64,000 nt of DNA from Thermoplasmata archaeon (lineage in GTDB: Archaea > Thermoplasmatota > Thermoplasmata > Lutacidiplasmatales > UBA184), in NCBI GenBank assembly GCA_027314165.1, contig DAHVCH010000001.1, positions 108,590 to 172,589 on the forward strand. The letters are read 5' to 3'. The notes beneath the pieces are model-generated. The model ran no database searches, was not told where the DNA came from, and saw nothing but the letters and a program-made list of their open reading frames with translations. Below are positions 1 to 64,000 of this stretch, piece after piece. Position numbers and translations under genes: made by a program. The stretch's first letter is position 1. The number at the start of each line of letters is the position of its first letter.

Positions 1-408
1 GAACCGGAACAGCCGCAGGCCCGTGTGCTCACCGGCCGTGCCCTCCTCTCCCTGGGGAAGGCGCAGGTCGCGGTCCACCAGGCCGACCTGGCCATCCGCT
101 CGGAGAAGGACAACGCGGGGGCCTGGGCGCTCAAGGGGGAGGCGCTGCTGGAGCTCCAGAAGCCTGCGGACGCCTTGGTATGCTTCGATTGGCTCTTGGA
201 GCACGGGTCGAAGGACCCCGCCGTCCACACGTTCCGGGGTGTCGCGCTGGCGGCCCTGGGCCGCGGGGAAGACGCGGTGAAGGCGTTCGACGACGCGCTC
301 AAGCGCGACCCTCACTTCCGTGAGGCCTGGCACCACAAGGGTGTCGAGCTCGAGAAGCAAGGCCACTACGAGCGTGCGGCCGAGGCCTTCACCAAGGGCT
401 TCAGCTGA
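1..408 (+). CDS. TPR-repeat protein, C-terminal part (gene starts upstream of the window)
   Basis: ORF 25..408 translates to repeated ~34-aa helical TPR-like units (ALLELQKPADALVCFDWLLE..., KRDPHFREAWHHKGVELEKQGHYERAAEAF). No start codon lies inside the window. Confidence 0.45.
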   Translation, partial: EPEQPQARVLTGRALLSLGKAQVAVHQADLAIRSEKDNAGAWALKGEALLELQKPADALVCFDWLLEHGSKDPAVHTFRGVALAALGRGEDAVKAFDDALKRDPHFREAWHHKGVELEKQGHYERAAEAFTKGFS

Positions 409-620
409 GGAACGCGCAGCGGGGGACCCCCGCGGAGCTCCCTCGGCCCATCCCCCCTCGATGCGCGGTCGCTGGCGCTCTTCAGAAGGGGCGGTCCTAG
501 GGCCGAGCCTCCCCCCGTCATCGGAGAAGGACCCCCCCCCAGGCGGTGGCCGCCTTGCGGGCCGGGGCTCCCTCGGGGTGAGAGGGAGGCTTGATGCGAC
601 ATGCCCGCTCGGTACCTCGG

Positions 621-1529
621 ATGAGCGGGTCGCTGGTGCAGCTGGTCCCGGGGTCCAGGCTCCCGCCCTGGATCCGGATGTCGCTCCCTCGCGAGCAGTA
701 CCCGCGCGTGCGGACCCTCCTTCAGGAGCAGAGGCTCTCCACCGTCTGCCGCGAGGCCCGCTGCCCGAACCTCACGGAGTGCTGGTCCGCGGGGACCGCC
801 ACGCTCATGCTCCTGGGAGACACCTGCACGCGCCGCTGCTCGTTCTGTGCGGTCACGACACGGTCCCAGGGCGGACGCTTGGACGAGACCGAACCGGACC
901 GCGTCGCCCGGGCGGTGGACGACTGGGGTCTTTCCTACGTGGTCCTGACCCAGGTCTGCCGAGACGATCTCTCGGACCAGGGCGCGGGGGCGCTCGCCCG
1001 CACGGTCCGAGCGATCCACGAGAGGCGACCGAAGGTCCGGGTCGAGGTCCTCGCCTGCGACCTCGGGGGATCGGAGGACGCCATCGGAACGGTACTGGGC
1101 TCGCAGCCCGAGGTGTTCGCGCACAACCTGGAGACCGTGCGTCGGCTATCCCCCGAGGTCCGGGACCGTCGGGCGGCCTACGACCTCTCTCTCAGGACGC
1201 TCCGGCTTGCGAAGGAGGTCGGGCCCCGCGCGCGCCTGACGAAGTCTTCGCTCATGCTCGGACTAGGTGAGGAGCGCGCCGAGGTCGTTGAGGCGATGTG
1301 GGACCTCCGCGGGACGGGGGTCGACCTCCTGACGCTCGGGCAGTATCTCCGGCCAGGAGGGGAGCGGTTCCGTCCGGTCTCCCGGTACGTTCCTCCGGAG
1401 GAATTCGAGGACCTGGCGGAGGAGGGGCGCCGCATGGGCTTCCTGGGAGTGGCGTCCGGGCCGCTGGTGCGCTCCTCCTATCGCGCCGACGAGCTTTTTG
1501 AGCGCGCGACCTCGGTCAGGGGGGACTGA
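621..1529 (+). CDS. lipA: lipoyl synthase (radical SAM)
   Basis: Carries the N-terminal auxiliary-cluster motif CREARCPNLTECW and the radical-SAM CTRRCSFCAV (Cx3Cx2C). Length and motif order match the LipA family. The ATG at 621 sits just before the conserved N-terminal region; the ORF could also start at 591. Confidence 0.85.
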   Translation: MSGSLVQLVPGSRLPPWIRMSLPREQYPRVRTLLQEQRLSTVCREARCPNLTECWSAGTATLMLLGDTCTRRCSFCAVTTRSQGGRLDETEPDRVARAVDDWGLSYVVLTQVCRDDLSDQGAGALARTVRAIHERRPKVRVEVLACDLGGSEDAIGTVLGSQPEVFAHNLETVRRLSPEVRDRRAAYDLSLRTLRLAKEVGPRARLTKSSLMLGLGEERAEVVEAMWDLRGTGVDLLTLGQYLRPGGERFRPVSRYVPPEEFEDLAEEGRRMGFLGVASGPLVRSSYRADELFERATSVRGD

Positions 1530-1531
1530 AG

Positions 1532-1918
1532 ATGGCGAAGAAGGTCCGTAAGCGCCTGGAAGAGGACCAGAAGGTCAAGGAGTTCCAGTTCCCGCACTTT
1601 GACGCCCGGGGCTTCATCCAGCACGAGCTGGAACAGTCCTACGCGACCGCGGTCTCCCTCACCTTCGCGTTGGTCCTGGCCGTGGTCTCCTGGCAGCTCA
1701 CGGCGGTGGGGCTCGCGAACTCGACGGTGGGCGTCCTGCCCTTCGCGCTCGGTTCGCTGGCCCTGGGCGCCGCGGGGGGGGTCGGGATGTCCCTGGTGAT
1801 CCGACGCTTCCGACCCAAGGCGGAGGAGTACAAGCGGGGAGACTGGGTGGGGCTCATCATGACCTACGTCTTCCTCTGGGCGGGGATCTGGGCCCTCCTC
1901 GTCAACGTCTGGGGCTGA
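1532..1918 (+). CDS. small membrane protein (3 predicted TM helices), unknown function
   Basis: 128-aa ORF with its ATG 3 nt after the lipA stop. It has hydrophobic helices (TFALVLAVVSWQLTAVGL, LIMTYVFLWAGIWALLV) and normal composition. Confidence 0.4.
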   Translation: MAKKVRKRLEEDQKVKEFQFPHFDARGFIQHELEQSYATAVSLTFALVLAVVSWQLTAVGLANSTVGVLPFALGSLALGAAGGVGMSLVIRRFRPKAEEYKRGDWVGLIMTYVFLWAGIWALLVNVWG

Positions 1919-1981
1919 GCTCGACCTGGAAGCCCGCGGCGGGCCGCCGAAGTGGACCGCGTCGCAGGCGAGATCGGGGCG

Positions 1982-3484
1982 CTAGCCCCAGTCGGCCCAG
2001 GGGAAGCCTTTCTCGAAGAGGACCCGCAAGGCCTCGGTCACCGCGGGAGAGGCCCCGGGCTCGGGAAGGAGGGAGAGCTTCCCCTGCCGGACGACGACCT
2101 CCTGCAAGTTCTTTCCGAACCCCATCTGCGGGAGCTCACGCTGCAGCAGCTCCCTCGCGTCGCGAAGCGACCGACGCACGTCGACCTGGAGCTTCCCCTC
2201 GGCCGTGAGGTACGGTCCGGCGATGCGGCTCTCGGAGGCGGAGCCCCACTTCTGCAGGAAGTTCCCCACCTCGTGGGAACCCGCCGGGGGGCCCGGGTGT
2301 CGCGCCAGGGGACCCAAGGTCCTCCGGTCGATCTCGACGAGGATCGCCGCCTCGCCGTCCGACTTCGCGGAGGCCGTGGCCAAGACCTCGAAGCCCCACC
2401 TCTCCAGGGGGCCCGCCAGGGCCCTCTCGCACTTGCGAAGCTGCGGGTAGAGGATGTCGTCGACGAGGTCGGGGGAGGGGAAGGTCAGCGCCACGACCTC
2501 GGTCCCCCGCTTCCGCGCCTCGGAGAGGAGGTCGTCGAACGACGGGACCGGGCGCTTCGGGGGGAGGAAGAACTCCCGACGGGGACGCGCCGTGTACGCC
2601 TCCACCGCCATGAGGAAGAGGGCGAGGTTCTTCTTCGAGAGCGCGGAGGCCACGTTGCGGTGGGGGTCCACCGGGTCGGGGAGCACGAGGGCGACCTCGG
2701 GGACCGTCGCGGGCTCCGGCCCCGGAGGGCAGAGACGCTGCGGTACGTGCCAGCGGGCGGCGTCGGCCATGAGCCCCCCGAAGGAGCCGTAGCGCACGAT
2801 GAGAAGCTCCACCAAGTACCCGGAAAACCCCTCGGTCCGGGTGTCCGCGCCGTAGACCCCCAGCGTCTTCAGGAGGCGTTTCAGCAATCGGACATCGTCG
2901 CGGGTCCTCTCGTTGAGCCGGGGAGAAAGGTAGGCGTGGTGGAAGGGGGTCCGGTCGACGGCGGTCTGGGGCCGGTCCGAACGCTCGACCTGGAAGCCGG
3001 GTACGGCGTCCACCGCGAACCCTTCGAAGGTCCCCCGAAGGTACGGATGCTCGGCGTACCGCTTCTCCGGGGACTGAAGGAACGTCTGCGCGAGCTCGAG
3101 CCCCAGGGAGGCGAGCCGCTCGCGAGGGAGCGAGGGGTCAAAGAGCATGAACAGGTCCATGTCGAGCCGGCCGCCCGCCGCCGGCGGCAGGTAGGTCTCT
3201 CTCGCGGCGCTTCCGGCGACCAGGGCTCGCTTGAGGGGGATCCCCCGGGAGGAGGCCTCCGCCTGGGCGCGGGCGACGATGCTCTCCCGAGCGCGCGCCA
3301 ACCTGGCGAGCTCCTCAGGGTCCGGACGCAGCCGGAGCGCGACCTCCTCTTCGAGCGGGGTCAGGGGCAGCGGCGCCTTGGGGGGGTCCCCTCCCTCGGC
3401 CGGAGGGCTCCTCGACGTCGGGGGACCTCGCGACACCCGTCGGGCATCTCCGTGCCCCCTCTTGAGCCCTCCCCCGTCCTTCAC
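1982..3484 (-). CDS. cca: archaeal class I CCA-adding tRNA nucleotidyltransferase
   Basis: The minus-strand ORF contains the Pol-beta-type NTase signature (GSAARETY...GGRLDMDLFMLFD) and C-terminal regions typical of archaeal CCA enzymes. The conserved N-terminus begins around residue 41 (LEEEVALRL...) with no canonical start codon there, so the upstream ATG at 3484 is used. The start is uncertain. Confidence 0.7.
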   Translation of the reverse strand: MKDGGGLKRGHGDARRVSRGPPTSRSPPAEGGDPPKAPLPLTPLEEEVALRLRPDPEELARLARARESIVARAQAEASSRGIPLKRALVAGSAARETYLPPAAGGRLDMDLFMLFDPSLPRERLASLGLELAQTFLQSPEKRYAEHPYLRGTFEGFAVDAVPGFQVERSDRPQTAVDRTPFHHAYLSPRLNERTRDDVRLLKRLLKTLGVYGADTRTEGFSGYLVELLIVRYGSFGGLMADAARWHVPQRLCPPGPEPATVPEVALVLPDPVDPHRNVASALSKKNLALFLMAVEAYTARPRREFFLPPKRPVPSFDDLLSEARKRGTEVVALTFPSPDLVDDILYPQLRKCERALAGPLERWGFEVLATASAKSDGEAAILVEIDRRTLGPLARHPGPPAGSHEVGNFLQKWGSASESRIAGPYLTAEGKLQVDVRRSLRDARELLQRELPQMGFGKNLQEVVVRQGKLSLLPEPGASPAVTEALRVLFEKGFPWADWG

Positions 3485-3521
3485 CGAGACATTATCCCTC
3501 GCGGGCCGGTCTATCGATGGA

Positions 3522-4604
3522 ATGGCGAGCGGTGCGACGTCCGAAGCGCCCGGGCACGCGGGCCTCCTCTACGAAGCGCTGCCCGGCGGGAAGGTGCGGT
3601 GCACCGCTTGCGCGCGCTACTGCGTGATCCCCCAGGGCTCCCACGGGTTCTGCTTCGTCCGGGCGAACCACGGGGGGAAGCTCGAGCTCCTCACCTACGG
3701 GAGGGTGGCCGCGGTCCAGGTCGACCCGGTCGAGAAGAAACCGCTCTCCCACTATCGGCCCGGCACCCGGGTCTTCGGCATCGGCACCCAGGGTTGCAAC
3801 TGGCGCTGCCAGTACTGCCAGAACTTCGAGATTAGCCAGGACCCTCGCGTGGCGGGACGCGACCTCTCCCCGGAGGAGGCCGCCGCCTGGGCGGTCCGAA
3901 AGGGGTGCCAGGGGATCACGTTCACCTACAACGAGCCTACGATCTTCATCGAGTACGCCTCCGACGTGATCGACGAGGCGCACCGTCGCGGCCTCTACGC
4001 GAACTTCGTCACGAACGGCTACATGACCCCCGAGTCCGTCGGACTTCTCCGGGGAAGGCTCGACGCGGTCTCGGTCGATTTCAAGGGCAGCGGTGAGCCC
4101 TCGTTCATGCGGAAGTACATCCAGGCGAAGGGACCGGATCCGATCTTCGAGTCCCTCGAGGGTCTCGCCAAGAACGGGACCCACGTCGAGGTCACGGACC
4201 TGATCGTCCCTCAGGTGGGGGACGACCCCGACGCGCTCCGCCGGCTGGCCTCCTGGGTCCGCGACCACCTGGGGGCGGAGACCCCGTTCCACCTGCTGCG
4301 CTGGCACCCCGATTACAAGATGAGGGACCTGCCCGAGACGCCGGTCCGGACCCTCGAGCGGCTTCACGCGGTCGCCAAGGCCGAGGGGCTGGACTACGTC
4401 TACCTGGGCAACGTCTGGGGCCACCCCCTGGAGCACACGTACTGCCCGAAGTGCGGAGCGATCGCGGTCGACCGCTACGGGTTCTACATCCGGGCTTGGA
4501 ACCTGGACGAGGAGAACCGTTGCCTGGAGTGCAAGCACCCCATCCCGATCGTCGGCACGCTTCCGAAGGGGTACGAGCCCACCCTCGTCACTCCCCTGAT
4601 GTGA
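3522..4604 (+). CDS. amrS: AmmeMemoRadiSam-system radical SAM enzyme (PFL-activase-like)
   Basis: Has the radical-SAM motif GTQGCNWRCQYCQN plus an upstream cysteine cluster (CTACARYCV...GFCFVR). The C-terminal CPKCG and CLECKHP are characteristic of this subfamily. The ATG at 3522 follows a relatively AT-rich spacer. Confidence 0.7.
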   Translation: MASGATSEAPGHAGLLYEALPGGKVRCTACARYCVIPQGSHGFCFVRANHGGKLELLTYGRVAAVQVDPVEKKPLSHYRPGTRVFGIGTQGCNWRCQYCQNFEISQDPRVAGRDLSPEEAAAWAVRKGCQGITFTYNEPTIFIEYASDVIDEAHRRGLYANFVTNGYMTPESVGLLRGRLDAVSVDFKGSGEPSFMRKYIQAKGPDPIFESLEGLAKNGTHVEVTDLIVPQVGDDPDALRRLASWVRDHLGAETPFHLLRWHPDYKMRDLPETPVRTLERLHAVAKAEGLDYVYLGNVWGHPLEHTYCPKCGAIAVDRYGFYIRAWNLDEENRCLECKHPIPIVGTLPKGYEPTLVTPLM

Positions 4605-4637
4605 CCGGACCCCTGCGAACGGGCTCTCGGGGCGGCC

Positions 4638-5744
4638 CTACTTGGTGCCCCAGACCAGGACATGGATCGGGGCGAGCTCGGAGGAGCTCACCTCGCGCAT
4701 GCCGTTCCGCCGGAGGAAGTTCATGAACTGGACCGAAGGGAGCAGCTGGTCGTCGAGGATCGCCTCGACGTACTGGACCCCGGCCATCACCTTTCCCGCC
4801 GGGGTGCGGAGCTTCTCGATCTCTCCCCACTCCGGGAACGGGAACTCGCTGATGAGGAACGTACCCTTCGGACGAAGGGCCCGGACGACCTGGCGGACCA
4901 CTTCCTCCTTGTCCTGGACCTCGTGGAGGGCGATGTTCATCAGGACGACGTCGGCCGCGGGGACCGGGTCCTTGCCCAGGATGCCGTGCGAGATGGTGAC
5001 CCGGTCGCCCAGGCCCGCCGCCGCGACGGAGGCTTTCGCCGCCTCGACGCTCCCTTCGTCGCCCTCCACCCCATGGACCTTGAGGTTCGGGAAGGCCTTC
5101 GCCAGGCGCACCAGCCCGTCCCCTCGGCCGCAGGCGAGCTCGACCAGGGTGAGCGGGGTCGGGCCGTTCAGCCGTTCGAGCAGGCCGGGGACCTGCGCGA
5201 ACCCCTTGCGCAGGAGCCGGGTGTAGAACGTGCGGGAACTGTCGGCCTGGGAGGCCGGAAGGTCCTTCGAGAACTGGTCCCACCAGGAGCGTTCCCCGTC
5301 GGCCACGTGCTGGTCCAAGAACGTCCAGGCCTCGCGCAGGGCGCCAAGGAACCGGATGGTGCCCGCGAAGTAGACCGGGCTTCCCGGCTCCAGAAGGGGG
5401 GCCTTCAGGCCCTCGGCGAGGAAGAACCGCCCTTCCTTCAATTCCACGAGCTCGGCGCTGTAGGCCGCGTTGCACCACACCGTCACGTAGAGCCGGTCCA
5501 GGTCGAGCTCCCGGGCCAGGAACTCCGCCGACAGCCCCTCCGGGTGTCGCGAGAGGCACTCGAATAGCCCGTGTCGAACCCCCAGGTCCAGGGTCCAGGT
5601 CGCAAAGAACCCGGCCGCGAAGTCTTGGAGGCGGCCGATCTGTCGGCTGGTGGCCTCCTTCTCCTGAGGGGTGGGACCACCGGAAGGGGGTGAGGAGGGT
5701 GGAGGCGCCGCGTCCGGGACTTCGGGAGCGGGTGGGGTGGTCAT
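4638..5744 (-). CDS. class I SAM-dependent O-methyltransferase family protein (N-terminal dimerisation/wHTH domain + MTase)
   Basis: Contains the SAM-binding motif LVELACGRGDGLVRLAKAFPNLKVHGVE, and the overall layout resembles COMT/hydroxyneurosporene OMT-like enzymes. The ATG at 5744 (MTTPPAPEV) is used; the longer upstream extension is low-complexity. Confidence 0.6.
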   Translation of the reverse strand: MTTPPAPEVPDAAPPPSSPPSGGPTPQEKEATSRQIGRLQDFAAGFFATWTLDLGVRHGLFECLSRHPEGLSAEFLARELDLDRLYVTVWCNAAYSAELVELKEGRFFLAEGLKAPLLEPGSPVYFAGTIRFLGALREAWTFLDQHVADGERSWWDQFSKDLPASQADSSRTFYTRLLRKGFAQVPGLLERLNGPTPLTLVELACGRGDGLVRLAKAFPNLKVHGVEGDEGSVEAAKASVAAAGLGDRVTISHGILGKDPVPAADVVLMNIALHEVQDKEEVVRQVVRALRPKGTFLISEFPFPEWGEIEKLRTPAGKVMAGVQYVEAILDDQLLPSVQFMNFLRRNGMREVSSSELAPIHVLVWGTK

Positions 5745-6096
5745 CTCGGGGCCGAGCCGAACGCCCCTATAAGGGGCGCACGAAGGGCGCCCCGGGCCAT
5801 CTGGCCCTCGGTCCTCTCCCGGGTGGGCCTCCTCTCTCCGTCTCTTTCCCCGTAGGCAGCATCCGCGGCCCTCTCGGCTCGGCGGCACGCCGTGAACTGG
5901 GAAACTTGGGACCGTTCTCCCTTCTATATCCCGGACCGACCCCGAACACCCGTCGATCCGGAGAACGCTGGCACCACGACATAGGAACGAGCTTCCCGAC
6001 CTGTCGGGGGAAGAGCCACGAGCTATCCTGTAGCATGGCGGGGGACGCCACCCGGGACCAGACTTATATTGCCGCGGCGACCATAGTCACTTCAGG

Positions 6097-6774
6097 ATGG
6101 GGCAGAAGGTCCCCGCGAGCATTTCGGGTGCTCGTAGGGTCTCCCTGAAAGGTCCGCTACCGCTCGAAAACGTGGGGCTCAAAACGAACGCCAGGTCCAG
6201 GGTTGCCGAGACCCGGGCCGAAGCCCCCCGCCCAAGCGGCAGTTCGGCGGCCGTCGACCTGCCATCGCTCTCGCGGGCGATCCGCCGGGCGGTGGGCCAT
6301 GACGGCATGCGGCGAGAGGACGCGGACGCGATCGCGGGCCATATCCTGAACTTCTTCGGGTTCAACGAACGGATCATCGACAACGTTCTGGAGCCTGACG
6401 ACCGAGACACGTTCTACATGCTCGAGGACTCCGGCATCCTCGAGACCGAGCGCGACGAGACCACGCTCTACGACGGCCGGGAGTGGCGGATCCACTACTG
6501 GATGTTCCGGAAGGACCGGATCCTCCAGCTGGCCAAGGAGGAGGCCGACGCCTCCACCGAAGAGAAGGAGAAGGTGGAGGAGGCTCCGATCGCCCCGCTC
6601 CCCCGCGTCAGCGCCCCTACCCCTCTCGTCGTCCCCTCCGCAGACTCCTCCGTCTACCACCACCTTTCCGACGAGGCGTGGGGGAAGCGGGAGGAGGAGG
6701 GCGAGGAGGCCGAGTCGCCCCAGCTCTCCCTGCCCAACTCTCGATTCACGCGCGCGCCGCTCTCCCCGGGTTAG
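6097..6774 (+). CDS. hypothetical protein with an acidic, Ser/Pro-rich C-terminal tail
   Basis: ORF 6097..6774 has a normal-composition core (AIAGHILNFFGFNERIIDNVLEPDD...WRIHYWMFRKDRILQLAKEE). A TATA-like element CTTATATT at 6063-6070 is centred about 30 nt upstream of the ATG, consistent with a leaderless archaeal transcript. Confidence 0.4.
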   Translation: MGQKVPASISGARRVSLKGPLPLENVGLKTNARSRVAETRAEAPRPSGSSAAVDLPSLSRAIRRAVGHDGMRREDADAIAGHILNFFGFNERIIDNVLEPDDRDTFYMLEDSGILETERDETTLYDGREWRIHYWMFRKDRILQLAKEEADASTEEKEKVEEAPIAPLPRVSAPTPLVVPSADSSVYHHLSDEAWGKREEEGEEAESPQLSLPNSRFTRAPLSPG

Positions 6775-6852
6775 TCCCCGGACCGCCTTCGGGCGGGCAC
6801 CCTCGGTCGGGGTCGCTCGAGCGCTCATGTACTGGACCCCCTAGCCTCCTCC

Positions 6853-7497
6853 GTGCGCAGGTTCCTCCTCCTGGTCCATCGGGTCCCCGTCGACGGGGAG
6901 TTCACCCTCAACGACCTCGCGGGAGCCGGAGGGCGCGTGGACGAGGTGGCCTCCGTGGTGGGCGCGGCGTTCCTCATCTCCAACGCGCTGCGGCGCGACA
7001 CCGAACTGACGCTGCTCTTTGCCCACCCTCCCGAACGGGCCCGCCGGATCCGGATGGTCGGGTCCCGCCTGAAGTTCCTCAATCCGGACGAGCGGTCGAC
7101 CGCGGCCCTGCTCAAGAACGCCCTCGTGCGGAGCTGGACGCGGCCGGACGTGGAGATGGAGACGACCCCCGGGATCCTGGTCGGGCCGGGTCATCCGGAA
7201 GAGGACCTGCGGACGTTCCTGGCGACCCCGTCGACGTACTGGGCCACCGAGGGGGGACGACCCCTCCGCGGTCTCGAGCTACCCGAGAGTTGCGGGTTCG
7301 TGGTCAGCGACCCCTGGGACCCCACCGAGGCCGAGAGGGCGATCCTGACCGGGTCGGGGGTGCCGCAGGTGGCGCTGGGCCCCCTCTCTTTGAGGGCTTC
7401 GCAGTGCGTGATCCTGCTCCAGAACGCCCTCGACCTTCGGGAGAGGTCGGCGCCCTTGAACCCCAGGGACGCCCCGACCGAGGCTGGAAGCCCGTAG
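6853..7497 (+). CDS. trmY: tRNA (pseudouridine54-N1)-methyltransferase (SPOUT, DUF358)
   Basis: Collinear with Methanocaldococcus TrmY: [31 protein letters not shown] matches [44 protein letters not shown] matches SPDERNIAIFIKKAL, and the C-terminal [21 protein letters not shown] matches SLSPLELHANHCITIIHNVLD. Confidence 0.85.
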   Translation: [214 protein letters not shown]

Positions 7498-7528
7498 CGC
7501 GCCGGACGAGCGCCCGCTTGCCCGCCCT

Positions 7529-8563
7529 TCAGGTGGTCAGGGCCTTGTCCAGCGTACGAGGCTCCAGCCCGCCCACCACGGCGGTGAGCCGGACCCGGTC
7601 CCAGCGCTCCGGGTGGGTCCGGAACCCGGGGGTGATCTCCGCAGGGTCGTGCAGCTCGCGTCGGAAGGCCTCCACGATCCGATGGTAGGCCCCGAACGTC
7701 AGGTCGCTTCCTCCCTCGACAAAGAGGATAGCCGGTCCCGCTCGGTCCTTCACCTCGAAATCCAGGAGGCCCTCCCGCAGCGCCTGACGGACCAGCCCGT
7801 CAGGGTCGCTGGGGTGCCCTTCCGCGAAGAGCAGGGTGGAGAGCCCTCCGCCCTCGAGCAGCCGCCGGACGTGGGCCAGGTCGATGTTCATCTCGGAGGG
7901 GTGCCGAACCATGTCGACAAGGCCGGAGACGAGGGCGCGGAGGTAGGAGTTCCGGTAGTGGAACACCTGCTTGATCGGCAGCCGGTCGAACTTGCGGAGC
8001 CGCTCGTTCGCGAAGGCCAGCAGGGCCCCCCCGTGGGCTTGGAGCTCCGACAGGGCCTTCGAGGTGTTCTCCCGGATCCTCGCGCTCGTCGCGAGCTCCG
8101 CGTGGAAGGGAAGGAAGACCACGCTGATCGGCAACGCGCCCACCTCGCGGGTCAGCGAGAGGCAGAGCGGCGCGAGCGCGCTCCCCGTCCCGCCTCCGAG
8201 GCCGGCCATGAGGAAGACGATGTCGAAGTCGCGAAGCCGCGCGAGCAGGTCCTCGCGGAACTCCCCGAGGCTGGTGAGGACCGCCTCGCGGTCCCCGCCG
8301 CTCCCCCGCCCGGAGAGCGTCGCCTGGCCCACGAGGATGCGGCGGTGGGCCCGGGCGTTCAGGAGATGGTGGCCATCGGTGTTCACGGCGAGCGTCTCGA
8401 CCCCGGGCAGCTGCTGGTCGAAGAGGTCCGTGACCGCTTCAGACCCGGCGCCGCCCAGGCCAACGACCAACGCCCGCGGCGCGCGGGCCAGCTCTCCCCA
8501 GGGATATTCTTGAGGGCCGGAAGCGGGAGGCGCTGTCGGCCGGGGGCTCGCCGTCTCTCCCAT
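7529..8563 (-). CDS. ftsZ: FtsZ-family tubulin-like GTPase (short, ~344 aa)
   Basis: Has the N-terminal GTP-binding motif VVGLGGAGSEAV, the T4-loop AVNTDGHHLLNA (FtsZ NTDAQAL-like), and the tubulin signature GLGGGTGSALAPL. It lacks a long C-terminal tail. Confidence 0.75.
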   Translation of the reverse strand: MGETASPRPTAPPASGPQEYPWGELARAPRALVVGLGGAGSEAVTDLFDQQLPGVETLAVNTDGHHLLNARAHRRILVGQATLSGRGSGGDREAVLTSLGEFREDLLARLRDFDIVFLMAGLGGGTGSALAPLCLSLTREVGALPISVVFLPFHAELATSARIRENTSKALSELQAHGGALLAFANERLRKFDRLPIKQVFHYRNSYLRALVSGLVDMVRHPSEMNIDLAHVRRLLEGGGLSTLLFAEGHPSDPDGLVRQALREGLLDFEVKDRAGPAILFVEGGSDLTFGAYHRIVEAFRRELHDPAEITPGFRTHPERWDRVRLTAVVGGLEPRTLDKALTT

Positions 8564-8612
8564 CGTCCCTCCTGGGGCTCCACCCCGCGGCGACCCTCAG
8601 CCAGGACGGAGC

Positions 8613-9023
8613 CTAGCCGCCCTCGGTCACGAGCCCATCCCCTTCTGGAGAGGTGCCTCGGTGCGAGCTGCTGCCGCCGTGCGCCGAGTGACGGCCGATC
8701 TGCTCGAGCTTGCTGCGGACGTACTCCCGCACCGCCGTGCGGATGGCGTCCTCCATGTCGACGTTGACCCCCTCGTCGGCGAGCTCTTTCAGCTGAAGGT
8801 AGTCATGGTGGGGAAGGCTCACGAGGGTCTTGCGCGCACGGGTCGTCGGCAGCTGCACCTGAATGTACTCCTCGAGCGCGGCGCGTATCGTGTCCGAGAT
8901 CGTGGGCTGGCCCAGGTTCTCCTGGATCCGCTTGAGCCCGTCCACCAGTTCTTGGGGGATGCGGACCGTCACGCGCTCCGACGTATCCGGCATGGGCGTC
9001 TGACACTCGTCCGACAGATACAT
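8613..9023 (-). CDS. tandem ribbon-helix-helix (CopG-like) domain protein, putative regulator
   Basis: Has two RHH-like segments (RVTVRIPQELVDGLKRIQENLGQPTISDTIRAALEEYI and TLVSLPHHDYLQLKELADEG...EDAIRTAVREYV). It lies immediately upstream of and co-directional with the FtsZ-like gene. Confidence 0.45.
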   Translation of the reverse strand: MYLSDECQTPMPDTSERVTVRIPQELVDGLKRIQENLGQPTISDTIRAALEEYIQVQLPTTRARKTLVSLPHHDYLQLKELADEGVNVDMEDAIRTAVREYVRSKLEQIGRHSAHGGSSSHRGTSPEGDGLVTEGG

Positions 9024-9230
9024 GCGGCCCAGGGGAGATAAGCGTATCGGAATTTCGTTCCCTGTCGGAAACGGGCCGCTCTCTTCCGCGGGAGAAGGGT
9101 CACCAAGGACGGGGAGGGCTCGCGTTCGTCCTCGGTGGCGCTCCTCTCAAGCCCCCCCCCGCCCCCCCTGCAGGTGGGCCCCCCCGCGTCCTAGGACTGC
9201 CGCTTTGACCTCAGAGAGGTGGGGTGAACT

Positions 9231-9863
9231 GTGCGGCGACACCGGAAGGGGCCAAGGATCGCCCTACCCATCCAGACCCCGCGACTGAGTCTCCGCTTGC
9301 CCACCCTCAAGGACGTTCCGGCGTGGTACGCCACCCTCACCGAGCCCCGGGTCCTGGAACTGATGCTCCCGGACCTACCCTGGACCCGCGACGCCGTTCG
9401 CGAGAAGGTCGCCTCCGCCCGCGAGGGTGCGCGGAACGGGACCTTGTACGAGCTCGCGGTGGAACGGCGATCGGACGGGGCTGTGGTCGGCCGTGTCGCG
9501 CTCAAGGAGGTGCAACTGGGCCCGGAGAGCCGGGCGATCCTGGCCTACTGGATGGACCCCTCGGCCTGGGGTACGGGCCTCGCTTCCGAGGCAACACACT
9601 CCCTGTGTCGTGCGGGCTTTGGCCAGCTTCCCCTCCACCGGATCGACGCGGAGGTTTTCGCCTTCAACGTACGGTCGCAGCGGCTCCTGCGGGGTCTGGG
9701 TTTCCGCAAGGAGGGGGAGGCCCGGGAGGCGGTCCGCTACCGAGGGCGGTGGGTCTCCTCATGGAACTTCGGATTGCTGAGGGGTGAGTTGAGATCGCCG
9801 CCGGCTCTCCGAGGACCGTCGTCGTCACCTGGGGCCCGGGAGAGGCCCGCAAGAAGGCCGTAG
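9231..9863 (+). CDS. GNAT family N-acetyltransferase (RimJ/RimL-like)
   Basis: Has the N-terminal TPRLSLRLPTLKD typical of RimJ/L acetyltransferases and the acetyl-CoA-binding region VGRVAL...GTGLASEA. The last ~40 residues are low-complexity; a GTG start is used. Confidence 0.65.
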   Translation: MRRHRKGPRIALPIQTPRLSLRLPTLKDVPAWYATLTEPRVLELMLPDLPWTRDAVREKVASAREGARNGTLYELAVERRSDGAVVGRVALKEVQLGPESRAILAYWMDPSAWGTGLASEATHSLCRAGFGQLPLHRIDAEVFAFNVRSQRLLRGLGFRKEGEAREAVRYRGRWVSSWNFGLLRGELRSPPALRGPSSSPGARERPARRP

Positions 9864-9877
9864 CGGTCCCCTCCGGC

Positions 9878-10638
9878 TCACGCCGGGATAGGCACGGGGG
9901 CTTGGGCGTGCAGGAGCTTGCTCCCACGCTCCAGAAGCGAGAGGGAGGCCGAAGGGAGCGACCCCGGGTCGAGGGTGACGAGGACCGCCCCCTTCGACTC
10001 GAGGGCGAGGTCGCGTACCAGGTCGATCATCCTGCGAACGTTCCGCACGTTCGTCGACTCCACGATCGTCTCGATGCCGGGAAGGACCACCGCGCGCCCC
10101 TTGCCCTTCGCGAAATGGGTCGCGATCACGTCCGCGATCCGGTCGACGTCGGCGGGGGAGACCGTCCCTTCCCCTTCCAGGCGGCTGACCTTGAAGACCG
10201 TGACCTCGGTCGAGCCCAGCGCGCGGGTCACGTCCTCCCGGCTCCCGTGCGTGAAGGCGAGAAGCGTCCCGGGCTCGATCGGGGTCTTGCGGACCAGGGC
10301 CCAGACGTCCGACTCCTGGTAGGTCTCGAGCGTGGAGAGGGGTTCGGCGAGCGACCATGTCCACGGAGCCCGCACCCGCATGCGCTGGGCCGCGGCAGCG
10401 TTGGGCGTGACCTGACCGCCGTGGGCGGAGGACCGGCGGTCGGCAGAGGAAGGTGCCGCGGAGGGAGCCGTGGCCGGGGACGCCTGGGGTCCGGCTAGCG
10501 GACCGAGCGCCATCCCCAGCCCCGCGAGGAGGCCGGCGACGGCTCCGATGACCGGGGCGAGGAGCAGAGCGACGGGGCTCCGGGTCCCGAGCATCCAGAG
10601 GACCAGCAGGAGGCCGAGGCTCACCACCACGAACGTCA
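9878..10638 (-). CDS. membrane-anchored DUF835-type protein
   Basis: The C-terminal ~180 aa of minus ORF 9878..11776 has normal composition (DVWALVRKTPIEPGTLLAFTHGSREDVTRALG...VVLPGIETIVES...AVLVTLDPGSL) and is preceded by one TM helix (VTFVVVSLGLLLVLWML). The upstream 350 codons are R/P/G-rich junk. The start is placed at an in-frame GTG/ATG (10638 or 10593) and is uncertain. Confidence 0.5.
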
Positions 10639-10785
10639 CCAGCCCGAAAGCCAGCGACGAGCGCGTGCCAGACCGACCTTCCCCCAAGGCGCTCCTAGGG
10701 CCCCGAGGGAAGGGGCGGGAGATAAGCTCGTTGCACACCCGAACCTTCCGGCGCCCCCCGCCGCGGGAAGGTCTCGGGGCAGGGC

Positions 10786-12147
10786 CTAGTCGAGGAACCG
10801 GACGGCGTGGAGCCCGGCGGCCATCTGGGCCTCCACCAGGTCCTTCAGCGCCACACGGTGGCCACGCACGTTGGCCTCCAGTCCCCGCGCCACGTTCTCG
10901 ATCTGGTCCTCGGTCGACCGGAGCAGGCCCTCCCGCGCGAACGTCCCAGGAACGGCCTGTTCGTTGATGAAACGGAAGAGCGTCCCCAGGAGCCGCAGGT
11001 CGGTGAACCGGGCCGCGACCTGGTGCCGGAACACTTCCGAGACCGTGACCGGGCCTTCGGGGGACGGTTGGGGCGCGAGCCCCTCGCGGCGGTTCTGCCA
11101 CTCCATCGAGCTCTCCAAGCACTCCCGGAACGTCCCGGGGCGCAGCACGCCTTCCCGGTGGAGCGTGTGGTACGCGGACCGGAGAAGGTTCACGACGCGT
11201 TCGCGCCGTTGATGACGCTCGGCCTCCAGCGAGGCGCGGTCCACGGGGGCGGCCGTCATGTCCCCGACGCGGGGGTCCGGGAAGAGCGGGACCTCGGCCA
11301 TGAGGCCCAGCACCGACGGGTTCACGCTCTCCGCATACTCGAGGCTCCCTGCGCCGTGGTTCAACACTCGTCGGGGCTCCAGGTTGTGCGCAAGGAGGTA
11401 CTGCACCGCCTCGTGCGTGGAGAGGCGCTTCAGGACGTACGGGGAGAACTGGGTCCCCCAAGGCTCCTCCGGCTCCGCGGGCTCCAGGGGCAGCCCGACG
11501 CGCGCGGGAACGTCGACGAGCGCCTCCTGCAGGCCGTCGACCGTGCGGTTGAGGTAGTAGAAGACCCCGCCCACGCTCGAGTTGTGGAGCGAGTACACGA
11601 GGGAAGGGCGCATCGTGTCGATCAGGTGCGCAAGGGCCCGGGTCTCCGGAGGGGCCATCTCGAAGTCGTAGTCGTCGGAGAAGTAGGGGAAGCCCCACTC
11701 GACCTGACGGCGAGCAGGGGGCCGGTAGTAGTAGTGGGCGAAGCGGGACAGGGAGAAGTTCGGAACGGTCTGCCACCCTTCGTTCAGGCGCAGCCCGTCC
11801 CGGTCGATGGCGGGGATGAGGAAGAACCGGACCCCGATCCTGCGTGTCGCTCCGGGGTTCGCGGCCAGCGCTCGCGCAAGTTGAAGCGCGGTCAGGGTCC
11901 CGAGGGGCTCGTTCGGATGGGGCGCTCCGATGAGCAGGGCGACCTTCTCGCCTTCCCCCACCTCCAGCCCGAGGAGCGCGTCGCCGTGGGCGGTGTGGCC
12001 GATCCGGCGAAGCCGCACCTCTCCGGGGTGTTCCCTTGCGAGGGCGTAGGCGGACTCCTCCAGCTCGCTCGCGGAGAGGAACCTGGGAAGGTCCGGTACG
12101 TTGGAGATGAGCTCCTCGACGACCTCCGAGGGAAGGTCGAGCGCCAT
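10786..12147 (-). CDS. M14-family zinc carboxypeptidase-like protein
   Basis: Has the zinc ligands in an HxxE context (IGAPHPNEPLGTL) and a downstream His (VYSLHNSSVGGVFYY). It is 453 aa with normal composition. Confidence 0.6.
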   Translation of the reverse strand: MALDLPSEVVEELISNVPDLPRFLSASELEESAYALAREHPGEVRLRRIGHTAHGDALLGLEVGEGEKVALLIGAPHPNEPLGTLTALQLARALAANPGATRRIGVRFFLIPAIDRDGLRLNEGWQTVPNFSLSRFAHYYYRPPARRQVEWGFPYFSDDYDFEMAPPETRALAHLIDTMRPSLVYSLHNSSVGGVFYYLNRTVDGLQEALVDVPARVGLPLEPAEPEEPWGTQFSPYVLKRLSTHEAVQYLLAHNLEPRRVLNHGAGSLEYAESVNPSVLGLMAEVPLFPDPRVGDMTAAPVDRASLEAERHQRRERVVNLLRSAYHTLHREGVLRPGTFRECLESSMEWQNRREGLAPQPSPEGPVTVSEVFRHQVAARFTDLRLLGTLFRFINEQAVPGTFAREGLLRSTEDQIENVARGLEANVRGHRVALKDLVEAQMAAGLHAVRFLD

Positions 12148-12177
12148 GAGCGCTGGAGCACTCGAGGGAAGATGTAC

Positions 12178-12909
12178 CTACCGACGGCCCCGACGGTCCT
12201 CTCTCAGGGGATCGTTAACGTGTGCCTCACGGAACCCTTTCTCGCGCAGCCGGCAGGAGTCGCAGCGGCCGCAGGGACGACGACCGCCCGCGTAGCAGCT
12301 CCACGTGAGGGCCCACGGCACGTGCAGCCGCTCGCCCCAGAGGACGATCTCCGTCTTGGTGCGCTTGAGGAGCGGCGCCTCGATGGAGGGAGAGAGGCCC
12401 TCCTCGGTCCCCCGGGCGGTGGCGACCTTCGCCAACCGAGCGAAGGCCCTCAGGAACTCCGGTCGGCAGTCCGGGTATCCGGAGTAGTCGACCGCGTTGA
12501 CGCCCAGGTAGATCGCCTCCGCGCGGCGGGTCTCGGCCACCGCCAGCGCGAGCGAGAGAAGGACCGTGTTCCGGGCGGGCACGTACGTCGAAGGGATCCC
12601 GCCCCGGGCCATGCGGTCCGTGGCGCGGTCCTGGGGCAGCCGGGTGCCGGACCGGGTCAGGGCGGAGGGGGCCAGCGGACCCAAAGGCACGGACACCTCC
12701 AGCCGTTCGACGGCGCCAAAGTGCCGGGCGAGCGCCCGCGCCGAGCGGAGCTCGCGCGCGTGTCGCTGTCCGTACCGCACGGAGAGCGTGATGAGGGGAT
12801 GGCCCCGAGACCGCGCGATGGCGAGGACCGTGGCCGAGTCCATCCCGCCGGAGAGCAGGACCACGGCGGGCCCTCGGCGAGGCGGCACGGTCGGCTTCAG
12901 GGGCCCCAT
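12178..12909 (-). CDS. queC: 7-cyano-7-deazaguanine synthase (PP-loop ATPase)
   Basis: Has the PP-loop VVLLSGGMDSATV and the C-terminal zinc-binding CYAGGRRPCGRCDSCRLR characteristic of QueC. Confidence 0.85.
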   Translation of the reverse strand: MGPLKPTVPPRRGPAVVLLSGGMDSATVLAIARSRGHPLITLSVRYGQRHARELRSARALARHFGAVERLEVSVPLGPLAPSALTRSGTRLPQDRATDRMARGGIPSTYVPARNTVLLSLALAVAETRRAEAIYLGVNAVDYSGYPDCRPEFLRAFARLAKVATARGTEEGLSPSIEAPLLKRTKTEIVLWGERLHVPWALTWSCYAGGRRPCGRCDSCRLREKGFREAHVNDPLREDRRGRR

Positions 12910-13696
12910 AGCAGGTACATCCCGAGAGCGATGAGCGCGGTGAAAAGCATGGCGAGGAAGTTGACCGACCCCTTTCCGAGGTACCCCCGGTTCTCGAGCG
13001 TGGCTCCCAGGAGGCTGTCGATCTGGCAGCCCAGGAACCCGAGGAACGTCCCTCCTGCGAACCAGAGGACGACCGAGGTTGGCAGCTCCACGAGCCCGCC
13101 AAAGGTGTAGAATATCCCGGCCCCCGCGGCGACGGTGACGAGGCTGCCGAGAAGCGCCCAGAGCTCCCCGCCGAAGCTGATGCCCCCGTTCGTGCCCGCC
13201 TTGACAGGCCCGGTCCCCAGGATGCTCACGGCCTTCCCGGAGAGCACGCCGAACTCGCTTGCGAAGGTGTCCGCCGTCCCGCAGGCGAGGGCGGCCACGT
13301 AGACGAACGGGACGAGGTTCTGGGGCAGCGCGCCGAGGAGGGAAAGGGGACCGACCAGGACGAGCCCGAGCGGGACCAGGATGTGCGAAAGGACGTTGCG
13401 CACCCCGCGCTCCCCCGCCTTCCCCTCCGACACCTTTCGCGCTTTCTTCTCCTCCCAGCCGTACCGGGTGGCCAGGCTGCCACCGAGGACGAAGAGGATC
13501 AACATCGCCAGGTAGGAGGGGCCCCCGACGAGCACGATCACGATCCCGAACACGGTGGCGAGGAGGGCGGCGTAGGGGGTCAGGACCTTGGCGTAGGCGG
13601 CGGCGATCCCCAGGGCGAGGGTGACCCCGACCGAGATGGCCAGGGCCCAGCCTCCCAACGAGCCCGCGGCTACGGCCAGGGGCACAGCTAAGCTCA
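12897..13696 (-). CDS. polytopic membrane protein (DUF92/TMEM19-like), 7-8 TM helices
   Basis: The C-terminal 265 aa of minus ORF 12897..14093 are strongly hydrophobic with regular TM spacing. The first ~130 codons of that ORF are GC-rich junk. A likely TTG/GTG start near 13696/13684 sits downstream of a TTTTATA element (minus strand, 13731-13738). Confidence 0.45.
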
Positions 13697-13796
13697 AGGA
13701 CTCCCCCAGTGGCCGCGCTCGTCCTGGCGGTATAAAAGACCCCCGATGAGAGTGACCAAAGCTCAGGTAGGGGGTCCGCCCTCCCCCGCAGTGGTC

Positions 13797-14795
13797 ATGA
13801 GGTCGGGGGAAGGCGTCCGGAGGGGGCGGGCGCCCGTGGGAGTTGGGGGCCCGAGCGGGAAGCACCCTCCCTTCCCTTTCCGCGCCCTCGCTCGCGGGTC
13901 CCTCTTCCACACCCCCCTCGGGGTCTCCCTGGTGGGGGACGCGCTTGGGGTCCTGCGCACGCTCCCGTCCTCCCGCGTCGACCTGGTCGTGACGTCCCCC
14001 CCCTACGATGGGCAACCGAAGTACGGGGATGGAGAGTCGTACGACCGCCGATGGTACGAGGGGTACTTCCTGGAGGTGACCCGGGAGGTCCACCGCCTGC
14101 TCCGACCGCGAGGGAGCTTCGTACTGAACTACCGTTCGAAGCGCTCAGGCCACGAGCGCGGCACGCTCCAGTACGAGCTCGTCCTGGCCCTGCGGGCCCA
14201 GGGGTTCCTCTTCTGCGAGGACTTCGTGTGGGGAAAGCCCTCCCCGCCTCCCGGGAAGTTCCGTCGTTTCCTGAAGGACGCGGTGGAGTACTGCTTCCAG
14301 TTCGCGAAGGGGCCCGACTGGCAGTTCTACCCGGAGCAATGCCTCTCCCCCGCCCGGTGGGACGCGAAGGACCGTGCCCGTCGCAGGGCCCTTCCCCAGA
14401 ACTACCTGCGCGTGGACGAGCCCTCCGGGCAGGGGCGACGACGGGCCCTCGCCGGCCCGGACATGGTCCGCCCTTCCACACTTCTGCTCGTCGAGCCCGA
14501 GTTCTCCCGCAACCCCACGGAACATCCTGCGCGGTTCCCGGTGGACATCCCCGAGTTCTTCCTGCGCCTATTGACCCGGTCCGGGGATGTGGTGCTGGAC
14601 CCGTTCGGCGGCACCGGGACCACCGCGGTCGCCGCAGAACGGCTGGGCCGTCGGTGGGTCGTGGTGGAGAACGAGGCGCGCTACGCCAGGGCGATCGAGC
14701 GAAGGCTCCAGGTGGACGCGCCGCGACCGAAGGGCGGGAAGGGCCCCCGCTCAGGAGCCCGCTCTCGGCGCGGGACCGACCCCCCCGAGCCTTGA
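13797..14795 (+). CDS. site-specific DNA methyltransferase (beta-class N4-cytosine/N6-adenine, ParB/DNA_methylase_N-4_N-6 family), orphan
   Basis: Has the catalytic motif IV DLVVTSPPYDG after the N-terminal GDALGVLRTLPSSRV, and a C-terminal SAM-binding motif I VVLDPFGGTGTTAVAAERLGRRWV (circularly permuted beta-class order). No restriction endonuclease gene is adjacent. Confidence 0.8.
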   Translation: MRSGEGVRRGRAPVGVGGPSGKHPPFPFRALARGSLFHTPLGVSLVGDALGVLRTLPSSRVDLVVTSPPYDGQPKYGDGESYDRRWYEGYFLEVTREVHRLLRPRGSFVLNYRSKRSGHERGTLQYELVLALRAQGFLFCEDFVWGKPSPPPGKFRRFLKDAVEYCFQFAKGPDWQFYPEQCLSPARWDAKDRARRRALPQNYLRVDEPSGQGRRRALAGPDMVRPSTLLLVEPEFSRNPTEHPARFPVDIPEFFLRLLTRSGDVVLDPFGGTGTTAVAAERLGRRWVVVENEARYARAIERRLQVDAPRPKGGKGPRSGARSRRGTDPPEP

Positions 14796-15716
14796 GCTCG
14801 GACCGGCGGGGTCTGGCGCGAAGCGATGCGTGCCGTAGATGGAGAGCAGGACGGCCAGGACCCCGATGGCCTGGGGCACGCCCAGACCTTGGTGCAGCAC
14901 CAGGAAGCCCGCCACCAGGGCGACCACCGGGACGATGAACAGGTAGGCGCTCACGGTGGCCGCGCGGTGAGCTGAGAGCAGCTCGAACCAGAGCCCGTAG
15001 GCGACCGCGGTCCCCAGAATGCCCGTCCAGAGCAGCACGAAGAGGAGCTCGGTGGTCCAGTGCACCGAGGTGAAGGGGGCCTCGAGAAGGGCCAGCGCCA
15101 GCAGCACGGGCGCCGAGCCCAACAACTGCCAGATGTTCGCTTCGAGCATTTCCTGCTGCCGGAAGGTCCGCTTCATGAGCACGGTCGCCACCGCCCAGGA
15201 GACGGCGGCCCCGAGCAGCTCCAGCACCGGCGTCCATCCGGCCGACCAGGAGCTCACGTCGGCGAAACCCACCAGCGCGACGCCCGCCAATCCGACCGCG
15301 GAAGCGCCGATCTGTCCCATCGTCGGGCGGTCCCCCAGGATGGGATAGGCGAGGAGAAGCACCCAGAGCGGGAACGTGTAGATGAGCAGGCTCGCCTGCC
15401 CCGCGGGCACGACGGGAGCGGCGATCATCCACAGGCCGAAGAAGAGGGCCGAATTGGGCAGGCCGAGCAGGAGCGCGTATCCCTTGCCCCGCCACCTGAG
15501 CCGCTCGGACCCGCCCATCCGTCGCTCGAGCAGGGGAAGGACCAGGAGGCTCCCTCCGAGCCCGAAAACGACCCGAAGGAAGCCGAGCCACAGGGGGGGA
15601 GCGTAGCCGAGGCCGAGGACCACCGCGGGGTAGTTGACCCCCCAGAAGAGGGCGACCAGAAGGAAGAGCCAGAGCGTGGCCCCCTGCTGGGTCGTCGACC
15701 CCGACCCCACGGACAC
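14751..15716 (-). CDS. EamA/DMT-superfamily transporter
   Basis: 321 aa with ten hydrophobic helices and two EamA-like halves (LWLFLLVALFWGVNYPAVV...; ...WQLLGSAPVLLALALLEAPF). Confidence 0.6.
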   Translation of the reverse strand: MSVGSGSTTQQGATLWLFLLVALFWGVNYPAVVLGLGYAPPLWLGFLRVVFGLGGSLLVLPLLERRMGGSERLRWRGKGYALLLGLPNSALFFGLWMIAAPVVPAGQASLLIYTFPLWVLLLAYPILGDRPTMGQIGASAVGLAGVALVGFADVSSWSAGWTPVLELLGAAVSWAVATVLMKRTFRQQEMLEANIWQLLGSAPVLLALALLEAPFTSVHWTTELLFVLLWTGILGTAVAYGLWFELLSAHRAATVSAYLFIVPVVALVAGFLVLHQGLGVPQAIGVLAVLLSIYGTHRFAPDPAGPSSRLGGVGPAPRAGS

Positions 15717-15723
15717 GGGCGCC

Positions 15724-16335
15724 CTATCCTCTCTCGATCAGACGGCGGCAGCCGGACAGGAAGCTCGTCGCGACCAGGTTCGCCTCGACCTGGGCCCGCT
15801 GGAACTCCTGCGGATAGCGAGGGTGGGCTCCGGGCTCCGGGACGTAGACGGTGGTCAAGCCGAGCCGCGTCCCCGCCTCCACGTCGAGCATCCGATCCCC
15901 GATGATCGCGGAGGTGCGCAGGTCGATGTGGAGCTCCCGGGCGGCCTGCTCGAAGAGGGCGGTCCCCGGCTTGCGGCAGGCGCAGCCCTCCTGAGGGGCG
16001 TGGGGGCAGTAGTAGAACGCGTCGATACGGGTGCCGGCTTCCGCCATGAGCCTCTGGATCTTCTGGTGGATCGCCTCGACCGCTTCGCGCGTGTAGAACC
16101 CCCGGGAGATCCCGGACTGGTTCGTGACCACGACGACCAGGAAACCGTGGGCCCGCAGGAGGGCGACGCCCTCCCGCACCCCAAGATGGAGCTCCACCTT
16201 CTCCGGGCCTTGGAGATAGTGCGTGTCCACGTTGAGCGTGCCGTCACGGTCCACGAAGACCGCCCGCCGGAGCGGGGGCGTGGCGGAGGAGGGCCGGTGC
16301 CCCGGCCCGTCCTCGCGCTCAGGTGCTGATGACAC
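15724..16335 (-). CDS. gmhB: HAD-IIIA family phosphatase (GmhB / histidinol-phosphatase-like)
   Basis: Has HAD motif I VFVDRDGTLN, motif II VVVVTNQSG and the Zn-binding CxC insert (CPHAPQEGCACRKP) typical of D,D-heptose-1,7-bisphosphate phosphatase-like enzymes. Confidence 0.7.
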   Translation of the reverse strand: MSSAPEREDGPGHRPSSATPPLRRAVFVDRDGTLNVDTHYLQGPEKVELHLGVREGVALLRAHGFLVVVVTNQSGISRGFYTREAVEAIHQKIQRLMAEAGTRIDAFYYCPHAPQEGCACRKPGTALFEQAARELHIDLRTSAIIGDRMLDVEAGTRLGLTTVYVPEPGAHPRYPQEFQRAQVEANLVATSFLSGCRRLIERG

Positions 16336-17053
16336 GGGCGATGCGGAAGTTACCCTTCTCCAGCAGGAGGGAGTAAAGGTTCGACGAGTGGTTGGTCGAA
16401 CGCATCTTGACCACCCGGATGCGGCGCTGGATGGTCTCCTCGTTGACCTTCGCCATCATGAGGTGGACGATGCCGTCCGAGAGGTAGTCCTCCCCGTTCG
16501 GCCCGTAGTTCTCGACGTCCCGCCGCACCTCGGAGATGAGGATGCTCGTGACGCCCAGGTCGCGGATCCACTCGAAGAAGTGGAAGAGGTCGTTCCGGGG
16601 GTTCTGGAAGTCCGACAGCGTCTCGAGGACCGGGAGCGAGTCCAGGATCAGCAGGTCGTATCCCTGGCTGTCCTTCATGTTCCGGGAGTACATCTTCAGG
16701 ACCTCGATCCAGGACTTGTTCCCGAGGACGTTCAGGTTCTTCCGGATGAGCCCGATGTCCACGATCGAGAGCTTGTCGCCCACGGCTTCGAGCTTCATGC
16801 CCACGCTCTCCATGTTCTGGATGAGGCTCTCGCGGGACTGTTCCATCGTGATGTAGAGCCCCTTCTTGCCCTCCTTGAGCGCGTTCTCGTAGGCCATGTG
16901 GAAGGCCACGGTGCTCTTCATCGTGCCTGGCTCACCGGCGAGCAGCACGACGTGACCGGACGGTATGCCCCCCTCCATCTTCTCGTCGAGTCCCTCCACG
17001 TACGTCCGGATGCGCGGGACCTTCGATCCTGCGGTGGGCCCTGGGCTCATGGT
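16319..17053 (-). CDS. KaiC/RecA-superfamily ATPase (FlaH/KaiC-like single domain)
   Basis: Has Walker A LLAGEPGTMKST and Walker B LLILDSLPVLE with a KaiC-like layout. Local GC (~60%) and K/N/I-rich composition differ from the flanking DNA. A TCTTTAAGG TATA-like element lies ~45 nt upstream on the minus strand. Confidence 0.7.
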   Translation of the reverse strand, partial: TMSPGPTAGSKVPRIRTYVEGLDEKMEGGIPSGHVVLLAGEPGTMKSTVAFHMAYENALKEGKKGLYITMEQSRESLIQNMESVGMKLEAVGDKLSIVDIGLIRKNLNVLGNKSWIEVLKMYSRNMKDSQGYDLLILDSLPVLETLSDFQNPRNDLFHFFEWIRDLGVTSILISEVRRDVENYGPNGEDYLSDGIVHLMMAKVNEETIQRRIRVVKMRSTNHSSNLYSLLLEKGNFRIARVIST

Positions 17054-17210
17054 GCTACCTTCCCCCTGTTCTCTGAGGTGAGAAATCCTCGGGCTCCCCA
17101 TTGGGGTTGAACCTTAAAGATGTCGGTGCGGGCGCCCGCCGACCGCACCGGAGCGCCCCCCACTCCCCCCACGGGGGGCCAGCGGCGCGGACCCCCCTGC
17201 CCCCCATGCT

Positions 17211-17810
17211 TCAGCGCGGGGCGGACGGCCGGGGTCGGGGCTTGCCACGACGTCGGGAGCTCGTTCGCCCTCGGCGGGGACCTCCGCGCCCCCTCGCACC
17301 CCCACCCCGCAGGGCCAGGGCCTCCCGCAGGATCCGAGCGTGATCGGCGGCGAAGCGGGGCAGGGCGTCGAGCGGGAACCACTGGGCCTCGGCCGCGTCG
17401 TCCCCTCCCAGTACCTTCCCGCTCACCCGCCGAACGTGAAAGGCGATGGTCACGATGTGGCCACGCGGGTCTCGAGACGGGTCGGAGTAGACCCCCGACA
17501 GGCCTTCCACGACGGTCCGCAGCCCCGTCTCCTCCTCCACCTCGCGGACCACCGCCGACTCGCAGCTCTCGCCGATCTCGACGAAGCCTCCCGGAAGGGC
17601 CCACATGCCCTGCCAGGGAGGACGACCACGTCGGACCAGGAGGACCCTCCCGCGGGCGATGAGCACCCCATCGACCGTGAGAGCGGGCGTTTCGAGGGGC
17701 CGCAGATGGAGGTACGGGGACCCGGGGTACGGACGAAGGTACCCTCGTGGCCCGGTGGGCCCCTTCGCCCGCCGGCGAGCGACCCAGGGCGCGAGGGGGG
17801 TCCTCCCCAC
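17211..17810 (-). CDS. NUDIX hydrolase
   Basis: Has the Nudix box GGFVEIGESCESAVVREVEEETGL (Gx5Ex7REUxEExGU). The upstream part of ORF 17211..18056 is low-complexity, so the start is placed at an in-frame GTG near 17810 and is uncertain. Confidence 0.65.
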   Translation of the reverse strand: MGRTPLAPWVARRRAKGPTGPRGYLRPYPGSPYLHLRPLETPALTVDGVLIARGRVLLVRRGRPPWQGMWALPGGFVEIGESCESAVVREVEEETGLRTVVEGLSGVYSDPSRDPRGHIVTIAFHVRRVSGKVLGGDDAAEAQWFPLDALPRFAADHARILREALALRGGGARGRGGPRRGRTSSRRRGKPRPRPSAPR

Positions 17811-17869
17811 CCTTGGGACCTTTGAGGACCGAGGCGCCCTAGCGGCCCTAGAGCTCTTCCGCTTAGGGG

Positions 17870-18901
17870 GTGATGACAAGCAACCCCCAGGCGACGGAGA
17901 GGACGATGAGCCCGACCACGATCCAAGGGACCCATCTTCCCCAGCCTCCCGCGCCGCGACCCCACGAAGGCGCGCCGGCCGAGCGACCCGCCGGACCCAG
18001 GACCTCCTCGTCCGGCACCTCAGGGACCAAACTTCGCGCCATCGCGGGGGAGGCATCCGCCGCGCCTACTCAAGGTTCTGGGGAGCGTGGCCCGCGGGAG
18101 GGCCGGGCCAGTTCGCGACTCCCGGACGCGCTCCTCGCCGACCTTGGCCAGTGGACGACGGCCTCCCTGGAGCGCGCGGTGGCGGGAGCCTCCAGCGTGT
18201 CCGTGCTCTTCTCCGGAGGGCTCGACTCGGCCTTGCTCGCGCACCTGCTCCGGAAGCTCCCGGCCTTTGAGGGAGGACGGGGCATGGAGCTCGCGACCAT
18301 CGGCTTGGCCGGGTCGGCCGACCTGGCCCAGGCCGCCTCCGCCGCCGAGGCCCTGGGGCTCAAGTTCCACGCCCGCACCATCTCTCCCGAACAGGTCCGG
18401 GCTGCGGCCAGATCGGTCGAGGAGACCGAGCGGACGCAGGCCGCGCAGGGTCAGCCGCTCCCGCCTCCCCCGCAGGGAATGCGTCTCGAGGTCCTGACGG
18501 GCCTGCGGCTGGCGCTCGAGGCTGCTCCCACCACCAGGGTCCTCTGTGGCCAGGGCGCGGACGAGCTTTTCCTCGGATACGCCCACTTCTTGCCGCTGCG
18601 GGGAGAGCGGTTGGAACGGAGGTACCGCGAGGACCTTTCACAATTGCAGGGGACGGACTGGCCGGCCACCCAGCGCATCGCGGCCGCCCTCGCGAAGGAC
18701 CTGCGAGCGCCCTACCTCGACCCGGAGCTGGTCCAGAAGCTCGCGGCCTTCCCGTTGGAGCGCCGCCGTCAGGGAGGGGTGCCGAAGGGGCTCCTCCGAG
18801 AGGTCGCCGCGTCCCTGGGGCTGCCGACGGAGCTCGCCCAACGCCGGAAGAAGGCCCTCCAGTACGGGAGCGGGATCCACTCCGTGCTTTCACGGGCCTG
18901 A
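17870..18901 (+). CDS. asparagine-synthase C-terminal-domain-like PP-loop ATP pyrophosphatase
   Basis: Has the PP-loop SVLFSGGLDSALLAHLL and a C-terminal region (VLCGQGADELFLGY...; YLDPELV) reminiscent of AsnB C-domain / QueC-like amidotransferase partners. The first ~70 codons are low-complexity; the real start is probably near 18090-18130. Confidence 0.5.
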   Translation: MMTSNPQATERTMSPTTIQGTHLPQPPAPRPHEGAPAERPAGPRTSSSGTSGTKLRAIAGEASAAPTQGSGERGPREGRASSRLPDALLADLGQWTTASLERAVAGASSVSVLFSGGLDSALLAHLLRKLPAFEGGRGMELATIGLAGSADLAQAASAAEALGLKFHARTISPEQVRAAARSVEETERTQAAQGQPLPPPPQGMRLEVLTGLRLALEAAPTTRVLCGQGADELFLGYAHFLPLRGERLERRYREDLSQLQGTDWPATQRIAAALAKDLRAPYLDPELVQKLAAFPLERRRQGGVPKGLLREVAASLGLPTELAQRRKKALQYGSGIHSVLSRA

Positions 18902-19035
18902 CCTCTCGCAGGGGGGCCTGGTCGGGTCCTCCGACCGACCCGGTCAGTACGAACAACCCGTACGACGAACACATGACCTGACCCGCATTGGTGCGGCCGG
19001 TTCGCAGCGCGGCTAGGAGACAAGGCAGACCTGGC

Positions 19036-21141
19036 ATGGCCTTCGTGGCACCGTTCGACCTGGTCGGAGGGGCGCTCGTCGTTCTCGCGGCGAGCGGAGG
19101 TGCGGGACTCCTCCCCTCCGCGTCCTCCCGCAGAGCGACCGTGGGTGCGCTCTCGCTCGCACTCCTAGGCTGCCTCCTCCTCGTTTCGGTCGCGCTTGAG
19201 GTCCTGCTCGGAGGGGCGGCGGGGACCGCTACGGTGGCCCTCCCCGGGTTCCAGTCCGCGTCGGAGGCCTTGAGCCTGGCCGTCGTGCTCGGTCCGCTCC
19301 AAGGGCTGTTCCTCCTGCTCGTGGGGGCGGTCGGCGGCGCCATCACGCTCGCCTCCGTCGGCTACGTGCCGGCCTACGTCCACGAGCGGCCGGCGACGCT
19401 GGCGGGGGTCTACGGGCTCTTCGTGGGGTCCATGGCGCTGCTGGTGCTCTCGGGCACCGCCTTCCTCTTCCTCGTGGCCTGGGAGGGGATGACCCTGCTC
19501 TCCTACGTGATGGTGGTGCACGAGCACGGTTCCTGGGACGTCCGACGCGCCGGTCTCACCTACCTCGTGATGAGCCATGCGGCGGCCGCAGCCCTCCTCG
19601 CGGGGTTCGTGGTGCTCTACGTGGGCACCGGCAGCACGAACTTCGGCGCGATGAGCGCGAACGCGCGCGCCCTTCCCGAGCTCACCCGGGATGCGGTGTT
19701 CGTCGCGATGGTCCTCGGTTTCGGGACCAAGGCGGGGGTCGTGCCCCTGCACGTGTGGCTACCGGAGGCGCATCCCGCGGCTCCGAGCAACGTCTCCTCG
19801 ATCATGTCGGGGGTCATGATCAAGATGGGCGTCTTCGGGCTCCTGCTCGTCGTCTTTGAGGTGCTGGGCGGGGGACCGCTGTGGTGGGGGTTCGTGCTGC
19901 TCGTCCTGGGAGCGGCCTCGGCCCTGCTGGGGGTGCTGAACGCCATCGCGCAGCACGACGTGAAACGGCTGCTCGCCTTCCACTCGGTCGAGAACATCGG
20001 CATCATCTTCATGGCGCTGGGAGCGGCGCTGGTCTTCCTCTCGCTCGGATGGCCCGCGCTCGCGGCGGTCGCGCTCCTGGCCGCGATCCTCCACACCTTC
20101 AACCATGCGATGTTCAAGGGGCTCCTCTTCCTCGGGGCCGGAGCTGTCGTGGGCACGACAGGGACCCGCGACATGGAGCAGATGGGAGGCCTCGCCCGGG
20201 GCATGCCCAGGACGGCGATCGCCTTCCTCTTCGGGGCGATGGCCATCTCCGCGCTCCCGCCGCTCAACGGGTTCGTCAGCGAGTGGTTGCTCTTCCAGGC
20301 GTTCTTTGCCTCCTTCGGGACCGGCTCCTTGGCGACCGAGGTCGCCTTTACGGCGGCCGCCGGGACGCTCGCGCTCGCGAGCGGGCTCGCCGCCTACTGC
20401 TTCGTCAAGGCGTTCGGAGTGATCTTCCTCGCCCGCCCGAGGTCCGAGGTCGCTCGGTCGGTGCGTTCGGACGCGCCGGCCGCGATGCAGGTCGGGATGG
20501 TCGCTCTCGCCGGCGCGTGCGTCACGGTCGGGGTCTTCCCCGTCCTTCTCCTCAGCACGTTCGCCGGGACCGTCCGCACGCTCACGGGCGCCTCCTACGC
20601 CACGTCGCCCTGGGCGTGGGGCGCGCCTCTCGCGTTCCCTTCGGTCTCAGGGGCCGCGACACCCAGCGTCCCGCCCCACGGTAGCCTCGCCATCGGCGTG
20701 GTGGCGCTCCTGCTCATGGTCGTGCTCCTGGCCGCCATGGTCCTTCGCCGGGCCACCTCGAACGGCAGCCCCTCGCGCCGGCCGATGTGGGACTGCGGGA
20801 TGGACGCCCCCACCCCGAGGATGGAGTACACGGCGAGCGGCTATGCCCAGCCCATCCTCCGGCTGTTCTCCGTGTTCTACGGGGCGCACCCGGTCTCCGA
20901 GCTAGGGGACCTGGGAGGCGCGAGACCGGGGGTCCTCCAGAAGACCGTCCGGCACGAGTCGGAGGTGGACTATCCGCTGATGGAGCAGGTCTACTCCCCG
21001 ATCGTCCGGCTCCTGCGCGAGCTCGCCCGCCGGGTGAGCCGACTCCAATCCGGAGGGATCCATGCCTACCTCGCCTACATGGTGCTGACCCTGGTGGTCC
21101 TCCTCGTCGCGTCGAGGCTCTTCGGAGGGGTCCTTCCGTGA
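19036..21141 (+). CDS. Ehr/Hyf-type complex antiporter-like subunit (NuoL/HyfB/MnhA family)
   Basis: About 700 aa with ~20 TM helices and the conserved proton-pump motifs (WLPEAHPAAPSNVSS, GTKAGVVPLHVWLP). It is the first gene of a tightly packed six-gene cluster. Confidence 0.8.
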   Translation: MAFVAPFDLVGGALVVLAASGGAGLLPSASSRRATVGALSLALLGCLLLVSVALEVLLGGAAGTATVALPGFQSASEALSLAVVLGPLQGLFLLLVGAVGGAITLASVGYVPAYVHERPATLAGVYGLFVGSMALLVLSGTAFLFLVAWEGMTLLSYVMVVHEHGSWDVRRAGLTYLVMSHAAAAALLAGFVVLYVGTGSTNFGAMSANARALPELTRDAVFVAMVLGFGTKAGVVPLHVWLPEAHPAAPSNVSSIMSGVMIKMGVFGLLLVVFEVLGGGPLWWGFVLLVLGAASALLGVLNAIAQHDVKRLLAFHSVENIGIIFMALGAALVFLSLGWPALAAVALLAAILHTFNHAMFKGLLFLGAGAVVGTTGTRDMEQMGGLARGMPRTAIAFLFGAMAISALPPLNGFVSEWLLFQAFFASFGTGSLATEVAFTAAAGTLALASGLAAYCFVKAFGVIFLARPRSEVARSVRSDAPAAMQVGMVALAGACVTVGVFPVLLLSTFAGTVRTLTGASYATSPWAWGAPLAFPSVSGAATPSVPPHGSLAIGVVALLLMVVLLAAMVLRRATSNGSPSRRPMWDCGMDAPTPRMEYTASGYAQPILRLFSVFYGAHPVSELGDLGGARPGVLQKTVRHESEVDYPLMEQVYSPIVRLLRELARRVSRLQSGGIHAYLAYMVLTLVVLLVASRLFGGVLP

Positions 21142-22106
21142 CCGCCCCCGCTCCCTGGGTGCAGTTCCTCCTGCTCGTCTTCGAGCTCGCGCTCGTGCTC
21201 GGTATCAGTCCAATGCTCGTGGGCATCATGAGGCGCGTGAAGGCCAGGAGCCAACGACGCCTGGGACCCCCGTTGCTGCAGCCCTACCGGGACCTGCGGA
21301 AGCTCTTCAGAAAGGACCGCATCTACGCGGAGAGCGCGAGCACGCTCACCCCCTACGCCCCCTGGGTCTCGTTCGTTGCCCTCGTCTCGGCGGTCCCCTT
21401 CCTCCCGTGGTTCTTCGTGCCCGCTCCCCTCGGGTTCGCGGGCGACCTGATCGTCGTGGTGGGGCTCCTCGCCCTCTCCCGGTTCATGACCGCGCTCGCG
21501 GCGCTGGACGCGGGGAGCACGTTCGGCGGGATGGGTTCGACGCGTGACATGTGGATCGGGGCCCTCGCCGAACCGACCTTCCTCCTCGTCATCTTCGCCT
21601 GGGGGGCCCCCTCGGGCTCGACGCAGGCCTCCGTCATCGTGGAACACGGGCTCTCGCTCGGCCTCGCCCACCTGAGCCCGGCGCTGCTCCTCGCCTCCAC
21701 GGCCTTCGGGGTGCTCCTCCTCGCCGAGACCGGGCGGCTGCCGGTCGACAACCCCGCCACGCACCTCGAGCTCACGATGGTGCACGAGGCGATGGTCCTG
21801 GAGTACACCGGCCAGGACCTGGCCGTCATCGAGTGGGGCAAGGGGATCAAGTTCGTCCTGCTCGCAGGGCTCCTCACGGCCGTCCTGCTCCCCTGGGGCA
21901 TCGCCACCGCGCTCGGGGCCGGGGCCCTGGCCCTTGGCGTGGGGCTCCTTCTGGTGAAGCTCTCGTCGACCGCCTGGCTGGTCGGGCACCTCGAGACGCG
22001 CGTCGCGAAGTGGCGGCTCTTCCGTGTGGCCGACCTCTCGACGCTCGCGGTCGCCTTGGCCCTGGGCTCCATCGCGCTCACCTATCTCGTGGGGGTCGGC
22101 TCGTGA
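21138..22106 (+). CDS. Ehr/Hyf-type complex membrane subunit (NuoH/HycD family)
   Basis: The GTG at 21138 overlaps the preceding stop (GTGA). The N-terminus VQFLLLVFELALVLGISPMLVGIMRRVKARSQRRLGPPLLQPYRDLRKLFRKD carries the NuoH/HycD signature (ARxQxRxGP...QxxxDxxKLxxKE). Confidence 0.75.
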   Translation: MTAPAPWVQFLLLVFELALVLGISPMLVGIMRRVKARSQRRLGPPLLQPYRDLRKLFRKDRIYAESASTLTPYAPWVSFVALVSAVPFLPWFFVPAPLGFAGDLIVVVGLLALSRFMTALAALDAGSTFGGMGSTRDMWIGALAEPTFLLVIFAWGAPSGSTQASVIVEHGLSLGLAHLSPALLLASTAFGVLLLAETGRLPVDNPATHLELTMVHEAMVLEYTGQDLAVIEWGKGIKFVLLAGLLTAVLLPWGIATALGAGALALGVGLLLVKLSSTAWLVGHLETRVAKWRLFRVADLSTLAVALALGSIALTYLVGVGS

Positions 22107-22759
22107 CCTCCGACGGACTGCTGCTGCTCGAGATCGCCGCCTCGGTGGTCCTCGTCACCGCCTGGATCGCGCTCGTCCACCGGCGGCTGGACGCCCAGGT
22201 CCGGCTCTACGCGATCCAGTCGCTCGCTCTGGCGGTCATCTCGGGACTCGTGGCCTACCTCTACTCCGCGCCGCTGCTCTACCTGACGGGCGCCCTCTTC
22301 GCCGCGCTGAACGGCGCGCTCCTGCCCTGGATCCTGCTCACGGTCCGACGGGAGCTCCGCATCCCGCCGGAGGCGAACATGCTCGTCTCCGTCCGGGGGA
22401 GCGCGCTGGCCGGGCTGGGGTGCCTCCTCCTCGCCGTGGCCGTCGTGGGGCCCCTCACCCCGCTTGCCGCGGTCCCCGCGGCCGGCCTCCTCCCGATCTC
22501 CGTCACGGTGGTCTTGGTCGGGCTCTTCGTGACCGTCTCCCGACGCAAGGCCTTCTCCCAGGTGCTCGGGATCCTGGTGATGGAGAACGGGGTCTTTCTC
22601 GCCGGCCTGGCGCTCACCTACGGGCTTGGCATCCTCTTGGAGCTGGGCATCGCCGCGAACCTGCTCGTGCTCGCGATCGTGAGCCGGCTCTTCCTGCACC
22701 GGATGAAGGACTCCTTCGACTCGCTGGACGCGGACGTCCTCCGCTCCCTGGAGGGGTGA
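22103..22759 (+). CDS. Ehr/Hyf-type complex small membrane subunit (HyfE/NuoK-like)
   Basis: The GTG at 22103 overlaps the upstream stop. It is 218 aa with 6 TM helices, and its position and size match HyfE/EhrC-like subunits. Confidence 0.65.
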   Translation: MTSDGLLLLEIAASVVLVTAWIALVHRRLDAQVRLYAIQSLALAVISGLVAYLYSAPLLYLTGALFAALNGALLPWILLTVRRELRIPPEANMLVSVRGSALAGLGCLLLAVAVVGPLTPLAAVPAAGLLPISVTVVLVGLFVTVSRRKAFSQVLGILVMENGVFLAGLALTYGLGILLELGIAANLLVLAIVSRLFLHRMKDSFDSLDADVLRSLEG

Positions 22760-22766
22760 GAGGAAG

Positions 22767-24245
22767 ATGCCGCTGGAATGGACCGTCGTCCTCCTGCTGG
22801 TCCCCGCGGCCTGCGCCGGACTGGTCGAGGTCGTGCCGGGTCGGTCGGCGGTGAACGCGGTCGCGATCGCCGGGGCCCTGGGCTCCCTCATCGCGGTCCT
22901 GGCGATCGTCCAGCAGGTGCTCCTTCAGGGGACTGCGACGACCCCGATGGACGCGCTCTACGTCGACGCGCTCTCGGCGGTGCTCCTCCTCCTCTTGAGC
23001 GTCGTGGGGCTCGCCTCGGTCCTGTACTCGGTGGACTACCTGGGGCGCGAAGGGAGCCCGCACTCGCTGTCGCTCCCGCAGCTCCGGAGGTACCACGCGT
23101 TCGTCCTCCTCTTCCTGTTCACGATGTTCCTGGTGGGCGAGGCGAACAACCTAGGGCTCCTCTGGATCGCCCTGGAGGGAACGACCCTGGTCTCGGCGCT
23201 CCTGGTGGGCTTCTACCACACCCGGAAGTCCATCGAGGCGTCCTGGAAGTACCTCGTCCTCTGCACCGTCGGACTGGTCTTCGCGCTCTTCGGAACGCTC
23301 CTGCTCTACCTCGCCTCGGCCACCGCGAGCGGGAGCGCGGGGGCTTCGCTCGATTGGACGGCCTTGATCCAGATCGCCCCCAAGTTCGACCCAGGGCTGG
23401 TCCGGCTCGCGCTCGTCTTCCTCTTCGTGGGATACGGGACGAAAGCGGGTTTCGCACCGCTGCACACCTGGCTGCCCGATGCCCACTCCGAGGCCCCCAC
23501 ACCGGTCTCGGCGCTGCTCTCCGCCGGCCTCCTCAAGTGCGCCATCTACGCGCTGCTGCGGGTGGACGCGATCACGCTCCGGATGCCCGGGTTCACTTTC
23601 GCGACGTGGCTCTTCCTGGGCTTCGGGGTCGTCTCCGTGCTGCTCGCGGCCCTCTTCATCCTGGTGCAACGGGACCTCAAACGCCTCCTGGCCTACCACT
23701 CGGTCGAGCACATCGGGATCATCTCGATCGGCATCGGGTTCGGGGGGCCGCTCGGGCTCTTCGGAGCGATCTTCCACATGGTCAACCACGCCGCCACCAA
23801 GGCGGCCCTGTTCCTTGCGGGAGGCGACCTGGCCGTGGCCGCGCGGACGAAGGACCTCGACGAGATCTCCGGGGCGCTGACCGCGATCCCCGCCACCGGG
23901 ACGGTCCTGCTGATCGGCGGGCTTGCCCTCGCCGGGGTCCCACCCTTCTCGATCTTCGCGAGCGAGTTCCTGATCGTCTCCTCGGGCTTCCAGGCCGGCG
24001 ACTGGGTCGTGGCCGTGATCCTGCTGGTCGCCCTGGCCATCGTCTTCGGAGGGCTGCTGCTCCACCTGACGAGCGCGCTGTTCGGACCGAAGCCCCGTCA
24101 AGGGTTCCCCGGGATCCGCGCCCGGGTGGTGGGGACCGCGCTCGCCATCGGACTGCTCCTCCCGCTCGTGGTCGGGCTGGGCTTGCTGCTCCCCAACCCC
24201 CTCGCGACGCTCCTCCACGATGCGGTCAGGGTGGTGATGGGATGA
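22767..24245 (+). CDS. Ehr/Hyf-type complex antiporter-like subunit (NuoN/NuoM/HyfF family)
   Basis: 492 aa with 14 TM helices and motifs GTKAGFAPLHTWLPDAHSEAPTPVSALLSA, typical of NuoM/N-type subunits. Confidence 0.8.
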   Translation: MPLEWTVVLLLVPAACAGLVEVVPGRSAVNAVAIAGALGSLIAVLAIVQQVLLQGTATTPMDALYVDALSAVLLLLLSVVGLASVLYSVDYLGREGSPHSLSLPQLRRYHAFVLLFLFTMFLVGEANNLGLLWIALEGTTLVSALLVGFYHTRKSIEASWKYLVLCTVGLVFALFGTLLLYLASATASGSAGASLDWTALIQIAPKFDPGLVRLALVFLFVGYGTKAGFAPLHTWLPDAHSEAPTPVSALLSAGLLKCAIYALLRVDAITLRMPGFTFATWLFLGFGVVSVLLAALFILVQRDLKRLLAYHSVEHIGIISIGIGFGGPLGLFGAIFHMVNHAATKAALFLAGGDLAVAARTKDLDEISGALTAIPATGTVLLIGGLALAGVPPFSIFASEFLIVSSGFQAGDWVVAVILLVALAIVFGGLLLHLTSALFGPKPRQGFPGIRARVVGTALAIGLLLPLVVGLGLLLPNPLATLLHDAVRVVMG

Positions 24246-25915
24246 GCGCGGGCGCACCGGACCACGGGTCGGAGGCCCCCCTCCTGTCTGCGACGCGGTC
24301 CCAGGGCGAGCGCACGGCCCCTCCCCCTCGATCGCAGGTGGAGGTCCCCGGAGCCCGCGACGAGCGAAAGTGGGTCGCCGCGGCACGGGGTGGGCCGACC
24401 CTGGAGGAAGCTGAGGAGGGCCCGTGGGAGGTGGTCGTGGCGTTGGAGCGTTGGCGCCCCTCCGTCCTGTCGCTCGTCCATGCGCTGCGATTCCGCCTGG
24501 CGACGCTCTGGGGCGAGAACGCGCACGGCGGGGACGTCGAGGTCCACGGGATCTTCCTGGGAGGGGCCGAGTGCCGGGGCGTCCACCTCCGCGTCGACCT
24601 GCCGGGAGCGGCGCGAAAGCTGCCCTCGTTGCTGCCGGACCTGCCCACGGCCCTCTACTTCGAGCGGGAGCTCTCGGAGATGTTCGGGGTCACGATCCTC
24701 GCCTCCCCCGACACCCGTCCGCTCCTGCTCCACGAACGTCACACCGCCCCTCCGATGCTGCCCGCAGGCGGCGAACCCACGGGGGTCCGTGCCCCCTTCG
24801 GGTTCCCCCGTACGGAAGGGGAAGGGGTCTACGAGGTCCCGGTCGGGCCGGTGCATGCAGGAGTGATCGAGCCCGGCCACTTCCGCTTCCAGGTGCGAGG
24901 GGAGGAGATCCTCAACCTCGAGGTACGCCTGGGCTACGCCCACAAGGGGACGGAGAGGCTGTTCGAGGGACTCGAGCCATCTCAGGCCACGGTCCTCGCC
25001 GAGTCGATCTCGGGGGACATGTCGGTCGCGGGTGCCACCGCGTATGCGCTCGCGGTGGAGGACGTCCTCGGGGTTCCTGTCCCTCCCGCCGCGCAGACCG
25101 CCCGGGGCCTGCTGCTCGAGCTGGAACGGGCGGCGTTCCTGATGGGGGATGTCGCTGGGATCATCCTGGACGTGGGGTACGCGGCCGGGGCCGCCGAGGC
25201 CAACGTCCTTCGAGAACAAGCCTACGGCACGCTCGAGCTCCTCACCGGTTCCCGGCTCGGGCGAGGGGCCGTGGTTCCCGGAGGGCTCGCTCGGCCGGTC
25301 CCGGCGGAGGCGCGAGTGGACGTGGAGCGGTCGCTGGACGCCGTCCGGCGGGGCCTCGCCGGCCTCGTCGACCACGTCCACGACCAGCCCAGCATCATGG
25401 ACCGGCTCCGAGGAACGGGGGTCATCTCGCTCGAGGTCGCCGAAGCCCTAGGCATGGTCGGACCGGCCGCCCGGGCCAGCGGTCTCGTCAGGGACGTGCG
25501 GCGGGACCGCCCTTACGGTCCCTATGTCCACGAGCGCGTGCGCGTCCGTGTCGCCTCCCGTTCCGAAGGCGACGTGGAGGCACGGTTCGAGGTGAAGGTC
25601 GCAGAGGTCCTCGAGGCCTGCCGACTCGCGCGGCACTTCCTCGGCGAAGGGGGTCCCGCGACGGGACCCCTGATCTCCTCGCGATCGGCCCGGCCCCGCC
25701 ACGGTCTCGGCATCGTCGAGTCCCCCCGCGGGGAGTTCCTGGTGGCCCTCCGTCCTTCGGAACCGGCGAAGAAGGTGCTCGCGAGGGTCCACGTCCGCGA
25801 CCCCTCCTTCCTCAATTGGCCGGCGATCGAGTACGCCGTCCGCGGGAACATCGTCCCGGATTTCCCGCTCTGCAACAAGAGCCTGAACCTCTCGTACTCG
25901 GGGTTCGACCGATGA
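24242..25915 (+). CDS. fused NuoC/NuoD-like (HycE-like) large subunit lacking [NiFe]-binding cysteines
   Basis: The ATG overlaps the upstream stop (ATGA). It has an N-terminal NuoC-like segment (LVHALRFRLATLWGEN...) followed by a large-subunit domain GPVHAGVIEPGHFRF...RLGYAHKGTERL. The position of the hydrogenase L1 motif (ERxCGICGFxHSxAY) reads ESISGDMSVAGATAY, and the C-terminus ends ...DFPLCNKSLNLSYSGFDR instead of DPCxxC. Confidence 0.8.
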   Translation: MSAGAPDHGSEAPLLSATRSQGERTAPPPRSQVEVPGARDERKWVAAARGGPTLEEAEEGPWEVVVALERWRPSVLSLVHALRFRLATLWGENAHGGDVEVHGIFLGGAECRGVHLRVDLPGAARKLPSLLPDLPTALYFERELSEMFGVTILASPDTRPLLLHERHTAPPMLPAGGEPTGVRAPFGFPRTEGEGVYEVPVGPVHAGVIEPGHFRFQVRGEEILNLEVRLGYAHKGTERLFEGLEPSQATVLAESISGDMSVAGATAYALAVEDVLGVPVPPAAQTARGLLLELERAAFLMGDVAGIILDVGYAAGAAEANVLREQAYGTLELLTGSRLGRGAVVPGGLARPVPAEARVDVERSLDAVRRGLAGLVDHVHDQPSIMDRLRGTGVISLEVAEALGMVGPAARASGLVRDVRRDRPYGPYVHERVRVRVASRSEGDVEARFEVKVAEVLEACRLARHFLGEGGPATGPLISSRSARPRHGLGIVESPRGEFLVALRPSEPAKKVLARVHVRDPSFLNWPAIEYAVRGNIVPDFPLCNKSLNLSYSGFDR

Positions 25916-26877
25916 TCGGCGGCGGGTCACCCGGGTCGGCGACGAGCAGGGGCGAGCCGAGCGCGGATCGGGAGGCGGCCCCCTCCTCACCCTCTCGCGC
26001 CCGGTCCACCGCGTCCGCTCCTCCGCGCGAGACGACCTCCGGTATCTTCGGTCCCTGCACGACAAAGGCCTACCCTCAGGGACCCGCGGAGCTGGCGCGG
26101 ATGGGGGCGAGGACCCCGTGGCACGACCCGGGTGTCTGCGAGGGCACAGGAGCGTGCGCGCGCGCCTGTCCCACGGAGGCGATCACGATCGAGGGCACGG
26201 GGCGGGGGGCCCGTCTCCGCCTCGACTACGGGGCGTGCGTCTTCTGTCGCAAGTGCGTGGACGCCTGTCCCACCGGAGCCCTGCGGGCTGTCCGCTTCTT
26301 TGAGCTCGCCGTGCGGTCGAAGGACGACCTCGTCGCTCGGCACGTGGCCGGTGGGACCCTCGGTGCGAACCCGCCCCCGAGCCAGGACAAGGTTTCCCGG
26401 GAAGTGCGCGAGCGCATCTCCCGCCTCTTTTCCGGGTCGCTCGCCGTGCGGGCGGTGGACGCTGGCAGCTGCAACGGTTGCGAGGTGGAGGTCTCCGCGC
26501 TCTCGTGGCCCGCCTACGACGCCGAGCGGCTCGGGATCCATTTCGTGGCGTCGCCACGGCATGCGGATGCGCTGCTCGTCACCGGTCCCGTCAACCGGAA
26601 CATGCGCCTCGCCCTCCAGAAGACCCTCGATGCGACCCCCGACCCGAAGTTCCTGGTCATCGCGGGGGCCTGCGGGATCTCCGGCGGACCGTTCCGCCGC
26701 TCGAAGGAAGTGGAGGGGGGCGTCCCCCCGTCGGACCTGCCCTCGGTCTGGGTCCCCGGTTGCCCTCCGCGCCCGGAAGCTCTCCTCTACGCCTTCTGGC
26801 TCGCGCTCGGCCGGGTGGAGCAGCAGCTGAAGAACGGGGAGCTTCCCCCCAAGGTCGGGGGAAGTTCCTTGAGGTAA
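25912..26877 (+). CDS. fused 2x[4Fe-4S] ferredoxin (NuoI/HycF-like) + NuoB/HycG-like small subunit
   Basis: The ATG overlaps the upstream stop (ATGA). It has two ferredoxin motifs (CEGTGACARACP, CVFCRKCVDACP), then the small-subunit motifs GSCNGCEVE, GACGISGGPF and VPGCPPRPE, i.e. all four Cys for an N2-type cluster. Confidence 0.8.
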   Translation: MIGGGSPGSATSRGEPSADREAAPSSPSRARSTASAPPRETTSGIFGPCTTKAYPQGPAELARMGARTPWHDPGVCEGTGACARACPTEAITIEGTGRGARLRLDYGACVFCRKCVDACPTGALRAVRFFELAVRSKDDLVARHVAGGTLGANPPPSQDKVSREVRERISRLFSGSLAVRAVDAGSCNGCEVEVSALSWPAYDAERLGIHFVASPRHADALLVTGPVNRNMRLALQKTLDATPDPKFLVIAGACGISGGPFRRSKEVEGGVPPSDLPSVWVPGCPPRPEALLYAFWLALGRVEQQLKNGELPPKVGGSSLR

Positions 26878-26883
26878 GGGCTC

Positions 26884-28065
26884 TTGCCGCGTGGCGTGTC
26901 TCGCCGCTCGCCCCCACCCGCGCCTGCTCCTCACCCCGGCGCGTCCCCGCTGGACCCCCATTCCCTCGGGCTCGAGCCCATCCCGCGGGTGATCCAGAGA
27001 TCGGGGGCCTCCACGCTCGTCGTGAGCCTGCCGAAGGAGTGGATCGAGCTCGAGGGGCTCCGCGCGGGCCAGTTCGTCTCCTGGGTCCGAGAGGACGACG
27101 GGGACCTCCGACTCCACCTCCCGGGGAAGCAGGTCCTTCCGACCCAGCCTAGGACCTGCGTCATCCGGACTCCCGGCCTGCGGTCGGTCGACCAGGCCCG
27201 GCGCCTGCTGTTCTCCGCCTACGTTCTGGGCTACGACCGCGTGCGGCTCGAGGACCCCGAGGGTCTGGACGAGGAGGTGCGGGCCGGGGTCGAACGGGTC
27301 AGCCACGAGCTCCTCGGGTTCAGCCTGACGGAGGCCTCCCGGACCACGCTGGTGGCGACCAGCTTCCTCGATCCCGCCGCGCACCCGGTGGCCGAGGTGA
27401 TCTCCCGGATCGGGTACACCCTGGACGTCCTCCTCGAACGCCTCGAGATGTCGCTCGCCGACGGGAACCCCAACGCGCTTCAGAGGGTCCCCGAGGTCCG
27501 CGTCGAGGTCCGGCGGCTCCACGCCCTCGCGCTCCGGCAGCTCAACCTCGCCGCGGCGAACCCACGGCTCGCGCGGCAGCTCGGCGTGAGCCGGCCCAGT
27601 CACCTTCTGGGTACCCGGGTCGTCGCGAAGCTCCTCGACGACATCGCGGACGCGGTGGAAGCCGTGGCGGGAGAGCTCTCCCGAATCGGCCGGGCTCCGC
27701 TCTCCGCGCGTCCGGTGCTGGAACAGATCCGAGGTCGGGTCCAGTCGCTCCGGGAGCGGCTGCGGCTCGCCCTGGGCGCCTTACGCTCCGGGAGCGCCAT
27801 AGAAGCGGAGCATGTCCTGGCCGCGCGCAGGGAAGCTCTCGAACGGTTTCTCGGGACCGAGGCCAAGCTCCGACGGATGACCGGTCCCTCGAGCCTGCGG
27901 CACTCGCTGGCCCTCGCCTCCTGGTGGGTGGGGGTCGCCCGTCAGCACGCCGAGGCGGTCGCCGAGGTCGCCTTCACGCGCGCCCTGGACCGCAACCCTT
28001 CCGTCCTGGACCTTTCCTCTTCCGGAGAGAAGAGGTTCAGCGTAAGTTCCGACCCGTCCGGATAG
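26884..28065 (+). CDS. PhoU-domain regulator with N-terminal SpoVT/AbrB-like swapped-hairpin domain
   Basis: The N-terminus IQRSGASTLVVSLPKEWIELEGLRAGQFVSWVRED is AbrB/MazE-like. The remainder is helical with two PhoU-like repeats. The gene starts 7 nt after the Ehr-cluster stop. Confidence 0.5.
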   Translation: MPRGVSRRSPPPAPAPHPGASPLDPHSLGLEPIPRVIQRSGASTLVVSLPKEWIELEGLRAGQFVSWVREDDGDLRLHLPGKQVLPTQPRTCVIRTPGLRSVDQARRLLFSAYVLGYDRVRLEDPEGLDEEVRAGVERVSHELLGFSLTEASRTTLVATSFLDPAAHPVAEVISRIGYTLDVLLERLEMSLADGNPNALQRVPEVRVEVRRLHALALRQLNLAAANPRLARQLGVSRPSHLLGTRVVAKLLDDIADAVEAVAGELSRIGRAPLSARPVLEQIRGRVQSLRERLRLALGALRSGSAIEAEHVLAARREALERFLGTEAKLRRMTGPSSLRHSLALASWWVGVARQHAEAVAEVAFTRALDRNPSVLDLSSSGEKRFSVSSDPSG

Positions 28066-28194
28066 GATGGCCTCGGGGGGGCGCCGCTCCACGTCCCCGT
28101 CGAGAAGGTCCCCCATACAATCCGGACTATCCGGTGCGCCGTCAGAAAGACCGGTGACGTCCTAGCATGGATAGCAGTCCTGCAGGAGCGTTCG

Positions 28195-28476
28195 ATGGCG
28201 AAAAGGTACCGATGCCGGTTGATGGGATGGAAGTGCGGCTATGTCATGACGGCGCCTACGGTCACCGAGCTGATCCCCCGCGTCGAGGAACACCTCCGGA
28301 GCGCCCACAACCTCGCGGTCGTGCCCCAGGACATCCGTTTGAAGGTCGATTCCGCGGTGCAAGAGTATACGGACCGAAGGGCGACGGGAAGGCCCTCCTC
28401 GGCGGCTCCTGCTCTCTGCGCGGCCCCGTCCCCTGCCGGGCCCGCCACCCCCGCCCCCTCGTCTCCGCCGACCTGA
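28195..28476 (+). CDS. DUF1059-like small metal-binding protein (paralog 1)
   Basis: Small ORF with MAKRYRCRLMGWKCGYVMTAPTVTELIPRVEEHLRSAHNL, showing the Cys pair plus a conserved EHxxxxH arrangement of the DUF1059 family. It is tandem to a paralog. Confidence 0.5.
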   Translation: MAKRYRCRLMGWKCGYVMTAPTVTELIPRVEEHLRSAHNLAVVPQDIRLKVDSAVQEYTDRRATGRPSSAAPALCAAPSPAGPATPAPSSPPT

Positions 28477-28503
28477 GACGTCCGACTCCCGAAGGGAGGG
28501 CCG

Positions 28504-28737
28504 ATGGTCTTCATCTTCCGATGTCCAGGAGTGGACGCCCAATGCCCCTTCACGGCTTCAGGGCTCACGATCAGCGCGATGTGGCCCGAGGTCTTGGAGC
28601 ACTTGCGTACGGCTCACGGGGTCGCCCGGCCGTATCCGTCGCTGCTGAGCCGTGTCGACGGGGGATTCTGGCTTGAGGCCGACAACACGATCGCCACCTC
28701 TCGCGCCCGGGCCGTCGGCTCGGTCCCACCCATCTGA
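28504..28737 (+). CDS. DUF1059-like small metal-binding protein (paralog 2)
   Basis: MVFIFRCPGVDAQCPFTASGLTISAMWPEVLEHLRTAHGV has the same Cys-x6-7-Cys...EHLRxAH architecture as the upstream gene. Confidence 0.5.
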   Translation: MVFIFRCPGVDAQCPFTASGLTISAMWPEVLEHLRTAHGVARPYPSLLSRVDGGFWLEADNTIATSRARAVGSVPPI

Positions 28738-28933
28738 CCCTCCGGTCCCCTGGACCTGGGGCGCCCTCTCCACAGGTCTGTCGTGGGAGCCCGAGGCGGG
28801 TCCTCGGGGCTCGAGGGGCCGCGTCCGGGGCCCGTCACCTCTCCTCGATGGAACCTCTCGGAGGTAACGTCGGGCGCGGCATCCTTCAAATAATGGCCCG
28901 GCTAACATACATGGTGGCCCCGGCCCGAGGGCC

Positions 28934-30595
28934 GTGCGCGCCGAATCGGGGACGTTCCATTGTCCAGCGCAGCACCCGGGGGGAGCTAGCCCGATGGCCG
29001 CCCCGTACCAACCCCCGCCGCCCCCTCCCTCCGATCGACCCCTCTCCGATCAGGGAAGCGCGGGTCCGCAGTCCATGCAGGGCTCCTGGGGTACGACCTC
29101 GGGGCCTACGCAGCGCCCCCGCCACGTCCTGGTGCTCGACATCTCGAAGAGCATGCTCGCTCCCCTTCCGGACCCCAGCGACCCCAGCCGGGTCCGGAGG
29201 AAGATCGAGGTCGCCCGGGCCGCGACCTACCGCATCTTCGAGACGGTCCAGTCCCAGGGAGCGATGTTCGGGCTGGTCATCTTCAACAACGTGGCCCACG
29301 TCGCGATCCCCCTCACCGAGATCCGTCCGGAGATCCGCCCCGCGCTCGACAATCTGGTGGCTCTCCTGCCCCCGAAGGGACGGTCCGCGATCTGGGACGC
29401 GCTCGCCCTGGGCGCGGACCTGCTGCGCGTAGAGGGCGGAGCGACCCACGGGAACCTCGTCCTGGTGACCGACGGGTGGGACAACATGTCGCAACGGTTC
29501 GGGGCCCCCGGCATCGACCTGCCCCCGCCCCCACCCCCGGGGTCCCCTCCGGGAACTTCCCCCCCTCCTCGCGCCGACATCCTCGCCTACCTTCTCACCC
29601 AGGGCAGCAGGCTCGGGCTCCGCATCATCGGGATCGGGAGCGGCGTCGAACGGGACAAGGGGGTCGACTCCCAGAGGATGCGCGCCTTCACGGACGCCTA
29701 CGCCGCCCGGACCCAGGCGTGGAGACTGGGCTGCACCGTCTCCTACGAGGAGGTCACGACGAGCGAGGAGCTCTTCTCCCGCATGGTCCAGGCGTTCGTC
29801 GACATCCCATTCGAGGACGCCATGGCGGTGGAGAACCTCCACCCCGACGAACTGGCAGAGGCGGCAGCCTCGGCCGCCCGGGCGCTGCGCGACTCCGACG
29901 GGAAACGCAGCGTGGTGGGCCACCTGGCTTCCGGCAAAGGTACCGGCGCCGCCGGGAGCCCCGCCCCCGGGACCCCCTCCCAGCCGGGGATGGAGGTCGA
30001 CATCCTGAGCCCGCAGGCCGGTCACTCCGCGGTGAACCTGAGGGACCGTTACGGGCCCCTGGGAGAGGTCGCGGAGGCGTACATGGCCCGCGATTGGGCC
30101 AGGGCCCAGGCCATCCTGTACCAGAAGGGAGGCCTCATCGCCCCCGTCACCCGGTTCTACTGGCAGGCGCGCGTCTACTTCGCGCAAGGAGAGAAGGGGG
30201 AGGCGGGCCGCTACCTAGCGCAAGCCTGGTCGGAGGCCGAGGCGCTACCCGTCGCGGACCGGGGCCGGGTCGTCCGCCGGCTCGCGCTGCTCCAGGCCAA
30301 GGTCACCGGCGACAGGGAGACGGAGAGCCTGGTCAGCTTCTACGACGCGGCCGAGACGAAGGCCCGGTCGCTGGGCAGCGGGCTCGGCGACAAGCTCGAA
30401 CGGATGTTCGACCGCATCCTGGCGCTGAGGGGCACCTACGCGACGGTGAAGGGAGGGGGCGCGGCCGCCCACGAGGAGCTCGTGGAGGAGATCTTCGGAC
30501 TGCTCCAGGACGCCCGCCTCGCCAACACCCAACGCGAGCCCGCCATCGACGCGTTCCTGGACTTCGTGGAGATCGCCCTCGCAGAGATGCGGTAG
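28934..30595 (+). CDS. von Willebrand factor A (vWA) domain protein with Pro-rich linker and C-terminal alpha-helical (TPR-like) domain
   Basis: Has the vWA MIDAS start HVLVLDISKSMLAP (DxSxS) with a downstream T (LVTDGWDN), a PPPPPPGSPPGTSPPPR linker and a ~250-aa helical C-terminal domain. A TATA-like TTCAAATAAT lies at 28886-28898. The start is GTG at 28934 or ATG at 28994. Confidence 0.7.
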   Translation: MRAESGTFHCPAQHPGGASPMAAPYQPPPPPPSDRPLSDQGSAGPQSMQGSWGTTSGPTQRPRHVLVLDISKSMLAPLPDPSDPSRVRRKIEVARAATYRIFETVQSQGAMFGLVIFNNVAHVAIPLTEIRPEIRPALDNLVALLPPKGRSAIWDALALGADLLRVEGGATHGNLVLVTDGWDNMSQRFGAPGIDLPPPPPPGSPPGTSPPPRADILAYLLTQGSRLGLRIIGIGSGVERDKGVDSQRMRAFTDAYAARTQAWRLGCTVSYEEVTTSEELFSRMVQAFVDIPFEDAMAVENLHPDELAEAAASAARALRDSDGKRSVVGHLASGKGTGAAGSPAPGTPSQPGMEVDILSPQAGHSAVNLRDRYGPLGEVAEAYMARDWARAQAILYQKGGLIAPVTRFYWQARVYFAQGEKGEAGRYLAQAWSEAEALPVADRGRVVRRLALLQAKVTGDRETESLVSFYDAAETKARSLGSGLGDKLERMFDRILALRGTYATVKGGGAAAHEELVEEIFGLLQDARLANTQREPAIDAFLDFVEIALAEMR

Positions 30596-30653
30596 GGTCT
30601 CGGGGGCCAAAGCATATCATGAACGTTCACGTGAGAAGAAGGAGCCCTCCAAG

Positions 30654-32033
30654 ATGAGCCCCCCCAACCCCACGAAAGGTGCGAACAAGAAGCGACCCGC
30701 CGACGCGGCCGCGGCTCCGCCGGCGCCTGCTCCCGCGCCGCCTCCCCCTGCGCGCGCGCCCGCCCCCGAGCCTGCACCGGCCCCGACCGCGCCCGGCGAA
30801 GCTCCGGTCGAGCCGGAACCCGCCATCCCGGCGCCCGTGGTCCGCAAGGTCGTCCCAGGGTCCGTTCCACCCCCGGAGAGGAGGGCCCCGCCGCCACCCC
30901 CCATCCGCCCACGAAAGGCCCCGGAGCCGGAACCGCCGGAACCTCCGCCGATCGGGGCCAAGATCGCCGTGGTCGGGATCCCCGCTTCGGGGAAGACCAC
31001 CTACTTCCGCTACCTCTCCGGTCACTTCGGGCTGAACCTGCCTCTGGTCTACGTCCCCAGCCGCTCCGGCTCGGTCATCCCCCTCTTCGGGGACATCGGG
31101 AACGAGGTGGTGATGGAGGAGACCACCTACGAGTCCGACCCCAACAATCCCGCCGCGGCGATGGACACCACGACGCGCCTCTACGTCAATCGGCCGATGG
31201 AGGACCCCACGCGGCTCTTCGTGGAGCTCGCGCAGGGACAGGAGGAGCAGGGGATCCTGACCAAGTATCCCCTTCCGACGAAGTACAACCAGTTCGTCGA
31301 GATGAAGCTCAACTTCCGGTACGGGGTCGCGGGGAACCTCGCCCAGGCGAAGCCGATGGTCCTTAGGACCGTCGACGAGGCCGGGGGGATCATCTCGGAC
31401 TACTTCACCTACGACCGCCTGTGGATCAACGCTCCTACCGAGGAGGTCCCGGTCGAGAAGTGCCGGGTCATCCCGCGCTTCGACACCTGGAAGCCCGACC
31501 GCCAGGAGCTCTGGCGACGCGGGCTCACCCTGATGGGAAGGTTCACCGTCGACGCCGACGGCATCATCCTTCTCCTCACCCCGCAGCTGGGCTCGCTCAG
31601 GGACAGCGCCCAGCAGGTGAACCTCGCGCGGGGGGTCTTCCGGTACGCGCGGCAGCGGGGCATCCCCGTGGTGATCGCGATATCGAAGGCCGACCTGCTG
31701 AAGGAGTTCTACCTCGAGGTGGAACAGGTCCTGACCAATCGCGGGTACCTCTCAGGGTTCGACAGCAACCGGTTCCTCACCGAGCGCGACGGAAGCGGGC
31801 TCGGGAGCATTCTCGCGGCCCAGGAGGGCCGCGGGTTCTCCACGAAGGAGGACGCCTACCTGGTCGCCTCGGCGATCTCCACGGGAGAGGGACGACCTCT
31901 CCTCTACGGGGACACGGCGGACGTCGACCTCAACAACGGTGCGACCGCGGGAGTGCCCGTGATGGTCAACACGACGCTCCCCCTCGCCCGGATCTGCGAG
32001 CGCGTGCTGACCGAGCGCGGCGACCTGAGCTAG
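30654..32033 (+). CDS. TRAFAC-class small-GTPase-like protein with Pro/Ala-rich N-terminal IDR and large inserted domain
   Basis: Has G1 AKIAVVGIPASGKTTY, G3 RFTVDADGII (DxxG) and G4 VVIAISKADL (NKxD-like SKAD). There is a ~110-aa PAPAPAPPPP-type N-terminal region and a ~190-aa insertion between G1 and G3. A TATA-like GCATATCA lies ~38 nt upstream of the ATG. Confidence 0.7.
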   Translation: MSPPNPTKGANKKRPADAAAAPPAPAPAPPPPARAPAPEPAPAPTAPGEAPVEPEPAIPAPVVRKVVPGSVPPPERRAPPPPPIRPRKAPEPEPPEPPPIGAKIAVVGIPASGKTTYFRYLSGHFGLNLPLVYVPSRSGSVIPLFGDIGNEVVMEETTYESDPNNPAAAMDTTTRLYVNRPMEDPTRLFVELAQGQEEQGILTKYPLPTKYNQFVEMKLNFRYGVAGNLAQAKPMVLRTVDEAGGIISDYFTYDRLWINAPTEEVPVEKCRVIPRFDTWKPDRQELWRRGLTLMGRFTVDADGIILLLTPQLGSLRDSAQQVNLARGVFRYARQRGIPVVIAISKADLLKEFYLEVEQVLTNRGYLSGFDSNRFLTERDGSGLGSILAAQEGRGFSTKEDAYLVASAISTGEGRPLLYGDTADVDLNNGATAGVPVMVNTTLPLARICERVLTERGDLS

Positions 32034-32042
32034 GGGCGGGGC

Positions 32043-34640
32043 ATGGACGCGCCCAGGCCCGTGCCCGCTCCAGGGACCCCCGCGGCTCCCTCGAGACCGG
32101 CCGGGGCGGGTCCGTCCGGCGGAAAGGACCGGGGACTGGTCTCCGTCGTCTGGTGCCGCCAAGTGGACAACGAGGCCGAGAGCCCGGGATACACGACGGT
32201 CCCGACGGAGTTCCCGGGCCGGAAGGAGACGCTGGACACCGTCCGGGTCGTCGGGAACCTCGCGATCAACGCGGCCGACACCCACGACTACTGGGACCCG
32301 GACCCCACGAGCAAGCTCGCCTACTACCACAACCTGTTCCTCTATCCCGCGAACGGAGGGCAGTACCTCTGCCTGGGCCGGATGTTCCTCTCCACCGAGG
32401 ACCGACCTCGGCTCGGGATGAAGACGCTCATCCTGGACGCCTCCGCGCTGCTCGAGTCGGAGAACCTCGGGCTCGTCCTGCGGCGATGGTACAGCTCCAT
32501 GGGCAATCCCGGTCGCGGCGCGCAGACGGAGGGGCGGGCCGACCCCGCGATGATGGACGCCCTCTCCGACGCGTTCGTGTTCCTACGGCTGGACCCCGGC
32601 CGGCCGTTGGTGGGTCTGGTCTCGGACAACTTCCACGACGCGGTCGAGGGAGTGCTCACGCTGCTCGAGCGCATGCCCTCCTCCGTTGCCCTTCTCGGAG
32701 GGTGTCTCATCTTCCCGTACTTCCTCCCCGTGGGACGGGTCCAAGTGGCGGAGTTCGCCGAGACCTTCCCGCTGACCCTGGCCCTCGCCCGGATCCCCCG
32801 CAACGAGGCGGGGGGAGACCGCCACGTGAAGCGCGTCTCGGCTTGGGCCTCCCAGGGCGTCCACCTCCTCGACCTGACCCAGGGGCTCCCATCTGAGGTC
32901 CGTTCCCGCCCCGCGGCCGGCCCTCCGATCTCCTGGTGGTGCAAGGGCGACCGGCCGGAACTGATCAACGACCTGCGGAGAGCGGTGGACCGCGTCGAGC
33001 TCCCCCGCCTCCGAGAGTCGGAGCAGAAGGGGAGCCTCCGGAGCGGGTCGGAGCGGCGCCGGGAACTTGCCCGGCTCGCCTCCGCCATGAGCTCGATCTC
33101 GCTCGCGCTGCAGAGGCCTCCCTCGGAGCGGTCGACCCTGGGCGTGGAGGTCCTCCGCACCGTGCAGCCCTACCTCCAAGCGCTCTCCGCAACGGCCGGG
33201 TCTCCCGCAGAAGGGGTACGCACTCCGGGAACCCTTCCCGAAGCCCCATCCACCGGGCCTGCCGCGCCTTCCGTGGTCCCGGTGGGCGGCATCGTCGTGA
33301 CCCCGCCCTTGGGGATGCCCCCGAAGAGTTCGAGCTCGCAGGAGGAGCCCCCCTGGCGCAGGGCTCCTCGGCTCCGTCCGGAGCGGTCGGAGGTGGTGCC
33401 CGTCCCTCGGGGGGCCCCCGGGGGCGAGGGGCCCCCCGGGGACGAACGGGTGGGCGCCGGGTCGGCGGCCGCTCCTCCCGTGCCACCGGGCGTCGACCGA
33501 AACCCTCCGTACGGCGACCTCGCCGGGGCGTCGCCGCCCCCCGCCGCGGTACCCGGCCTGCCGCCCGCGCTCCTCGAGGAGCTCCGGTCGTACATCGACT
33601 CCCGGATCGGAGAGTCCCGCGTGCGCGTCGGCGACCTCGACCCCGACGTGGTCGGCGGGCTCGAGCGTGATCTGGAACGGCGACTGGAAGCGCGCGCGCG
33701 GCTCCTCGTTTCCCCAGAGGCGCTGGAGGCGCGGGTCGTGGAGATCCTGGCCCGAAGGCCCCCCCCACCCGCACCGGACCCCCAGGACCTCCTGAACGAC
33801 GCGACCAGGGGCGCCCTGGCCGAGGTCGTGGACGCCCTCGTTGCCGAACGAATGGCGGACGCGACCGCAGGCGGCAACGCGGGAGCCTCCTCGTCGGCCG
33901 AGGACGACCTCTCGAGGTTGGACGACCGCGTGGTGGCGCTCCTTTCGAAGGACCCGGACGACCGGCGCGTCGCGGCCTTGCTCGACCAGCGCATCCAGGA
34001 CTACGTCGCCTCCTCCGCGCAGGCGGACCGAAAGGCGACGGACGACCGTCTCGACCTCATCCTGAAGGAGCTCCAGTTGCGGGCGAAGTCCCAGACGGAG
34101 CTCGAGGCGACCATCCGGTCCGAGGTCCGGTTCCTGGACGAGAAGCTCCAGACGCTGATGGGTCGGATGATCCCGCTGCTGAAGCGGACCTGGCTCAAGA
34201 TCGACGAGCTCGAGAAGCGCCCCGCCGGCGCGGGGGGCGCCTCCGATCAGAAGATGAAGCGCCTGCGCGACGAGCTCTGGAGGGAGATGAAGCGCATGGA
34301 GATCGACCTCTCGGAGCGCACGCGCCTCATCCTCGACCGGGTCGAAGGGAACATCCAGAACCAGGGGAAGCTCTGGCTGACGCTGGTGGGCCAGCTGTCC
34401 TCGCTCGCCGAGCAGCGGCGCGAACTGGAGAAGATCGTGCACGAGTCGAAAGAGGACTTCGAGGTTCCCGCGGAGGACGGCCCCCTGCAGGTCCCAGAGG
34501 AGACCTCGGAGGAAGACCGGGCGGACGAGGCCCCGAAGCCGACGACCACCGCGGCGCAAACAGGGAAGGCGACCGCGCAGAGGAACAGGGGGACCGAGAA
34601 GGACCCTGCTCCTTCGAACCGGACCGCGCGGGCCAAGTAA
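32043..34640 (+). CDS. large coiled-coil protein: N-terminal ~290-aa globular domain, Pro-rich linker, ~400-aa coiled coil
   Basis: The ATG lies 9 nt after the GTPase stop (operonic). The N-terminal domain (VVWCRQVDNEAESPGYTTVP...LILDASALLESENLGLVLRRWY) has no family I can name. The centre is Pro-rich (PPLGMPPKSS...PPVPPGVDRNPPY). The C-terminus has heptad-rich E/R/L/K repeats (DRLDLILKELQLRAKSQTELEATIRSEVRFLDEKLQTLMGRM...). Confidence 0.55.
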   Translation: MDAPRPVPAPGTPAAPSRPAGAGPSGGKDRGLVSVVWCRQVDNEAESPGYTTVPTEFPGRKETLDTVRVVGNLAINAADTHDYWDPDPTSKLAYYHNLFLYPANGGQYLCLGRMFLSTEDRPRLGMKTLILDASALLESENLGLVLRRWYSSMGNPGRGAQTEGRADPAMMDALSDAFVFLRLDPGRPLVGLVSDNFHDAVEGVLTLLERMPSSVALLGGCLIFPYFLPVGRVQVAEFAETFPLTLALARIPRNEAGGDRHVKRVSAWASQGVHLLDLTQGLPSEVRSRPAAGPPISWWCKGDRPELINDLRRAVDRVELPRLRESEQKGSLRSGSERRRELARLASAMSSISLALQRPPSERSTLGVEVLRTVQPYLQALSATAGSPAEGVRTPGTLPEAPSTGPAAPSVVPVGGIVVTPPLGMPPKSSSSQEEPPWRRAPRLRPERSEVVPVPRGAPGGEGPPGDERVGAGSAAAPPVPPGVDRNPPYGDLAGASPPPAAVPGLPPALLEELRSYIDSRIGESRVRVGDLDPDVVGGLERDLERRLEARARLLVSPEALEARVVEILARRPPPPAPDPQDLLNDATRGALAEVVDALVAERMADATAGGNAGASSSAEDDLSRLDDRVVALLSKDPDDRRVAALLDQRIQDYVASSAQADRKATDDRLDLILKELQLRAKSQTELEATIRSEVRFLDEKLQTLMGRMIPLLKRTWLKIDELEKRPAGAGGASDQKMKRLRDELWREMKRMEIDLSERTRLILDRVEGNIQNQGKLWLTLVGQLSSLAEQRRELEKIVHESKEDFEVPAEDGPLQVPEETSEEDRADEAPKPTTTAAQTGKATAQRNRGTEKDPAPSNRTARAK

Positions 34641-34732
34641 CCGCCCCCCGCAGCCCGTGAAAGGGGACCCTGGCGAGCGACGGGAGCGCGGACGCGCGCT
34701 CCGCTGGGCGGATTCGGGCCCCGACAATCAAC

Positions 34733-35665
34733 ATGGGCATGAGCGGCCTCGACCACGGAATGGCGCGGACCCTCCTGCCCCCCATCGCCCCGAGGCTCAA
34801 CGAGGTCGGCCCCAGGGAGCGCACGGAGCTGGCGGGCTGGATCGAGGACAGTCCTCGCGTGGCCCTTGCCCTGGGGAGCCTGATCGGCGGTCTATCCCGC
34901 GCGTATGTCGTGGGGGACGCCTCGTGTCCCAGGGCCGCGGTGATCCATATCGCGGAGGCCACCGCCGAGCCTGAGGTCCTTGGAGGCGATCCTGCGGCGG
35001 CGTGGTCCATCCTCTCCCGGCTGCCGGGATGGCAACGGCCCCATCTGCTGTCCGACGGGCTGGCGGACCCTCTCTGCCACCTCATGGAGAGCGAACTCAA
35101 GGTGCCCGTGCGGCGAGAGAAGGACCTGCAATACGTCCTCAAGACCGACCCCCTGGACCACCGGGACGCTCGCGTTCGGCGGATCACGACCGCGGACCTG
35201 GAGGTCGTCGAGCGATCGGACCGCTTGACCCAGCCTCGCGGGCATGGCGATGTCCGCACCACTCTCTCTCGGGGGGTGGTGGGCGGGGCCGTAGTGGGAG
35301 ACCGCCTGGTCTCCTCGGTGATGTCCTGCGCCTGGGGAGGTGTCCACGTGAACCTCGGAGCGGCCACGGCCAAGGACTGGAGAGGTCAGGGACTGGCTTC
35401 GGCGGAGACCGTCCTGGTCTGCCGGGCGCTCCAAGAGCGCGGGCTGCGGCCCTGCTGGTGCACGGGCCCGCAGAACATGGCGTCCCAACGCGTCGCCGAG
35501 AAGGTGGGGTTCGAGCTCGTGCAAGGGGGAGAGTACCTCATCCCGGAGGGACCGCCTGGTCAGGCCCTCGGTCCGCGCGCCCCCGAGACGAAAGGACCCC
35601 ACCGCGGTGCGCAGCCGACACGAAAGGATATCTCCCGATACCGCCCGCCAAGAATCGGTCCATGA
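34733..35665 (+). CDS. GNAT-fold acetyltransferase-like protein (C-terminal FR47-like domain)
   Basis: The C-terminal segment VMSCAWGGVHVNLGAATAKDWRGQGLASAETVLVCRALQERGLRPCWCTGPQNMASQRVAEKVGFELV has GNAT motif A/B character. The N-terminal half is of unknown fold. Confidence 0.45.
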   Translation: MGMSGLDHGMARTLLPPIAPRLNEVGPRERTELAGWIEDSPRVALALGSLIGGLSRAYVVGDASCPRAAVIHIAEATAEPEVLGGDPAAAWSILSRLPGWQRPHLLSDGLADPLCHLMESELKVPVRREKDLQYVLKTDPLDHRDARVRRITTADLEVVERSDRLTQPRGHGDVRTTLSRGVVGGAVVGDRLVSSVMSCAWGGVHVNLGAATAKDWRGQGLASAETVLVCRALQERGLRPCWCTGPQNMASQRVAEKVGFELVQGGEYLIPEGPPGQALGPRAPETKGPHRGAQPTRKDISRYRPPRIGP

Positions 35666-36580
35666 GCCCCCGAAGGAAACCCCCGCGGGCGCGCCTCCTC
35701 GACGAGCGGGTGCGGCGATACTACCTCGGATACGACGAGGAGGGACGTCTCGCGAAGGACCCGTTCCATCGCCTGGAGTTCGACACGACGCTGCGGTACC
35801 TGGAGCGCGTCCTCCCCCCCCCGCGGCCACATCTTGGACGCAGGGAGCGGACCGGGGCGATACGCGGTGGCACTCGCCCGACGGGGGCACACCGTGTCCC
35901 TGATCGACCTCATGCCGGAACACGTGGAGGCCGCGCGGCGTGCAGCCGCACGAGCTGGGGTCGCGCCCGATCTCCTCGACTTGCGGTCGGGTTCGTTGGA
36001 CGACCTGTCTTTCTTCCCCGATTCGGGGTTCGCAGGGGTTCTGTGCCTCGGGTCGGCGCTCGGCCACCTTGTGGACCCGGTCCGTCGGGCCCGCGCCTTG
36101 CGTGAGCTCTTTCGCGTCGCACGCCCGGGAGCCCCGGTCTTCGTCTCGGTCATCGGCCGGCTCTGTCTGCTCGGCTCCAGCATGCTCGCCAACCCCGGAG
36201 AGTGGCAGGTGGACCCGGCGATGTACCGCCGCATCGAGCGAACAGGGGACTACGACGGCCATCGGGGGTTCGCGCCCTGCCACTTCTTCCTGGTCGAAGA
36301 GCTTCAGGAAGAGATGCGAAAGGCCGGCCTCACGATCGAGACCACCGTCGGGCTCCAGGGGCTCGTCCCACCCTACCCCAAGCAGATCTCCTCTGCCGCC
36401 CGAAGATACCCCAAGGCGTTCCGGGCCTGGTTGGAACTCCTCTACAGGTCCTGCGAAGACCCCGCGGTCGTGCCCTTCAGCCAGCACTTTCTCGTGATAG
36501 GGCGGAGGCCCGGGAGTCTCCCGGTCGGTCCGGAGGGACGTGGGGGACGGTCCCGCCGCGATTCGCGGACCTCCGGATGA
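35662..36580 (+). CDS. class I SAM-dependent methyltransferase (Methyltransf_11/12-like), reading frame interrupted at a poly-C tract
   Basis: The N-terminus MSPRRKPPRARLLDERVRRYYLGYDEEGRL...RYLERVLPPP (frame 1) continues as RGHILDAGSGPGRYAVALARRGHTVSLIDLMPEHV (motif I, frame 2) after a 9-C run at 35814-35822. One missing or extra C restores a single ORF. Confidence 0.6.
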
Positions 36581-36707
36581 TGGATGGGCGGTCCGGAGCA
36601 GGACCGGGAACCCCTCGCCGGCTTTCGACCGAGAAGCAAGGAGAGAGCGTGAGCGGCGACAATTCACGCGTACATTCCTTAATATCAATGGGACCGGTCG
36701 TGAACTC

Positions 36708-39701
36708 GTGCCCTGGCGAGGAGAGACTTCCCCGCAACCCCGGCGCCGCCTTCCACTCCGCGTCCGGTCGATCCTCGCTTGCGCGGTCCTGATCCTCCTG
36801 CTGACCGTGCTTCAGGGGCAGTTGGGTGGGTGGGCCTCGGCGCGAGCTCCGGCCCTGTCCATGCCTCATGCGGGGCCCTCCGGTTCGGCCGGTGTCCCCT
36901 CCGCCTCTCATGCCGCCACCGTGGTGAGCCGACCTGCGACGGCCACGGGTTCTCCGACCAGCGGTGGGTTCATGGGGGCTCTCACCGGCTTCCTTTCCGC
37001 GATCTCGCACCGCCCCTCGGCGGGTCCTCCCCTTCCGAACATCACCGGGGGGAACATCACCGGGTTCTCGCTGGCGATGGTCGGGGTGGGGCTCACCGGC
37101 AATTCGGGATTGCAGTTCTCCTCGGCCATCGGGGAGATGCCCAGCGGTGCGAACTCCTCGACCTACCTCTTCTCGCTCCTCGGGGAGACGGTGAGCACCA
37201 ACTCCACGGCCTTCGTAGGGTACATCGAAGGGTCGCTCGGCGGGATCACGGGCGCGCTTCCGCTCTATCTCGTGCTCAACGGGACCACCCTCGGCGCCTG
37301 CGGGTTCGGAAGCTTCACCAGCGTCATGCTCCCGGGGCCGACCGTCCATCAGTTCTCGATGGTGCAGGACCACGGGTACTGGTGGAACTTCCTCTTGGAC
37401 GGCTCGATCATCTCCGGCGGCTCCGGCCTGGGGGGCACCGGGAGCTTCTGTGCCGGGTCCGGCAACGGCACGGTCGACCTGTATGCGTCGGCCACTGCGC
37501 TCCTGTTCATACCGCTGTACGCCTGGATCCTCTCCGCGAACGTTTCGGGGTTCGTCGGCTCCACCGTTCAGACCGTCTCGGAGTACCGGACCGGGACCAC
37601 GTGGACCCAGTCCATCTCGGGCATTGTGGTCACCGACACCTCCGTCGGGCTCGCGGGGTACGACCAGGACAGCACGATACCCCCGGACCAGGTCCAGGTG
37701 GGGCCCCCGCGCACGGTGCTGAACAGCACCACTGCCGTCTGGAGCACCGGACCGCTGCCTTCCTTGACGCTCGACGAGCAGGGCGTACCCTCGACCATGT
37801 ATGCTGGGCAGACGGTCGACCTCACGGCGTGGGTCAATGACAGCTCGACCAAGGTCGGAGTGGGTACGGCGACCCTCTCCCCGACGTCCAGCTCGGGCGG
37901 CAGCTTCCTGATGACCGGGTCCGGTCCGTCCGCGGGAGAGTTCCACCTTTCGTATGCGGCACCGCTCCCCGCGAAGCAGGACAATCTGACCCTTCTCGCC
38001 ACGGGTCCCGGGTACGTCGGGGTCCGGCACACCTACGTCCTCACGATCGCCCCCGTCCACCTGGTCTTCTCGGCCCATCCCCCGTCCGGGCCGCTCTTCT
38101 CCGGCGCCACCCGGAGCGTCCCCTTCACGATCAACGCCAGCTACGGCGTGCCGTTCTCCCCTGCCCAGGTGTCGGTCTCCGTCCGGGGCGGAGGCACCGC
38201 GACGGTGCTGTCCATTCCGGCGTCCTCGGTCGGGTCCTATGTCGTCGAGCTGACCGCGCCGATGTTCAACGAGCCCTCGATCTCCGCCGTGACCATCACG
38301 GGGTCGGGTCCTGGCGTGGTCACCCAGTCGACCACCTTCAGCGTGCGGATCGAGCCGCGACCCCTGGCGGTCCTCGGACCGACCGGAGGGTTGGTGTGGG
38401 CTGGGGCCCGACTGTCCTTCAACCTCTCCCTATCGACCCCGTCGGGCGCGCTTCCGAGCGTGACGTCCACCTGGTGGAACGCGACGGTCAGGAACGCGAG
38501 CGGGACCGACCTCCTGACAGTGGGTGGCGGGGCCTCGATCACCCCGCACGACGGATGGGCTTCCCTCCAGGTGGCACTTCCCGCACACTACGTGGGCCCG
38601 CTGTGGTTCTGGGTCAACGTCTCCGCTCCCGGGTTCAACCAGACCGTCTCCAGCTGGTGGGAGAACGCGACGGGCAACCTCTCGTTGGAGCTCCAGGGCC
38701 TTCCCGCCGTCATGTCCGGCGGCGACCATGCGACGCTGACCTTGCGAGTCCTGGGCCTCGGAGGCGTCCCGATCTATGGGGCACCGGTGGTGTGGTCCGC
38801 GAACTTCGGTGGGTTCGGTTCTGCCGACCTCCCGACCGTCACGGGATACACCGATGTGAACGGAGCGACGTCGGTCAGTTTTGTCGCCCCTAGCGTGGCC
38901 AACACGACCGACATCGATGTCTCCGCGGCCGTCCTATACCCCTACTACACGGCGGGTCACGCGGTGAGCTCGGGCACGGCCGCGCCCTCGGCAGGGGGCC
39001 AGCTCGGGAGCGGGATCGACAACGGGATGGCCATCATCGACCTCCTGCTGGCGCTTGTCGTGCTGGCGCTCATCCTGGCCATCTTCGCGGAGTCGCGAAG
39101 CCGCCACGAGCGCGAAGCCCGAAGTGCGGCAGCGACCGGGGCTGTCGCCATGCGGCCATGGGCCTCGTCCGATCCCAGCGAGGAGCTCGGGTCGGAAGGG
39201 AAGGCTCCGTGGCCCGGCGGGACCAGCGCGAAGTACGTGGAGGAGGAGCTTGGAGCGTCCGACCACCCTCCCGAGCCCGCCGCTCCCAAGGCCGACCCAT
39301 CCCCGAAGGGAGCGAACGGTTCTCCCGGACAGGAGCCTAAGGCGAGCACGAGCGCCCGATCGCCCGCCGAGACCTCGGAGGAGCTCGGGTCGGAGGGGAA
39401 CTTCCACGGGACCTCTGGAGACCCCGCGGGCGGGGACTCGGGGGACGCAGCTCCGGGAGGGTCCCCCGCGGTGGGCGGACCCTCGACCCAGTCCAGTTCC
39501 CCGTCCCCCACCCCCGAGGCTCCTTCGGCTCCATCGGCTTCTTCGGCGCAGTCCGCCGGCGGGGAGGAGAAGGTTCCGGTTTCCGAGGAACCCACGAGCG
39601 CGGAGTCCACGACCTCCGGGAAAGCGATGGCCGGGTCCTCCTCCTCGAAGCCGGTAAAGGCGAAGAGGACGCCCAAGACCCGCTCCGGCCCTTCGGATTA
39701 G
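36708..39701 (+). CDS. archaeal cell-surface glycoprotein (S-layer-like): signal peptide, Ser/Thr/Gly-rich ectodomain with many N-x-S/T sequons, C-terminal TM anchor and acidic tail
   Basis: An N-terminal RRR + hydrophobic stretch (SILACAVLILLLTVL) follows a GTG at 36708, and a TATA-like TTAATATCA at 36679-36687 is ~27 nt upstream (leaderless). There are more than 20 sequons (NITGGNITG, NSST, NGTT, NVSG, NLTL, NASY...). The C-terminal TM is IIDLLLALVVLALILAIF, followed by a charged S/E/P-rich tail. Confidence 0.65.
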   Translation: MPWRGETSPQPRRRLPLRVRSILACAVLILLLTVLQGQLGGWASARAPALSMPHAGPSGSAGVPSASHAATVVSRPATATGSPTSGGFMGALTGFLSAISHRPSAGPPLPNITGGNITGFSLAMVGVGLTGNSGLQFSSAIGEMPSGANSSTYLFSLLGETVSTNSTAFVGYIEGSLGGITGALPLYLVLNGTTLGACGFGSFTSVMLPGPTVHQFSMVQDHGYWWNFLLDGSIISGGSGLGGTGSFCAGSGNGTVDLYASATALLFIPLYAWILSANVSGFVGSTVQTVSEYRTGTTWTQSISGIVVTDTSVGLAGYDQDSTIPPDQVQVGPPRTVLNSTTAVWSTGPLPSLTLDEQGVPSTMYAGQTVDLTAWVNDSSTKVGVGTATLSPTSSSGGSFLMTGSGPSAGEFHLSYAAPLPAKQDNLTLLATGPGYVGVRHTYVLTIAPVHLVFSAHPPSGPLFSGATRSVPFTINASYGVPFSPAQVSVSVRGGGTATVLSIPASSVGSYVVELTAPMFNEPSISAVTITGSGPGVVTQSTTFSVRIEPRPLAVLGPTGGLVWAGARLSFNLSLSTPSGALPSVTSTWWNATVRNASGTDLLTVGGGASITPHDGWASLQVALPAHYVGPLWFWVNVSAPGFNQTVSSWWENATGNLSLELQGLPAVMSGGDHATLTLRVLGLGGVPIYGAPVVWSANFGGFGSADLPTVTGYTDVNGATSVSFVAPSVANTTDIDVSAAVLYPYYTAGHAVSSGTAAPSAGGQLGSGIDNGMAIIDLLLALVVLALILAIFAESRSRHEREARSAAATGAVAMRPWASSDPSEELGSEGKAPWPGGTSAKYVEEELGASDHPPEPAAPKADPSPKGANGSPGQEPKASTSARSPAETSEELGSEGNFHGTSGDPAGGDSGDAAPGGSPAVGGPSTQSSSPSPTPEAPSAPSASSAQSAGGEEKVPVSEEPTSAESTTSGKAMAGSSSSKPVKAKRTPKTRSGPSD

Positions 39702-39705
39702 CGCC

Positions 39706-40554
39706 TCAAGGGCACGGCGGCGACCACGCGCCGCGGTCGGTCCAGACCTGGCCGATCCAACGCCAAGGAGTCTCATCGAACAAGAGGGACCGCGTTCTCC
39801 CCCTCCGAGGGCGATAGGGCAGGACCCTCGAGGATGGTACCAGGGCGACGAAGTCGACCCCGCGACGGTGCGCCATGCGAGCCACGCGTCGCGTGCCGAC
39901 CTTGTGCACCAGGGTACCGTCCGCATAGAGCGTATCGGCGCCGACCAGGACCACAGCCGAGGGTCCGAGGGCCACTTCCAGGTCGTCGTCCTCGACCATG
40001 CGGGCGTTCAGACCGTGGGCCTTCAGTTCCCGGGCCATGTCGGCCCCTTCCCCACCCGGCAGGCTGCGGAGCACGACGACCTCCGTAGGTCGACGACGGC
40101 GCGGCAGTCGACGCAGGACCTCCGAGACCGTGCTAGAACGGCTGAGTGTGACCACGACCGCCCGGACGGGGAAGCGGCGTGCCGCGAAACGCACCAGCCT
40201 CCCGATCTCGCGTGAGAGCTCTCGTTCCTTTCTTGAGAGGAGGACGCGCAAGCCGCGTCGGGACGGCTCGGGCCCCGCTTCCTGAACCCAGGAACTGACC
40301 TCCTCCGCGAGCCGCACGAGCCCTCCCATCGAGGGTTGAGCGGCGCGCATGCCCCGGCACCACCGGAGGAGCCAGGCGACCTCGACCTCTCTCAACTTCG
40401 GGGGCCCCTCGCGAGCCAGGGGGCGGAGCGAAACGAGCGCCCTGCGCTGAAGCTCGGAGGCGCCATGCGTTCGGTCCGTGGCGAGGGTGTCCCAGGGCGC
40501 CGCGGCCCGCCGCGCGCGTCCGCGATGGCGGGTCCGGCTCCCGGATGCGCTCAC
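39706..40554 (-). CDS. eIF-2B alpha/beta/delta family protein (ribose-1,5-bisphosphate isomerase-like, e2b2)
   Basis: Has the family core GADTLYADGTLVHKVGT and an upstream Rossmann-like region VVVTLSRSSTVSEVL. It is 282 aa. Confidence 0.7.
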   Translation of the reverse strand: MSASGSRTRHRGRARRAAAPWDTLATDRTHGASELQRRALVSLRPLAREGPPKLREVEVAWLLRWCRGMRAAQPSMGGLVRLAEEVSSWVQEAGPEPSRRGLRVLLSRKERELSREIGRLVRFAARRFPVRAVVVTLSRSSTVSEVLRRLPRRRRPTEVVVLRSLPGGEGADMARELKAHGLNARMVEDDDLEVALGPSAVVLVGADTLYADGTLVHKVGTRRVARMAHRRGVDFVALVPSSRVLPYRPRRGRTRSLLFDETPWRWIGQVWTDRGAWSPPCP

Positions 40555-40994
40555 GCTCTGTCGCTCTCCTCACGAACCTTCAATTGCGTTCATGGCTCGA
40601 CGGGATGGGGCCCCGTGACCGGATCCAGCGCGCCCCGGCGGACGGCCTGGATCGTGGCTCCGCCCAGCCTCTGCACCTTGTGCAAGGGCCCGCTGACCTC
40701 CGAGGCGGAGACCAGCGCGTGGAACGGCCAGCCCGCGCATCGGGACTGCGTTCGCATCCATCTCCTGCAACGCGATCCGGCCTTCCGGGACTGGGGGGGC
40801 GAACCTCCTGCCGAAGATGCCCCGGATGAGGGCATGTCGGACCTCGGGAACCGGGAGGACGACGAGGATGGCCCGGAGTAGACATCGTCCTCTCCCGGAG
40901 CCGCGGAACGGGGCTCTCCGATAAGGGAGAACGCTCTTCGACGTAGGATATTTAAGGCACAACCGGTCCTGTACGGTTCAACGGAGGCTACGCC

Positions 40995-42593
40995 ATGCCG
41001 GAAGTGGTCATCACCTGCGATTGGACGATGATGAGCAACCACCACGGGAAGGAATTCCTGGGTTTTGGGACCACGACCCCGTCGTTCCTGCTGCCCGAGC
41101 GTGTGTTCAAGACCCTGTTCTTCCCGACCATGAAGTGCGACGAGGAGGGCCACCCGGAGCAGGCCCCCTACGGGATGCGGAAGGTCGAGGCCTCCCTCCT
41201 GGACGCCGGCATCGACGCCCGCATCATCCACCCGAGCTACCTGGAGCGGTACATGCCCGGGAAGGCGAAGGTGCTGATGATCAGCGGGCACGACTACCTC
41301 GGTCTGAACCCGCCGTCGACCACCTTCAGCGGGATCATGAAGGGCCGGCCCCCGCTTAACCGTGTGAATTTCATGCGGATGCTCCGGATGCCGCACGTCC
41401 TCGAGGCCCGACGCCAGGGGATGAAGCTCATCGCCGGGGGTCCGTGCGCCTGGCAGCTCTCCCCGGCGACGCAGGTCAAGGTGCCCTGGATCGGGGACTT
41501 CGTGAAGGAGATCGGGGGCGTCGACGCCATCGTGGAGGGCGAGGCCGACATCTTCGTGCGGGACATCGTGAAGATGGCCCTGAAGGGCGAGCCGCTGCCT
41601 CCGCACACGTTCCTCCCTCCCAAGGTCGCCCCGAAGATCGAGGAGATCTCCACGATCCGCTATCCGTCGGTCAACGGGCTCGTCGAGATCGGACGGGGAT
41701 GCTGTCGCGGGTGCACGTTCTGCTCGGTCACGACCCGCCCGACGCGCTGGTACCCCTACGAGAAGATCGAAGAGGAGCTCAAGATCAACGCCGCGATCGG
41801 GATCAAGAAGGGCCTTCTGCACTCCGACGACGTCTACTTCTACGGCTCCCCGAACATCATGCCGAAGGAGGAGAAGCTGGTCAAGCTCATGCAGCTGGCC
41901 AAGCGGTACTACTCCCACGTGGGCTGGAGCCATGTCGCCGTCGCCTCGCTCATGACCAAGCCTCGGCTGCTCCCGAAGCTCCGCGACGTCCTGCTCACCG
42001 GTGACCAGACCTGGTGGGGGGTCGAGATCGGCGTCGAGACGGGAAGCCCGCGGATGATCACCTCGACGATGCCGGGCAAGGTCGCCCCGTTCAAGGCGTC
42101 CCAGTGGCCCGAGCTCGTCGTGCAGGCGGCCGGGCTCATGAACGACAACTCGGTCTTCCCCGCCTGCACGTTCATCGTCGGACTGCCCCAGGAAACGGAG
42201 GACGACGTCATCAAGACCATCGACCTCATCGATGACCTCTGGGACTTCCGGGCCATCCTGGTCCCGATGTTCTTCGTGCCTCTGGGCCATCTGAACAAGA
42301 CGAACTGGTTCACCCGCGATCGCATCACCGCCCGCCAGAAGGAGCTCCTCACCCGCGCTCTGACCCACGGGCTCCGGCAGTCGACGAGCATGCTCCGGGA
42401 CTTTTTCGAGGAGAAGGACGCCTACCGCGGGGGATACATCGCCGCCTACCGGGGGTTCATCACCTTCCTGCTCGCCCTCGCGAAGATGAAGGGCCTCTAC
42501 AATCCCCCCAAAGCCTCCGAGGTCCCGGCGCTGGAGAGCCCGCTCAACCACCCCGAGCGCCTCCCGTTGCCCACGATCCCGGTCCGGGACTAG
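40995..42593 (+). CDS. radical SAM enzyme with N-terminal B12-binding-like/Rossmann domain (uncharacterised subfamily)
   Basis: Has the radical-SAM motif GRGCCRGCTFCSV (Cx3Cx2C) ~230 aa from the N-terminus. It is 532 aa. A TATA-like GATATTTAAGG lies at 40947-40957 and a GGAGG 6 nt before the ATG. Confidence 0.7.
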   Translation: MPEVVITCDWTMMSNHHGKEFLGFGTTTPSFLLPERVFKTLFFPTMKCDEEGHPEQAPYGMRKVEASLLDAGIDARIIHPSYLERYMPGKAKVLMISGHDYLGLNPPSTTFSGIMKGRPPLNRVNFMRMLRMPHVLEARRQGMKLIAGGPCAWQLSPATQVKVPWIGDFVKEIGGVDAIVEGEADIFVRDIVKMALKGEPLPPHTFLPPKVAPKIEEISTIRYPSVNGLVEIGRGCCRGCTFCSVTTRPTRWYPYEKIEEELKINAAIGIKKGLLHSDDVYFYGSPNIMPKEEKLVKLMQLAKRYYSHVGWSHVAVASLMTKPRLLPKLRDVLLTGDQTWWGVEIGVETGSPRMITSTMPGKVAPFKASQWPELVVQAAGLMNDNSVFPACTFIVGLPQETEDDVIKTIDLIDDLWDFRAILVPMFFVPLGHLNKTNWFTRDRITARQKELLTRALTHGLRQSTSMLRDFFEEKDAYRGGYIAAYRGFITFLLALAKMKGLYNPPKASEVPALESPLNHPERLPLPTIPVRD

Positions 42594-42626
42594 CGCGGGA
42601 GAAAAGGACCGTCGGGGGCCTTCTTC

Positions 42627-43994
42627 GTGGACCGAGAATCTTCTCCCTCCGTGCCGCACCCTGTCCGGTCGCTGCCACCCTCGGGGCTCCGTGCGCTGCG
42701 TTGCGTCCCCCTGAAGAACTTCCTCACGGCAGACCCCCAAGTACGGACGATCGACCGACCCGTCGACCTCCGCTTCGAGGTCGCGCGCGAGCTGCTGAGA
42801 CCCCCCGAGCCTCCGGTCTGGTTCCGGGGACAGAAAGAGGGCGGGCTGGTCGGGAACCTCTGGACGAGCCGGGACCGGGTCGCCCGGTACTTCGGGGTGG
42901 AGCCGCGGGCCCTTCCTGACCTCCTGCTGGAGGCCCTCGAGCACCCGATCCCTCCCGAGGTCGTCCCCGCCTCCCAGGCCACCTGGTCCGCGCGGGAGGG
43001 CCCCGCCGACCTGACGCACCTTCCGATCCCGTTCTTCTATCCCGAGGATGCCGGACCCTACCTGAGCGCGGCGGTCTTCTCGGCCGCGTGGAAAGGGAAG
43101 AGGAACCTCTCCTTCCACCGCATTTGGGCCCGGGGTCCGACCGGAGGGCCCGTGCGTCTCGTGCCGCGCCACCTGGACCGCATGGTCCGGGAGGCCCGAA
43201 AGGAGAACACCGAGCTCCCCGTCTCGATCGTCCTGGGCGGCCCCCTCGAGTTCCTGCTGGCGGCCGCGGTCTCCACGGACTACGCCACCGACGAGATGGA
43301 GATCGCCTCCGCCCTCTGCCGAAAGCGGCTCGGACGACCGCTCAGGGTGGTCGAACTGGACAACGGGACCCGCGTCCCCGCCGAGGCGGAGATCGTGTTC
43401 GAGGGACGGTTCACCCGGCAGGACGAGCAGGAAGGTCCCTTCCTCGACATCCTCGGCACCTACGACGCGGTGCGCGAGGGGCCGGTCCTCGAGCTCACCA
43501 AACGGCGCTCCGTGGAGGACCCGATACTACCGGTTATCGTCGGAGGCGCCCAGGAGCACTTCCTCCTCATGGGACTCCCCCGGGAGCCGATGATCCTGCG
43601 GGCCGTGCGCGCGGTCGTGCCCGGGACCAAGGCCGTCCGCCTGACCGAGGGGGGGGCCGCGTGGCTGCACGGTGTCGTCTCGATCGAGAAGCGCCGGGAC
43701 GGCGACGGGCGGAACGCCATCATGGCCGCCCTTTCCGGTCACGCCTCGATGAAGAGGGTCATCGTCGTGGACCACGACATCGACATCTTCGACGACCGGG
43801 AGGTCGAGTGGGCGCTCGCGACCCGGTTCCAGGCCGACAAGGGCCTGCTCACGGTCCCGCACGCCGTCGGCTCCTCGCTCGACCCGAGCGCGAGCACCGA
43901 CGGGCTCACGTGCAAGTGGGGTCTGGACGCGACACTCCCGATGAAGACCGACCGGCGGCCCTTCACGAAGGGCCGCCTGCCACCCCCCGACTGA
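42627..43994 (+). CDS. UbiD-family (prFMN-dependent) decarboxylase
   Basis: Has the UbiD-family motifs EQEGPFLDILGTY, the metal/prFMN-binding region, and the C-terminal RFQADKGLLTVPHAVGSSLDPSAS. It is ~430-455 aa and lies 34 nt downstream of the radical SAM gene on the same strand. Confidence 0.8.
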   Translation: MDRESSPSVPHPVRSLPPSGLRALRCVPLKNFLTADPQVRTIDRPVDLRFEVARELLRPPEPPVWFRGQKEGGLVGNLWTSRDRVARYFGVEPRALPDLLLEALEHPIPPEVVPASQATWSAREGPADLTHLPIPFFYPEDAGPYLSAAVFSAAWKGKRNLSFHRIWARGPTGGPVRLVPRHLDRMVREARKENTELPVSIVLGGPLEFLLAAAVSTDYATDEMEIASALCRKRLGRPLRVVELDNGTRVPAEAEIVFEGRFTRQDEQEGPFLDILGTYDAVREGPVLELTKRRSVEDPILPVIVGGAQEHFLLMGLPREPMILRAVRAVVPGTKAVRLTEGGAAWLHGVVSIEKRRDGDGRNAIMAALSGHASMKRVIVVDHDIDIFDDREVEWALATRFQADKGLLTVPHAVGSSLDPSASTDGLTCKWGLDATLPMKTDRRPFTKGRLPPPD

Positions 43995-44030
43995 CCGGTT
44001 GGCCAGCCGGGGGGGGGGCCGTCGTCCGAC

Positions 44031-44534
44031 CTACGCGCTCCCCTTGATCGGGTCTGCGGGCGGGGTCGAAGTGACCTCCGACCCGCAGAACTTGCACCGC
44101 GTGGCCTGGAGCGGGATCTCCGAGACGCAGTAGGGGCAGTTCCAGGTGGTGACCGGCGCCTTGGCCTTTTTCGCGTCTTGACGTTCTTTCATCGTAGCCA
44201 TAGGCTTGACGATGAGCAGGAACACGACTAACGCGATCATGACGAAGGACACGAGAGCATTGATGAAAGCGCCGATCGCGAAGTGGATCTGCTTGGGGGC
44301 GCCTGTGGCGTTGTGGCCGTAGGTCACGTTATCGTACCAAGCGCCGAAGTTCGCCGCCCCGGTCGCGGGGGCGATCATGGGGGTCACGATGTCGGCGACC
44401 ATGCCGTTCACGACGGCGCCGAACGCGAGACCGATGACGATACCGACGGCCATGTCGATAACGTTCCCCTTCATGATGAAGTCGCGGAACTCAGTGACGA
44501 GCTTGACTTTCGGGCGTTTGAACTTCTGCGGCAT
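44031..44534 (-). CDS. mscL: large-conductance mechanosensitive channel MscL with C-terminal zinc-ribbon extension
   Basis: The N-terminus EFRDFIMKGNVIDMAVGIVIGLAFGAVVNGMVADIVTPMI is canonical MscL (TM1). The C-terminus carries WNCPYCVSEIPLQATRCKFCGSEV (CxxC...CxxC). Confidence 0.8.
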   Translation of the reverse strand: MPQKFKRPKVKLVTEFRDFIMKGNVIDMAVGIVIGLAFGAVVNGMVADIVTPMIAPATGAANFGAWYDNVTYGHNATGAPKQIHFAIGAFINALVSFVMIALVVFLLIVKPMATMKERQDAKKAKAPVTTWNCPYCVSEIPLQATRCKFCGSEVTSTPPADPIKGSA

Positions 44535-44608
44535 AGGCAGACCTCAGTCGTCTGAAATCTTCTGCCTCAAATAATCATCGGGGTCGAGCCGGGTGGGCCG
44601 CCGGGCGC

Positions 44609-45094
44609 CTAAGACCCTGGACCGCGGTGCACGGGGCGGCGGGGGGTGCCGCGGGTGGAGGGGAGATCGTCCGGCCGTTCCCAGGCGTCCTCGATAACGC
44701 CCAGGCGGACCTCCTCCCCACGACCGTTGTAGGCCCTCCAGGACCCCTTGGTGAAGGGGTTGCCCAGGATCAGATGGCGGAGCCCCCAGTGATGGAAGAG
44801 CTGCAGGTCTGCATCCGAGGGGTGCAGGGCCCCCGAGGGGTGGGAATGCACCGTCCCGATGACCGTGAAGTCGGCCGGAAGCATCCAGAGCTGCAGGTTC
44901 GCGTGCTTGTGACCGGCGGTGGTCCCGGGGAGCAAGAGGAGCTCCGTGATGACCCCCGGCTCGTCCGACCGAAGCATGCCTCCGAACTCGTTGGGCAGCG
45001 CGGAGGCGCCGCAGGCGAGCGCGCTGTCCAGCACGCTGCGCCGGATCGAGTCCAGCGGCACCTTGGCGAGGGTTCCGGAGGTCCCCCGCTTCAT
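44609..45094 (-). CDS. JAMM/MPN+ metalloprotease (archaeal SAMP/ubiquitin-like deconjugase-type)
   Basis: Has the JAMM motif E...HSHPSGALHPSDADL (HxHx7Sx2D) with an upstream conserved Glu (PNEFGGML). The start is placed at the internal ATG (MKRG...). Confidence 0.7.
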   Translation of the reverse strand: MKRGTSGTLAKVPLDSIRRSVLDSALACGASALPNEFGGMLRSDEPGVITELLLLPGTTAGHKHANLQLWMLPADFTVIGTVHSHPSGALHPSDADLQLFHHWGLRHLILGNPFTKGSWRAYNGRGEEVRLGVIEDAWERPDDLPSTRGTPRRPVHRGPGS

Positions 45095-45098
45095 GCCC

Positions 45099-45959
45099 TT
45101 ACGTCTGGGGCGGAAGATCGGCACGGTTCCCCGTCAGCGACCAAGGGATGAGGGCCTTGGCCTGAAGCCGCTGGAAGAAGTGCGAGCTGAAGCGGATGAG
45201 CCGCGCTCGCCGTGCGGAGCGGTAGCAACGGACGTCGGTCCCCCGGGGTAGGCGCTCCTCGCGATGGCCGTCGACGACGACCACGGTCTCCCGGTCCTCT
45301 TCCACGGGGCGCACGGTGACCTCCCGGAGGGGGGAGACCACCAGAGGGCGGGAGAAGGAGGAGTACGGTGCGATGGCCGTGATGATGATCGCGTCCACGG
45401 AGGGGTCGACGATGGGGCCCCCGGTGCTGAGCGCGTAGGACGTCGAACCCGTCGGGGTGGCGAGGATCACGCCGTCCGCCCGGAGGCGTCCGAGCGGCTT
45501 CCCGTCGATCGCGATCTCGAAGGTCCGCATCCTCGCGACCTGTCCGGTGTGCACGACGACCTCGTTGACCGAGTCGGGGAGGTTGCGGTCGCCGACCCGC
45601 GTGGCGAGCTTCATCCGGTCCTCGCACATGTACGCGCCCCGGACCACGCGCTCGAGCGCACCGTCCAACGTGTCGTACTCCGGGTCGACCTCCGTCAGGA
45701 AGCCCACGGTGCCGGTGTTGATCCCGAGGACCGGGCACTCGGTCCGGTGGAGGACGTACAGGAGGCTGCCGTCGCCCCCGAGCGCCAGGAGGACGTCGAC
45801 CCGGAGCTCCTCGATGGGCTCCCCGGGGAGCCCCAGGGCGCTCGCGGTGTCGAGGGCCACGGTGAGCTCCACCCGGTCCTTCAGGCGGTCGTAGATGATC
45901 CTCGCGAAATTGAGCGCCCGTTCGTTGAACGGGTTCGCGGTGATGCCGACGGAGATCAC
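45099..45959 (-). CDS. ppnK: NAD+ kinase
   Basis: Has the GGDGT/S-type motif LALGGDGSLLYV and the NE/D short motif, with conserved C-terminal TPTGSTSYALS AGGP. It is 286 aa. Confidence 0.85.
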   Translation of the reverse strand: MISVGITANPFNERALNFARIIYDRLKDRVELTVALDTASALGLPGEPIEELRVDVLLALGGDGSLLYVLHRTECPVLGINTGTVGFLTEVDPEYDTLDGALERVVRGAYMCEDRMKLATRVGDRNLPDSVNEVVVHTGQVARMRTFEIAIDGKPLGRLRADGVILATPTGSTSYALSTGGPIVDPSVDAIIITAIAPYSSFSRPLVVSPLREVTVRPVEEDRETVVVVDGHREERLPRGTDVRCYRSARRARLIRFSSHFFQRLQAKALIPWSLTGNRADLPPQT

Positions 45960-46771
45960 CAGTACCCCTCCCGGTGGCCCTCTTGGAGCAATCGCCGGTC
46001 ACCCCAGGCCAGCAGGGAGGTCCGGTTCTCAAGGTTGAGCAACATGTCGAGCGGTCGGCCGTGGGAGTCCGCGACGCCTCCTCCGGCCTCCTTCAGGACC
46101 AGGACGGCCGCCGCGATGTCCGTGACCCGCAGGTTCAGGGAGGCCGGGGAGCTGTCCGAGAAGTAGCCGTCCGCCCCCCCCTGGGCCACCATGGAGATCT
46201 CGAAGGAGGCGCATCCCAGCGAGCGCACCCTGCGGCTCTTCTGGGCCAGGGAATGGGCCCGCCCGGAGGCGTTCGCCCCAAGGTTGACGAAGAAGAGCTC
46301 CTCGTGGGGCACCCAGGGACGGGAAGAGAGCCGACGACCGTCCTGCCACGCGCCTCCCCCCTGGGTGGCCCAGAAGGTGATGCCCGTGTCGATGTCGTGG
46401 ACGACCCCGACCCGGATGTCGGAGAGCTGCGCCTTCCCAAGGGCGAGAGAGACCGTCGCGAACGGGAGCCCCCGCAGGGCGTTGTGGCTGCCGTCGACCG
46501 GGTCGACCACCAGGAGGTCGTGTCCCCCGCGGTCGATGAACCCCAGCTCCTCCGAAAGGACGTTCCACGGGATCCGCTCCTGCTCGAGGAAGGAGAGGAC
46601 CTGCGCCTCCGCCACCCGGTCGAGCTGCGCGGTCGGCGAGCCGCTCGCGCCCATCGCCACTTCGCGCCCCTTGTGAGGGGAGGAAAGGACCTGACGGACG
46701 GCGTTGTGCACAGCGTACGAGAGGCGGACCAAGGTCTCCAGGTCCGAGGCGTTGTCCACGGGGGCCGGCAC
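45956..46771 (-). CDS. suhB: inositol-monophosphatase/fructose-1,6-bisphosphatase family phosphatase
   Basis: Has the IMPase motifs VVDPVDGSHN (DPIDGT-like), an upstream metal-binding EE (SEELGF), and the C-terminal WDIAAAVLVLKEAGG-like region (TDIAAAVLVLKEAGGGV). It overlaps the stop of ppnK. The start is placed at the GTG at 46771; the long upstream extension of the ORF is junk. Confidence 0.75.
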   Translation of the reverse strand: MPAPVDNASDLETLVRLSYAVHNAVRQVLSSPHKGREVAMGASGSPTAQLDRVAEAQVLSFLEQERIPWNVLSEELGFIDRGGHDLLVVDPVDGSHNALRGLPFATVSLALGKAQLSDIRVGVVHDIDTGITFWATQGGGAWQDGRRLSSRPWVPHEELFFVNLGANASGRAHSLAQKSRRVRSLGCASFEISMVAQGGADGYFSDSSPASLNLRVTDIAAAVLVLKEAGGGVADSHGRPLDMLLNLENRTSLLAWGDRRLLQEGHREGYW

Positions 46772-46927
46772 GCGCCCCCAGAGCCCTCCCCCTTCCGATA
46801 ACCCTTGCCCGTGCCCCCTCCGACGGGGCCCTCGCCGGGCTCCGGCCCACGTTCTAGGGCGCCTCCCGGGGGGCGAAGCCGTCCAAGCAGCACCTGAGGC
46901 GAGGAGCGACCTTAAGTTGGAGGGACC

Positions 46928-48172
46928 GTGGTCCTCCTCGTGGAGCTCCAATTCCTGGGCGGTGCCGAGCAGGTCGGCTCCCTCGGGATGGTCCTGAAGG
47001 ATGGCACCCACAAGGTGCTCTTCGATTACGGGATGACCCCGTCGGACCCCCCCGAGTACCCGATGCCCATCCCTCCGGGGGTCGAGTACTGCTTCCTGTC
47101 GCACTGCCACCTGGACCATTCCGGGATGGCCCCCGTCACCACTCGGGGTCCCCACACACAAATGGTCACGACGGAGCTCACCCGCGTCATCGCCGAGCTG
47201 CTCCTGATGGACTCGCTCAAGATCGCGCGGGCCGAGCGCTATCCCGAGCCCTTCACCTACAAGGAGCTCAAGAACTGGATGACCCGGACCGTCGGGATGC
47301 GCCGGGAGGAGACCTTCCGCCTCAAGGGGGTGGAGGTGGACCTGACCTCCGCCGGCCACGTCCCCGGGGCCGCCATGTACCGCTGGCGTGGGTCGAAGGA
47401 CCTGCTCTTCACGGGCGACGTCCACACGCGTCCGACCCACCTCGTGGGCGGCGCGACGCCGCTGGAAGCCGAGATCCTGGTCATGGAGAGCACCTACGCC
47501 GGGCGCGAGCACCCGGACCGGGCGGAGGAGGACGAGCGGTTCCGCAAGGAGGTCGAGAGCGTCGTCGGCCAGGGAGGGCAGGTGATCGTCCCGGCCTTCG
47601 CGGTCGGGCGGACCCAGGAGATCCTGATGACGCTCGCGGAGTGCAACTACGACATCTGGGTCGACGGGATGGGTCGCGCGGTCAACGAGATGTACCTCGA
47701 CAACCCGTCGCACATCCGGGACCCCAAGGCGCTGCGCAAGGCGATCGATGCGGCCTACATCGTCGAGGAGCCCTACGACCGGGAGGTGGCGCTCTCCGAG
47801 GCCGAGGTCATCGTCACCACGGGCGGCATGCTCGACGGGGGCCCCGTCCTGCACTACCTGAAGGCCTTGCACAAGAACCCCAAGAACGCCATGTTCATCG
47901 TCGGGTTCCAGGTCGAGGGGTCGAACGGCCGCCAGCTCCTGGATTCCGGGGCGATCACGTTCGACGACCGGACCCTGCGGCCAAAGCTCCAGATCAAGAC
48001 GTTCGACTTCTCCTCCCACGCGGGACACTCCGACCTGGTGAGCCTGGCCCGGGCGGTCCGACCGAAGACGGTGGTGCTGATGCACGGGGACAACCGTGAG
48101 GCCCTTGCCAGCGAGCTTCGCAAGGAGTTCGACGTCAAGATCCCGCTGAACGGAGAGACGTTCTCGCTCTGA
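46928..48172 (+). CDS. beta-CASP metallo-beta-lactamase ribonuclease (aCPSF2-like, no KH domains)
   Basis: Has the MBL motif 2 LSHCHLDHSGMAP (HxHxDH), downstream beta-CASP motifs and a C-terminal HGD. It is 414 aa. Confidence 0.8.
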   Translation: MVLLVELQFLGGAEQVGSLGMVLKDGTHKVLFDYGMTPSDPPEYPMPIPPGVEYCFLSHCHLDHSGMAPVTTRGPHTQMVTTELTRVIAELLLMDSLKIARAERYPEPFTYKELKNWMTRTVGMRREETFRLKGVEVDLTSAGHVPGAAMYRWRGSKDLLFTGDVHTRPTHLVGGATPLEAEILVMESTYAGREHPDRAEEDERFRKEVESVVGQGGQVIVPAFAVGRTQEILMTLAECNYDIWVDGMGRAVNEMYLDNPSHIRDPKALRKAIDAAYIVEEPYDREVALSEAEVIVTTGGMLDGGPVLHYLKALHKNPKNAMFIVGFQVEGSNGRQLLDSGAITFDDRTLRPKLQIKTFDFSSHAGHSDLVSLARAVRPKTVVLMHGDNREALASELRKEFDVKIPLNGETFSL

Positions 48173-48210
48173 GGGCTGAGGGCTGAGGGCTGAGGGCTGA
48201 GGGCTGAGAG
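48170..48210. repeat. heptanucleotide tandem repeat (TGAGGGC)x5 plus partial unit
   Basis: Direct inspection shows tgagggc repeated five times starting at the stop codon of the RNase gene, then tgagag. It gives TGA in all three plus-strand frames. It lies between convergent genes (46928..48172 + and 48270..49406 -). Confidence 0.9.
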
Positions 48211-48269
48211 CCTCGGTGCCAGGTCCTCGCCACGGCGAGGGCTGGGGCAAGAGCCCCAGGGTTCGACCA

Positions 48270-49406
48270 CTAGGTGTGGCCGAAATCTTCCGGAGGGAAC
48301 TCCTCGTCGCGGATGGGGGGCAGGGGCGGGAGGCTTCCCGAGCGGTCCCGAAGGAGCTCGCCGATGCGCTCCTGGAGCTGTTCGATGCCTTCCCCGGTCG
48401 TGCAGGAGATCTTCAGGCGCGGGCTCGAGGACCGCGCGAGGTCCGACTTGTTCTCGACCTCCACGAAGACCCGGTCGGGGAACGCCTGCCTCAACCGGGC
48501 CAGGAGGGCCTCCTGCTCGCCAATGGGCCAGCCGCAGCTCCCGGACGGGTCGAGCAAGAACACGATCACCGGCCCTCCTTCCCGGACCGCAAGGAACGCC
48601 TCCCGTTCCACGGGGTTCCTCTTCGATTCGTCCCGCTCGAGCATTCCCGGGGTGTCCACGAGCTGGGCGCGTCCTAGCGGTCCGATCGGGGCGTGACCGA
48701 CCGCCACGGCGACGGTGGTGAACGGATAGGCGGCGATCTTCGGTCGGGCCCGGGTCAAGCGGGCGAGGAGGGAGGACTTCCCGACGTTCGGGTAGCCCGC
48801 GACGACCACCGTGGTCGCCCTCCCTTCGAGCGACGGCCGGTCCCGGAGCAACCGCTCCCCCTCATGGAGGCGGATCAGGTCCCCCGCGATCTCCCGCAAA
48901 AGGCTCGCCGAGCGACCGTAGTACCTGCGGACGGCCTGAGCGATGTCGTAGCGCTCGTCCAGGCGGGGGACCTTGCGCTCCTCCTCCGTCCGCAGACGGA
49001 TGAGGCGCTCCTGGGCCCGCCGGATCCGGAGCAGGCTTCGCTCCATCCCACCCTTTCCCCAACGTTCGTCGAGGAGGGCCTTGCGGAACGGCCCCAACGC
49101 GGCCTCCTTCGAGAACGGGCGGGCCCGGATCCTCAGCTGACGGAGGAGGTTGCCGGACGCGCGGCCGATCTTCCGAAGGGCCAGGCGCCGCTGGCGGTCG
49201 AGCGTGGTGTCGCCCGAGACCGAGACCTTCGCCGCGCGGTGGAAGGCGAGCTCGAGCATCTCCTGGACCAGGCGTTCCCGCGGGTCCGCGATGGTCTCGG
49301 TGGGAACGATCTTACGAGGGACCTTCCCCGTTCTCGCGGGAACCACGCGACGACCGCGCTTGGAGGAGGGGGAGGACGGCCCGTGACGGGCCCGGGAAGA
49401 AGGCAT
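48270..49406 (-). CDS. NOG1-family (Obg-like) GTP-binding protein
   Basis: Has G1 VVVAGYPNVGKSSL, G2 FTT, G3 VDTPGML and G4 at the expected spacing. The N-terminal helical domain and overall length are typical of archaeal Nog1. Confidence 0.75.
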   Translation of the reverse strand: MPSSRARHGPSSPSSKRGRRVVPARTGKVPRKIVPTETIADPRERLVQEMLELAFHRAAKVSVSGDTTLDRQRRLALRKIGRASGNLLRQLRIRARPFSKEAALGPFRKALLDERWGKGGMERSLLRIRRAQERLIRLRTEEERKVPRLDERYDIAQAVRRYYGRSASLLREIAGDLIRLHEGERLLRDRPSLEGRATTVVVAGYPNVGKSSLLARLTRARPKIAAYPFTTVAVAVGHAPIGPLGRAQLVDTPGMLERDESKRNPVEREAFLAVREGGPVIVFLLDPSGSCGWPIGEQEALLARLRQAFPDRVFVEVENKSDLARSSSPRLKISCTTGEGIEQLQERIGELLRDRSGSLPPLPPIRDEEFPPEDFGHT

Positions 49407-49486
49407 GGACGAAGGTCGTGAGGCGGTCGACCGTTAAAGCTCGCCCCGACGGCAGCCCGACCCCGTCGTCCCTCCAGAGGGGGGTG

Positions 49487-50296
49487 TCAGGGGAGCTTGG
49501 TCTGGTTCCCGGGCGCTGGCGCGTAGTCGACCGGGGGGAGGTCCATGGTGCGCCGGAAGAGGTTCACCGAGTCGGGAGCGAACCCGGCAAAATGGTTGTT
49601 GAAGAACACGAAGGCCCTCTCCACCTCCTGCGCCTTGGCCCGGAGCCGGTCGGCCCAAAGCCGGACCTCGGCGGTCCGGTCCACCCGCACCTCCCCGTGC
49701 GTCTCGGCGGGGATGGTCGAGTGGTCGCCGATGAAGCGGAGATAGAGGAGGTCCGTGGTCACCTCCGGAGGGATGTCCACGTAGGTCAGGTAGGACCACG
49801 TGAGGGCGATGCGCCGGGAGGAGAGCTCCCGAAGGAGCCACTCCCGCGTCTCGCCCTGGAACCACCCCGCGTCCCGCAGCTCGAGAGCGTAGCGGAGGGA
49901 GGGGTCGAGGGCATCCAGGAGCTCGACGAGAAAGGCGTTCGCCTTGCCGGGCTTCACCCAGGGAGCGAACTGCAGGAGGACGGGCCCCAGCTTCTCCCCC
50001 AGGGCCTTGGCATGGTCCAGGAAGGCCCCGAGCTGCTCCCGGTCGACCGGCGTCTTCGGGTCGAGAAGGTCCCGTGTGAGCTTCAAGGCAAAGAGGAAGC
50101 CCTCGGGGGTCCTCGCCCGCCACCCCGCCGCCATCCCCCGGGAGGGGGGGCGGAAGTACGTCGATTCCACCTCGACCGTGTTGAACCTCTGGGCATACCA
50201 GGGAAGCCGCTCCCCGTCCGTGAGGGTCCGCGGGTAGACCCGGTCCCACCAGGCCTCGGAGGTCCAGGAGGAGCACCCGATCCGCAGGTCGACCAT
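49487..50296 (-). CDS. DUF72 (UPF0759) family protein
   Basis: MVDLRIGCSSWTSEAWWDRVYP...LPWYAQRFNTVEVESTYF is the hallmark N-terminus of the DUF72 TIM-barrel family. Confidence 0.75.
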   Translation of the reverse strand: MVDLRIGCSSWTSEAWWDRVYPRTLTDGERLPWYAQRFNTVEVESTYFRPPSRGMAAGWRARTPEGFLFALKLTRDLLDPKTPVDREQLGAFLDHAKALGEKLGPVLLQFAPWVKPGKANAFLVELLDALDPSLRYALELRDAGWFQGETREWLLRELSSRRIALTWSYLTYVDIPPEVTTDLLYLRFIGDHSTIPAETHGEVRVDRTAEVRLWADRLRAKAQEVERAFVFFNNHFAGFAPDSVNLFRRTMDLPPVDYAPAPGNQTKLP

Positions 50297-50407
50297 CCTA
50301 TCCAGGAACGCCTAGGGACGACCTTCAGGCTTCCGAGGCCCGCGCACCTCTCAGGAGGGGGTCGGGGGCACCCCTACCTTCATATCGAGTCCCGCATGGC
50401 GGGGGTC

Positions 50408-50698
50408 ATGCCTGGGATCGGCTCGCTCCGTGCCAACGCAAACGCCAACCTCGAAGCTACCATTACCGCGATCTCGCCAGCCCGGCACGTGGTGACCTCA
50501 CGTGGCCCATCCGACGTGGCCGACGCCACGCTCCAGGATGAGACCGGGAGCATCACCTTCACCCTCTGGGGCGCCGACGTGAGCAAGTACAAGGTCGGCC
50601 AGAAGGTCAAGATCTCCGACGGCTGGGTCAAGGAATACAAAGGGAAGCTCCAGCTCTCGCTGGGCCGAAGCGGCTCCGTGACCATCCTCGGACCGTAA
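50408..50698 (+). CDS. small OB-fold nucleic-acid-binding protein (RPA/SSB-like single OB domain)
   Basis: ...VADATLQDETGSITFTLWGADVSKYKVGQKVKISDGWVKEYKGKLQLSL... matches the RPA-type OB-fold pattern (DETG.I..TLW ... G..V.I.N..V.EY.G...L). The ATG at 50408 (or 50396) follows the TATA-like TTCATATC at 50379-50386. Confidence 0.55.
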   Translation: MPGIGSLRANANANLEATITAISPARHVVTSRGPSDVADATLQDETGSITFTLWGADVSKYKVGQKVKISDGWVKEYKGKLQLSLGRSGSVTILGP

Positions 50699-50756
50699 TC
50701 GGGCACGATCCTAGCCCGGGTCCTTGGACCCCCCGCTGCCGCGGTCCCGGTGCGTG

Positions 50757-50781
50757 GCGTAGCCTAGCCTAGCCTAGCCTT
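50757..50781. repeat. pentanucleotide tandem repeat (AGCCT)x4
   Basis: Direct inspection shows gcgt agcct agcct agcct agcct tgcc in the intergenic region upstream of gcvPA. The CTAG/TAG motif recurs in shifting frames. Confidence 0.85.
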
Positions 50782-50840
50782 GCCGGTTCACCGTAGACGC
50801 TATACCTTCGGACAAATCGAGCCAGGACCGGGGCGCGAAC

Positions 50841-52229
50841 GTGGTCCGGTGGATCCCCGGTAACGGCGAGGAAGAGAAGGCGCTGCTCGACGCGCTCGGC
50901 CTGAGCTCGGTGGAGGAGCTCTTCCGAGACATCCCACCCTCCGCCCGCATGAAGCGGATGGGACTGGGCGCCCCCCTCGAGGAGCGCCAGGTCGTCGAGC
51001 ACGTCGACCGACTGCTGGAGAAGAACCAGACCCAGGGTTCCCTCGACTCCTTCCTGGGCTGCGGGCTCTACGACCGCTACACCCCGGCCGTCGTCGACGG
51101 GATCCTGCAACGGTCGGAGTTCTACACCTCCTACACCCCCTACCAGCCGGAGGCCAGCCAGGGGGTCCTCCAGACCCTTTTCGAGTTCCAGTCGCTCTGG
51201 GTGGAGCTTTCCGACATGGACGTGGCCAACGCTTCGCTCTACGACGGGGCGACGGCGATGGGCGAGGCGATGCTCATGGCCCGCCGGCTCGCACCCGGCC
51301 ACCGTTTCCTCGTCCCTTCGACGCTCTTCTGGGAGCGACGCAGCGTCCTGGAGAACTACGCCCCCAGGAAGGACATGGAGTTCGTCGAGGTCCCGTGCGA
51401 CCCCCGGACGGGCCGGCTGGACCTGGGGTTCCTCGAGCGGGAGGCCAAGCACGACTGCTTCGGCGTGCTCTTCGAGTACCCGGACACGCTGGGGACCCTC
51501 CAGGTGGACCTCCCGAAGGTCAAGGGGGCGATCAAGGACGTCCCGCTCATCGTCTCGGCAGACCCCCTCGCTTTGACCCTGCTCGAGCCCCCCGGAGCGT
51601 GGGGAGCGGACATCGTCGTGGGAGAGGGCCAGGGGTTCGGCGTGCCCGTCTCCTACGGGGGCCCCCTCCTGGGACTCATCTCCACGCGCAAGGAGCACGT
51701 CCGGATGCTCCCCGGCCGCATCGCGGGAGCGACGGTGGACCACGAGGGGCGACGCGCGTTCACCCTGACGCTCCAGGCGCGGGAGCAGCACATCCGTCGC
51801 TCGCGCGCGACCTCGAACATCTGCACGAACCAGACCCTGGTCTCCTTGGCCTTCCTGGCCTACGCCTGCGCGGTGGGTCCGAGCGGGCTCACGCGCCTGG
51901 CCTCCCGCCTCTCGGAGGAGGGGCACCGGCTCGCCAAGGCTCTCAAGGAGGTGCCGGGGCTGCGCGCTCCGCTCGTCGACGCGCCGTTCCTCTGGGAGTT
52001 CCCGGTCGGGGTCGAGGGCCTCTCCATCCCCGAGTTCCTGGACGGCATGTACGATGAGGGCGTGCTCGCCGGGGTCCCGCTCCAGGACCCGCGTCCCGGT
52101 GCGAAGGGCCACCCCCACCCGGGGTTCCTGACCTCCGCGGGGGAGCGCACCGACGCGAAGAGCGTCGAACGTTACGCGAGAGCCGCCCGGAAGGTCCTCT
52201 CGGCCCCGAAGAAGGAGGGTTCGCCATGA
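50841..52229 (+). CDS. gcvPA: glycine dehydrogenase (decarboxylating) subunit 1
   Basis: The N-terminus ...LGLSSVEELFRDIPPSARMKR... and the length match the GcvPA family. It overlaps the start of gcvPB by 4 nt. Confidence 0.9.
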   Translation: MVRWIPGNGEEEKALLDALGLSSVEELFRDIPPSARMKRMGLGAPLEERQVVEHVDRLLEKNQTQGSLDSFLGCGLYDRYTPAVVDGILQRSEFYTSYTPYQPEASQGVLQTLFEFQSLWVELSDMDVANASLYDGATAMGEAMLMARRLAPGHRFLVPSTLFWERRSVLENYAPRKDMEFVEVPCDPRTGRLDLGFLEREAKHDCFGVLFEYPDTLGTLQVDLPKVKGAIKDVPLIVSADPLALTLLEPPGAWGADIVVGEGQGFGVPVSYGGPLLGLISTRKEHVRMLPGRIAGATVDHEGRRAFTLTLQAREQHIRRSRATSNICTNQTLVSLAFLAYACAVGPSGLTRLASRLSEEGHRLAKALKEVPGLRAPLVDAPFLWEFPVGVEGLSIPEFLDGMYDEGVLAGVPLQDPRPGAKGHPHPGFLTSAGERTDAKSVERYARAARKVLSAPKKEGSP

Positions 52230-53770
52230 CCTTCCGACAGGCACGCTGGGAGGAGCCTCTCCTTTGGGAGATCCGCCCGCCGGCGGATGGGGGGGTGGAC
52301 CCCGCCCAGGCTCCTGAGGTCCCTCCCGAGCTTCGGCGCCGGAAGGCCCTGCGGCTGCCCGAGCTCTCCGAGCTCGAGGTCGCGCGGCATTTCACACGCC
52401 TCTCCCAGATGAACTTCGGGATCGAGACGTCGTTCTACCCTCTCGGCTCGTGCACCATGAAGTACAATCCCCGGGTGAGCGAGGTGCTTGCCCGGCGCGC
52501 GGGGGTCGCGGACGTCCACCCCTACCAGCCCGAGTCGAGCACCCAGGGGCTCCTGGCCATGCTCTGGGAGATGGAGCAGGCCCTGGGAAAGATCACGGGT
52601 CTCCCTCACACCACCCTCCAGGTCGCGGCGGGTGCCCACGGGGAGTACGTCGCCCTGCGGATGACCGCCGCCTACCACCGAGACCGGGGGGACACGAAGA
52701 GGACCGAGGTCCTTCTCCCGGACACGGCGCACGGGACGAACCCCGCTTCCGCCGCCATGGCGGGCTTCACGACGCGCGAGATCCCCTCGAAGAACGGCTG
52801 CGTGGACCTTCGTGCGCTGGAGGGGGCGCTGAGCGAGAACACGGCCGCGTTCATGCTGACGAACCCCAACACCGCGGGGCTGTTCGAGGAGCAGATCCTC
52901 GAGATCTCCGACCGGGTGCACAGCGCCGGGGCGATCCTGTACTACGACGGCGCGAACCTCAACGCCATCCTGGGCAAGACCGGACCGGGGAAGATGGGGT
53001 TCGACGTCGCCCACCTGAACCTCCACAAGACCTTCGCGACACCGCACGGGGGCGGAGGGCCGGGCGACGGTGCGCTGTGCGTGGGAGAGCGGCTGAAGGA
53101 TTACCTGCCCGTCCCCCGGATCGTGAAGGAGGGACGGAAGTTCCACATCTCCTACGACTTCCCCAGGTCCATCGGGAAGGTGAAGACCGCCTACGGGAAC
53201 GTGGGCCTGGTGCTTCGGGCCTACGTCTTCCTCCGGGCCCACGGCGAGGAAGGGTTGCGCCGGGTCTCCGAGCGCGCGGTCCTCAACTCGAACTATCTCG
53301 GGATGCGCCTGGGCGAGCACCTGCCCCGCCCGTTCAAGCCGCTCGTCAAGCACGAGTTCGTGCTCTCGGGGGCCCCGCTCAAGGCCCGAGGGGTCCGCAC
53401 GTTGGACCTCGCGAAGCGGCTCCTGGACGAGGGGGTCCACGCACCGACCGTCTACTTCCCCACGCTCGTGGAGGAGTCGCTCATGATCGAGCCTCCGGAG
53501 ACCGAGTCGAAGCGGGACCTGGACGAGTTCGTCGCGGCCTTCCTCCGGGCCTTGAACGACACCCCGGAGCGCCTGCACGCCTCGCCCATGAACCTCGCGG
53601 TGGGTCGGGTGGACGAGGTTCGCGCGGCGCGCGACCTGATCCTTTCGTGGCGGGACATGGAGAAGGCGGCGCCAGGGGCGGGGCGGTCCCACGCGACCGC
53701 CGCATCACCCCCAGGGGTGGCGTCCGCGGCCCCCTCGGACATCCCGAACCCCTCGGTCGGCGCGAAGTAG
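52226..53770 (+). CDS. gcvPB: glycine dehydrogenase (decarboxylating) subunit 2 (PLP-binding)
   Basis: ...NLHKTFATPHGGGGPG... contains the PLP-lysine region. It is 514 aa and collinear with GcvPB. Confidence 0.9.
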   Translation: MTFRQARWEEPLLWEIRPPADGGVDPAQAPEVPPELRRRKALRLPELSELEVARHFTRLSQMNFGIETSFYPLGSCTMKYNPRVSEVLARRAGVADVHPYQPESSTQGLLAMLWEMEQALGKITGLPHTTLQVAAGAHGEYVALRMTAAYHRDRGDTKRTEVLLPDTAHGTNPASAAMAGFTTREIPSKNGCVDLRALEGALSENTAAFMLTNPNTAGLFEEQILEISDRVHSAGAILYYDGANLNAILGKTGPGKMGFDVAHLNLHKTFATPHGGGGPGDGALCVGERLKDYLPVPRIVKEGRKFHISYDFPRSIGKVKTAYGNVGLVLRAYVFLRAHGEEGLRRVSERAVLNSNYLGMRLGEHLPRPFKPLVKHEFVLSGAPLKARGVRTLDLAKRLLDEGVHAPTVYFPTLVEESLMIEPPETESKRDLDEFVAAFLRALNDTPERLHASPMNLAVGRVDEVRAARDLILSWRDMEKAAPGAGRSHATAASPPGVASAAPSDIPNPSVGAK

Positions 53771-53851
53771 GCGGTCGCCGCCCCTCCCGCCGCCGGCGCA
53801 GATCTCGTCAGGACCCAAACCTTAAGCCGAGGCCCCCACCTCGGGGAGCCC

Positions 53852-54949
53852 ATGCGTGACCGCGTCAAGAAGATCTTCGCGAAGGCCCAGAAAGAGCTCG
53901 ACGCCTTGGTCTTTGTCAACTCGGTGGAGCCCCACCTGGACCAGACGTTCTTCTACGTCACGGACGTGGCGAGCGGGCTCTTCGAAGGGTGCGCCTCCGT
54001 CGCCTTTCCCGATGGCAAGGTGGAAGTGTTCACGAGCGAGCTCGAGGCCGAGAGCGCCCGCACGGCCCCGGACGTGAAGGTCAACGTCTTCACCACGCGC
54101 GACGACGAGACCAGCCAGCTCAAGCGGCTCCTCGGGAACTCCAAGAGGATCGGGCTGAACTTCCACGAGATCACCTACGAGAGCTTCCTTTCCATCAAGA
54201 AGGGGTTCCCCTCGACCGAGTGGGAGGACGTCACCGAAGCGGTGCGGAAGACCCGGTCGATCAAGGACGCGAAGGAGATCGAGCGGCTCCGCATCGCCGG
54301 CCGCATCGGGACGAAGGTCGCCGAGGAGATTCCCTCCATGCTCAAGACCGGCATGACCGAGCTCGAGCTCGCCGCCGAGATGGAGTACCGGATGAACATT
54401 CACGGAGCGGCCGGTCGCTCGTTCGGGACGATCGTCGCCTTCGGGGCCCACGGCGCAGAGCCCCACTTCACGCCCACCGGCACGAAGCTCGAGAAGGGAA
54501 CGACCATGGTGTGCGACTTCGGCGCGCTCTACCAGCGCTACTGCTCGGACATCACCCGCTCCTACGCCTTCGGCAAGCCGTCCGCGGAGGCCAAGGCCAT
54601 CCACGATAAGGTGGAGGAGGCCCAGCAGGCCGCCCTCGCGACCATCGGCGCGGGGGTCGCCGCGAAGGAGCCCCACCTGGCCGCCCAGAAGGTCATCGAT
54701 GCCTCTCCCTGGAAGGGCCGCTTCATCCACGGGCTCGGCCACTCGATCGGCCTCGCCGTCCACGACGGGTTCTCGCTGAACGGCCGGAACGAGGAGCTCC
54801 TGGAGGAGGGCATGTGCGTCACCGTGGAACCGGGGATCTACGTGCCCGGCCTGGGCGGGGTCCGGATCGAGGACGACATCCTGGTCACCAAGAAGGGCTA
54901 CGAGTTCCTGACCACCGCCCCCCGAGGATACCTCGAGGTGGGTCGGTGA
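53852..54949 (+). CDS. M24-family Xaa-Pro aminopeptidase/dipeptidase
   Basis: Has the pita-bread metal ligands (DFGALYQRYCSDITR, HGLGHSIGLAVHDG, VTVEPGIYVPGLGGVRIED). A weak TATA-like element sits ~27 nt upstream of the ATG. Confidence 0.8.
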   Translation: MRDRVKKIFAKAQKELDALVFVNSVEPHLDQTFFYVTDVASGLFEGCASVAFPDGKVEVFTSELEAESARTAPDVKVNVFTTRDDETSQLKRLLGNSKRIGLNFHEITYESFLSIKKGFPSTEWEDVTEAVRKTRSIKDAKEIERLRIAGRIGTKVAEEIPSMLKTGMTELELAAEMEYRMNIHGAAGRSFGTIVAFGAHGAEPHFTPTGTKLEKGTTMVCDFGALYQRYCSDITRSYAFGKPSAEAKAIHDKVEEAQQAALATIGAGVAAKEPHLAAQKVIDASPWKGRFIHGLGHSIGLAVHDGFSLNGRNEELLEEGMCVTVEPGIYVPGLGGVRIEDDILVTKKGYEFLTTAPRGYLEVGR

Positions 54950-55971
54950 AGATCGGGGTCCTGACCGGCGGGGGCGACTGTCCAGGGCTGAACGCCGCCG
55001 TTCGCGGCGTGGTCTACCGCGCCACCCGGCAGGGCCACACCGTCGTGGGCTTCCTGGACGGTTGGAAGGGCCTCCTGGATGGCCGCACGATGGAGCTCGA
55101 GCGCTCCCGCTTGCAGACGCTGATCGGCAAGGGGGGAACGCTCCTCGGAAGCTCGCGCACGAACCCGTTCAAGACCGAGGAGGGGGCGCAGCAGGTGCTC
55201 ACCACCTTCCGAGAGAAGGGCCTCGACGCGCTCGTCGCGATCGGCGGGGACGACACGCTCACCGCCGGGAGGGAGCTTCACCGGCGCGGAGGACGCGTCG
55301 TGGGCGTCCCGAAGACCATGGACAACGACGTCAACGCCACGGACTGGACCTTCGGTTTCGACTCCGCCAGCAGCGTTGCCGTCGAGGCGCTGGAGCGCCT
55401 GCGGGACACCGCGGACAGCCACCACCGGGTCATCGTGCTGGAGGTCATGGGGAGGCACGCCGGCTGGGTGGCCCTCGCGACCGGGATCGCCGGAGGGGCG
55501 GACTACACGCTGCTTCCGGAGGAACCCTTCCAGGAGGAGGACCTCCTGCTCTCCGTCAAGAGGGCCGTTCAACAGAAGGGCTACGCGCTGGTCGTGGCGT
55601 CGGAGGGGGCCCAGGTCTCCCCGAAGCTGAAGGCCGGCGAGGCCGCGAAGGACGACTTCGGGCACGAGATCCTCCGCGAGAAGGGCGTCGCCCCCTTCCT
55701 AGCGGACCTGCTGGAGAAGAAGGCCGGGGTGGAGTGCCGTAGCGCCGTCATCGGGCACATCCAGCGCGGCGGACCGCCCACGCTCTTCGACCGGCTTCTC
55801 GCCACCCGCTTGGGCGCCAAGGCGGCGGACCTCGTGGCGGCGGGGGACTTCGGCAAGGTGGCCGTGCTCCGGGGAGACCGGGTGGTCGGCGTGTCGTTCG
55901 ATGAGGCCATCGGGGCCCCCAAGCTGGTCTCCCAGCCTTGGCTGGACCTCCTCCACACCTTCGACAGCTAG
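54946..55971 (+). CDS. pfk: 6-phosphofructokinase (PfkA family)
   Basis: [30 protein letters not shown] and PKTMDNDV are canonical PFK motifs. The GTG start overlaps the stop of the preceding gene. Confidence 0.85.
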   Translation: [341 protein letters not shown]

Positions 55972-56003
55972 ATGCCCTCGGAACGCCGTCGCTCTCGAGT
56001 ATC

Positions 56004-57182
56004 ATGTCCGTCCCGGGGAGAAGGAAAGGACCGACGGAACGCACGGCGGCGAGCCGCCCGTCGCGCCCTTCGCTCCCGACCTCCTCATCCCCCCGCGGGT
56101 CCGAGACGGACGGGAAGGGGGACAGGGTCCGCGCGCTCTGGTGGGAGCAAGGGGCCCTCCGCGCGATCGACCAGCGTCACCTTCCGCGTCGCGTGAAGGT
56201 CCTCCGCCTGACCGACGTCCAGGGGGTCGCGGAGGCCATCCGCACCCTGGCGATACGCGGGGCTCCGTGCATCGGTGTCGGGGCCGCCTACGGCATGGTC
56301 CTCGCGCAGAGGAGTGGCCATCTCGGCTCGGAGGAGGCGGCCCGGCTTCTCGGGGGAACCCGTCCCACCGCCCACGACCTGTTCGTTGGGGTCGAGGTCG
56401 TGCAACGGGCCTGGGAGGACCACGAGGACGTCCTGGAGGCCGCCGACCGGTACCGAGGCTCCGTGGTCCAGGAGTGCCGACTCATCGGTGAGGCCGGAGC
56501 TCCCCTCGTGTCCCGGGGCGCACGGGTCCTGACCCACTGCAATGCCGGCGCGCTCGCCACCGTGGAGTGGGGGACCGCTCTCGCCCCGATCCGCTTCGCC
56601 TTCCGGGAGGGTCGAGACCCCTTCGTCTGGGTCGACGAGACCCGCCCGCTGCTCCAGGGGGCGCGCCTCACCGCCTGGGAGCTCGGACAGGAAGGGATCC
56701 GCCATGCCGTCATCGCCGACAATGCCGCCGGACACTTCCTCTACCGAAAGGAGGTCGACCTCGTCGTCGTCGGCGCGGACCGCATCACGCGGTCGGGCGA
56801 CTTCGCGAACAAGGTGGGGACCTACGAAAAGGCGGTGCTGGCGAAGGAGAACGGGGTGCCGTTCTACGTCGCCGCGCCCTGGAGCACCTTCGACCCGCGC
56901 CTGACCTCGGGCGACGAGATCCCGGTGGAGGAGCGCGCGGGGGAGGAAGTGACGAGCTGGGGGAACGTGCCGACCACCCCCGTGGGGACTCCCGCGCGGA
57001 ACCCGGCCTTTGACGTCACCCCGGCCAAGTACGTGACCGCGTTCATCACCCCCGCCGGGGTCGTGGCCCCGAGGGAGCTCTCGACACTGCTCCGGCAGCG
57101 GCGTCCCTCGGCCCTCTCCGTACGGACACGACCGGAAGGGTCCACGTCCGCCGTTCCCGGCGCCTCCGGCCTGTCCCGGTGA
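56004..57182 (+). CDS. e2b2/MtnA-family isomerase (ribose-1,5-bisphosphate isomerase or methylthioribose-1-phosphate isomerase)
   Basis: ALWWEQGALRAIDQRHLP, GAPCIGVGAAYG and GADRITRSGDFANKVGTY are family hallmarks. The ATG at 56004 follows the pfk stop. Confidence 0.75.
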   Translation: MSVPGRRKGPTERTAASRPSRPSLPTSSSPRGSETDGKGDRVRALWWEQGALRAIDQRHLPRRVKVLRLTDVQGVAEAIRTLAIRGAPCIGVGAAYGMVLAQRSGHLGSEEAARLLGGTRPTAHDLFVGVEVVQRAWEDHEDVLEAADRYRGSVVQECRLIGEAGAPLVSRGARVLTHCNAGALATVEWGTALAPIRFAFREGRDPFVWVDETRPLLQGARLTAWELGQEGIRHAVIADNAAGHFLYRKEVDLVVVGADRITRSGDFANKVGTYEKAVLAKENGVPFYVAAPWSTFDPRLTSGDEIPVEERAGEEVTSWGNVPTTPVGTPARNPAFDVTPAKYVTAFITPAGVVAPRELSTLLRQRRPSALSVRTRPEGSTSAVPGASGLSR

Positions 57183-57212
57183 CCATCTGCAAGGGGACCA
57201 ACCTCGAGGCCG

Positions 57213-57941
57213 GTGCGAACGATGCCGTTCGAGTCTGAGGACGACCAGGGGAGAGGCCTGGAGGGAACGAGCTCAGATTCCTCCACGCAGTCGCGATCCA
57301 TCCTGGAGGGGGTGGTCGACTACTACTCGCCCCGCCACGAGGGCGATCTTCCGTGGGAGCGCGGCGACGCCTACCTTCTTGGCCAGTTGGGGCGGGCCGC
57401 TGTGGTCGTCGCGGGGTCCCTCGGCGCGCTGTACTTCCTCTCCCCGTTCGCGATCACCGGGACCGGTGGGCTCCTGCGCGTGGGTACCAGCGTGTGGGGG
57501 ACGGCCATCTTCGGTCTCATCGCGGTCTTCTCGGCGATCCTGCTCGTCGGCACCGCGCTCTTCGTAGCGCCCGCGCGCCGCATGCTTCCCCACACGATGG
57601 TGCTTCAGACCGACGTGCCCTGGAAAGAGATGGTCCCGGAGATCGGCCGTCGCCTCAAGGCCCTGGGCGTGGTCTCCAAACGCCGTCGGATCGTGTCCGG
57701 GGGCCTCTTCGAGGGATACGATTTCCCGGTTCGTTCCGAGTACGCCCCGCTCAAGATCCTGGGCTCCTCTCTAGTATTTGTCACATGGGGGGGAGCGCGA
57801 AGCCTGGTCGTGGTCCCCCTCCCGCTGTTCCGCCACGCCCGCTGGGGCCAGGACATCGACCGGCTCGTGCGGGATGTCCTCGTTTGGGAGCGGCCGGGGA
57901 AGGTCACGACACCCGACGCCCGCTCCCTCGACGAGGAATGA
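57213..57941 (+). CDS. hypothetical membrane protein (2-3 TM helices)
   Basis: 242-aa ORF with normal composition and hydrophobic segments (AVVVAGSLGALYFLSPFAI, AIFGLIAVFSAILLVGTALFVA). Confidence 0.4.
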   Translation: MRTMPFESEDDQGRGLEGTSSDSSTQSRSILEGVVDYYSPRHEGDLPWERGDAYLLGQLGRAAVVVAGSLGALYFLSPFAITGTGGLLRVGTSVWGTAIFGLIAVFSAILLVGTALFVAPARRMLPHTMVLQTDVPWKEMVPEIGRRLKALGVVSKRRRIVSGGLFEGYDFPVRSEYAPLKILGSSLVFVTWGGARSLVVVPLPLFRHARWGQDIDRLVRDVLVWERPGKVTTPDARSLDEE

Positions 57942-58179
57942 GCCGCTCGCGTCCACACTCCCTGGTCACCTGTGACAGAAGGGGCCAGACCGTGGGCCCA
58001 TCGAAAAGCGGGTGAACGCCCCGATCGGGAGTCTCCGAAGGCGGCCGTCCAGCCGCCTTCTTTTGAACCCGAGCCCACGGCTCGACAGACCGTGATCCTA
58101 GACCACTAGACTATCGGGGCGCGAGGGCGCGAGCGACCCTGACGGTAATAAAAGCTGCGCAAACGGCCCGCGCTATCGA

Positions 58180-58700
58180 CGCGTGTGGCGCCGCCCGCCG
58201 GGGCGGGAGGAGCGCTCGGAGGGCCGGCCACCCCACCAGGGTCCCGAGGGCCTCGCTCCTCGTTCACCGACCTTCCCGCAGTCCCTACCGTGCCTCTCCC
58301 GGATACCGGTTCTCTCCGAGATCGAACCGGGGAGCTACCACGGCACCGATCCCCATCCCCCCGCCTCGGCGGGGTGGGACGGTCCTACTGGCCTTGCCCC
58401 TCGAGGAGGCTTCGGCGCCCCTTATTGTCCTGCCTCACGAGCAGGGTCTCACGGGGCCCGCCGAGCGGTGGAGGGTCGAGGGGCCCGGAAAGGGGGGATC
58501 GGCGGAGCCGACGGTCGTCCGACAGTTCCCGCGGAACTGCGAACGAGGGAGCGTTTCACCCCCCGGGGATCGCCCCCCCTCCCCTCCCCCATACCCCTAC
58601 CCTTTCTCCCGACCGTAGCCGAGCGTGGTCGCGGGCAGGTCGGCGACCCGCCCTGCGAATGATCGCCCTGGTTTAAACAACCCCCGAGCGCCTGATAGGA
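58180..58700 (+). ncRNA. candidate structured non-coding RNA (type unresolved; SRP RNA / RNase P RNA should be tested)
   Basis: This ~600-bp stretch has no ORF of plausible composition. A TATA-like GGTAATAAAAG at 58146-58156 is followed ~27 nt later by a GC-rich segment whose start (GGCGCC at ~58188) and a downstream GGCGCC at ~58416 can pair. It has multiple perfect 6-7 bp hairpins and a CCCGGAAAGGGG element. The strand is not certain. Confidence 0.2.
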
Positions 58701-58783
58701 CTCAAGGCCGAAGTCGAAAGAACTCGGACGAACGAACCAACAAAGGAACACGAGAAACGAAACCAGGAGGAAAGAGACACACT

Positions 58784-58930
58784 ATGAGCGCCATGTTGAA
58801 CGCGGTTGGACTGATGACCCTGATGGCGATGAGCGCGGTGCTGCTGAACGGCGCGGGATTCCCGCTGACCCCGCTCATCCACGCCTGCGCTGGCTACATC
58901 CTAGGATACCTTCCTTTCCAGCTCCCCTGA
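58784..58930 (+). CDS. small hydrophobic peptide (48 aa, one TM helix)
   Basis: MSAMLNAVGLMTLMAMSAVLLNGAGFPLTPLIHACAGYILGYLPFQLP is preceded by AGGAGG ~13 nt upstream and an unusually A-rich ~100-nt leader (58680-58783). Confidence 0.3.
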   Translation: MSAMLNAVGLMTLMAMSAVLLNGAGFPLTPLIHACAGYILGYLPFQLP

Positions 58931-59010
58931 AGGCGAGCATCTCGGAGCGAGGCGGCCTCCCCCGACCTTCCGGCCAGATGGCCGGCGAGAGCTCCGGCGG
59001 CGCCCGGAAC

Positions 59011-59397
59011 TCACGACGATCTCAGGGACCGCACGAACTCCTCCAGCGCACGGGAAGAGCTCCCGCAGAACGCGTCGTTGCGGCCGATGGCCAGGACCAA
59101 GGGGCGAGTCACGAACGTGGGTTCCGATAGCATGAGGTCGAGCATCTCGCTCTCGCTCAGTTCCCTCCGGTCCAGGCCTCGCGCCCGATACTGGACAGCC
59201 CGACGAGAGAAGAGCCGAGCGGCACCCCCCACCCGCTGGGCCATCGCCTCGAGCTCGGACCTCTTCAGGGGGTCCTCGCGCAGGTCGCGGAACTGCCGGA
59301 CCTCGATCCCTTCCCCCACGAGCGACTGCACGACCCGTCGGCAGGTCGAGCAGCGGTGGAGCCCTAGGACGTCGACCTTCCGGTCGGGACCCGTCAC
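59011..59397 (-). CDS. ArsC/Spx-family (glutaredoxin-fold) protein
   Basis: KVDVLGLHRCSTCRRVVQSLVGEGIEV...VTRPLVL matches the ArsC/Spx/YffB N-terminal CxxC-like motif and fold pattern. A GTG start at 59397 overlaps the upstream gene's stop. Confidence 0.55.
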   Translation of the reverse strand: MTGPDRKVDVLGLHRCSTCRRVVQSLVGEGIEVRQFRDLREDPLKRSELEAMAQRVGGAARLFSRRAVQYRARGLDRRELSESEMLDLMLSEPTFVTRPLVLAIGRNDAFCGSSSRALEEFVRSLRSS

Positions 59398-59693
59398 CCG
59401 GTCCCCGAGGGGGGCGACGCCCCGGGCTTCGGAGCGCCGCGCAACGCGGGGTGTTCCTTGGGGGGCGACCCTGGGGGCATCCCCTTGGCCCCTTCGACGA
59501 TGTCGAGGTCCTGCCAGCTCACCCCCACCGTCACCGCGTGGAATCGGACCTTGAGGGTGTAGTTGGCGAGCATCCCGACGACAAGCCCCTCGATACCCTC
59601 GACCAGCGCAGGGTTCATGACCGAGAGGTCCTTGGTCAGGCGTACGCGCGTCTCTCCATGCTTGATGCGAGCGAGCTCGCTCCTGTCCTTCAT
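59394..59693 (-). CDS. hypothetical protein (~100 aa)
   Basis: MKDRSELARIKHGETRVRLTKDLSVMNPALVEGIEGLVVGMLANYTLKVRFHAVTVGVSWQDLDIVEG has normal composition and is followed by a short Pro-rich tail. It is translationally coupled to the ArsC-like gene. Confidence 0.3.
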   Translation of the reverse strand: MKDRSELARIKHGETRVRLTKDLSVMNPALVEGIEGLVVGMLANYTLKVRFHAVTVGVSWQDLDIVEGAKGMPPGSPPKEHPALRGAPKPGASPPSGTG

Positions 59694-59812
59694 GGGCCAT
59701 CCGGGGGGAGCCTTTCGGGGCTTAACGCTTGGCGCGGGCCCCCGTCCAAAGGCGCCCCGGCCGGGCGCAAGGGCTTTTATCAACCCCCACTTCGTTCCAG
59801 GGGAAGCATCGC

Positions 59813-60011
59813 TATGACGGAGGCGGTCCGCAGGACCGACAAGACGGTCCACCTCCGGATCGACCCCCATGACGAAACTACTACCCTCGAAGACGTCCTC
59901 TCCAAGATCACCGAGCTCCAACGAAAGCATCCCGACCGTGAGGTCTTCTTCGACGGCGACGAGTACGCCATCTGCTCCCGTCCGAAACGGCTCAAGCGCC
60001 CCGCCCGCTGA
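59813..60011 (+). CDS. small conserved-looking protein (65 aa), unknown function
   Basis: MTEAVRRTDKTVHLRIDPHDETTTLEDVLSKITELQRKHPDREVFFDGDEYAICSRPKRLKRPAR has normal composition. A TATA-like CTTTTATCA at 59775-59783 is ~27 nt upstream of the ATG (near-leaderless). Confidence 0.4.
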
Positions 60012-60708
60012 TCCGAGCGCTCCGCTCGGGACCCCCCTTCTCCTGCTGAACCTGAAGGCCTACCCCGGCTGCCTGGGTCCGGGCGCCCTGAAGCTCGGAA
60101 GGACGCTGGAGAAGCTGGGGAACGAATCCGGGGTGCACGTCGCCATCGCCCCTGCGGCCCCCGACCTGGGGCTGCTCGCGGACGCGCTCTCCATACCGGT
60201 CCTCGCCCAGCACGTGGACAACCGACCCGTCGGTCCGAGCACCGGCTGGCTGGTCCCGGAGGCGCTCCTCGCGTCCGGGGGGCGGGGCAGTCTCGTGAAC
60301 CACTCGGAGCACCCTCTCGCCCCCATTGAGATGGCGCTGACCGTCGAGCGCCTGACGGAGGTCGGGCTCTGCTCGGTCGTTTGCGCCCGGGAGGAGCAGG
60401 AGGCGACGCTCTTCTCGCAGACCGCGCGCCCCGCCTATCTCGCCGTCGAACCTCCGGAGCTCATCGGGGGAAAGGTGTCCGTCTCCCGGGCCCGACCGGA
60501 GGTGATCAGCCACTCGGTGCTGGCGGTCCGGCGCGGGTCGCCCGCCACTCACGTGCTCTGCGGAGCGGGCGTTCAAGATGCCGAGGATGTGAGGAAGGCC
60601 CTCGAGCTCGGGGCCGAGGGCATCCTGGTGGCCAGCGCCGTCACCAAGGCCTCGGACCCCGAGAAGGCCCTCCGGGGGCTTCTCTCAGGGTTCGTCCCGG
60701 CGCGCTGA
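59869..60708 (+). CDS. tpiA: triosephosphate isomerase (archaeal type)
   Basis: PLLLLNLKAYPG (archaeal TIM N-terminus, NxKxY), VAIAPAA, the catalytic NHSEHP, and the C-terminal GAGVQDAEDVRKALELGAEGILVASAV. The conserved domain begins near 60020, with no ATG/GTG/TTG within 15 codons upstream. The ORF's ATG at 59869 gives an S/T/P-rich extension overlapping the small gene above. The start is uncertain. Confidence 0.75.
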   Translation: MTKLLPSKTSSPRSPSSNESIPTVRSSSTATSTPSAPVRNGSSAPPADPSAPLGTPLLLLNLKAYPGCLGPGALKLGRTLEKLGNESGVHVAIAPAAPDLGLLADALSIPVLAQHVDNRPVGPSTGWLVPEALLASGGRGSLVNHSEHPLAPIEMALTVERLTEVGLCSVVCAREEQEATLFSQTARPAYLAVEPPELIGGKVSVSRARPEVISHSVLAVRRGSPATHVLCGAGVQDAEDVRKALELGAEGILVASAVTKASDPEKALRGLLSGFVPAR

Positions 60709-60729
60709 CCGCGCGTCCTGCCGCCCGTT

Positions 60730-61689
60730 CTACGCGGGGTCGGCGATGACCACGGTGCCCGCCTGCCCCTTCAGGGCCATCGGGAAGTGGTCCGAGTCGG
60801 TGATGATCGCACGTTTTCCCCCATCCTTCAGGAAGGCCAGGGCGGCCTCGACCTTGGGGCGCATGCTCCCTTCACCGAACTCGCCCTGGAGGAGGTGCTC
60901 CCTCATCTCGGAGGCCCTCACGCGCCCGAGCCGCTTCTCCCGCGCGGTCCGGAACCCGAGGCACACTTGGGGGACGTCGGTCAGGATCGCGAGGTCCTCC
61001 GCCCCCACGGTGCTCCCGAGCAGCGCGGCGGTACGGTCCTTGTCGATGACTGACTCGACCCCCTCGAGGGTGCCGCGGTGTCGGGACACCACCGGGACCC
61101 CTCCACCGCCCGCCAGGAGCGGCAGCATCCGGCGTCCGAACCCCCTCTCGAAGAGCTCTCGCAGCACGGGACCTTCGACGATGCGCTGCGGGATCGGGGA
61201 AGGGACCACCCTCCGCCATCCGCCCCGCGCCATGTCGTGCACCATGGTCCACCCGCGCTGCTTGATGCAGAGGCGAGCCTCGTTGTCCTCGTAGAACCGA
61301 CCGATGGGCTTGGTCGGATGCTGGAAGGCGGGGTCCTTCGGGGAGACCTCGACGCGGGTCACGATCGGAATGACGAACCTGTCGACATGGGCGCGGTGAA
61401 GCGCCGACGTCAGTTCCTGCTGCAGGAGGTAGCCTATCCAACCCGCCGTGGCGGCGCCCACCGCGTCGAGGGGGAGGGGCTCCACCTCCCGGGTGGCCTC
61501 CTGCTGGAGCAGGAGGTTGCCCACCTGCGGGCCGTTACCGTGGGTGAGGACGATCTCGGCCCCCCGGGCCGCGAGCCGGACCACAGGGCCGACCACGCTG
61601 CGCGCGTTCTGACGCGCCTCCTCCCAGGTCCCCTTCTCCCCGGCCCGGGAGATGGCGTTCCCCCCGAGAGCGATCACGACACGGCCCAT
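60730..61689 (-). CDS. arcC: carbamate kinase
   Basis: The N-terminus MGRVVIALGGNAI, the motif VLTHGNGPQVG, and the overall 319-aa length match the carbamate kinase family. Confidence 0.8.
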   Translation of the reverse strand: MGRVVIALGGNAISRAGEKGTWEEARQNARSVVGPVVRLAARGAEIVLTHGNGPQVGNLLLQQEATREVEPLPLDAVGAATAGWIGYLLQQELTSALHRAHVDRFVIPIVTRVEVSPKDPAFQHPTKPIGRFYEDNEARLCIKQRGWTMVHDMARGGWRRVVPSPIPQRIVEGPVLRELFERGFGRRMLPLLAGGGGVPVVSRHRGTLEGVESVIDKDRTAALLGSTVGAEDLAILTDVPQVCLGFRTAREKRLGRVRASEMREHLLQGEFGEGSMRPKVEAALAFLKDGGKRAIITDSDHFPMALKGQAGTVVIADPA

Positions 61690-61733
61690 GCGAGCTCTCC
61701 GAGAGCGAGAGCGACCATCGGGGGGATTAATAA

Positions 61734-63137
61734 ATGGGACGAGTTGCCCGCGGCGTGAAGGGTACCCCGGAAGAGGACCTCGTCTGTCCCTTGGAGTTCC
61801 GCTACGGACCTGCGAAGGTGCGAGCGATCTTCACCCGGCGCGCCCGGCTCGGCCGATGGCTGCGGGTGGAGGCGGCACTCGCCCAGGCGCTCGCCGAGGA
61901 GAAGGTCATCCCGGAGGCCGCCGCGAAGGCCATCGCCAAGGCCGCCCGTCCGGAGGTCGTCAAGCTCGAGCGTGTCGACGAGCTCGAGCGCGAGACCCGT
62001 CACGATGTGATGGCGCTCTCCCGCGCGCTCGCGGAGCAGAGCGGTGAGGGGGGCCGGTGGGTCCACTTCGGCGCCACCTCCAACGATATCCTGGACACCG
62101 CGCTCGGACTGGAACTGCACGAGACGACGACGGTCCTCGAGGGTTACCTCGCCGCGCTCGTCGAGGCCCTGCTCCGCCAGGCGGATGCGCACCGGGGGAC
62201 CGCGATGGTCGCAAGGACGCACGGGCAGCATGCGGTCCCGTTCACGCTCGGGTACAAGCTCGTCGGCTTCGCCGCAGAGTTCGTCCGCCACCGTGTCCGG
62301 CTCCAGGAGATGGCGCCCCGTCTCGCGGTGGGGAAGATGTCGGGGGCCGTGGGCACCGGTGCGAGCTTCGGGGAGCTCGCGCCCGCGATCGAGGAAAGGA
62401 CCCTCGGCCGGTTGGGACTGACCCCGGAGACCGCGCCGACGCAGATCGTCTGCCGCGACCGGATGGCGGAGCTCACGAACTGGATGGCGCTCGTCGCCTC
62501 GAGCGCCGACCGTCTTGCCACGGAGGTCCGCAACCTTCAACGCTCGGAGTTGGGCGAGCTGGGCGAACCGTTCGACGAGGCCACCCAGGTGGGCTCCTCG
62601 ACCATGGCCCAGAAGAGGAACCCCACCAACGCCGAGAACGTCTCCTCGCTCGCACGCCTGGTCCGCGCGCTCGCCGGACCTCCCCTGGAGAACATGGTCC
62701 AGTGGCACGAACGCGACCTTGCGAACAGCGCCAACGAGCGGATCGTGCTCCCGCACGACGTCCTGCTGCTCTCCGAGATGCTGGAGCGGCTCACCCGTAT
62801 CGTCGAAGGGCTGCGCGTGGACGTCGGACGGATGCGGGAGAACCTGGAGTCCTCCGGGGGGGCCGTCATGGCCGAAGCGCTGCTCCTCGCCCTCACGGAC
62901 CGCGGCGTCGCCCGCGCCGAGTCGCACGAGATGGTCCGACAGCTCACGCGCGCGCTGCCGCACGGTGACTCCCGTGCGCTGCTCGTACGTGCACGAGGCT
63001 CGCCCGAGGTCTCCTCCCGTTTCTCGATGGAGGAACTGGAGCGGCTGCTCGACCCTGAGGCCTACGTCCGGGCCTCCGAGAGGAAGACCACGCGCGTCCT
63101 GGCGCAGATCCGGAAGGACCTTGGGCGACCCAAGTGA
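61734..63137 (+). CDS. purB: adenylosuccinate lyase
   Basis: Has the fumarate-lyase superfamily signature GSSTMAQKRNP, the N-terminal PLEFRYG and GATSNDILDTAL. It is 467 aa. Confidence 0.85.
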   Translation: MGRVARGVKGTPEEDLVCPLEFRYGPAKVRAIFTRRARLGRWLRVEAALAQALAEEKVIPEAAAKAIAKAARPEVVKLERVDELERETRHDVMALSRALAEQSGEGGRWVHFGATSNDILDTALGLELHETTTVLEGYLAALVEALLRQADAHRGTAMVARTHGQHAVPFTLGYKLVGFAAEFVRHRVRLQEMAPRLAVGKMSGAVGTGASFGELAPAIEERTLGRLGLTPETAPTQIVCRDRMAELTNWMALVASSADRLATEVRNLQRSELGELGEPFDEATQVGSSTMAQKRNPTNAENVSSLARLVRALAGPPLENMVQWHERDLANSANERIVLPHDVLLLSEMLERLTRIVEGLRVDVGRMRENLESSGGAVMAEALLLALTDRGVARAESHEMVRQLTRALPHGDSRALLVRARGSPEVSSRFSMEELERLLDPEAYVRASERKTTRVLAQIRKDLGRPK

Positions 63138-63606
63138 GGAGCGGCCCGCGCAGCGCCCCGCGGCCCCTGCCACCGGCCGTGCGGCGGACCGCGACGTAGC
63201 CCCCCTTTCCGCCGAGGTGGTCCTGGGCCCCCTGCCGGCCCCGCTGGCCGACCGCCTGGTCGCGGCCCTCGAGCCGGAGTCGGACGGCGGCGTTCCCCGG
63301 ACCTCAGTATCGATCCATCACCGGGGGGACGGCAAGGTCGTCCTGAAGCTCGGGGCCCCGACGACCGCCGCGCTCCGGGCGGCGTTGAACGCCCACCTGC
63401 GATGGGTCGGGCTGGCCCTTCGCGTCAACGACCTTTCGACCCGAGGCCACCCCCAGCGGGAGAAGTAGCGTCGGGGACGCGGTCCGGCACTCCCGGCGGA
63501 GCGGGAAGACCCTCCCCTGGCTCGACCACGGGTCCTCGGGCGGGCGGCGAAGCTCCCCCTCCCCCGACCTTGGAGGCACCCCCTAGGGCTTTGTCCTGTC
63601 CGTGCT

Positions 63607-64000
63607 GGGTCGGGAACGTGCCGGACGCAGGGGCTCAACGGGTCTCGCTCCACAAGCGCTCCGCGTTCATCGACCGCGAGGGAGAGACCCGTTCCGTCCA
63701 GGCGGCCCTGGACCGTGCCCTCTCGGGGGAGGGCTCCGCCCTGCTCATCGAAGGCACGGAAGGCATCGGCAAGACCCGGCTGGCCCGTTGGGCGGAAGAG
63801 AAGGCGCGCACCCTCGGGTTCGAGGTCCGTTGGGGACACGGTGTGCGCGACGGGCTCGTGCCCTTCATGCCGATCGAGCTCCTGTTCCGGACCGATCGCC
63901 GGCGCCCCCGGTCGGCGGGAGCCTCGACCGATGGACCGCAGGGCGAAGGGGCCCGGACCCGCCCGCCCATGCTCCTCGTCGAGGAGCCGCGCCCCCGCAC
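63607..64000 (+). CDS. AAA/archaeal-ATPase-domain protein, N-terminal part (gene continues beyond the window)
   Basis: FIDREGETRSVQAALDRALSGEGSALLIEGTEGIGKTRLARWAEEKAR has a Walker A GxxGxGKT in the context typical of the archaeal-ATPase/STAND N-terminal domain. It is truncated at the window end. Confidence 0.4.

Follow-up and report, generated by a model that had tools for sequence, protein, structure and literature searches.

A predicted GrsA-type tetraether ring synthase gene and an AMPD-like UbiD gene in a probable two-gene operon of one Thermoplasmata subgroup

Two neighboring genes of an uncultured high-GC Thermoplasmata archaeon probably encode two known, separate enzymes of isoprenoid membrane-lipid synthesis that now share an operon of two genes peculiar to one lineage. 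The first specifies a radical SAM protein of the GrsA type, and the second a UbiD-family protein of the archaeal anhydromevalonate phosphate decarboxylase (AMPD)-like group. Both lie in the 64,000-nucleotide stretch of DNA that was analyzed (the window). A sequence-only reading of this stretch had suggested that a different or undescribed pair of reactions may be encoded here. This proposal is not supported: the radical SAM protein is of the GrsA type, and the UbiD protein probably falls inside an AMPD-like family whose distant members have aconitase-X (AcnX)/phosphomevalonate dehydratase (PMDh) genes as neighbors. The gene pair is thus best seen as an ordinary lineage-specific arrangement of families already known, with no new chemistry. 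The features of the locus are as follows.

40582..40881, + strand: small conserved open reading frame 5' of grsA, about 80-90 aa, with its conserved part from near 40615
40944..40957, + strand: candidate TATA-like AT-rich promoter element, TAGGATATTTAAGG, 38 nt 5' of the grsA ATG
40983..40987, + strand: candidate ribosome-binding site, GGAGG, 7 nt before the grsA ATG
40995..42593, + strand: grsA-type radical SAM gene, ATG start, 532 aa, contains EIGRGCCRGCTFCSV
42594..42626, + strand: grsA-UbiD spacer, 33 nt, without a promoter-like or terminator-like feature
42627..43994, + strand: UbiD-family gene, GTG start, 455 aa, AMPD-like group

The two open reading frames called earlier, a 532-aa radical SAM protein with a Cx3Cx2C motif and a UbiD gene behind it, were both recovered, and their products carry PF04055 and UbiD domains, respectively. 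Gene callers on the identical contig favor an in-frame GTG at 42651 as the start of the UbiD gene, which would shorten its product to 447 aa and lengthen the spacer from 33 to 57 nt.

The radical SAM protein is 47% identical over 463 residues (E 3e-156) to GrsA of Sulfolobus acidocaldarius (AAY80898.1), a ring synthase characterized by experiment. The alignment covers 87% of the query and 92% of the deposited GrsA, and passes the thresholds used in the field for Grs homologs (identity of at least 20%, coverage of at least 70%, E of at most 1e-40). The source-given names of the matches in two large database searches are generic only; the link to GrsA was made by cross-matching AAY80898.1, listed as grsA in Table S1 of bioRxiv 10.1101/2022.08.15.504015, with the homolog that bears this accession (P0414). 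The same table puts the identity of GrsA to GrsB at 31%, and that of accepted GrsA-type homologs at 48-54% with GrsA and 28-34% with GrsB (bioRxiv 10.1101/2022.08.15.504015). By this indirect route, through the 47% identity to GrsA and the published GrsA/GrsB identities, the protein appears closer to GrsA than to GrsB. Grs proteins have been described as consisting of a Rossmann-like domain, a CX3CX2C barrel and C-terminal helices, with no auxiliary cluster (PMC13459092), and the layout of the radical SAM protein fits this description. The spread of its family over Sulfolobaceae, Thermoproteales, Desulfurococcales, Bathyarchaeia, Nitrososphaeria and Thermoplasmata fits the reported Grs distribution, and the GrsA-type gene of Bathyarchaeia adjoins a B12-binding radical SAM gene, an arrangement also reported for the desaturase Ted, whose gene neighbors a grs gene. 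Judged by sequence, the protein is clearly a GrsA-type GDGT ring synthase ortholog, with ring formation as its predicted activity. Public labels for the grsA-type gene include "radical SAM protein", "YgiQ family" and even "MiaB".

Homologous lipid radical SAM enzymes do differ in reaction (Gmm, Cgm and Ted; GrsA versus GrsB), and in T. acidophilum and A. boonei, the Thermoplasmatota references of Table S1, the Grs homologs belong to other types. The protein could thus be a Grs-family member with a tetraether modification other than C-7 cyclization, i.e. another ring position or another outcome of hydrogen abstraction. This is very unlikely, however: i) the 47% identity to GrsA lies within the range of accepted orthologs, such as those of the ring-producing Thermoproteus (51%) and Pyrolobus (48%) (bioRxiv 10.1101/2022.08.15.504015); ii) it is well above the identity of GrsA to GrsB; and iii) the mean column identity of the family across phyla, 54-61%, suggests a single conserved function.

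Domain and structure analyses are in line with assignment to the GrsA type. PF04055 (Radical_SAM) covers residues 230-412 (Pfam, E 1.3e-13). Just three cysteines, C236, C240 and C243, are invariant among 79 homologs and make up the CX3CX2C motif; a further invariant cysteine that could serve an auxiliary Fe-S cluster was not found in this set. The AF2 model (pLDDT 91.4) has a Rossmann-like N-domain, residues 1-210 being alternating strand and helix elements, followed by the radical SAM barrel. A short insertion near residues 160-170 is common to close relatives. Foldseek matched both domains to solved B12-type radical SAM structures (E 1e-9 to 5e-16). The structures matched include the cobalamin-type MgmA, TsrM, CysS and TokK and also MiaB and AprD4, all with a TM of ~0.5; since the two sorts match about equally, the fold alone is no proof of cobalamin binding. 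A sequence search against solved structures gave weak matches to the radical SAM core, the best being 9ccb (E 1.6e-7). The N-domain of ~230 aa that had been called Rossmann/B12-like is borne out only at the level of the fold, and the protein may use cobalamin; the Pfam B12-binding model did not detect the domain. Cobalamin binding is a prediction even for GrsA and GrsB (PMC13459092).

Other radical SAM families were considered and rejected. The protein is not a Tes, as it does not match the Tes model NF045702 and a separate true Tes, scoring 586 bits (cutoff 450), occurs together with a geranylgeranyl reductase at the locus of a distant Thermoplasmata relative (L003), both being 2-5 kb from the GrsA-type gene there. 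A Tes gene was not found in the 64-kb window. The models for MiaB/RimO methylthiotransferases and MCR glutamine methylase score 20-57 bits against cutoffs of 250-600, and these enzymes are further disfavored by the lack of N-terminal cluster cysteines in the radical SAM protein.

The second protein contains the UbiD_N, UbiD and UbiD_C domains (Pfam) and scores 282 bits with the NCBIfam UbiD family model TIGR00148 (cutoff 245). It is 48% identical to P. furiosus AAL81262.1 over 90% of its length (407 bits), a protein whose AMPD label stems from UniRef naming rather than from experiment. Matches to archaeal AMPD-like proteins as a group reach ~405-420 bits at 47-53% identity. The residues N160, S162, H164 and R165 (NxSxHR) and E269, G270, P271, F272 and D274 (EGPFxD), which presumably serve metal and prFMN binding and catalysis as in UbiD enzymes, are invariant in the clade to which the protein belongs. 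In neighbor-joining (NJ) trees, unrooted or midpoint-rooted and built without bootstrap or non-AMPD outgroups, this clade nests among AMPD-like proteins of Thermoplasmata, Methanomassiliicoccales and Pyrococcus. The best named relative in these comparisons is the P. furiosus protein; AMPDs have been characterized experimentally from Aeropyrum pernix and Methanosarcina mazei. A metagenome scan with the clade alignment returned relatives of at most 51% identity and no new clade members, and these relatives served as the comparison set. UbiD proteins of the sister group sit in a tRNA synthetase-PKD-UbiD-peptidase M6 context.

Could the protein be a prFMN decarboxylase other than AMPD, one for aromatic, heteroaromatic or quinone-precursor substrates that lies beside grsA by chance? 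Its closest solved structure by sequence is the UbiD-family chain 6h6v (E 1.7e-68), which we take to be the furandicarboxylate decarboxylase HmfF, but the solved non-AMPD UbiD structures give at most 235 bits, far from the scores with archaeal AMPD-like proteins. NCBIfam likewise yielded no AMPD-specific match, the generic UbiD subfamily model alone passing its cutoff; the named non-AMPD models, however, are all far below theirs (VdcC 175 of 650 bits, menaquinone decarboxylase 99 of 496, UbiD 75 of 788). Mevalonate-pathway genes are absent from the surroundings of the UbiD gene in the window and in its close relatives, where the neighbors are grsA, MscL or EamA, and JAB. Against this stands the wider family, in which the genes for the large and small subunits of AcnX (PF04412 and PF01989) adjoin 20 of 80 distant members, these being 38-42% identical to the UbiD protein of the window. 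Such a non-AMPD function is therefore unlikely. By its sequence the protein probably belongs to the archaeal AMPD-like family, with AMPD activity and prFMN use as the predicted properties. In the 64-kb window, genes for PMDh, UbiX and IPK were looked for and not found; an amino-acid-kinase gene at 60730-61689 was considered as a mevalonate-pathway (IPK) candidate and rejected as a carbamate kinase. AMPD and the archaeal lipid-modifying radical SAM enzymes had both been named, rightly, in the sequence-only reading as families to be checked.

The arrangement of the two genes is operon-like, as had been proposed. The 33-nt spacer (33% AT) contains no AT-rich island, and a terminator or attenuator hairpin in it was rejected because the best folding is no better than that of shuffled sequence (z = 0.79). 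Both results are consistent with co-transcription of the grsA-type and UbiD genes, which are probably read as one unit. The TATA-like element reported earlier is present at 40947-40957 as GATATTTAAGG. The window, with a GC content of 70%, contains just 21 such AT-rich islands, about nine of which, corresponding to about eight distinct gene starts, sit 13-85 nt 5' of a gene start. The distance of the grsA element to the ATG is within the range of the other gene-proximal islands. Because such islands are rare and several lie close upstream of genes, it is credible as a promoter element of the archaeal kind. The GGAGG noted before the radical SAM start was also confirmed, ending 7 nt ahead of the ATG, and would serve as the ribosome-binding site.

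Further upstream, the + strand translation of the small open reading frame is conserved (E 1e-20 to 1e-37) in each of the 41 grsA loci of the same clade, whether or not UbiD is present there. Its exact start is uncertain; its product combines a CxxC...HxxC pattern with an acidic tail and has no match in Pfam. A minus-strand open reading frame proposed by gene callers at the same site is more weakly conserved (E 1e-5 to 1e-13). Downstream, a JAB/NAD-kinase block near grsA is conserved throughout the clade, and the UbiD gene sits between grsA and this block.

Linkage of the two genes is tight and conserved, but within a single Thermoplasmata subgroup only. In all eight distinct members checked from the UbiD clade of the window, grsA directly precedes UbiD, and the junctions are close: a 4-nt gap in one relative (L008), a 1-nt overlap in L009/L010 and a 4-nt overlap in L103-L105. 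Elsewhere the adjacency is rare. Counted at species level, UbiD lies behind grsA in three of the roughly 33 loci of the same clade that could be evaluated, where GrsA is 69-81% identical, and in none of 44 distant GrsA orthologs; conversely, no GrsA gene was found beside other AMPD-like UbiDs in 80 loci. The GrsA tree has two subgroups, only one of which includes UbiD-linked loci, and even there two loci (L014 and L036) are without a UbiD gene. Conservation of the neighborhood, proposed earlier as a check on a new reaction pair, thus failed, and linkage across the lineages that bear the radical SAM gene, as a dedicated two-enzyme system would show, was not found in these loci. What had been named as speaking against a new reaction pair, a UbiD homolog of the AMPD clade with mevalonate-pathway neighbors in relatives and a radical SAM gene with no conserved linkage to it, is largely what was found, with the reservation that the linkage is tight within that one subgroup.

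The tightness of this linkage also speaks for a functional partnership, in which the grsA-linked UbiD would be a diverged paralog that has gained a new prFMN-dependent activity toward an isoprenoid or lipid intermediate, as the partner of the ring synthase. The UbiD clade is, moreover, set apart from all other matches by an identity gap from 60% to 51%, carries seven fixed clade-specific substitutions, including changes of basic residues (G333, R356, R357; a basic residue is lost at 333 and R356 is gained), and is relaxed at 22 of 118 family-conserved positions. But the same clade retains the UbiD catalytic motifs and 96 of the 118 conserved columns (81%), and at the same loci UbiD divergence (62-67% identity) lies between that of GrsA (74-81%) and that of NAD kinase (53-56%), so that its distinctness is explicable by ordinary divergence. 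UbiD chemistry as known requires a carboxylate substrate, and GDGT lipids have no carboxylate. At species level, about 30 close and 44 distant loci have GrsA with no UbiD in the vicinity, the UbiD-less L014 and L036 being inside the linked subgroup itself; since GrsA persists in most loci without an adjoining UbiD, it evidently does not depend on such a partner across archaea. In S. acidocaldarius, GrsA and GrsB alone account for ring formation (PMC13459092). The partnership is therefore highly improbable, and equally so its variant in which a neofunctionalized UbiD acts together with the ring synthase and a canonical AMPD gene lies at another site in the genome.

Two separate enzymes in one operon thus remain the favored reading. 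The GrsA-type protein would abstract hydrogens from biphytanyl chains of tetraether lipids that span the membrane, and close cyclopentane rings. The AMPD-like UbiD would, as a prFMN-dependent enzyme, turn trans-anhydromevalonate 5-phosphate into isopentenyl phosphate, which is the AMPD step of the archaeal mevalonate pathway (PMC9385802). AMPD, in precursor supply, and GrsA, in late tailoring, would stand at opposite ends of the pathway and share no substrate. In one uncultured high-GC Thermoplasmata subgroup the UbiD gene would have ended up directly behind grsA, before the JAB/NAD-kinase block, where it is most likely read from the grsA promoter. The most likely origin of the pair is that two isoprenoid-lipid genes became a single operon in this subgroup; with both enzyme families already known, the pair is no pointer to new chemistry.

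One implication is that a probable GrsA-type ring synthase can be assigned to uncultured Thermoplasmata of high GC content, which are widespread and in many cases come from metagenomes of soil and peat. These archaea become candidate sources of ring-bearing GDGTs, which bears on the interpretation of tetraether biomarkers in such settings. The ring synthase function, known since 2019, goes unmentioned in public annotations of the grsA-type gene. As what is probably a single transcription unit of a precursor-supply and a late-tailoring gene, the pair could also be used for studying any co-regulation of lipid synthesis.

Several known systems resemble parts of the locus. Like Tes (NF045702) and other GDGT/MAS radical SAM enzymes, the radical SAM protein would act on archaeal lipid tails, and in L003 Tes lies 3 kb from a GrsA-type gene; unlike Tes, it belongs to a different radical SAM family, has no extra clusters and does not match the Tes model, and the PDB sequence search with it returned no Tes-like solved chain at E up to 1. 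It shares the two-domain fold of the class B enzymes MgmA (9ccb), TsrM (6wte), TokK (7kdy) and CysS (9n1c), but these are methylases with 12-16% sequence identity, unlike Grs, whose reaction is C-C bond formation inside a lipid chain. The UbiD protein is like AMPD (P. furiosus AAL81262.1) in its three-domain organization, 48% identity and NxSxHR and EGPFxD motifs, and belongs to the same family as UbiDs adjoining aconitase-X/PMDh genes; it differs in forming a clade of its own, never beside PMDh and adjacent to grsA in every member checked. The radical SAM protein and S. acidocaldarius GrsA (Saci_1585, AAY80898.1) have in common the CX3CX2C motif, the Rossmann-like N-domain, the barrel with helices at the C-terminus, the lack of cysteines for an auxiliary cluster and a broad archaeal distribution. 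Unlike that GrsA, the radical SAM protein is ~30 residues longer at the C-terminus, has the insertion near 160-170, and comes from an uncultured high-GC Thermoplasmata lineage; and unlike the grsA of Sulfolobaceae and most other lineages, its gene is followed by a UbiD gene.

The window has a GC content of 67-73% throughout, and its nearest database relatives are uncultured Thermoplasmata. A sequence-only reading had picked out an operon-like pair in it, a radical SAM (rSAM) gene followed by a UbiD-family decarboxylase gene. Both ORFs were borne out on the window sequence, with their coordinates and strands:

40995-42593, plus strand: rSAM protein, 532 aa, with the CX3CX2C motif GRGCCRGCTFCSV
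42627-43994, plus strand: UbiD-family protein, 455 aa, GTG start

The genes are separated by 33 nt; gene calls on the identical contig start UbiD at an alternative in-frame GTG (42651), giving 447 aa. The family assignments were also right. Pfam and NCBIfam place a radical SAM core at rSAM residues 230-412, and the UbiD protein has the full UbiD_N/UbiD/UbiD_C architecture and exceeds the TIGR00148 cutoff. The TATA-like element GATATTTAAGG, 38 nt upstream of the rSAM start, and a GGAGG lie where that reading had put them. AT-rich islands are scarce (n=21 per 64-kb window), and about nine of the 21, including GATATTTAAGG, are 13-85 nt upstream of a gene start (about eight distinct starts). The spacer between the two genes contains no AT-rich island and no hairpin that beats shuffled sequence. 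Co-transcription of the pair is plausible.

The rSAM protein reaches the cutoff of no named NCBIfam rSAM subfamily, and a sequence search of solved structures found no close relative. Its family is very strongly conserved in archaea, with a mean column identity of 54-61% across phyla, and has only three invariant cysteines, which points to a single [4Fe-4S] cluster. With one genome scanned per species, the family turned up in Thermoplasmata, Aciduliprofundum, Bathyarchaeia, Sulfolobaceae, Pyrobaculum/Thermoproteus, Thermofilaceae, Pyrodictiaceae, Nitrososphaeria and Nezhaarchaeota, a spread that agrees with the one published for GDGT ring synthase genes (bioRxiv 10.1101/2022.08.15.504015). One homolog, P0414, has by cluster look-up the accession AAY80898.1, the experimentally characterised GDGT ring synthase GrsA of S. 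acidocaldarius (Table S1 of that preprint); direct BLASTP aligns it to the window rSAM at 47% identity over 463 residues (E 3e-156). In the same table, GrsA shares 51% identity with the accepted GrsA-type homolog of Thermoproteus, 48% with that of Pyrolobus and 31% with GrsB. The AF2 model of the rSAM is confident (pLDDT 91.4). Its nearest solved folds, MgmA, TsrM, CysS and TokK, also MiaB and AprD4, are rSAMs of two domains, the N-terminal one Rossmann-like, and the modelled fold agrees with how Grs proteins have been described (PMC13459092).

Gene context in other genomes points the same way. In Bathyarchaeia and one Nezhaarchaeota genome the GrsA-type gene adjoins a canonical B12-binding rSAM gene (loci L004, at 10001-12890, L005, L052, L078 and L085), and in L073 the two are 1.1 kb apart. 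The top NCBIfam matches of this neighbour are BchE and HpnJ, each below cutoff. The same layout was recently reported for the tetraether desaturase Ted, encoded beside a grs gene. In L003 a true tetraether synthase (Tes) and a geranylgeranyl reductase are encoded 2-5 kb from the GrsA-type gene. Since identity to P0414, fold, distribution and gene context all agree, we conclude that the window rSAM is a GrsA-type ring synthase ortholog, with cobalamin binding and activity predicted.

Several loci have features of their own. In L003, from a distant Thermoplasmata relative, the lipid gene neighbourhood upstream of the GrsA-type gene (2810-8077) comprises a 'MAST' family gene (PF27849), Tes (586 bits) and digeranylgeranylglycerophospholipid reductase; genes for a tRNA-intron endonuclease, a small GTPase and a SPOUT methyltransferase stand in between. 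Three loci with a GrsA-type gene (L028, L036 and L081) come from MAGs labelled 'bacterium' or Krumholzibacteriaceae, which could reflect mis-binning, or horizontal transfer as reported for Acidobacteria.

Beyond its own clade of close relatives, the window UbiD has its best matches in archaea (47-53% identity, about 405-420 bits), among them Methanomassiliicoccales proteins and Pyrococcus furiosus AAL81262.1, whose UniRef name is anhydromevalonate phosphate decarboxylase (AMPD). Non-AMPD UbiD models and every solved UbiD-family structure score far lower. A metagenome scan added 80 family members at 37-51% identity, and 20 of the 80 genes directly adjoin an aconitase X (AcnX) gene (PF04412, 450 bits), accompanied by the AcnX swivel subunit (PF01989) wherever the locus is long enough. 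Both subunits are present in 14, with the AcnX genes downstream on the same strand or convergent to UbiD; the large subunit alone is visible in 6 short contigs. The AcnX-linked loci include L154, L165, L166, L168, L172 (6001-8855), L175, L177, L179, L180 and L182-L187. The two-subunit AcnX of archaea is phosphomevalonate dehydratase (PMDh), producing the AMPD substrate. UbiD and AcnX genes form a compact cluster of the lower mevalonate pathway (for the archaeal pathway, see the summary in PMC9385802).

NJ trees, built without outgroup or support values, place the window's UbiD clade within one half of the family, together with the Thermoplasmata, Methanomassiliicoccales and Pyrococcus sequences; the PMDh-linked genes make up the other half. 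One orthologous family tracking organismal phylogeny would look like this. The clade retains 96 of 118 family-conserved columns and the NxSxHR and EGPFxD motifs, and carries seven fixed substitutions specific to it. The window UbiD is likely, but not proven, to be AMPD.

Conservation of the neighbourhood held in part. It is tight within the window's UbiD clade, where UbiD lies directly behind grsA in all eight distinct members checked, deepest branch included, with a 4-nt gap in L008, a 1-nt overlap in L009 and L010, and a 4-nt overlap in L103-L105. What follows UbiD differs among loci: MscL on either strand, EamA, or JAB immediately. But among about 33 evaluable loci at species level whose GrsA is 69-81% identical, only 3 have UbiD, and the roughly 30 loci lacking it have grsA followed by the same JAB/NAD kinase/inositol phosphatase block. 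No UbiD lies within 10 kb of distant GrsA orthologs (0/44), and no GrsA near the metagenome UbiD loci (0/80). The other AMPD-like UbiDs of Thermoplasmata are in unrelated gene contexts. A rooted NJ tree of GrsA has two subgroups, one never with UbiD and the other containing every UbiD-linked locus plus two without, which fits a single UbiD insertion followed by at least one loss. At shared loci, identity is highest for GrsA (74-81%), then UbiD (62-67%), then NAD kinase (53-56%); the intermediate position of UbiD makes the apparent distinctness of its clade compatible with ordinary divergence. A new function for the grsA-linked UbiD clade is improbable.

Other genes in the window are as follows:

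40582-40881, plus strand: small ORF directly upstream of grsA, about 80-90 aa
36540-39701, plus strand: Ser/Thr/Gly-rich protein, 1053 aa, weak Big_1 Ig-like match below the Pfam cutoff
39706-40554, minus strand: IF-2B/ribose-1,5-bisphosphate isomerase family
55938-57182, plus strand: IF-2B/ribose-1,5-bisphosphate isomerase family
3231-4604, plus strand: AmmeMemoRadiSam-system radical SAM ORF, from the first possible start
1982-3484, minus strand: CCA-adding enzyme, overlapping the opposite-strand AmmeMemoRadiSam-system ORF by ~250 nt
12897-14093, minus strand: DUF92/TIGR00297 integral membrane protein, beside QueC

The small ORF is directly 5' of grsA in 41/41 same-clade loci, UbiD present or absent (for example, at about 9588-9884 in L001, 9640-9888 in L002 and 8059-8295 in L103); gene callers wrongly call an opposite-strand ORF of 55-57 aa there. 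Its product has a CxxC...HxxC pattern and an acidic tail, gave no match in a Pfam search, and may serve grsA as a zinc-binding partner or regulator. The 1053-aa protein has a single hydrophobic segment close to its C-terminus and a long Pro/Ser/Glu tail of low complexity. It probably belongs to the surface or S-layer-type proteins, and its L001 counterpart is a shorter call (907 aa). Of the two isomerase-family genes, the one adjoining grsA encodes a short protein (282 aa) that covers just the C-terminal half of the family profile. The AmmeMemoRadiSam-system ORF probably starts further downstream, because its domain match begins at residue 115. The DUF92/TIGR00297 protein has an additional N-terminal stretch of ~155 aa.

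The suggestion that the two enzymes may define a new reaction pair is not supported. Most lineages retain GrsA-type enzymes without UbiD. UbiD chemistry needs a carboxylate, and GDGTs have none. GrsA and GrsB suffice for ring formation in Sulfolobus (PMC13459092). For these reasons the simplest reading is a lineage-specific joining of two known enzymes into one transcription unit. Enzymes from opposite ends of isoprenoid lipid synthesis would share that unit in one Thermoplasmata subgroup. In practice, the result serves mainly to improve annotation and to mark these Thermoplasmata as likely producers of cyclised GDGTs. The rSAM and UbiD genes are both new members of already known families.
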